DNA of 40,392 nucleotides, taken from positions 1-40,392 of the forward strand of contig JAPEUG010000126.1 of assembly GCA_026025795.1 (NCBI GenBank), read 5' to 3'. A program made the position numbers and the translations under genes. Position 1 is the first letter of the stretch. Each line of letters opens with the position of its first letter. The stretch comes from Thelocarpon superellum. Its lineage: Eukaryota. The notes under the pieces are model-generated. The model ran no database searches. It was not told where the DNA came from and saw only the letters and a list, made by a program, of their open reading frames with translations. Shown here in pieces: positions 1-40,392 of this stretch.

Positions 1-618
1 ACCTGCACAGGGCTACGCCCAAGATGGCGATGGTGTTGCCCCCAAGTGCGAGATGGAAAGGGCATCTCATGGACGGAGTTCGGGGAACACGAGCTCCTGG
101 AGTGAAGCTCGAGGTTACGGCTACGATTACGGTCATGGTGGGACCGGTGCAGTGGTGCATGTACATTGACATGGCACGAGTGACACGCCATCGCGCAAGC
201 TGCCTACAGCCTGCATGGTACGTACCTGGATCAATGATTCTTGGTTGCTATTCTGCGAATTTGTATCCTCCAAACCGCAGTCCCCCGCTCCCCCGCTCCC
301 CCGCTCCCTACCTCACCTCGCTCTCTCTCTCCCTGTGGCCCGCAGGAGAACAATGGCCGTCGTGTCTCATTCACCTTCACTTCGATAAGTACACAGACGC
401 ACTCCGGCGCCAGCTCCAGCTCTGCGTTGCTTGATCTGCAGCGGGTGAGTTTGTCCCTGCAGGAGATCTACCCCACATCTTTGGCGAGCCATTGCATGAA
501 CCACGGAGGTCCGAATGCGCAGATTAGCTCCCACTTGGATGAAGATTGCGAGTACTTAGCATCCAACGCGAGATTACCAGACGCTTAACGTGCGGAAGGC
601 CAACAGTAAGACTGAGTA

Positions 619-673
619 GCTACTAGCCAGTGGCTAGTAGCCACTGGCTAGTAGCCACTGGCTAGTAGCCACT
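619..673. repeat. Quasi-palindromic tandem repeat, (TGGCTAGTAGCCAC)x3 preceded by an inverted partial copy
   Basis: 14-bp units at 631-644, 645-658 and 659-672; GCTACTAGCCA (619-629) is the exact reverse complement of TGGCTAGTAGC (631-641). Confidence 0.9.
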
Positions 674-1396
674 TCGCCCACGCGGCGACCCTTCTCGATG
701 TTTTGATTTGTGCTCCGCACTGTGATCGACAGTGCACTTGGATGCGCTCCAAGCTGGTCCGGTCGGTCCGCGACACGTCGAACCCTGAAGCAAGCCTATG
801 TGGACTCTCAATAAACTGGTAGCTAGGCTCCGAAACTTGGCATCAATCCCATTTGATCTTGCCAACTTAATGCAGCCCACCGCTCCCTCACCGCTGCCAG
901 CCACCTCACATCGAGGAATAGGGTCCTTGGTCTATTGCTGTTCGGGTTGTACGTAGTCATCTGAAGTCCACGTTTGACCCGGTCAGTCACCGCGGACAGA
1001 TCATCCTGTATTCCTTGATGCATTGAGGTCCGGCTAGGCTCAATGGGAAGCTTGGTTCCGGTTGATGAGGCCGAGAGGAGCTTGAGGGTAGTGGCGCGAA
1101 GAAGAGGTATCACGGGAGCTACGTCTGACAGCCATGTGACCGGCAACGGACACCACCAGCCGTCAGTAGCGTCGTGAAATGCCAAAGCGGGCATAAGCAG
1201 AACCAAGCGATCAACTTGGGTGATGAGACTATTGATACGAACATACGCCACGGCGCTACTCCTCTGGATGCCGAGACCAAGATGCACGCCTACCACAAGT
1301 AGGCATGAGACCAAGATGTCGCCTACACGGCATGTACTTGCATCCGTGTCGTCGAGCAGTCTGATCGACTTGCGTTCCGGCTGGAGTGCGCTCAAG

Positions 1397-1469
1397 TGTC
1401 AGTCGAGAGCGGCATGTCAGTCGAGAATTGCATATCAGTCGAAAAGCTGCATGTCAGTCGAAAGCTGCA
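1397..1469. repeat. Degenerate 18-19 bp tandem repeat x4 (TGTCAGTCGARARCTGCA-like)
   Basis: Units at 1397-1414, 1415-1432, 1433-1451 and 1452-1469, directly abutting with no spacers. Confidence 0.85.
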
Positions 1470-1780
1470 CGTCCAGCAACTTCTGGCCGTTGACGCTCAA
1501 CCATGGGCGCCAGTTAGCCCTAGTTTAGCTGGACTCCGCTGCCAAAGATAGCGTTCATTTGCACCCAGAAAGCCCGTGGACGAAAGCTTTAGGGGGTTCC
1601 AACCCGAGCTAGAGGCGGTGGAAGCGAACGGCCCGCAATGTTTTTCCCGCTTTGAAGTTCAGGTGTGTAGGAAGATCAACAAGGATTGGTCCTCTCTGCA
1701 TATGGAGCCCCGCTCCGCGCCGCTTCAGGCGCCCTCGCCGTCTCTGTCCTTGCCGCTCTTACCAGAGCTACTCGTAGTGG

Positions 1781-1820
1781 GTCCTTTTAGGTCCTTTTAG
1801 GCCCTTTTAGGTCCTCTTGG
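1781..1820. repeat. 10-bp tandem repeat x4 (GTCCTTTTAG)
   Basis: gtccttttag gtccttttag gcccttttag gtcctcttgg. Confidence 0.85.
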
Positions 1821-2024
1821 GACCGCGCCGACCGCCTTCTTTTCCGAGTACGAGTACGAGATTTGGCGGGTCGACAGCTTGACCCCTGCCGGCACTTGTG
1901 AAAGTCGCTTAGCAGCCGGCGACGCGGCAATTTCCTGGTGCTTCGACTATCCGCTCCATTGGCCCCGAGTTGACCGTTTGGTCCCGTCTCTCGGCAGCGC
2001 GTGGCGACATGGTAGCATGGCGGG

Positions 2025-4041
2025 ATGGGCGTGATATGCTTTATATCGGAGCTGCTGCTGCTGCGGCTGCTGCTGCGGCTGGTCCGGATCTCCACCGCTT
2101 CCCAACGTCCACTTCCATCCTCCCCCCCAGCCATGTCTTCACTCTCGCTGAGCGCGCAGGCCTTCTGCGGCACTGCCTACGACTATATCATCGCTGGTGG
2201 TGGCACCGCCGGCCTCGTCCTGGCCGCACGGCTCACGGAGGACCCGCAGGTGTCTGTTGCGGTATTCGAAGCTGGCGAGGATCGCTCAGGCGATGCGGTA
2301 GTGCTGGTACCTGGCCTCGCCCTGGGTCAGGTCCAAAATCCTGACTATGATTGGAACTTCATCACGCCGCCCCAGGTATGGTACCGGTCACCACCCACGC
2401 CCGCAAACCCACTCGTCGATGGTGGCGCTGACGCGAACGGGGACACAGCCCGAGCTAAATGGTCGTGAAATGGCACACCCCCGTGGCAAGCAACTGGGCG
2501 GGTCGAGCGCCATCAACTACATGTACTGGACGCACCCAAGCAAAGCGGATCTGGACGACTGGGAGACGCTCGGCAACCCTGGCTGGAATTTTGCGAACCT
2601 GTTTCCCTACTATCTCAAGTCAGAAGATTACATCCCTCCGTCGAAAGCGACGTCAGACGCAGAGGATATCTTCTTCATCAACCCCGCGGACCATGGAACG
2701 TCAGGCCCTATCCTGAACAGTTTCTACAAGCTATTCCCCGACTATGCGAACGTGTGGCTCCCGACCTTCAAGACGCTTGGCCAGCTCGTCACGGGTGATC
2801 CCAAGAGTGGCATCAACCTGGGCGGTTACATCAACCTCAACAACATCGATCCGGTCAACGTGACGCGTAGTTACGCGGCGACGCGTTACTATCATCCGAA
2901 TGCGAATCGGCGCAACCTGCATCTCCTGACCGGCGCCTACGTGAACAATGTCATCTTGAAGCATGGAAGGAACGGCGACTACACGGCGACAGGCATCAAC
3001 GTCACCGTCAACAATCACACCTACATCGCCCGGGCGAAGAAGGAGGTGATCGTGAGCGCAGGCAGTATCAAGTCACCACAGATCCTTGAACTGTCGGGCA
3101 TCGGCGATGAAACGATCCTTCGAAAGTACGGCATCAAGACGCTCATCAACAATCCGAACGTGGGCGAGAACCTTCAAGACCACCTGTACATCCCGACGGG
3201 CTTCGTCGCCAATGACGACCAACCCTCAGCATCGGCCACCAACATCACCTTGGCCACGGAGCTATACTATGCAAACCGCACGGGTGCGCTGGCAACCGGA
3301 CTCGATGCGGCCGCCTTGCTGTCTTATGACCAGCTTGTCGCGCCGGATCAACGTGGCAAGGGACCAAACGGCATCAACGGCACCCTTTGCCTGCCCAACG
3401 CCTGCCGGCCCGGTCTGCAGCAGCAGCTCGAGCTGGTTCGCAAGAAGGTGCTGAACCCCAATGTGGCGACGGCGCAGCATCTGGGCGCGGGATCGTTGAC
3501 CCGGCCACAATTCTCCAATGATACGTTGCAACTCCTGGATGCTCCCAACCCAGGTTCCTTCTTCGACGTCACCGCCTGCCTCGAGCACCCCTTTTCGCGC
3601 GGCTCGGTGCACATCACCACGTCCGATTCCACCGCCGCGCCACTCATCGACCCGAAGTACCTCACTCATCCGCTTGACGTCGAGATCCTTGCCACCGCCG
3701 CCCTCCACGCGCAGAAAGTGGCACAGACAGCCCCTCTTTCCAGCTTCCTCAAGGGCAACGGAACTGTGTTCGCCGAGGGCTTCTATCTTCTGACAACCGA
3801 CAATGCCCAGGAGTTCGTTCGCAACGCCGGCATCACCCAGTATCACCCAGCCGGCACCTGCGCCATGCTGCCTCGAGCGGCTGGTGGCGTGGTAGACGCT
3901 TCATTGACGGTCTATGGCACTTCGAATCTGCGGGTGGTGGACGCGAGTATTTTCCCTCTCCAGGTCGAGAGCAACCTGCAGACGACGGTATATGCCGTGG
4001 CCGAGCGAGCGGCGGATATAATCAAGGGGAAGGTGCATTAA
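2025..4041 (+). CDS. GMC (glucose-methanol-choline) oxidoreductase, AA3_2-like, probably secreted; join(2025..2375,2449..4041), about 647 aa
   Basis: FAD-binding YDYIIAGGGTAGLVLAARLTE, PRGKQLGGSSAIN, VGENLQDH, YHPAGTCAM and LRVVDASIFP motifs. Intron 2376-2448 (GTATGG...GCTGAC...CAG) joins the two ORFs in frame. Hydrophobic N-terminus and many N-x-S/T sites. Alternative ATG at 2133. Confidence 0.93.
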
Positions 4042-5044
4042 GGGCCATTAATCGCGGGATAAGCGGATGCCCTACAACACGCTGACCTAGCAGCGAATTT
4101 CCTTCGTACCCTCTCGAGTAGGATGCGAGAGATGACTTTTTACATACTGAGACGAGCATAATGCCAAGGCCGCGGGCCTGCTTCCTTGTTGCCTGAAATC
4201 TACGTCGCAGCCGTCATGGCGCCGAGGACTCTGAGCCCCCCAACGTTCGCTACAACCGGCCCCGCTCGACCGTAGAGATCATTCTTCGTGCACCGGCCCA
4301 GCCATCAGACGTCATGATCAGCGACCCATATGTCCCTCCCGCTCTCGCCCCATGCTCCCACGCCATCGTGGCCTGGGATGTCGACGGTGGCTGGATCACC
4401 GACCGCTAACAAGGACTTTCCGGGCGGGTCGTCGCTCGTGATTCCAACACGTCGTCCTCGTATTCGCACTTCTACTCGTCCCCCTACTCGACACCGGTAC
4501 CGTACTTGAGACCTCGCTACCGCTGTGCTCGATCGGCCGATCGCCTGCAGCGGCCCACAAGCCGATAGTGTGCCGGTGGCGCCGCGTAAGGTTTGGGCAG
4601 GAAGTCCGGTCCGCCCCCCCGATACGAGGACGAACACAAGTACCCGTACTTAAGCTAGACACCATAAGACCGACTGATGTTTATGCGGATGATAACATAG
4701 TGCACGAGAGGCAGGAAACCGACGCCCGCCCTTTGTGCAGCTTTCTGCACAAGACACACCACTCTCCCACATATATCGAATAAGCCACGAGGAATAGTAT
4801 CGCAGGAGTGGTAAAGATGCCGCAACAGTGTCCACGTCAACTTTACCAGCAACTCAGCACTTCAGCAGCCCAGCAAATCAGCAAAGCGATCAATCGACAT
4901 GGGAACGAAAGGCCGCCTTCAAGTACGCAGGTGCAAATCTCCGCTGGGGGAGCTGAGTTACAGAGGTAACGACTCACACCGGGCGCTGAGGCCTTCTGCA
5001 CGAATGTAAATCTTCCATCGCACAACGGAGGGGTTTCGATAGGG

Positions 5045-5400
5045 ATGAGTCGAGGAGCAATCCTCACTCGGACCGAAGCTTTTGCCTCGTTTGGTCCGTA
5101 GCGTCTTGAACGATTTGAAGATACGAGTAGGTTTCGTGTGCGAGTACGACTCGTAGTCTTGGCGGATTCGACATCACAACCATGGCACTGTAAGTATTTC
5201 CCGTGCCGTTATTCGCTTTACCAGTGTCTACGCCGCTGTCGCCACCACCAATGTCCTGGCAAGAAGTGTGCCACGAGGCCCGTAGAGAGGCAAAGCTGCT
5301 CCAAGATCCAGTCCTGGCGTATCTTACCTCTCCCATTGACGCAGACACCCTTCCACTGAAGCTCGTCTGCTCTCTCCGCCATCTCGACCATGGCCGCAAC
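5045..5400 (+). pseudogene. Possible decayed 2EXR-like gene remnant
   Basis: Fragments across frames, MSRGAILTRTEAFASFGP*RLE / LKIR / RVRLVVL / PPPMSWQEVCHEARREA...AYLTSPIDADTL, resemble the F..F..LP.ELRL.IW...R.V.L...P..L.VC.ESR..A...DTL pattern; interrupted by a stop and frameshifts. Boundaries approximate. Confidence 0.3.
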
Positions 5401-7522
5401 GAGATCAGCAAAAGCCACGACGATGCCTCGCTCCGTAGCACTGAACCGGTGTCCATCGGTGTCATGGCTGGCAACACTGCGCCAGGGTCCATGAAGACGG
5501 CCGATATCAGATCGCCACCGCGCTGGGAAAAATAGCGGGCCTTAGCCCGCCGGATATCCGCATACGTCTCCAACAACCAATGCACCAGGCGCGGCACGCT
5601 TATGGAGAAGACTGGGTGCTCAGCGGCCGGGGTCAACATGATGACAGTGGGGGCGCGGTAGGCCGCATCCTCGGCGCTGAGGCTCTTGAGCGTCGAGCCT
5701 GCACGATGCACGTCTGTCCAGACCTACGAGCGTCCCCTCCATCACGGTTGCATAAGGCCATGACGAAAGCCAGGGGTGGAGATTAAGGAGGTTTGTTTCG
5801 ATCGGAAGGGGACTGGATGCGAAGGTGACCGAGGACTGCCGACTCGGTCGACCCCGTTGCATCGAGGATGGTGTAGACTTACATGCTCGTCGTTGCGTTT
5901 ATCGCCGTCTCGCTCTCTGCCTTTCCATTCAACATCAGGGCCCCGGACTTCCGTTGACCATCTGTATCGCCTTCACATACGTGCTAAAGCCATCTTTTAC
6001 ACGGAGAGCTGGTATTTCGGAAAGGTCACCATGTCTTGATGGCGCCTGGACTGACCTTGGAGCTCGCCTCTCCATAGATGGTCATCTGATAATGTTAGTG
6101 TCCAAAATGACGTGCAATGATGGGACGCCTGATCGGCGACACCTCGTAATCCGGGCAAGTCAGCCAGGGCTGCGGGGTGCTTCAATTTGTTATCAACGCA
6201 CAATGCAGTCGCGATCTCCTGTGTCATCGACTGACCGAGGGGGAACGCTTCTTGGCCTCCGTGCGAGTACTTGTCCTCTGTCCCTCCACCATACAAGGAC
6301 GACTACATATTATGTGTCTGCAAGCCCGTAGTCATTTCATTTGTCCGGAGGCCTCTGTCCTCGGACGAGATTTGTACGGCGGTCTGTTACCTAAGTGGCT
6401 TAGTCTACAGAGTCTTAGCTGGCTCGGCATTCGAGCGGCCCGGAGCCTTGCCCACTTCCCCAGCCGAACGGCAGAAGCATCCGTGGTGGACAAGGATACG
6501 CTCTGCAGAACCATGGACACCGGGTGTCGCCTGCGACGCCACCCGGTGAAGGCCGTCTGGTAGCTCATTTGGTCCGGCCCGCGATGCCACACGGTGCGGT
6601 CACCACGAACAGGATCAAAGGCCGTGCCGTCTCGTTGGCGCGCTCTCAGCTGCACTATTGTGGCCGCCGCCGAACCTAATTGAATGGCGTCCTGGCGACA
6701 CGGAAGCAGCCCCGCGTTAGCGCCGCCTTCCACCCCCCCACCGGCACGAATGCGTCGAGATCAGACTTACCTGTCAGGCCGGCTCGCTTCCCGTCGGTGC
6801 CGGCAGAGTCCTGGTTCGAGTTCTGGTACACCGATCGCTGCTGCCGTGAGGAGGATTTCCACCAATGGCCGGACTAGGCCGCAGTCACCGGTGCGTGCGG
6901 CCGTGGCATCGCGAGACCTGAGTCGGTTTGCTTGGCGATCCGATCCTCGCCGCCATGTCCATCAGAAGGCGCTGTCCCTCACCCTGGTTGGCAGGCGTGG
7001 GGGTGGTGGTATCTGGCGGATGCGCCAACAGATGGTCCCGCCTCGCAGGGGTGACGGACGAACGCGACTGGGCGTGTCATCGTCTCTACTCGTGGGCAGT
7101 TCCCACCTAGTGCCTGTGGCTGCATGATCGGTGGCTTGGCCGATCGCGTTTTCAACGACTGGCACGTTCTCCTTGGCTGCCCACCCGAAATGCAGGGGAC
7201 GGCCACCCGCCAGGTTGAGTGAGGCACTCGGACTCGTACGAGTAATTCGTAGTGCGAGTAGGACTCGTAACGCGATGATGTAGGGTCGAGACGCACGCGT
7301 ACGGCAGGTGCCGTACCACGCTGCCGGGCGCTCGCCCTTGCCGGTTATCTTGAACCCTTGCGGCTGGGCACACCTCTGTCCCCAAGTCGCCATATATATG
7401 AGCACCAGCGACGAAGGCACAGACCAATGTGATCGCCATCTTCGCAGCGGAGCTGTGCTGCCGTCTTTGCCCAGCGTGTGCCCGTGCCTTCTACTGCTGC
7501 GTCGTTTTGCCCATCGGTGACC

Positions 7523-9110
7523 ATGGAGGACCTGACGAAGAGGGCCTTCGTGCCGGCATTGCCCCCCCCACCCGGCGTGACGTCCAATCTTGAGGATCCC
7601 GAATTCTGTGGAATGCGTTTGTTCGTGATTTGTGGCGTCTTCACGGGTCTCATCCTGATCTGCACTGTGCTGCGGTTGTACACCCGACTGCGCATCACCA
7701 ACGCGTTTGGTATCGATGACTGTGAGCTATCCTCCCCGCCGGCCAGCAACGCTCCAGCTGCTAACGTTGACCAGGCGCACTCATTCTGGCGACGGTGGGC
7801 AGCACGTTCGACCTTGACCACTGCTGCGGCTGCTGATGGATCACAATCACAGCTTTCCTCCATTGCGCTCGTGATCGTGACAATCATCAGTCAGTCACCC
7901 CGTCGCAGACGGCATTGTCGATCCAGTCCGATGGCTGACTCCCGCCGGTCACAGTGACCTATCATGGTCTAGGATATCACATGTGGGATGTTTCACTCTT
8001 GACCTTCTCTCCGGGCTGGCTCGCGGTAAGTTGAATGCGGCTCCGGAGGGAGAGCGCCTGCTGACTTAATCTGTGCCGTAGTGGGACTTCGTGGCGTCTA
8101 TCGTGTACACCATCTCCATCTGGCTCGCCAAGTTGGCCGTCTTACTGCTCTATCTACGACTCTTCCCGAAGAAGGAGACGCGGATTGCGATCTTCTTCAT
8201 GCTGTTCGTCATCACGGGTCAAGTCGTCTCCGTCACCATCGCGCTCTTCCTTGGCTGCACCCCATTCGCCAAGGTATACGACGTGACCATTACCTATGGG
8301 TCATGCCTCGATAAGAACCAAATCAGCATTGTGACGAGCGGCCTGAACGTGGCCACGGACATCATTCTCTTGGTCTTGCCCTTGCCGACGGTGTACAAAT
8401 TGAATCTGCCCAAGAAGCAGAAAATGGCTCTTATAGGCGTCTTTATGCTGGGTGCATTGTACGTCGCCTCCGTGCCCGTGGTGAGGGGATCTCCGTCGCT
8501 AATTGAGGATAGGGTGTGCGCGATCAGTATAATTCGACTGGCTGAGCTCAGGGGCCTGCTCGCGAATCCCGACTTCTCATGGACCATCCTCGACGCGTCG
8601 ATCTGGGGGTAGGTGGTCTTGTGGGCCCCCCGGGTCGAACGACGGGCTAACGGGGCCAACAGGATCGTGGAAATCGACGTCAGCATCGTCTGCTCTTGTC
8701 TCGTGGTATATCAACCACTTCTTCGCAAGTTCTCGCCGGCTTTCTTCAGTTTCAAGAGCTCGTTCTACTCCAACCCCGGCTCCGGCGAGACGCCGACGTT
8801 CAGCAAGCGAAAGACACGTCGCCCTCGGCGCTTCGAGTCCTACATCTTGGGGACGGAGACGGATGGCACGGCGGACTCGACGCCATTGGAGCTGGGCGAT
8901 GGACCGAAAGCCAAAGTCACGATATATGCCCAGGGAGGCGCGGATTTGAAAACCCAAGCTTCGGATGCTTCGTCCACGCAAGAGGATCGCCCTGGTCATG
9001 ACCACAGCACCGAACACATAAACCCGGATGTGGTCGATCAGCCGCACGGCGCGCCAGGCCAAAGCATCACGAAGACGACGAAGATTCGCGTCAAGCAGGA
9101 GCAGACGTAG
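7523..9110 (+). CDS. PTH11-like (fungal rhodopsin-domain) integral membrane protein without CFEM; join(7523..7721,7775..7794,7853..7889,7955..8025,8082..8458,8513..8608,8663..9110)
   Basis: Family motifs PALPPPPGVTSN, LRLYTR...GIDD, GLGYHMWDV, AKLAVLLLYLRLFP, NVATDIILLVLPLP, LPKKQK and VEIDVSIVCSC. Six GT-AG introns, each with a CTRAY branch point, give one continuous frame. Confidence 0.9.
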
Positions 9111-9941
9111 GTGGTGGCAGAAGTGCCACGGCGGCGAAGGCGGATTGGAATTGCGTCGGGCGGGTCAAAATCACAGGGTGTCAAAAAACTGCTTGGGCAG
9201 CGTGAGGTGTTCCGAGGCGGAACGCAATCGGGCGGCAGCGTTGGAGCGATGGGTCGACAGGCGGCTTACAACCCGCTCAGTGATGGTCTCGTGGCGTCGA
9301 TTGATTTCATATGGAAAATATCCTTGGTCGGATCCTCGAGCAATGTCACAGTGACGAGCTATTCTGTCGCGGAGAATATTCAAGTGTATTACTTATCTCA
9401 CATCGCGAGTTTATGGACGACTGGTACTACCACGAAGTCGGTGCTACCGCTACCGCTACCGCGACGGCAGCGGCAACGGCGACGGCACCCGGCCACGCCA
9501 TCGTCCTCCTTTGTCAGCAGCCGCAAACGACCAGGTGACTCGGCTGACATAAGGATGTGGTGCGACGTCTGTCGGCGGGTCGAGGCATCTGGTGCTCGTA
9601 TTCGGCGAGGTAGACCAGCAACAGCACGAGTACGAGTCGTTGGCACCAGGTCCGACTCCGGTCATCCGAAACGCGAGGCCTGTCTCAGACAACGATAGCG
9701 CATGAGCGGCACTTACAACGGCACCTGCACCTGCACCTGCGAGAACTGTCAAGACGCCATTGCATGAGTCGCCGGCCATTCGGTCCTTCAATCCATCCAC
9801 CCACTTCCACCACCGACTCCACCGACTCCATCGGCGTAGGATAGGAGGGTGTACCGGGTGGAGATGGACTGACTGGTCAATCGGACGTCATCTCGCCCAT
9901 CCAGCCCCCCTGCCGTCATCGCACAGGAGACCGCCGACGAC

Positions 9942-11250
9942 ATGTCCACGGAGCGCGAGTCGACCGCACGTGCTCTGGCTGTGTCCACCTCCCCGCCCGA
10001 CTCGCCCAAGGTCGGCCGCGAACCCTTTCACCCGCCATGGCCCCGCCCGCGGACCAGCTCCTCGCGAAGCCGCGAGGCCTCGACCTATGTGGGCGAGGTA
10101 CGGCGGTTCGCGAAGACGACCCTGGTCACGGCCCGACAGGTGTTCCTGCAGCTCCTCAAGACATACATGATGATGGCCTGGTGGCAGCGCATCGTGGCCG
10201 CCGTCGCGCTGGTCACGATGGCGACGTTGGGCATCCTGTTCCTCGTCTTCAGCGAGCAGGTCTTCCACTGGCTCCTGCCCATCGCCGAGAAATGGCGCGA
10301 CCTGCCCGCTGGGTGGCTCATCGTCTGGGCCATGACCTTTGTCTGCGCCTTTCCTCCCTTGATTGGCTTCTCCAGCGCCGTCACCGTCGCCGGCTTCGTG
10401 TATGGCATTCCGGTCGGGTACGTGGGACGGATAGATCGACACCGGGCTTTGTGGTGGTCAAGTACGCACGTACGCCTGCTAACGACGGTGCAGCTGGCTG
10501 CTTGTCGCCACCGCCACCGTGACGGGCTCACTGTGCTCCTTTGTCGTCTCGCGCACCCTCCTCTCCGGCTACGTGGAGCGGTTGATCGCGCACGACAAGC
10601 GCTTTGCCGCGTTTGCCCTGACGCTGAAACATGACGGCCTGAAGCTGCTCATCATGATACGCTTCTGCCCACTCCCGTACTCCCTCTCCAATGGCGCCAT
10701 GTCGACGGTGCCAACCATCCATCCGCTCATGTTTGCGCTGGCCACCGCCGCCTCTACCCCGAAACTGTTGATTCACGTCTTCATCGGACGCCAGCTGGCG
10801 CGCATCGCCGAGAGCGGGGGCAAGATGGACACCAGCACCCGACTGGTCAACTACGCCAGCATCGCAGCCAGCGGAATCCTGGGCTTGACCGTGGGATGGG
10901 TGATTTATGCCAAGTGAGTCGCGTTGGGGAGGCCTTGGCGTTGTGCCCGAGACTCACGGTGATGTAGGACAGTGGCGCGGGCACGTCAGCTGGAAGCGGA
11001 AGAACGAGCGCGCCCCCCAGATCCACTCGCCCACGACCAAAGCCCCTCGCTGTTTTCGGATGAGCCGGACTATGGCGCGACGGCCACCATGCTCCGGGAC
11101 GATGATATCGGTCTCTTCGAAACCGAAGTCGAAGGCGCGGATTACCGTGACAACTTCACGGACGAGGATGATATCTTCAGCGGAGGAGAGGGTGATGAAG
11201 AGCAGGAGCTGGGGATGCAGCGTCTGTCGCCCGGAAAGTATCCTCGATAG
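9942..11250 (+). CDS. TVP38: Golgi membrane protein Tvp38 (VTT/DedA, SNARE-associated Golgi domain); join(9942..10417,10494..10913,10968..11250)
   Basis: [29 protein letters not shown] and [10 protein letters not shown] motifs, multiple TM segments, acidic C-tail; two canonical introns restore the frame. Confidence 0.9.
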
Positions 11251-11833
11251 AACTACCGGGGTGCATGGTGGGCGTTTCTACGAGACATGATGTATGAATT
11301 CAGGCGTTGCCTTGTGCAGCCATCATAGAGCCGGGCAGGCGAGGGTTTGGGTAGACGGCGAATGCATTCGGCGTTACAGTCAGACGTATAAGAGGATAGA
11401 GAGTATGTCGCATGAGCGGGTTGGACCCTTTATGAAATTACTGCGGGGAAGTCCGGTGATTGCGCCAGTGGAGCTCGAGATGGTGGGAAGCTCTTCGCAA
11501 GGTCAAGCTCACGATGACGCCTGATCACGAGACGCTCCTAGCGACGGATGACGCCGAGCTCAAGGTGGCCCAGAAGCAACTCCCACCACAGAGCCCTCCC
11601 GTCAACCACCCGCTACCCACCACCCGCCTCTCACCATCACCCCTCCTTCGTCGACCAATAGCACATCGCCAACCTAATAACATCTCGACATCATTTGTCT
11701 TTCCGTCTCCGTGAGCTGTGCACTGTGATTTCACTCCGCAAGGGGCTGGCCGAGCACCCCGCCGAAGCGCGAGTGCGACGTCACATCACGAACGCCTCGG
11801 CATTCACCATCGACCATCCACATCCACGTCATC

Positions 11834-13313
11834 ATGGATCACGGCGACTTTGACAACATCACTTGGGGCAACAATGGCGTGAACGATGCCTCACGACCGT
11901 CGACTGCCGATGCTAGCGGAGATGATGAAGCTCGGCCACAGAATCCTGGCAAGCAACGATTGAGAGCCGCCAGCCCGCAGGCCGGCGCCAACGCCGACGC
12001 CCTGGATCTCGCCGGCGTGGGCATGGGCAGACTGGACTGCGCCGTGGATAGCCCTCAGAAGGAGAACGATGGAACCAAGGATGCATTTGTCTCATATCTC
12101 GTCACGACGCACGTACGTCGAAGGCAGCTTCACATGCTCTGATGACTACTGATGATCACCACAGACCGACTTCCCCTCCTTTCAGAAATCCACGTCAACC
12201 GTCCGACGACGGTTCACCGATTTTGTCTTTTTGTACAAGACGCTCTCGAGAGAATATCCTGCGTGTGCGGTGCCCCCGCTGCCAGACAAACATAAGATGG
12301 AATATGTGCGGGGCGATCGATTCGGCCCGGATTTCACCAACCGACGAGCGCACTCGCTGCACCGCTTCCTCAAACGGCTGGCGCTCCACCCGGTACTCCG
12401 TCGCAGCACGCTCCTGATCATCTTCCTGGAGAGTCCCGATTGGAACGCGCACATGCGACTGCGACCGCAACGGGCCGCGTCGACATCCGACCAAGGCAGC
12501 GGCGGCGTGTTTGACAACTTCACCGACACCTTCCTCAACGCCTTCAGCAAGGTGCACAAGCCCGACAAACGATTCATCGAGGTGCGCGAGAAGGCCGACA
12601 AGCTCGACGAAGATTTGGGCCACGTGGAGAAGATCGTGGCACGCGTCGCACGCCGCGAAGGTGACCTGGAGAGCGACTATGCCGACCTCGCCCTCCAGTT
12701 CCAGAAACTCCTAACCCTCGAGCAGGGCGTCGAAGGGCCCATCCACCTCTTCGCCACCAGCGTCGACCACACCTCCACCGGCATCAGAGGGCTGAAGGAG
12801 CACACGGACCAGAACTACCTCGGCTCGCTGCGAGACATGGAGGCCTACATCGTGGCGGTCAAATCGCTACTCAAGACGCGCGAGCAGAAACAGCTCGACT
12901 TCGAAGCGCTGACGGACTACCTCAACAAGGCCGCCACGGACCGCGACCTGCTCGCCTCCTCCCACGGCGCCGCGGCCCACACAGGACCGACGGGCTTCCT
13001 GCGCAGCAAGATCGAGGACGTGCGAGGCGTCGACCACGAGCAGTCGCGACGCGAACGCGTGCGCAAGCTCGAACTGCGCATCGACGAGCTGACGCGCGAG
13101 GTGGAAGAAGCCAAGAAGACCACCGAGGCCTTTGACGAGGAAGTGGTGCGCGAAGTCGCCGACTTTGAGCGGATCAAGGCCGTCGAGTTCCGCGACACGC
13201 TCGGCAGTCTGGCCGACGCCCATACAGCCTTCTACCAGGCCACGATTGAGAACTGGGATCGTTTCGTCGGTGATCTGGAATCCAAGGCTGGAGGGCTACC
13301 TGCCCCTGCTTAG
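11834..13313 (+). CDS. SNX4: Sorting nexin-4 / Atg24 (PX-BAR); join(11834..12112,12165..13313), about 475 aa
   Basis: PX motifs VSYLVTT, VRRRFTDFVFL, PPLPDKHKMEY and RLALHPVL; BAR region LKTREQKQLDFEALTDYL; intron 12113-12164 GTACGT...CAG. Confidence 0.95.
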
Positions 13314-13621
13314 CTCCCCCACTCTCTCCTCGGGCGTTGTTGTTTTGAGAATTTGGGGATGCGATTGGCCTTTTGACTGCTCGCTTAGTAATTATACACC
13401 GGAGGTATGGAGAGGGAGTACAGAAAGGGTGCCCAATGATCCATTTCATCATGCAAACCAACAGACAACAAACACTCATTTACTCGACTCTCACGGAGAG
13501 AGAGAGAGGGAGAGAGCCTCAGCCTCTCTGACCATCATCATCGTCTTCTTCTTCTTCCCCATCGGAGACCACGAGGAATAGGAAGACACCATAGGATACA
13601 CAGGCTCGCTCGACAGCTAGC

Positions 13622-16600
13622 CTAGAAAGGAAGACGATACCGAGCGTCGCGGATCTCATCGCGGATCTCATCTCCCACGCTACTGAGCCGATTCAACCAC
13701 TGTCGTCCGCCGCCGCTGCTGCGGTCGCCGGCTCCAGGAGAGCGAGGGTAGGACTGTTGTCGCCCCGGACCAGTGCCGGGCGACCGCGGATATTGCTGCG
13801 GTTGCGGTTGCTGTCCACCTCCCGTGCCGGGTGCGCGAGGAAATTTCCCTTCGCTGGCGTTCCCATTGCCCGTTCCCCTCCCGGATGGCGAGCGCGTGAA
13901 GTGTCCTCCGTCGCCGTTGCTGTTTCGCGCCGGAGAGGGCAAGTAGGGTCCACCGCCCGACAAACGAGTAGGGGTCTGGGTTTGGGGTGAGGATTGCGTA
14001 AGGCGGCTGTTTCGCCGCGGTGTGGATGGGATCGGTGCGCTTGGTGGCGTGTTGGTCGTTGTGGGCGACGCTTCGTGGGCCGGCGCCTGTGCCTGCGGGG
14101 GTCCGTTGTTCCTCGGCGAGTCGTGCCCTCCCTCTCCCTCTCCCTCTCCCTCTCCTTCCCAATCAACGCTATTCTCATCCTCGTCATCGTATGAATCATC
14201 ATCATCATCTTGGCGATCTTGGAATCGAGCCCCGAGATTTCGCCACAGTCGTCGAACCGCCGTCTCTCGCGGCACGCGAGCCGGAGACCTCTCGTGGCTC
14301 ACCCTGACAGTGTCACGTCCCTCTTCTATGAATCGGGCACGCCGTTGATTGGGCGACGGCCGAACTTCTTCTTCGTCCTCGTCGCTGTCGAGTTCAACGT
14401 CGCGATCGGTCACCGCTGGCACGGCCGTTTCCTGGCGGGCGGGCGTCGTCGGAGTATCCTGCGTCTCGGCGAGAGCCGCGGCGTAGCGGGCAGCGTCGGC
14501 TTGGTTGGCTTCACCGCGAGGGTCATATTCATTCTCCTCCTCCTCGTCTTCGTCCCCTTCAAATTCCGATCGGAGCGGTCGTGGCCGGCGCGCCCAACCC
14601 GTGAGACGTCGCCGGAGTGGCGGCGGACCCGACTCGTCATGCTCTTCATACCACAATGCAGGCACGAGGAGCCGATATGGCATCGTGATACCCGCCGGAT
14701 CTCGTTGGTTCACTTCCGCGTTCAACACAATGTCTAGTCCTTCTTCGAGGTTGATATGTCGCTGTGTCGCCGCCACCGTCTTCTTCTTGCCTTCGATCAG
14801 TTCCGTCGTCGCGTGATGGAAGAGCGACGGGCGTTGCGGGGTCCCCGCACTGGTGGAGCTCCCCACGCTTTGCGCCGGGAAGTACTCGGTGGAATCTGCG
14901 CCGGGCGGCGGCCGTGTTCGGCGCGGAGATCCGTTCAACACTGGCGCGCGACTGCTTGGCTGACCACGATTCGACAGCCTCCGAAGCAAGTTGCCCGGAC
15001 TGACGTCATTACGGTTCATCGACAGAGTCCTCGACAGTCGTTTCGGCGTCGACAGCGGCTCGGGCGGCGGCGATTCCGGCTCGGGCGGCTCGGGCGTCAA
15101 GGGCGGCGTGCCTCCTGGATGATATTCTCGGATGGAACACCAGTTTCGTCGCAGGAGCAGTCGTTGATTGGCCCGAGACTTGCCGTCCACATCATGCGTA
15201 AACAGCGGGATCATGTCTTCGTCCGTCTCCGGATCGAGATGATGAACCCGATTGCGTCGGTTCAAGATATCGCCCATCGCATTGGGAGGAGGGCTGTTGA
15301 CAATGGCCGAGGATATGACATTGGGCATGTACCGGTGGTCCTTGTCCTTGGGGATCCCAAGCTTAGGATTCGAGTAGAATTGACCGATGGCGGCCAGATG
15401 AACGTCACCCCTATCGCATCATGAGCGCCTGCACATACTTCTCGCTCACCACTTGACTTACCCGAGGATCGTGATGCGCACGGACTTGCCGGCGGCCAGC
15501 TCTTGCAGCTCGTGGAGGAACCAATTCCGCTCGGCTTTGTGGCTGCGCGCCGTCCAGTGGTCATCCAAGTCGTCCAAGATTTCGATCCCTCCATCGAATC
15601 GATTCAGTAATCCGCCCAGCATGCCTGACTTTCCAAGCGTCTTGAGAGGATCGGCCAATCTCGACGTCAGACTGCTCCAGTCAGCTGTGGACCCACACGC
15701 CCGGGATGCTAGCACCTACATGTTCTCCAACCACACGAGTCGCGGGTAAGCGATGGGAATGCCCAAGAGCACGATCAGATGCTTCGTCTCCCCCTTGGTG
15801 ATCTCATGCTTGCATCGCTCAAAGACGCGATCGTAAGTCTCTTGACTGAGCACCTCGTCTCGCTGTTGCGCATCAGCCATACCATTTCGTACACCCAATG
15901 GGATCGACGCATCCACATACCATCCGCTCCGTACGGCAGTCCAATCCAAGAAAGGCCACGCTTCGTCCCAAGGAGACGAACACACTGCGACTGCGCTCTT
16001 TAATGTACGGCCCCAGGGAGTCGCCTAGCAGCCAGCTGGGCTCCTCAGTCTCCGTCTCGGCTGGAAGGCTCTGATGCTGGAACAGCATGTAATATTTGAA
16101 CGCCACCGCACCGAGACCTGAGAAGACGGGAGACGCCATGAAATGATCCGGGTAGGAGCCGAAGCCATCGATGATGTCGTGATCGTCCCAGATGTTGACC
16201 ATGGGGATCTGCGCAATGGCCAGGCCGAACAAGCCCTGGGAGAACCACATGGAGTATCGCTCGAGGTAGAAGGTGTCGAGCTCTTGCCGCATGGCTGGCG
16301 AGAAGGGGGTCGAGTATTTTTGCGATGGGTTCTTGATGTTGAGCCAATCCTGGAAGAAGCTGGTCTGCTTCACCACCGCGTCATTGTAGATCTGGTCGCC
16401 CCCTCCAATCATGACGTGGAAGGGCCTGGTCTGGTGCGCGTTGAGCACGTCCCGCCACATCGGGTCAGGACCGCTGAATTGGTCGGGATCCACGGTTAGA
16501 CTGAACCCATTGCAGGTGTGGAACATGATGTTCATCGTCTCCCCACGTGCCGGCACCCAGAAGCCCATGGCCGGGCCGCGGTTGATCCGGTAGCCGATGC

Positions 16601-19256
16601 GACATTGCCGATCACTCAGAACAACCTCCAGGTTGAAGCGCCAAAAGGTGACGCCACGTTCGGCCAGGAGGCGTACCGCTTGCACCTCGCTGAAGTCGCC
16701 CACCATTTCGCCGTCGGGCTTGCGGATCCGGTTGTTGGGGTAGGTGGCCTCTCCACCGGCTCCTGATTCGCTTCCGGCTGGACCGTCGTCCTGCGCTGGG
16801 CTTCGGACATCTTCATACAGACCGTTGTCATCCTCGATCCTCGACAGGTCTTTGGACTCGGGCAAGTGGTCGACGGGCTTGACGTAGATGGTCTGACCAG
16901 TCCGCGACAGCAAGGGAAGACCCGCGATCGGATCGATATACTCCGGAGCGAGTTGACCCCCTTCACCATCCACATGTGCTGGTGGCGGAGGTAATAGATC
17001 CACCGGCTGTAGGAAGAGTCGCAGCGTCGGCGGGACGTCGTAGAGCGAATCCGAATCTTCCGTCACGATCATGACGCTGCCTCGCCACACCTCACGCTCA
17101 CTGGCAGCCGGAGGCTCCAGACCGTCCGAGGTGGCATGCGCTTGGGCGTGCTCGACGCGGATCCCCCGGTATCGGAGCAACGGCCCACATTTCAGATACA
17201 ACGGAGGTTCAAAAGTGGTAGGGGCTGCTGCAGGGCGGACGCGGATGGACCGCATCGTAGTCGTTAGCCCCTCGTTCCCCAGCGGTGAGCAGACGTGTAG
17301 GGGATGAAAAATATCGTGCTCGTGAATCTTCGAGCAGTCGTACAAATATGGCGAGCTAGGAATACGCAAGGTCGAACGGCCGGCGACAGATGGCATCGTG
17401 TTCCGATGTCCACGGCGTGAGAAAAGCTTGATCCTCCACGGCATCCGAGGATGATCTGGGCCTATCTTGAGCCCAAGGTAGGGCCGAGCACGAAAAACCA
17501 CATCACTCATCCTCCGCCTGTGATCCTGGTGATCGTCCGATATATCCCCAACAAGAGGCAAAGAGATTGGAGAGCTCATACCGTTTTCGTCTACCTCGTG
17601 GTCGTCTGGGTTGGCGTCGCTGGGTAAGGTATACTGTCGAGTCGTGTTGGCGCCGCCACTCTCCCACCATGCCGAGTCATCGGTACGGGCCGTCCCGCGG
17701 CGTTCGAGGCGAGGAAGATCCGCCACATTTACCTGTGCCGTCGTGGCGGTTCGCCACTCGTCGAGGGGCGGAGGTGGGGGCGGGAGGACACGCTCCGAGG
17801 TACCTTGCACCGTCGCCGGCCGAGGCATCGGCCGTTCACGAGCACCGGGCGGCGGGCCGGCCGTGACCTCTTCACGGGCTGCCCGACCCCCTCCGAAACG
17901 TGGGCCGAGCGCATGCATGATGCGGCTTCCAAGGCCGAGTGGGACTTCACGTGAATCATCTGTCTCCGAGTCAAGCTCCGACATCGGCTCGTCTTGTTGC
18001 ACCCGCGGCCCTCCTGCGCCTGCTGCAGACGATCGGACGACCTGATCTGTGTGTGTCGGCTGCCGTGTCACCGGGACGGCGGTGGAGGGGCTGTGGGCCC
18101 CGAGGGTGGCGTCGCTCGCCGCTCGGTCGAAGGCATCGGAGGCTTCGGCCAGGCCTCCAGGAGTCGGAAGGTCATCCAGACTGGGGTCATGCTGGTCTTG
18201 ATAGATGAAGCCGTGTCCGCTGGCGTCAGGCGACAACTGCCGGGGCGCCGCGGGTGGCTGTGTGTCCAGCGTGGTGGTGCGCTGTATCCGATCTTTCTGG
18301 CGCTGACTGAGACCCCGGATCAGTCCAGCGTCGGCCAGCGCGGCCGCCGTGGCCGCTGCCGCTGCAGGCTCCGCGACGCTTCTCGACGTGGACGGGGCGG
18401 CAGTGTCTGCGGTCCGACGGGTCGATTTGCGGCTCCCGCGACCTGCCTTGGCCTCGCGCGCGAGCATCTCGGCCTCCTCCATCTGCGCCCGTTTCTCTTC
18501 CTTGGTGATGTCTTGCAGCGTCAATTCCAGCTTCTGCAGCGGCGATCGATCGGGCGCCCATTCCCGACGCTGTGGGGAGGTGAGCGGACTCGGGCCGGCA
18601 GCACGGCGCGCGGTCGAGCCGGGTCCAGAGGCGGTGATGGGCGTGCCCTGGTTCTTCGATAAAGTTACCAGCCGGGCCTGCTGAGGGATAGCCGTCTCCG
18701 GGGGGGATTCGCTGGCGGCCTTGACCGCTACCACGGGTGTCTGAATGGCCGGCGGGGCTCGCGCGTTCTTCACATTTGGCAGCTGTTCCCGTTCGCGACG
18801 GCTCGTCGATCCGCCTCCATTGGTCCTCGACGGCGTCGACGCGGTCGCGGCCGCGGCCCGACGACGCGGTGTGGTGACGTTGGCCTGCGATTCCCGATAG
18901 GAGACGGGCGGGAGCGGGGGCGGAGGCTCGTGGGCCACGGGAGGAGGATCGGAGAGCAGAGGGCTGTCCGGAATGGGACGGTCTTGGAGCTGGCTGTCGC
19001 GTTGTCTTCGCGACTCGGTCCTGCCCGATCTGGACCGCTGACCCGACCCCGCCGTGGTATAGGCCGGGGGGTCTGGAGCGGGAGCGGCGCGTCCGGCAAA
19101 AGAGGTCGAAGTAGGAGAGTCCTCGGGACTGATGGGGGAGACGGAGGGATCTCGTGCAGCATCGGCAGATCCACGCTGTTGTTGCCGGCTGTGGTAGCTG
19201 GTGGGATGGTGTGGCACGGATGGGGGAGCTTGCTGAGGCTCGTCGGGATGGTCCAT
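13622..19256 (-). CDS. Large PhoD-like metallophosphatase-domain protein with long disordered N- and C-terminal regions; complement(join(13622..15410,15462..15671,15720..15862,15921..19256)), about 1825 aa (about 1707 aa if 17228-17581 is spliced)
   Basis: Metal-ligand motifs FHTCNGFS, MIGGGDQIYND, NIWDDHDIIDGFGS, LDCRTER and ILGGDVH; three canonical short introns link the ORFs; ATG at 19256 (MDHPDEPQQ); no signal peptide. Confidence 0.85.
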
Positions 19257-20672
19257 GACGATGCTGTCGTGGGCCGCAGGCGCCGAAGTCGGCGGAGGCA
19301 AGACGAATGCTCCGATGGATAGAGGTTCACGGGCCGTGATGCAGGTCAAGCATGTTGACGGCTTCTGCAGATCCACGTGTTGCAATTCAGCCCAAGCCTA
19401 AGCAGCACGGTATCTGATACGTCAAGGCGGCGCCGCGGGCGGGTGACGGTAGAGGGGGAATGAATTCACTGCACGGTGGGCAGAGGCCAGGCCCAGTGAC
19501 GTGGTTTCGATATGGGTACTCGTACACGGGGAAGCACCGCTGGGAACAGAAGCATTGGAGTATCTCGAGGGCTCAAGGCTCGAGTTGTTTTGAATCGGAG
19601 CTCCATGGCAGCATGGGCGAGCAGCAGAGCAGCTGCCGTATTGGGCGAGCGACCGAGCCGATGCGACCTGAAATCCAGTGGCTGGCGGGCACCACCAACG
19701 TGGGACGACTGAGAAGAAAGCTTAACGCGCACCGACACCTCCAAGGAAGAGTGGGCCAGCAATAATGGCACCGGTAAGTGTGCGACCAGGATCTTGGTCC
19801 GAGTACGGCGACCAAGCGCGTATGCATCGCTCGTCACGAGTATTCCAGGGCTCGAAGGTGCTGTGGTATAGCCGCACGACGAGACAGAAGCGCACGTAAG
19901 ACCAACTCTCGTTCTCCGCACTGTGGTCTGAGAGCGACATCCGAACGCTTCCAGCCTTTCGCCACCACGAGGCGACCAGAGGCAGCGGTCGCTGAGGACG
20001 AGGCCGAGGCCGAGGATTCGTGCCGCACCGGACCTATGGTACGAATGGTGACTAAGAGTGGCAGATGGCATTCGGATGCGTTTGCGAGTCACGGACACGC
20101 ACACGTCGCACCATACCACAGGTCGACTTTGTAGTCTTTCTACCTACGGTGCACGATGCGTCGACCCTCAGTTCTGCTCCTCAGGAAGCCGTATAAGTGC
20201 TGGGCCGCGCATGGCGCCGAGTGTTTCACCGGAGTCCCCACCCGTTCGCTCGGCAGCTGACGCAACCACTCGTCAGTGGTCGCCATAGTAGAATTTTTGA
20301 GGCGACTGACGCTTCGGCAAGTGCCGGTGTCGATGAAATAGAAGACAACTGTTTGGTAGCATCGGAGGGTTTCAGGCCAATGCAACGGGGCCGATTCATC
20401 GCCATCGGCACGGGACTGCACAGACCAACACCCTTTCATAGATTGAGCCTGTCGACCTTGAAGCAACGTCGCCTTGTACGTGCGCAGCTGTCACCTTGTA
20501 TTCTTCTTCGACCTTCGCTTCGAGGCCCCAACCCACGAAACCAGGGTCGCCGACCTCACGCCGTCCTCTGCGACTCCAGGCCCCGGCCAACGTCCCCTCG
20601 ATCTTGTGTCGCGAGTGATCGGCCGAGTCCGCCCACGCTGATGACGTTCGGCACGTCGTCCGACCAACAGTG

Positions 20673-23267
20673 ATGCGTTGGTCTATTGTCTTGGCCGTCT
20701 GGAGCGGTCTCAGGGCCCATGGTGCGGCCCAGTTGCTGCGTCGTTCTTACGAGACTCACGACTACTACGCCGTCCACCTGGACGCGGCAAGCTCGCCATC
20801 GCATCTTGCCGACACCTTGGGCTTGACCCATGACGGACCCCTGGGCGAACTGCCAGACCACCACATCTTCTCCGCCCCCCGCCATGACGACGACGTGGTC
20901 GACAACGCCCTGCGCGAGCTCCGTCGGCGGCGGGGGAAACGCGACGTGGGCCAGGCGGCACACGTCTTGGACGCCGTGCTCTTCTCGCAGAAGCAGAAGT
21001 TGAAGCCACGCCTGGAGAAGAGGGGCCCGTTCATCGCGCCGCGGGATCCGGCGCCCCCGCCCCTCGGCACGGGTCCTCCCCGGGCCGCGCCGTCGGGCAA
21101 TGACGCAGGCATCCTTGAACAATACGAGATTGCCCAGGCGCTCGAGATCCACGACCCCATCTTCACCGAGCAGTGGCATCTCTTCAATCCCCTCCAGCGT
21201 GGAGAGGACGTCAACGTCACGGGGCTCTGGAAGCAGGGCATCACCGGGCACAATGCCACCGTCGCCATCGTCGACGACGGCCTGGACATGGATAGCGACG
21301 ATCTGAAGGACAACTACTTTGCCGAAGGCTCCTATGACTTCAACGACCAGACACTCGAGCCGCGGCCACGCCTGGCCGAGGATCGACATGGCACTCGCTG
21401 CGCCGGCGAGATCGCTGCCGTCAAAAACAACGTGTGCGGCGTTGGGGTGGCGTGGGACTCCAAGGTCGCCGGGGTGCGCATCTTGTCCAAGAAGATCTCC
21501 GACGCCGACGAGGCGGTGGCGATGAACTACGCCTACCAGAAGAATCAGATCTACTCGTGTTCGTGGGGCCCGCCCGACGACGGCCAAGCCATGGACGCCC
21601 CTGGCATTCTGATCAAGAAGGCGATGGTCAATGCAGTGCAGAACGGACGGGGCGGCAAGGGGTCCATCTACGTCTTCGCGTCTGGCAACGGCGCGGGGAA
21701 TGACGATAACTGCAATTTCGACGGCTATACCAACAGCATCTACAGCATCACCGTCGGCGCCGTCGACCGCAAGGGCCTACATCCTTACTACTCGGAGAAA
21801 TGCTGCGCCCAGCTCGTCGTGACCTACAGCAGCGGAAGCGGTGACGCTATTCACACGACCGACGTGGGCGAGAACCAGTGCTACTCGAATCATGGCGGCA
21901 CCTCGGCCGCGGCGCCGCTGGCCGCGGGGATCTTCGCCTTGGTCCTGTCGGTCCGGCCTGACTTGAGCTGGCGTGACCTTCAGTACCTGACCATGCAAAC
22001 CGCGGTCCCCTTCAACGACGACGACGGGGAGTGGCAGACGACGACGATCGGTAAGAGGTTCAGCCACAAGTTTGGGTACGGCAAACTCGATGCCTACGCC
22101 ATCGTCGAGGCGGCCAAGGACTTCAGATCCGTGAAGCCACAGGCGTGGTACAAGTCGCCGTGGATGCACATCAAGCAGGAGATTCCCGTGGGCGACATGG
22201 GGCTGGCCAGCACGCTCGAGGTTACCCAGGAAGATCTCACCAAGGCCAACCTGGCGCGACTCGAGCATATCACCGTGACGATGAACGTGGAGCACGGCAA
22301 GCGGGGCGACGTGAGCGTGGAGCTCCGGAGCCCCAACAATGTCGTCAGCCACCTTAGCGCGACGCGACGCAACGACCAAAGCACCTACGGCTACGAGGAC
22401 TGGACCTTTATGAGCGTCGTGCACTGGTACGTTCCCTGGGGCCGCGGGCGCGACGCATGATCAGTGACTGACTGGGATGGTAGGGGCGAGAGTGGCCTGG
22501 GCACGTGGACCGTCATCGTCAAAGACACGGTGCAAGACGGCTTCCGTGGGAATTTTACGGACTGGCGCATCACGCTCTGGGGCGAATGCATCGACGAGTC
22601 CAAGGCCACGCTGTTGCCGATGCCGACTCTCTCCGATGACGACGATCATGAGACGATGCCGGGCTCGGCGACGACGACCATCATCGGGCTCGTGCCGACG
22701 TCAACGGCCAGCTTGCCGTCGATCCCGACCGACCACATTGACCGGCCTGTCAACGAGAAGCCGGGGGCACCGCAAGACGAGATGGTGCCGACGTCGGCGA
22801 CGTCGGCGACGCCGTCGGCAAGCGCAGAGCCGCCGTCCTCGTCGGCGTCGGACCACTTCCTGCCGTCCTTCTTCCCGACCTTTGGCGTGTCGAAGCGGAC
22901 GCAGATCTGGATCTATGGCGCCCTCACCATCATCGTCTTGTTCTGCGTTGGCCTGGGCGCCTACTTCTACCTGGCGCGGCGCAAACGGCTGCGGAACAAT
23001 CCGCGGGACAACTACGAATTCGAGATGCTCGCCGACGCCGAGGACCGCGAGGGTATGTTGGGTGGCGTGGGGGGTGCGCGGGCTAAGCGGCGCGCGGGCG
23101 AGCTCTACGACGCCTTTGGGGGCGAGAGCGACGAGGAGCTCTTCAGTGACGAGGAGAAGGAGGACGCGGACGCGGACGAGGATGAGGAGATCTACCGTGA
23201 CGCGGAGGGAGGACCCTCCCCGCCCATCGAGGTGGCGGACGAGAAAGCACCCGGACTTCGTCGGTAG
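20673..23267 (+). CDS. KEX2: Kexin proprotein convertase (S8B); join(20673..22426,22484..23267), about 845 aa
   Basis: Signal peptide, prodomain ending LEKR, catalytic motifs IVDDGLD / HGTRCAGEI / HGGTSAAAP, oxyanion FASGNG, P domain, S/T-rich stalk, TM helix, cytosolic tail with YEFEM and an acidic cluster. Confidence 0.97.
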
Positions 23268-24111
23268 AAGCGAGGAGCTGCGGGCTATGCATATCATTGG
23301 ACGGGCGCCGGGGTGGGCTTGCACTGTTGGCCATTGGGACTCGTCTCACGTCACTTTGGGGTGAGGATGCATGGACGGGTAGTTCTGTACAATAGCTCCT
23401 GGCCCGGTCGACAGGACCTGTGTCTGTACATAATTTAGCAGTCTGCTGTTTAGCATTACGTTGCTTCTGAGACACAGCGCTCACAGATCTCTGCACGCGG
23501 GAGGTTATGGGCCGGGGCTGGTGTGGTAACCGACGGCACTCCCACTCTATTTGTCATTCCGTGGTCGCCCAGCATGCGAGCCTGGGACTGAATGAGCTCA
23601 TCAGTGGCGGGGTGGCTCCCTCTATATCCATCCAGATCACATGACAAAGCACTCCGGGTCCGCGTCCGGCACTCGTTCTGTACGCGGGGAGCAATCCTTA
23701 GGCCCCCGGTTGTGAGCACCTCAAGTCAAATCATGACCTGTCCCAATTCCTTCGCGTTGTAAGCTAATCAGCATCTCGGGCGCGGCCATCTGTAGACGCA
23801 TTGACCGTGACGCCGCATGTGCCCAGCGGCAGCCATCGCTCGGTCAGACTGACCGGGACATAACCATCCGTAGCATCACTCGCGGGGGTTTCTGAAGCAG
23901 TCTTCTGCCTCGGCCACCGCCATCGCCAGGCACAGTGTTTTCCTCCATCTTCCGTCGTACGCCGCCGACGTCGCGGTGTTACGCCTGGTCCGTCCCACTC
24001 GCCGCCGCCGCCGTCCTACACCAGCGATCGTCCACCTCGGCGGCGTCGACGCCGTTGACTTCGTCTGCGTCGCACCTACCATCTCTGCTGTCCTTCCGGC
24101 CGCAACGAGCG

Positions 24112-25217
24112 ATGCATAGCAAGGTGGTCATCATCGGCTCCGGCCCCGCGGCCCACACCGCGGCGGTGTACCTGTCACGAGCCGAACTACAACCGGTCTT
24201 GTACGAGGGGCTGCTAGCCAACGGCATCGCCGCCGGAGGGCAGCTTACCACGACGACCGACGTCGAGAACTACCCAGGCTTCCCGAAAGGCATTGGCGGA
24301 CCCGAGCTGATGGTGCGTATGCTCAGTCGCGTCGAAGGCCTCACGCTGACGGGAGAGGACGATAGGACCAATTCCGTGCCCAGTCGGAGCGCTTTGGCAC
24401 GAAGATCATCACCGAGACGGTGTCCAAAGTCGATCTCTCCCGACGGCCGTTCAAGTACTGGATCGAATCGGGTGAGGACCAACCCGCTCATACCACCGAC
24501 ACGCTCATCATCGCCACGGGAGCCTCGGCCCGCCGGTTACACCTCAAGGGCGAGGAAACGTACTGGCAGAACGGCGTCAGCGCGTGCGCGGTGTGCGACG
24601 GCGCCGTGCCCATCTTCCGGAAGAAGCCGTTGGTGGTCATCGGCGGGGGCGATTCGGCCGCGGAGGAGGCCATGTTCTTGACCAAGTACGGCAGCCACGT
24701 CACGGTGCTGGTGCGCAAGGACAAACTGCGCGCGTCCAAGACGATGGCCAAGCGATTACTGGGCAATTCCAAAGTCACGGTCAAGTACGGCACGGTGGCA
24801 ACGGAGATCAAGGGCGACGCCACGGGACTCATGAGCCACCTGACGCTAAAGAACCTGGCCACGGGCGAGGAGACGGACGTGGAAGCCAACGGCCTCTTCT
24901 ACGCCGTGGGCCACGATCCGGCCACGCAGCTGTTCCGCGGACAGGTCGACGCGGACGAGGACGGATACATCCTGACGAAGCCGGGCACCAGCTACACCAA
25001 CGTCAAGGGCGTCTTTGCCGCGGGCGACGTGCAGGACAAGCGCTACCGACAGGCCATCACCAGCGCCGGCTCGGGTTGCATTGCCGCGCTCGAAGCGGAG
25101 CGATTCCTCGCCGAAGAGGAGGACGGCGTGGCGAATGAGTTGGAGCTGGAAGGCAAGGCGTCCAAGTCGCCAGAGAACGATGCGGCGCCCCAGTACCGAT
25201 CGAATCCGCTATTGTAA
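24112..25217 (+). CDS. TRR1: Thioredoxin reductase (low-Mr type); join(24112..24312,24366..25217), 350 aa; possible GTG-initiated longer isoform from 23935
   Basis: [34 protein letters not shown], redox [18 protein letters not shown] and [19 protein letters not shown]; intron 24313-24365. Confidence 0.97.
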
Positions 25218-25333
25218 GAGGGTGAAGTGAGGAGCATCCGATTGAAGCGGCGGAGCCATGCGATGGTAGTGAAATATAGACACCAGAAGTTTATACCAGA
25301 ATCCACATCCCCAAACGCGACGAAATAGCAGCA

Positions 25334-26212
25334 TCAAAGGCCGCCGTCATCACAACATTCAGGTCTAAAATCATCCGGATCGGTATCGCTGCACGAGCAA
25401 TGAAACGATGGGCCTAGTGCGCCCTCACTCGCGCCGCCGCCGCGCTCACCACGACGCATTCGACGGCGCGGAAACTTCCAAAACGCCGACGCGGCAGCGC
25501 CGCAGCTCTTGGGACCAAGGAAGTAGACGGGTTTCCGGTCCAGGCCGACGCTGGCTCGTACAGGTTGCCGGCACGTACATCCTGCTCGGCCGCGGTGGTG
25601 TCCGCAGTCTGCTCGCGTGCGGCAGCTTCGCTGGGCGGAGCATTGGCCCTGTACGGTGTTGGTCTGGGTGTTGGCGTTGTTGTTGGTGGAAGGGGGCGGG
25701 CGCGCCCATGGAAGCGCATACGATACCGTGCCCAGTGAATCCGGAGCCGATACGTTCGCGGTCGCGTCCACGATGGTATTTCCGTTTGTATCTGTGTTTG
25801 TGGGTTGCGTGGGGTCCCGGCCGGCGTTGAGCTCGTCGAGCAGCCAGGTCTGGAACTGTCTCCGCATGGCAGCGCGGGCGTCGGCGGCCGCCTGGCCATC
25901 GGTGCAGGTGCAGTTGTGGCAGATGGGCGGGCCTTGCGCGCCAGCTCCCGCGTTCCATGCTCCCTCGCCCGCGCACGGCTTCTGCACTTGCTGCCGGCAG
26001 TATTTGGCCGTGTCTCCTTCGTACTCGATTGCCAGCTGGATGTCCACTGTCCGCAGCTCGTCGGGACAAGCTAGGCCAAAGGCGCGTAATGGGATGCGTG
26101 GGACGAGATCGTGCGAGGGCGGGTTGGGCGTTGCTAGCGCGTGGGCGAGGGGAGGGAGAGAGACGGGGAGGAGGGTGATTGGTAGGAGGTGGAGGAGGCC
26201 GAGGGGTCGCAT
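25334..26212 (-). CDS. Secreted cysteine-rich hypothetical protein (292 aa, 16 Cys)
   Basis: Single ATG-initiated ORF with a hydrophobic signal peptide (MRPLGLLHLLPITLLPVSLPPLAHA), pro-segment ending LVPR, two Cys clusters separated by an N/T-rich linker, polybasic RRRMRR before the terminal CSC...CC. Confidence 0.7.
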   Translation of the reverse strand: MRPLGLLHLLPITLLPVSLPPLAHALATPNPPSHDLVPRIPLRAFGLACPDELRTVDIQLAIEYEGDTAKYCRQQVQKPCAGEGAWNAGAGAQGPPICHNCTCTDGQAAADARAAMRRQFQTWLLDELNAGRDPTQPTNTDTNGNTIVDATANVSAPDSLGTVSYALPWARPPPSTNNNANTQTNTVQGQCSAQRSCRTRADCGHHRGRAGCTCRQPVRASVGLDRKPVYFLGPKSCGAAASAFWKFPRRRMRRGERGGGASEGALGPSFHCSCSDTDPDDFRPECCDDGGL

Positions 26213-26374
26213 ATTTAGAATCCGTCTTTTTTAGTTGAGCTGGATCTGCATCTCGTTTTCCTTCTCACCACGATTGCACCAGCCCGGATGAGTGTGGTCA
26301 ACGAGAGACGAGGTGAGGTGACATTGGCAAGAGGAAGAAACGAGAGGGAGAGAGAGAAGAACCTTGCATCGAGA

Positions 26375-26415
26375 CAAGGCAGGCAAGGCAGGCAAGGCAG
26401 GCAAGGCAGGCAAGG
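26375..26415. repeat. (CAAGGCAGG)n tandem repeat, about 4.5 copies
   Basis: Direct reading; lies upstream of the Cys-rich gene. Confidence 0.9.
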
Positions 26416-28288
26416 TTGTTCCCCAGGTTTTTAAGAATCTGGGGTATAGCCGCTGCAGCTATACATAAGACACCGGGGACTGTTTCTGGTCGAGGCCTCG
26501 CAATGGGAGCACCACAGTCCGGTAGCGTACGAGGCTACTTGGACCAGACCAGTATGCAGCGCATGTCCACAAGAATGAGGGAGGAAATACAGCGCACGCC
26601 ATGGGGAGGCAGCGTCGCGCCAACTCCAGACGGTGTTCGCACCCTCACCTAGTCCGCCAGCTCATGATCTCCGGGCATCGTGCGCGAATCATGCGCGAGT
26701 CTTGCGCGAGTCGGGCGTGATCGAGAAAGCAAGGCAAGAGGTACGTCGCGATGCGGCCCGGCCGGCTGGCGGCGGCAGATCTCGCTGCAACGAGCTCGGC
26801 CACGAGGGCCGGCCGGGCTGCGAGTGGTAGATTGCGCGCGCATAGGGTTGGCGATCGAGAATGAGAGATCGAGAAGGGAAGGAGGGTGGCGCGATGAGGA
26901 GGATGGATAGACTCCTCCAGACGACTTTAGCCGGGTCTGGGTCTCGGGCGGCTCCATGGCCAACTGTCAGTGTCGCGCCCTGCCTGAAGGCACTCTCATA
27001 CGTCAGTTATTGGCCTGCGAGAGTTTCGCGGCATTCGCTCCCCTTCCTTCGCTTGCGCTTATATCTATGCTACGAGTAGTGGGAAGTGACCCCCCCAAGG
27101 GCCTGTTGTTATTTGCCCCAGCACCCGGCATGCCCAACCCCGCATGCAACGGACCACACACCCTCCCTCCCGCTCCCCGCAATCTTCTGCTCGTGCCATA
27201 ATTGGTCCGCACCTCTCGAACAAGATGTAACAATGCATGGTCTGGCTCGAGATGGCACAAGTCGCTCAGTGTCCGCTACAGCGACATAGGCCCCTGCTCA
27301 AGTATCGCAAGCCTGTCTATCTTCAGAAAGGCACGTTGGACCAAATTCAATGTCAAAGGGGTGCTGTCTGCGTCTTTTCCAAGATCGGGCGTCGCATGCC
27401 CATTCGATTCTTCGGTAGTCTTCGGTTGTCTTGGCCGGATTCTGGAGGATTTCGAATGTCAAGTTCAACTTCATCTCCCTGTAGTCCAGGCTTTGTCTAC
27501 TCGGCTTCTCCTCTGTGCAAGTAGCACGATTCATCTGGCGGGGTCTTACGTTGCGTATTCATGGTGATTGGCTTGGAGGCCGTTTCCTAGAAGAGCTAAT
27601 CGAGACGGCGTACGCTGAGGACCCGATCCTCGGCACAATTCCAGTCACGGCGATTAGGAGCAAGCGCGGCTGCAGTCCGCCGTGTCTGATCAACAGCCAC
27701 GGAAAGCTGCTAAATAGTGACCGGACCCATGAACCGTCCGTCCGTAGTGGAGCGCTGGCAATCTACCTCGGCGTGCAAGATGAATGCATTGTTGGCATTG
27801 TACGCTCTCGTCCTGCCGGAGCGATTGCAGAGAGAGTGTGTGAAGCGGGATTATTCCCTCCGAATCTCCTCCACTGCAGAGCAACGTGGGCGGACGAAAT
27901 CATGTGATGGGCCGCTGCCGGCGGCATCACCTTGGAATCGCCATCCTCACTACAGCAACGGTAGCATCCTTTGGTCCGCTGTGCCGCTACTTACCGTCCC
28001 TTCGTGCCTCCGTATGCCCGTCCCTTCCGTCTTCCGTATGCCCGTCGGCGCCGGCCGCGGCCGCGACGAGCATGGTGTGAATTCTAAATGCTCGATGCCA
28101 CTCTTGCTCCAATGACTAACTCACAGCATGGTACTTGTATAACTCGCCGTCAACAGCTGAGTCGTCAGTTTGTGCTCTTCTGAGGCTACCACAGTTGACC
28201 TCAAAGCAAATCGCCACGGTTCCGTTGATGGTCGTTGCGAGCTCGTCGACTAGTTGATTGATCCGCTTCACCGCCATCGTCGTTTCCC

Positions 28289-28858
28289 ATGTCGACGACC
28301 GCCCCCCTCGTCCAGGACTTGTCCTACCTCGCACAGACGCCGGCGCACAAGGATGGGATCGCACAGACCGTCGCAGTTGGATCGCCCAGCCATCCGTCCC
28401 TCATCGAGGTGATCCGCCGCCCTGGAGCCTTCACCTCGGGAGCCTTCTCGCTCGTGTCCCTCCCGCCGGGGGCGCTCTTCGCCCGCATCACGACGGCCAC
28501 GCCGGCCCCGGCCAAAGCCTACACCTCCGTGCAGATCTCGCCCACGGAGCATGTTGAGCTCAACTCCGATCTCGTCTACTGCAATCATAGCTGCGAGCCT
28601 ACGGTCGTCTTCGATATGAGCCAGATGGCAGTCCGCGTCGTCCCGGACCGCCCCCTGAAGATCGGCGATCCGCTGACCTTCTTCTACCCGTCGACCGAAT
28701 GGAACATGGCGCAGCCCTTCACCTGTACCTGTGGGACCGTCGCCTGCAAGGGATGGATCCAGGGTGCGGAAAGAATGCCCCAGGAGGTGCTGGATGCATA
28801 TTGGCTCAACCCGCATATCGAGGCGTTGCTGGCGGCTCGTGAGAAGAGCAACAGGTAA
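28289..28858 (+). CDS. Small stand-alone SET-domain protein with post-SET Cys motif (189 aa)
   Basis: ELNSDLVYCNHSCEP (NHSC motif), GDPLTFFYPSTEW (ELTFDY-like) and post-SET FTCTCGTVACKGWI. Confidence 0.88.
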   Translation: MSTTAPLVQDLSYLAQTPAHKDGIAQTVAVGSPSHPSLIEVIRRPGAFTSGAFSLVSLPPGALFARITTATPAPAKAYTSVQISPTEHVELNSDLVYCNHSCEPTVVFDMSQMAVRVVPDRPLKIGDPLTFFYPSTEWNMAQPFTCTCGTVACKGWIQGAERMPQEVLDAYWLNPHIEALLAAREKSNR

Positions 28859-29400
28859 GGTGTACGGCGTCAGCATCGGCATCAGCATCGGCATCAGCGT
28901 GAACGTCGGCATCAGCGTCAGCATCAGATCTGGAGGCAATAGTCGAGTGCGAGTTCCGAGTGCAAGTGTGCAGCACGTTCACAAGCATCAGCATGTCCGA
29001 TAGACATACAACATACCTAGCTGCATCGACACCATGATAAGGAAACGCACAATGTAACGGACGGCAGATTCAAGGTAGAGAGCACATTTAAGGTACAGAG
29101 AAACGAATCTTGCCGATACCTTGCAAAGATAGGGTATCGACACTGGCCACCCCAGCAACGTACTTGCTGCTAGCGACACCAAAGAGACCCTCCGAAGGAA
29201 AGGACTTTCACATACCATTTCCGCGGGACCCACGACGGGTAGGTAGGAAACGTTTGCTCATGTCTGCAGGGAGCGATTACAGCAACCAGGAAAGTGGCAT
29301 CGGTGTTTTCAATTACGCGTTGATCTCATCAAGTGCGGGTGCAGAATAATGCTCGCACACAAGCAAGACAGTGAGCCTGTTCATGGCCATGACAAAGTAG

Positions 29401-30470
29401 ATGGACGACCTTGACCGACTCTCTACGGCCCTACATTGCGCGAACGATGAACGAGTAAAAATTCGCCTACTGCTACCGAGCGGCTCGGCCGCCTGAACCT
29501 CCCGGCCTGCGTTTACTTGAAGGAGGGCTCCCGTACGTTCGAAATCCCGCTTTCCTGTCATGGAAACGCCAATATCGAGAGACATCAGTGACCATCGATT
29601 CGACGACATTGCCACCTAATGAGTATGACCTGTTCTCTCGCCGCCCAGAGAAAGTATTTGTCAACGATCCCGATACGCCTGAAGAGTCCCTCGTTCAGCA
29701 AACCGCAAGGAAACAGATGAATGATCGGGCAGACTCGCTCAATTCGCTCAGCAAAAGGCTAGCAGATGCTTTGGACCGAAACGAGGCAACTGCTTTCTGT
29801 GTACAGGTTGCCGCACATCGTCTCAACGGAACGAGACCCGATCACATCAAAGGGCAGCCAAAAGTGGTTAACGATCCTAGACCTGACGCAAGCAATGAAG
29901 AAGACGCGATCAAAAACCGAGCAGTGGCTGCTGCGAGCTTGAGAATCCTGTTGCTCGACGCCTCGAAGCAAATCAACAAGCACCAAGCACATCCGGCAAC
30001 GCTCTCTGCTCGCGCCCTCCATTGGGCACGACCCACCAATTTTCTATCGACTCACTCAAAGCAAATCCCACACTCGGTTCGATGATGATGTTGGGGTTTG
30101 CTGTGGTTGATGGCTTGAGGAACCTTCCTTCAAATAACCCCACGACTAATGATTTTCGCAACCATTTGAATGAATTCATAATACCCTCGCCATATATATC
30201 GACGACCGCGAGTCCTGGATCCTGGACGTCTAATCAAGCTTTTCTCCACCTGATGGTCAGACCAAGGCCAAGTCGCGATTATCGACGCGTCGAAGCTACG
30301 GACTTTGGTGTTCATTCCGATCGAAGTACCAAGATCGCCGCCGATGCTGGAGTCTCCACCTCTGGAGTCGGAGCTGCACAATATATCACCAAGACTCATT
30401 GGTCAGTGCAGGGTTAGATTCTGCGCGAACGCGTCATCAAGATGGTTCCTGTGGTAGATTTCAGTTCCGA
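29401..30470 (+). pseudogene. Multiply frameshifted pseudogene of a fungal protein with an ADP-ribosyltransferase-like (DUF7587-like) motif set
   Basis: Stitching frames gives KHIRQRSLLAPSIGHDPPIFYRLTQSKSHTRFDDDVGVCCG*W...PTTNDFRNHLNEFIIPSPYISTTASPG...QVAIIDASKLR..GVHSDRSTKIA...QYITKTHWSVQG*IL. Stops at 30108 and 30415; frameshifts near 29985, 30132, 30215-30265 and 30305. Start at 29401 is tentative. Confidence 0.55.
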
Positions 30471-31021
30471 ATAAACAAGAAAACATTGCCAGGTAGTAAT
30501 AATGACACCATGAAGCACACTGTGCATGAGCTCGAGAATGACATCAAAAGGCGATTGGTGATCCCGGCACGATTGATCTATCTATTTGCATTTGATGATG
30601 ACGACGACGATTGGCCAACGCCGAGCTATTTGAGGGACGGTCCCCTGTGAATTAATGTTACCCCGCGTACGACGCGAGCGACACAGCCACCCCCACTTTG
30701 ACGCCTGACTGACCTGCGACGTCTTCGAAGGGGACGAGCTGTAGAGCGAATGTAGTTACAGCGTAGGACGAGGACTCAGCACGCGTAGGCAGCAGACGCA
30801 GGAGATTCTCCGTGCTCCACGGACCCCGTATATTGTCCTTTGGCCCTGGAAAGATCCCTTGACCCATCTCATCATCTCGTGTCTCGTCCACTTCATTTAT
30901 TTCCCTTGTCCCTTTGCTCAGCCTTGCCCGGCCTCGCCTCGCCTCGCCCCGCTCCAGCTCCCCCAACGAGCAGATCTAGACGGAGTAGACGAAGCAGCAG
31001 CAGCATCGCACACACGGAACC

Positions 31022-31614
31022 ATGGCGTCGGCTACTCCTCCTTCCGGACCGGCGTTGGACACGTCGGCCTCGTCCAGCACGGACAAACACACGGCCGTGG
31101 AACTGGACGGCTCACCCATCTCGCCCTCCGCGCCTGCTGATCTCCCATCCACCAAGACTTCGAGTGGCGGCAGCGGCGGCGGAGCACCGACGAGATCGAG
31201 CACGAGCGGGCCGCTGGAAGCAGACGTAGAACAAGATGGTGGCGTGGCACTAAAGGTACGGTACCATTGCAACTCCACATGAAGAAGAGAGGCGGGCAGA
31301 GCAGAGCAGAGCAGCAGAGCAGCAGAGCAGAGCAGAGCACAGCACAGCAACTGACACACCCCCGCGCACTCTAGGACCGAGCCAAAGCCCAGGCGAAGAA
31401 ATCAAAGGATCCCGCGGTGCTGGTGAATGTGCGCCGACCCCCGCTTCAGAACCGCGCCGGTGGCGTTTGCCTGCTTGTGGACTGACTTGACCTGACCTTC
31501 CAGATCCCTCAACTACCAGCAGCGCAAGACTACGAGGTCGCCGCTTTACATTCCGAGACACCGGGCGGTGGCGTCGGGGTTGGGAGCGCAGAGGGCGAGG
31601 TGGTGCAAGAGTGA
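31022..31614 (+). CDS. Small low-complexity hypothetical protein; join(31022..31255,31375..31428,31504..31614), 132 aa
   Basis: CCATGG start context; two phase-0 GT-AG introns with CTGAC branch points give an open frame (...AVELDGSP...KSKDPAVLVNIPQLPAAQDYE...). Confidence 0.7.
31296..31349. repeat. (GCAGA)n microsatellite inside intron 1 of the small gene
   Basis: Direct reading. Confidence 0.9.
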
Positions 31615-31951
31615 ATGCTGCCTACCCTCACATCTATGCACGCTAGCACCATCTCATCGGGTCTTGGATGGTTTGAAAATACGTCGTGAGCATGTCACCA
31701 AGGAGAGAGGGCGGATGAGACGAGATGTAGCTTCATCTTGAGTAACTTGGGTGGGGGGATGCTGGCCGGCGTGGATTGCATTGGGAACGGAGAGCTGTGG
31801 CGTGGAGTTGCTGCTGGTCGCCCGAGTAGAGGGATAAGGGTGGTAATGATATGAATCGCGAACAGGAACAGTGATTGTACAGTCCTCCAATCCTTTAGAC
31901 CGTGCAAGAAAAGCAATTCTGTACAAAGAAAGAAAGCAATCCAAAACCGAA

Positions 31952-32828
31952 TCACCCACCAAACCGCCGGTCAAATTCCTGAAGGATCTTGGGGGTGATT
32001 TCATCGCTAGAATCGCCCTCCACCCGACATAAGACGCCGCGACGCTCATAGAAATCCAACAGAGGTCGACTAGTATCTTCAAACTGTCGCAGGCGCGTCT
32101 TCCATGTTTCGGGGTCATCGTCAGACCGCCGCGTCAGCGGCTCCCCCGTAACGTCGTCCTGTCCAGACACGCGAGGGGGGTTGAAGGTCGTGTTGTACAC
32201 TCGGCCCGACGGAGCATGGACGTAGCGATTACCGATTCGGTCAAGGATGATGTGTGTGGGGGTACGGATGCTGATGACGAGGTTGATGTCGATCTGTTCC
32301 GCGTCGAGCTGGGCGGCTTGCGCGGCCGTGCGCGGGAAGCCGTCGAGGATGAACGAGGCCGAAGGGTCGTTGGACGTTTCCGTAGCCGCCGAGCTGAAGG
32401 GGCCGGAGCTGGCGTCTTCTGTCGAGGTGACGAAACCATCTTCCATCTCTCCGGCGCCTTCCGTCGCCGTTGCCATGGCCGAGGCGAGGGTGAGCGGGGC
32501 GACGTTGATGGTGGATAGCCAGCCACGGGACCTTAATTCGTTGAGGATCAGCCGTAGGATCATGGTGTCGGGGACCAATGACCCGGCTTTGATCGTGGAC
32601 TCGGCCTTGATCCCTGCATCGACGTGATGAGTTAATTCGATGATGGTGATGCAAGACCCAGTATCACTTACCAAGCGGGGTTCGCTGTCGAACATTCTCC
32701 CGTAGCAGTTCCCCGGAGCTGATGGTGGAGAGCTGAGGGAAGCGCCGGGTCAATCGTTCTGCCTGCGTCCCCTTCCCGACCCCGGGCGCCCCGACCAGGA
32801 TGACGCGTGCCGCCCGTGCGAGCTGCAT
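31952..32828 (-). CDS. ADK2: Mitochondrial GTP:AMP phosphotransferase (adenylate kinase Adk2/AK3 type); complement(join(31952..32613,32672..32828)), 272 aa
   Basis: P-loop [22 protein letters not shown], and [21 protein letters not shown]...[14 protein letters not shown] (the YN..FNPP lid is AK3-type); intron 32614-32671 GTAAGT...CAG. Confidence 0.93.
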
Positions 32829-33301
32829 GTTGTGACAAGTCCGAAGATGACGGCAAGAATCGGAGGTTCAAGGACGTGATTGATGCTACCGGAGCATCGT
32901 CTGCGGAGCCACGCGTGCTCAGCCAACGACATATCCTCGAAACGCATGGCGAATGTTACGACGGGACAACATGATGGGGACGGGATAAGATTAAAGATGG
33001 AGGGGAATGATCCGATAAGCGTAAAGGGAATGGTGGGCAAAGACCGGGATGGAATGACGCGGGGGCCCTTTCAATTCCCAACTACCAAGTGGTAGGACCT
33101 CCGCTAGTGACAGAGGGGAGGTCGGAATCCCGTTACGCTCCGAGCCCCCGCCCCCCCCGACAATCTTCGGTTGAGAGTAGCTTGGCTGCGCTAAACTTGG
33201 CGTTGGCCGGACTTTCTCGCTTTGTGGCTGACTAACCCAACCGCGAACGCGTGCCCAAAGACAAGTGACTACTAAGTAAAGTGCCTGCACAAGGTTCCAA
33301 G

Positions 33302-33391
33302 TGTAGGAATCAGAGCTGAATTGCTAATCTACATGTAGCTGGGATTGTAATAGGGGTGGGCATGTGACTTGGTCACATGTGTGCTCCTACA
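33302..33391 (-). repeat. 3' LTR (90 bp, all CpGs mutated)
   Basis: Matches 39420-39509 at 83 of 90 positions; adjacent to the polypurine tract. Confidence 0.97.
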
Positions 33392-33393
33392 CA

Positions 33394-33404
33394 CTTCCCC
33401 TCCT
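33394..33404 (-). other. Polypurine tract AGGAGGGGAAG
   Basis: Purine run ending 2 nt before the 3' LTR on the minus strand. Confidence 0.85.
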
Positions 33405-33722
33405 AAACTTGTGATATTGAAGTGAATAGCTTCAAAACAGTAGGAAACTAGCATAGAGCCAATAGTGTGGCCTGCCATGCTTGCTAGTATGGTGACACAT
33501 GCCTGTTGTTGTTGTTGTTGTTTACTTACCCACCAACCACTGTGGATTCTCATGATCTTCTGTTTTCTTCCTGCAACCACAATGCCTTGCTGTGTGGTGG
33601 TCCCCCTGTCTGGTGAGGTTGATCTGCACCTACTGTACAGTTGGAACTGACAATAGTAGCTTTGGCCAAAGAGGCTGCTCATCTCACTCCAGCGAATTCT
33701 TGTTGTTTGCACCTAGGCCAAA

Positions 33723-34699
33723 ATGGCCACAACATTTGTCCCTGTTCCATCACGCCTGCAGCAGGTGTCTTGATACTGACTGCAGTAGCTCCTTCTGTTT
33801 GTACAACACCCTGACATGCATCATGATATCACTACTTGTCCTCACAGCTCGCATGTGCGCCTGTGTTCTCATGGTGCTGTTTTGTCATCTGTTGTCAAGT
33901 TGTGTTGTAAGTTGGTCATCTAGGCCATTATTATCTAGGTAGGTGATGCTGTTGATGTCATACACTGCTAACGTTTCTACAGCACCACAGACTGACTGTG
34001 GATCTGGAATGTGACCAATGCCTAGAGAACTGTGGTCTGTTCCTCTGTTGCAAGACAGCTGTCAACTCCTGTGGCCAGCAGATTTGTGGTAGCGCATGTA
34101 GCAACTGCATGTACTAGGATGGTGCTGTACACTGTGTCAACAGTGAGCATTGATCCCATTCCATTCCCCCCCTTCCTTGACTGATTGTGGTAGGCAACTA
34201 GTACATTCCTCCCTGTGCTATCCTGTTGCTGCTGTACTAGCTGCCACCCAACATTGTTCCTCCTCTCTCTGGCCAGTGGCTCCAGTTGTATGTCCCACCC
34301 ATCAACATCAAGGAGGACAATGTCAATAAGCTGTGGGTGTACACCAAGCCATTGCTAGCTATCTGTCACTCCTTTGCTGGAGTTGTTCTCCTGCAGTCAT
34401 CCACAACACCTGTGTCACCTACACCTGGGCCCTGTCACTGCACCTCTGCCATACACCTGCTGTCATCATCCCCCAGGTCACTAGGAACCTCTGTGGCCAG
34501 TTGGCTGTCTGTGGCTAGTTGGCTGTTGTCTTCTCTGTTGTTTGTGCTGCTTGGTGCAGCAGTAGCACCAGCAGAGGCTTGTACAAGCCCCAGTGTAACC
34601 CCTAGGTTAGCTGCAGCACTTGTGGAGCTCTGTGGTGGCACTGTTGCCAAGACCAATGCAGCATATCTTGCATTCCTGCACAAGCAGGAGTTCAGCTAG
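33723..34699 (+). pseudogene. Antisense, intron-containing accessory gene of the retrotransposon encoding a DUF3716-like Cys-rich domain; join(33723..33938,33983..34142,34194..about 34699)
   Basis: CAAAATGGC start; introns 33939-33982 (GTAGGT...GCTAAC...TTTCTACAG) and 34143-34193 (GTGAGC...CTGAT...TAG). Spliced frame reads AIII*HHRLTVDLECDQCLENCGLFLCCK...GSACSNCMY*DGAVHC and continues into ORF 34286-34699. All stops are TGA/TAG, explicable as C-to-T or G-to-A changes. Confidence 0.75.
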
Positions 34700-34719
34700 C
34701 ACTGTTAGTAGATAGTAGT

Positions 34720-37700
34720 CAATTGAAGTTGTATCTTGTTGTAGCATGTTTGTTCCTTGCTGTACATTCCTTGCTGACTAGTCCTCTGCTGTAGTTCTCC
34801 TATTTGTGATCTATACCCCTGTCTTCCTCCTCTGGTGGAATTGTGTTGAATTTGTTGTTATTGGCTGCTATCAGTGCATCCTCTAATTGCTTGCTTCTGT
34901 ACAACTAGGTTGCCCATGCTAGTCAACCCCTAGCATGCAGCATCTTCTAACCCCTGGTGATACAACCTTCAACCCTTGCTTTTCAGAGTTGGTCACTGTT
35001 AATGAGGGTTGCTAGCTATACCCCCTTGGGATCTTCTAGCTCATATATGTTGAATGGGTGTACTTGTCTGATCCTGTAGGGTCCCCACCACTTGGTGTCC
35101 CACTTCTGTGCTATAGCTCTACAGATCAGCACTGGATCTCCCTTTTCAAATGTAATTCCTTTTCTGCTGTTGTCCTACATCTTCTTATTCTTCTCCAATT
35201 GCTCTCTAGTCAACCTCTCTGCTTCTGTACAAAGTGTTTCCAATAGAGGCACAGGGTCCTCTCACTCATTCTCTGTCAGGGGTGTTGGGCCTGCCTGATC
35301 ACCTAGGAGGTGAGGCTCCACACTATAGAGCAGCTTGAAAGGTGACATTGTCATTGTCTTGTGTGTATGTATGTGTGCAGCAAACAGGGCCTGCTTCACA
35401 TAGAGGTCCCAGTTGTGTTGTGGCTGATAGGTGATGTACTTGGACAGCATGCTGCCTAGTATCCTGTTCAGTTGTTCCACTAGTCCATTTGTATGTGGGT
35501 GATATGGTGTAGTTCCTTGATGCTTTGTCTTCATCTGTTGCAGGAATAGAGCTATTGCTGGTGCCTATAGGTTTGGTCCTTGGTCTGTCAGGATCTCTTG
35601 GGGTGCACTATACAGCAGATAGATCTCATTGTAGATGAAGTCTGCTAGTGTCTCTGCATCTGCTTGTGGAACTGCCTTTGCCACTGGCCACCTGGTGGTG
35701 TAGTCGATTGTGGTGATGATCCAGGTGTTTCCCTTGTCTGTATGGGGAAGCTTGCCTATCAGGTCTAGACCCTAGCACTGAAATAGCCTTAGTGCTGTGG
35801 AACCCTACAAGATAGAGGGGTGCAGCTTGTCTGGTTGATCTTGTGGCTTTGCTGCTAGCTGGCACTCTTTGCAGTAGGATGTATAGTGTTGTATGTCTCT
35901 TCTCCATGTGGGCCACCATCCCCTAGTCCTCAGGAGGCTCTCCAACAGGAGTCTCCTGATGTGCCTGTAGTCATGATGCAGGTGATCCAATAGACTTGTC
36001 TGCTCCTATAGCTTGACATATGGAATCCAGGGCTCCTCTAGGTTGTTCTAGTGTTCCATATGTCTGTCCTCATCCAATCGAAGCTTGTCCTTGTGCTTCT
36101 TGAGCTCTTTGTTGATTGTCTTGTCTGGTGACTTTGTGCCTGTCTTGAGGAACTCTGGCATGTAGTCTACCCATTCCATTGTGTTGATTGCAGCTGTATA
36201 CTGGTAATCACTTCTTCTTGATAGTGTGTCTGTCACTATCATCTCACTTCTAGGCTTGTGTATGATATCAAGGTTGTACTCCTAGAACTCTGAAAGCCAT
36301 CTTGCTAGTTGATCTGAGGGGTTCTTTGTTATCTTCAGGTATTGCAGGCTCCTGTGGTCTGTCTGTATGATTGTCTTGTGTCTATTCTGGATGTAGACTC
36401 TCCATTTCCTCAACACCATCTTGATAGCTAGAAGCTTGTGCTCATGAGTTGTGTAGTTCTGTTCTGTGCTGGTAAATGCTTTGCTGTCAAACACTACTGG
36501 TCATTTGGTTTGTACATCTGTGTTCTGCAGCAGAACAGCACCCTAGGCATAGTCTGAGGCATCTGTCTTGATGATGAATAGCTTGTTGTAGTCTGGTTGA
36601 GCTAGGACAATGTCACTAGCTATCTTGCTCTTGAGCTTGTCAAATGCTGCTTTGCATGATGCAGTCCAATGTATGGGTTGATGCTGTATGTTCTGAGCCC
36701 CATGGATCAAGGCATAGAGTAGAGCTGCAAGGATAGCAAAGTCCTTGATAAATCATCAATAATAGAAGCAGAGTCCTAGGAACATGTGTGCTTTGTGTGT
36801 TGTCCTAAGGGGTGGCCATTCCTTGATTGTACAGAGCTTATCGTCCTCCATACACACCTCCCCCCCTCCTAGAATGTGCCTAATGAACTCAATTGATTTG
36901 ACAAGGAATGTGCACTTTGATAGCTTGGCCCATAGGCCATGTAGCTGGAGCTGTTCAAAGACCAATTGTATGTGTGTCAGGTGTGATGTATGATTGTCAC
37001 TGTATATGAGGATATTGTCAATGTAGATGATGACAAACTTGTCAATCATGTCTCTGAACAGGTTGTTCATCATCTCCTAGAAGGATCCAGGTGTGTTGGT
37101 GAGACCAAATGGCATCATGCACCACTTGTACTTTCCTGTATGTGTTGTGAAAGCTGTCTTATATCAATCCACCTCTACAATGTTGACTTGCCAGTATCCT
37201 GCCAATAGGTCTATCTTGCTGAAGATCCTAGCCTTTCCCACAAAATCAAGGCAGTCCTGTGTCTAAGGAAGTGGATAACTGTTCTGTACAGTGACTGTGT
37301 TGATAGCTTGATAGTTGATACACATCCTCTATTCCTTGTTCTTCTTTTTGACAAATAGAATAGGTGCTCCCCATAGTGATGAGCTTGGGTGTATAAGCTC
37401 ATGTTCCAGTAGATACTGGATCTGTTGATTCTGCTCATCCAGTTGCTCCTTGGATAAGGGGTATGGATTCTTGCAGATAGGGGTAGCTGTCCCTGTATCT
37501 ATTCAGTGATTGATGTCTGAGGGTGGCAGTGCTCCCTTAGGAAGCTCTGTATGAAACTGTTACAGGAGAGGGCCTAGCTTATAGTCAAGTTCAGGGTCTC
37601 CTGTCAAATGGTCTGTTTGGTGCTTCCATTGAGCACTTCTGTCCTCCTTGTTGTTGTGTTGCAGCTGTATGAAGTGTAGGCTGAACACTGTCTCACTGTC

Positions 37701-38330
37701 CAGCCAGTGCTACAGCTCCCTATAGCTAGCCAGGTTGAGGTGCCACAGCTTTGGATTGTCGATTGTCCTGTGTTGTTCTTCCAATCTGTGTAGCATGTGG
37801 GTTGCTCCATCCTTTTGTACAATGACACCACTGTTATCATAGTCCTAGATTGCTTGATATTGATGATGGAAGTCCTGTCCTAGGATGGCATCTGCTTCTG
37901 TATCCACTACAATGAAATCTGTGTCATCCTCGAATGCTCTATAGGTCCATTGGCAGTGTACAAATCCCTTGATATCAAGTGTCTGCATGTTCTTGTTTCC
38001 TCCAAGATCCATGTGTCCTTCTGCAGGTGTCACTGCTAATTCCAACTTGTTCACTAGTCTCCAGGATATGAAGTGATGTGTAGCTCCACTATCCACTAGG
38101 AATTGTATAGTCCTCCTGTACATCCTTCTGTCAATCCAGACACTTGAGGATTCTAGTGATATCACTCTCAATCTTGCTGATATATAGTCTATTCCTCTAG
38201 GCTATACAAGTGTCCTTGTAGCCCTATAGGGTTCCTACACCCCTATCACGCTATTCACAGCTAGTGTCTTCAGCTCAATAGATGGTGTATGTTCTGGCCT
38301 GTATGATTCTGTTAAGTTGTACAGGCCTGT
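34720..38330 (-). pseudogene. pol (protease, reverse transcriptase, RNase H, integrase); one frame with many transition-derived stops; ends approximate
   Basis: FLVDSGATHHFIS (PR), MPFGLTNTP and IYIDNILIYS (RT, YIDD mutated to YIDN), TDASDYA*GAVL and TDHRSLQYL (RH), H...H...CKEC, GLDLIG, ILTDQG, PYHPHTNGLVE and WWGPYRI (INT). All fragments share one frame. Confidence 0.93.
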
Positions 38331-39349
38331 CTTTTCCCTAGGCAGTCTCTTAAGATATGCCCTGTCTTTTGGCATGTCCAGCACATCACTGGACATAGTG
38401 TTCCACCTGTTCCACCACATCTGTAACCCCTTTCTTGTGTTCTATGACATTTGTACAGTTGTGACTGCATGGTGTTGATAGCTGTTGGTTGTGGTAGATA
38501 GCTGACTAGTTGAGGAACCCTCTAGAAGTGGGGTCTATTCTTCTCCTCTACATGTTCAGCCTTGATCATGGCCTCTCTCAGGTTCTGTGGCCTTGCTCCC
38601 TTGATGTCAAATTTGGTGTTTCTTGGGAGTGTCTGAGTGTATGCTGTCATTGCTGCATCTTTGTTGACCTTCTTGCTACAACTGAGCCACATGTTGTAGA
38701 AGTTGTTGTTGAAGTCTGAGATTGATCCATTCTAGAATTGCATGGAATGGAGCTTGTCATATGCTTTCTCCTCACTGTTGTGATCACAGAACTTCTCAAG
38801 AGCCAGCCTCTTGAAATCCTGCCACATATCACCTAGTCCCTTGACTTGTTGAATCACCTGCTGGGTATACCAGCTATGTGCTGGGCCCTTCAGGTATGAC
38901 AAGGCAAAGCTTGTACACTTCTCAACTAGGATCTCTGTCATGTGTAGGTAGACATCCATAGTCTCAAGCCATTCCCAAATTGTTGCACTATTGTTCATCT
39001 TGCTATCAAACTTCTCTAGAGCTGCCATTTGTGCCAGTGGTGGTTGATATGTTGATCGAACTGGGGTAATCGCTACTGTATGCTGCAATTCTGCACTTGC
39101 TGTGTCCAATGACACATCACAATCCTCTGCTAGGCTCTGTGCTAGGGAGTCTTGCTAGAGGTCATTTGGTGGGCCTAGAGGCTGTCAGTGATCAATCGAG
39201 GTGTCCAGGTCCATTGTACACTTGCTGGGTTCACCAGCCATAGTCCCTGGGGGCCCTTGCAGGACAGGGTCTAGGATATCAACTGTGCTCTGTTGCCTAG
39301 AGCTGCTTCTTGTTATATGAGGTTGCGACTTGGTTGTACAGTTGCTCAT
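38312..39349 (-). pseudogene. gag with retrotransposon capsid region and CCHC zinc knuckle (about 345 codons)
   Basis: ACC-ATG at 39349; WEWLETMDVYL...FALSYLKGPAHSWY capsid signature; CWTCQKTGHILRDC knuckle near 38342-38383 in the same frame; TAA at 38312-38314. Confidence 0.85.
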
Positions 39350-39410
39350 GGTCAGGAGCTCTGATCCTAGGCTCCTAGAGGACTTGATCTTTGATATAAC
39401 CTATCATGTT

Positions 39411-39417
39411 GCTACCA
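39411..39417 (-). other. Primer-binding site TGGTAGC (complementary to a tRNA 3' end GCUACCA, initiator-Met-like)
   Basis: Begins 2 nt inside the 5' LTR boundary on the minus strand. Confidence 0.7.
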
Positions 39418-39419
39418 GA

Positions 39420-39509
39420 TGTAGGAATCAGAGCTGAATTGCTAATCTACGCGTAGCCGGGATTGTAATAGGGGTGGGCACGTGACTTGGTCACGTGCGC
39501 GCTCCTACA
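39420..39509 (-). repeat. 5' LTR (90 bp, retains 7 CpGs)
   Basis: Direct repeat of 33302-33391; adjacent to the PBS and gag. Confidence 0.97.
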
Positions 39510-39585
39510 CAAGTGGCTTTCAATTATATTTAACTCGTCCCAAGCTTCGACGCGGTTTGGCCGTCTTTGTTCTGCTCTTCCCCTT

Positions 39586-40392
39586 TCATAGCATATAAGA
39601 GATGCCGGAGTGGATGTCCTCCAACTCAGTGAGAAGCTCGTCAGAGACGCGTCTTTGCGTGCTGGCATCTTCCCGACTGCGAACGAACTTAGATGGCCTG
39701 GTCGTAACGGGACCATGGTCAGTTTGGGGGGAGTCTGACGCTCGCAGATCACACATACTTCGCAACTTGGCGATTACTCAGGTATGGACTATATGTCACG
39801 GCCGAGGATGTGACCGCATGAACATGCTTCCGGCTTCCTACCTCATTCGTCCGTGCTATGACGGCTTGAAGTGGCCATATCTGGGGGCGGGTCCACGTGG
39901 GCGCCTCTCGTCCTAGGTGGGACACGCAGAAGCCTGGATCGCTGCAGTTGATGATGACAACCTGGCCGTCTTGAACGGTTCCTCGAGCACGAGCGGTCAG
40001 CTCACGAGTAAGGAGCACGCCGAGTAATTTGGAGACGCCGTACCGCCTTGTCATCCCCACCGCTGACCGATCCTTGTTCAATGTAGCGAGCATGAGAGGC
40101 ATGTCTCGCTCGGGGAGGCTAGCTAGGGCATGAACGTCCGAGACGATAATGGCCGAACGGGGTCGAATGTTGTAGGCGGTTGACATGCTTCGGAGCAGCG
40201 GTGGCAGCAAGAGGCCGAGCAAAATGTGCTGATGACATTGACCGTGGTGGTCGACTCATTCCCCGCCACGGCGCTGGAGGATCGGGTAGCTATGGCGGCG
40301 TTCTCGATGACGCAGTCCAAGCGCCGCGATTCATTGGTTCCCCGTTGCGCGAAAGCCTGCACTGGAGGATAGCTGGTCTGGTCGAGATTCCA
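39586..40392 (-). pseudogene. Short-chain dehydrogenase/reductase (retinol dehydrogenase-like), 5' part outside the window, frameshifted near 40222; last intron 39698-39758
   Basis: WNLDQTSYPPVQAFA...RLDCVIENAAI...TVNVISTF / LLGLLL...RYGVSKLL (YxxxK)...DPGFC...ARTNEVGSR; last exon PSKFVRS...QRRVSDELL..LEDIHSGI. One T missing in ACATTTTGC, plus several atypical substitutions at normally conserved sites. Confidence 0.8.

Follow-up and report, generated by a model that had tools for sequence, protein, structure and literature searches.

In a dead Ty3/Gypsy retrotransposon of Thelocarpon superellum, the long spacer that separates pol from the 3' LTR is best explained as the remnant of an accessory gene on the strand opposite gag-pol. 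The chance that the spacer is the wreck of a real ancestral antisense gene encoding a Cys cluster is judged to be about even. An earlier note on this DNA had proposed an exact model, namely a two-intron gene for a DUF3716 protein, and that model is improbable as it stands. The window, i.e., the whole 40,392-nt stretch analyzed, contains a single copy of the element at 33302-39509 on the minus strand. No further copy or fragment of the element and no second copy of the spacer segment were found within this 40-kb window.

The element has the hallmarks of Ty3/Gypsy retrotransposons, including LTRs bounded by TG..CA, a target-site duplication, a primer-binding site, a polypurine tract, and the order gag-protease-RT-RNase H-integrase. 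The target-site duplication reads CAAG on the left (33298-33301) and on the right (39510-39513). The 5' LTR (39420-39509, minus strand) comprises 90 nt, retains seven CpGs, and carries the palindrome CACGTGAC-TTG-GTCACGTG. The 3' LTR (33302-33391, minus strand; TGTAGGA...TCCTACA) is its direct repeat of 90 nt, in which every CpG is mutated. The primer-binding site begins with TGGTAGC on the sense strand (39411-39417, minus strand), which presumably matches the initiator tRNA-Met. The polypurine tract, AGGAGGGGAAG on the sense strand of the element (33394-33404, minus strand), was assigned from its position next to the LTR. The gag region (38312-39154, minus strand) retains pieces of Retrotrans_gag, Ty3_capsid, and zf-CCHC in a frame that differs from that of pol. 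The pol region (34800-38201, minus strand) comprises protease, RT, RNase H, and integrase in a single frame with 25 internal stops and no frameshifts, and terminates at TAG 34800-34802. Pol does not end at 35016, where the stop is private to some copies; at 35018, G accounts for 1491 of 1623 depth.

The pol of the element shares 43-49% identity with its closest relatives. The pol pieces scanned, all on the 5' side of the read-through tail 34800-35015, gave no match to the chromodomain family PF00385. Moreover, a chromodomain is listed for none of the 16 closest pol relatives, and the pol C-terminus aligns with the ends of relatives without a listed chromodomain. On its sequence, the element is classed as a non-chromoviral Ty3/Gypsy, which agrees with the earlier description of its integrase as having no chromodomain.

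The element has undergone RIP-like transition hypermutation, which is confined to the repeat, has removed nearly all of the target dinucleotide, and consists of transitions. The observed/expected ratio of CpG is 0.07 in the element versus 1.08 in the flanks, and the ratios of TpG and CpA in the element are 1.59 and 1.47, respectively. All eight differences between the two LTRs are changes from CpG to TpG or CpA in the 3' LTR copy. The target was mainly CpG, with some CpA also converted, unlike classic Neurospora RIP, which targets CpA. Copies of the family, put at roughly 6-12 in the genome, were compared by using the contigs of one public run, from which 465 contig pieces were placed on 33250-35250 and showed 291 differing places, of which the best-supported 40 were listed; two further runs gave no such pieces. 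The differences between copies comprise 271 transitions versus 20 transversions, and at least eight places have CA in one copy where others have TG. The copies thus appear, from these patterns, to be descendants of a CpG-bearing master, each mutated independently.

The spacer, bounded by the pol stop and the polypurine tract, spans 33405-34799. The long interval of about 1.3 kb that had been described between the end of integrase and the 3' LTR is real, and it measures ~1.4 kb. Contig depth is ~480-2300 over the spacer versus ~1200-1960 over integrase. The spacer is common to all copies of the family, and its family-level depth indicates that it is not a nested insertion of a single copy. The plus strand of the spacer has 20% A and is T- and TG-rich, and 3-base periodicity is absent over the spacer as a whole (P=0.71). 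Plus-strand frames contain 8.1% Cys overall, and decoy ORFs, taken antisense to gag-pol, reach 16-18% Cys. The product had been described as Cys-rich; a six-Cys motif is indeed present, but Cys-richness as such is generic to plus-strand frames. The stretch upstream of the proposed ATG (33405-33722, plus strand) may have served as an antisense promoter or 5' UTR, and it includes a (TGT)6 microsatellite at 33504-33522. On the sense strand, the spacer was also considered for an additional ORF3, and this candidate was rejected; ORFs of 110, 106, and 86 aa exist on the minus strand, but they do not share a frame and none matches Pfam.

The proposed start codon is found at 33723 on the plus strand within CCAAAATGGCC, as reported. 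Exon 1 of the earlier model (33723-33938, plus strand) is doubtful and contains five in-frame stops. It is contradicted because an alternative frame (33556-33942) has 128 open codons across the same region and a 7-nt deletion at 33739 is present in 162 of 581 depth (28%). The frame of this 128-aa ORF differs from the exon 1 frame, and one contig skips 90 nt (33819-33908) within exon 1. Position 33936 is C in 839 of 1088 depth, which gives CAG, and the stop there is copy-specific. The proposed reversion of stops by transitions is supported at this place, but every stop can be reverted by a transition, and therefore the open frame obtained by reversion is no test.

The two intron-like segments are located on the plus strand at 33939-33982 (44 nt, GTAGGT...CTAAC...CAG) and 34143-34193 (51 nt, a multiple of three, GTGAGC...TAG). 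Their coordinates and GT...AG sequences are as they had been given, but such signal sets occur at the rate of chance, with three in the spacer versus 2.06 expected (P of at least two=0.53). The second segment is an indel hotspot among copies, where 5 nt are deleted at 34158 (283 of 980 depth) and AC is inserted at 34191 (147 of 961). All four small indels inside the element fall outside exons 2 and 3, and two of the four fall within this 51-nt segment. Exon 2 (33983-34142, plus strand) contains the six-Cys core with one internal TAG and the weak DUF3716 match, has no indel of at least 10% share among copies, and has a coding-like base composition at the codon positions (chi-square P=0.016). 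When exon 2 is read unspliced, a run ending in QHH lies just ahead of the motif, the same as in the spliced reading, and of the five upstream stops in this frame, four are TGA, as expected from the decay of CGA. Exon 3 (34194-34699, plus strand) holds a 152-codon open frame (34241-34699), the first terminal TAG of which is at 34697-34699. An in-frame 18-nt tandem duplication (34490-34526) is also located in exon 3.

The three exons join into a single frame of 894 nt, in accordance with the ~295 codons claimed for it. However, the joined frame is not open and has eight internal stops (six TAG and two TGA) in the 293 codons before TAG 34697-34699. The stop density is mildly low (8/293 codons versus 59/1385 in the plus-strand frames of the spacer), for a set of exons that were picked so as to avoid stops. 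Markov simulations assign P=0.08 to the largest plus-strand ORF of the spacer (152 aa) and P=0.024 to the next (128 aa), and both outsize all 34 plus-strand ORFs antisense to gag-pol, the longest of which has 82 aa. Bounded by the polypurine tract on one side and the pol stop on the other, the antisense frame ends at 34699, ~100 nt short of pol, the stop of which is at 34800. The tail-to-tail arrangement noted earlier therefore holds, but with a pol end at 34800-34802 and not at 35016. The ATG, the intron-like segments, the ORFs, and the motif all exist, but at or near chance level.

The six-Cys core (34010-34135, plus strand) reads C-x2-C-x8-C-x16-C-x2-C-x8-C. This pattern occurs once in the spacer versus zero times in 4613 decoy codons, with a simulated P of 0.10. 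C-to-T changes dominate on the plus strand, and each of the six Cys may originally have been an Arg, because a plus-strand C-to-T change turns Arg CGY into Cys TGY. The sole Pfam match of the plus-strand spacer reading is DUF3716 (PF12511), a fungal family, at 34004-34135 with 14.4 bits and E 0.037, below the gathering cut-off of 22 bits; reading the stop as X gives 13.8 bits. The alignment is gap-free and places 44 residues on profile positions 13-56 of 59. Seven other Pfam matches at chance level, obtained outside this reading, cover short parts of their families, which are not known to be specific to fungi. The earlier recognition of DUF3716 thus finds its counterpart in a sole and gap-free match, but this match is no better than those of decoys, as 3 of the 34 decoy ORFs have an equal or better E against unrelated families (DUF7138 0.0098, zf-ChsH2 0.024, and Rost 0.038). 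Hypermutation may explain the shortfall, because the true gag and pol domains of the element are also under their Pfam cut-offs (rve 27.8 versus 32.6 and Retrotrans_gag 22.2 versus 24.1).

The Zn2Cys6 family (PF00172) has the consensus C-x2-C-x6-C-x5-12-C-x2-C-x6-8-C, which the spacing of the window motif (x2, x8, x16, x2, x8) does not follow. The Pfam scan gave no Zn_clus match in the plus-strand reading of the window, and no coiled-coil-like stretch follows the motif, as judged by reading of the translation.

Among DUF3716 proteins, Neurospora NCU05718 is described as binding double-stranded TTAGGG repeats (PMC4650311), and PSC58 is called a DUF3716 protein orthologous to NCU05718 (PMC10776026). 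DUF3716 genes are also reported inside the Zymoseptoria DNA transposon REP9 (PMC8232023). REP9-1 and REP9-2 of REP9 and NCU05718 contain a short Cys-rich fungal domain, as would the product proposed for the window, and in REP9 this domain belongs to an accessory gene of a mobile element (PMC8232023). In contrast, REP9 is a class II transposon of the IS3EU type, whereas the window element is a retrotransposon with a DUF3716 match that is sub-threshold and at the level of decoys. A full-text literature search for DUF3716 returned nothing on retrotransposons.

Searches for homologues of the product gave no usable match. A word-indexed protein search with the plus-strand reading (stops as X) against proteins of near length yielded no match at E<=0.01 among 2110 candidates, and the 53-aa ORF had no candidate among longer proteins. 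The two matches returned by phmmer against 1.84 billion representatives were both repeat proteins aligned in seven stretches and were dismissed as artefacts. The ESM Atlas had no usable match for the 53-aa and 152-aa ORFs, two PDB sequence matches at E 0.55 and 1 were rejected, and the region of the 152-aa ORF has no Pfam, PDB, Atlas, or database homologue. AlphaFold2 modeling of the 53-aa ORF alone reached a mean pLDDT of 61.7, with the other models at 39-49, and was too poor for a structure search. Viral contigs scanned with a single protein gave no match. An alignment scan of the same source mostly returned records of 7-8 kb that match over RT and RNase H only, and these are taken for caulimovirus-like plant viruses.

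An alignment scan of metagenome contigs identified 79 Gypsy loci. The earlier note had asked whether homologues of the product lie in antisense between integrase and the 3' LTR of related elements; tblastn of the plus-strand reading (stops as X) and Cys-motif regular expressions found nothing resembling the window motif in these 79 loci. The locus closest to the pol of the window, L002 (37.7%), is the nearest one with context and has no Cys-cluster ORF downstream of pol. In 8 of the 79 loci (L030, L042, L049, L056, L058, L059, L072, and L073), an antisense ORF, homologous among them, lies just behind pol (alignment A3). The A3 ORFs are intact and intron-less, have 173-215 aa, and share six invariant Cys with the spacing x2, x6, x8-9, x2, x6-7. 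Each begins with Met and ~25 residues ahead of the Cys cluster, and a long helix follows the cluster. Their dN/dS of 0.07-0.22 indicates, at the sequence level, that the A3 gene is under purifying selection. Zn_clus matches were obtained for four of nine members (best E 0.014), Zn2Cys6 proteins account for 8 of 21 weak PDB profile matches, and Zn2Cys6 DNA-binding domains account for 18 of the 22 Foldseek matches listed, all at E 0.6-7. The A3 gene is thus predicted to encode a Gal4-like protein with a Zn2Cys6 cluster and a coiled coil.

The A3 family resembles the gene proposed for the window in its tail-to-tail arrangement with pol, its start near the polypurine tract or LTR, and its N-terminal six-Cys cluster. 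On the contrary, it belongs to another, distant pol clade, and L030, the one locus checked, has a chromodomain, which the window element lacks. Comparison of the window motif with A3 by hhalign gave a probability of 0.4%, and the A3 HMM has no match in the window at E<=10.

Antisense genes have also been described in other LTR elements. One of them is brtn, found in the Boty-like Gypsy elements that occur in Botrytis cinerea and Sclerotinia (Zhao et al. 2011, as cited in PMC7264820, PMC8365987, PMC4227169, and PMC5987419). Similar to what is proposed for the window element, Boty is a fungal Ty3/Gypsy with an added gene that is oriented against pol and located between it and the 3' LTR (PMC7264820). 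However, Boty contains a chromodomain (PMC4227169), and brtn is likened to the gene proposed for the window by position and strand and not by sequence. The plant elements Grande, RIRE2, Retand, and PvRetro13 have antisense ORFs of unknown function between pol and the 3' LTR, i.e., an extra ORF in the same place and orientation as that proposed for the window (PMC7264820). They differ in belonging to plant lineages and in having unrelated proteins, and the account of them in PMC7264820 mentions no Cys-cluster domain. Other fungal Gypsy elements do carry genuine accessory genes in antisense at the post-pol position. A literature search found no paper that joins a binuclear cluster, an LTR retrotransposon, and antisense orientation.

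The spacer could instead be non-coding, i.e., a long 3' untranslated or regulatory region in which the ORFs, introns, Cys motif, and DUF3716 match arose by chance on a T- and TG-rich, A-poor, hypermutated strand. This explanation has a substantial chance, though one short of even. The base composition and Cys content of the plus strand, the absence of periodicity, the chance frequency of intron-like sets, the equally good Pfam matches of decoy ORFs, and the lack of a homologue in the protein searches run all favor it, and the ORF and motif statistics amount to P=0.02-0.10 each, after several looks. On the other hand, the weak signals converge within 700 nt of a single strand, where the two longest ORFs, the sole six-Cys pattern, and the coding-like composition are found together. 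The single Pfam match is to a fungal family and near full length, whereas the seven others are to short family parts. The retention of 1.4 kb in all copies needs a reason, and a selected antisense gene occupies the same spot in other Gypsy elements.

A real antisense gene may also have had another structure, either single-exon or differently spliced, with a Cys cluster that is perhaps a divergent Gal4-type Zn2Cys6 and not DUF3716. This is considered unlikely. It draws on the intron-less A3 genes with their short N-terminal stretch before the Cys cluster, on the QHH run and TGA-type upstream stops of the unspliced exon 2 frame, and on the CDQC...ENxG stretch of the window, which resembles CDKCFxENRP of L072 and L073 over 12 columns. 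A Zn2Cys6-type cluster, however, is opposed by the spacing x8, x16, x8, which fits neither the general consensus nor A3, by the failure of both profile comparisons with A3, and by the missing coiled-coil-like stretch. Capture of a host DUF3716 gene fragment, which the element neither expressed nor kept under selection, would account for a known-domain resemblance limited to ~45 residues next to a 152-aa part that matches nothing. Such a passenger is considered very unlikely. Two points count against it, though not decisively: the segment is present at full family depth and was therefore carried through many copying rounds, and the 40-kb window holds no second copy of it.

If the spacer is the remnant of an antisense accessory gene, its transcript would have started near the 3' LTR and ended tail-to-tail with pol. 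The best-preserved part (34004-34135) would have encoded a small six-Cys, probably zinc-binding, DUF3716-like domain. Introns lying in antisense could persist through retrotransposition, as splicing of the sense genomic RNA would not remove them. The product may have been a nuclear DNA-binding factor that acted on the LTR of the element itself or on target choice. The general idea of an antisense zinc-cluster gene is sound, because the A3 gene is intact and selected, independently of the window. A wider proposal is that separate fungal Gypsy lineages each gained an antisense zinc-cluster gene, of DUF3716 type with introns here and of Gal4-type Zn2Cys6 with a coiled coil in the A3 clade, and that DUF3716 is a transposon-borne DNA-binding domain of class I and class II elements alike. 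This proposal is tentative and on balance doubtful; if it holds, such elements bring their own transcription or targeting factor. Likewise, if the gene in the window is real, it would represent a fungal LTR retrotransposon with its own antisense DNA-binding regulator and retained introns, and would offer a handle on the expression control, target choice, and silencing evasion of these elements. The orphan domain DUF3716 would then gain a biological setting in mobile elements of both classes.

Over 7 kb at the end of the window, G+C drops from ~0.60 to 0.44-0.49, and this region contains a Ty3/Gypsy retrotransposon copy on the minus strand (33302-39509). Its LTRs are 90-nt direct repeats (33302-33391 and 39420-39509; TGTAGGA...TCCTACA), and the target-site duplication CAAG flanks the pair. 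The element comprises a primer-binding site (TGGTAGC), gag, a single frame for protease, RT, RNase H and integrase, and the polypurine tract AGGAGGGGAAG, all on the minus strand. The flanks contain ordinary eukaryotic genes, including adenylate kinase, a kexin-like protease, a sorting nexin and a GMC oxidoreductase. Two long minus-strand ORFs (598 and 1174 aa; 13622-19397) match PhoD-related phosphatases and are probably exons of a single large host gene.

The element is heavily mutated. CpG observed/expected is 0.07 in the element versus 1.08 in the flanks, and TpG (1.59) and CpA (1.47) are over-represented. The pol frame has stops and no frameshifts, and retains 376 of 538 residues at columns conserved among its nine closest relatives. 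Its substitutions are of the transition type (V to I, R to H/Q, G to R, D to N, W/R to stop), and C-to-T changes are thus dominant on the plus strand. All eight differences between the LTRs are CpG changes located in the 3′ LTR (33302-33391), which has no CpG left; the 5′ LTR (39420-39509) keeps seven and was spared. The 5′ LTR also has a perfect palindrome, CACGTGAC-TTG-GTCACGTG, with two E-box-like CACGTG motifs, which is a candidate factor-binding site. Across 33302-39509, CpG is the main target, CpA is affected to a lesser extent (many TAG stops), and there is a plus-strand C-to-T bias. Neurospora RIP, in contrast, is CpA-directed.

The earlier note placed the integrase end near 35016, and this has to be corrected, as the C-termini of relatives still match for ~70 residues past that TAG. 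Moreover, position 35018 is G in 1491 of 1623 depth among other copies in a public DNA run (X1), which abolishes the stop. Pol ends at the TAG at 34800-34802, the same end point as in its relatives, and the spacer between the pol stop and the polypurine tract is therefore 33405-34799 (~1.4 kb). No chromodomain was found in this pol.

In X1, 465 contig pieces align to 33250-35250 with at least 80% likeness. Their depth is ~480-2300 over the spacer, ~1200-1960 over integrase and 20,000-27,000 over the LTR, and single pieces have a depth of ~120-150. This would correspond to roughly 6-12 internal copies plus many solo LTRs, contig depth being a poor copy count. The LTR (33302-33391), at ~20 times the internal depth, suggests either that solo LTRs are very numerous or that other repeats have this LTR as well. 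Copies differ by 271 transitions versus 20 transversions, and at eight places CA in this copy is TG in others or the reverse, which is the mark of one CpG decaying independently. Taken together, depth, transition excess and the CA/TG places establish that the spacer is not a nested insertion private to this copy, and that the copies descend from a single CpG-bearing master and mutated separately. The structure of the element, the way it was mutated and the presence of the spacer throughout the family are settled.

An antisense, two-intron gene had been proposed on the plus strand of this spacer (exons 33723-33938, 33983-34142 and 34194-34699). Its ATG, both intron-like segments (33939-33982, 44 nt; 34143-34193, 51 nt) and their joining into a single frame are present in the sequence, but eight internal stops break that frame. 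In CpG/CpA context a single transition turns any stop codon into a sense codon, so reverting such changes opens every frame and tests nothing; controls were therefore run on ORF length, introns, cysteines, Pfam matches, periodicity and indels. Two plus-strand ORFs, of 152 aa (34241-34699; simulated P=0.08) and 128 aa (33556-33942; P=0.024), are longer than all 34 decoys antisense to gag-pol (longest 82 aa), and the 128-aa ORF and exon 1 are in different frames. Intron-signal sets number three in the spacer versus 2.06 expected, and nine versus 8.4 over 6 kb. The Cys-rich character is largely a by-product of CGY to TGY decay, since plus-strand frames average 8.1% Cys and certain decoys reach 16-18%. 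A six-Cys pattern occurs once in the spacer versus none in 4613 decoy codons (P=0.10). DUF3716 membership failed formally, at 14.4 bits against a cut-off of 22 (E 0.037; an ungapped match to profile positions 13-56 of 59), and 3 of 34 decoys match unrelated Pfam families at E 0.0098-0.038. Three-base periodicity is strong in pol (P ~1e-7 to 1e-10), absent in gag (0.28) and the whole spacer (0.71), and 0.016 in exon 2 and 0.06 in the 152-aa ORF. Copies in X1 carry a 7-nt deletion at 33739 in exon 1 (28% of depth), two indels within the 51-nt second intron-like segment (5 nt lost, 2 nt gained), and a 7-nt deletion at 34707, just beyond the proposed stop; exons 2 and 3 have none. These signals agree in direction and are individually weak. 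An 18-nt tandem duplication (34490-34526; 2.1 copies) lies in frame inside the 152-codon ORF and repeats SVASWL.

No relative of the plus-strand reading was found in a word-indexed protein collection, 1.84 billion representative proteins, the ESM Atlas or PDB sequences, and the predicted fold of the 53-aa ORF is too poor for use. The closest pol proteins share 43-49% identity with that of the window. Scanning metagenome contigs with a pol alignment identified 79 Gypsy loci that are more distant, of which eight have mutually homologous opposite-strand ORFs directly behind pol, or ahead of LTR and gag in permuted contigs. All are on the minus strand: L030 (2839-3336), L042 (5377-5952), L049 (5608-6126), L056 (272-862), L058 (683-1330), L059 (two copies, 173-727 and 6626-7171), L072 (1311-1829) and L073 (4586-5119). 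In these intact ORFs of 173-215 aa a Met and six Cys (spacing x2, x6, x8-9, x2, x6-7) are invariant, and dN/dS is 0.10, 0.07 and 0.11 among L072, L073 and L049 and 0.22 between the L059 copies. Pfam Zn_clus matches four of nine members (best E 0.014), and 8 of 21 weak PDB matches to the family profile are Zn2Cys6 proteins, among them Gal4, Lac9, Pho7 and Leu3. In an AlphaFold2 model (mean pLDDT 67.9), two short helices coincide with the CxxC pairs and a further helix spans 65 residues; among the Foldseek matches listed, 18 of 22 are Zn2Cys6 DNA-binding domains, all non-significant (E 0.6-7). The product is predicted to be a Gal4-like Zn2Cys6 cluster with a long helix. In a 63-sequence pol tree, given without support values and omitting L072 and L058 (no long single match), the carriers form one clade far from that of the window, and the window's motif has no detectable relationship to this family. 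L030 has a chromodomain, whose reading frame (2631-3302, plus strand) is open for 224 codons and overlaps nearly all of the antisense ORF. Five of the eight contigs checked (L030, L056, L059, L072, L073) repeat 126-193 nt at both ends, spaced 6.1-6.6 kb, and each looks like one unit of the element, with only one LTR, that was assembled in circular permutation.

An antisense gene behind pol is of a kind already known, as aORF-3R and the Boty gene brtn. A review of plant elements whose antisense ORFs lie between pol and 3′ LTR names Boty/brtn as the fungal case (PMC7264820), and the metagenomic Gal4-like family may or may not be the brtn family. A Monilinia transcript similar to truncated Pol and BRTN alike (PMC5987419) is consistent with a tail-to-tail overlap such as that in L030. 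As for DUF3716, published work describes two such genes in the Zymoseptoria DNA transposon REP9 (PMC8232023), a Fusarium DUF3716 protein orthologous to NCU05718 (PMC10776026), and binding of double-stranded TTAGGG by NCU05718 (PMC4650311).

On analogy and the concordance of several weak signals, we put the chance that the spacer formerly coded for an antisense Cys-cluster protein at about even, the two-intron model, and above all exon 1, being the weakest part. Because the copy in the window is too damaged to decide, the gene is plausible rather than demonstrated. If true, a DUF3716-type, intron-bearing antisense gene in a non-chromoviral fungal Gypsy element would be a new form of this known kind of gene.
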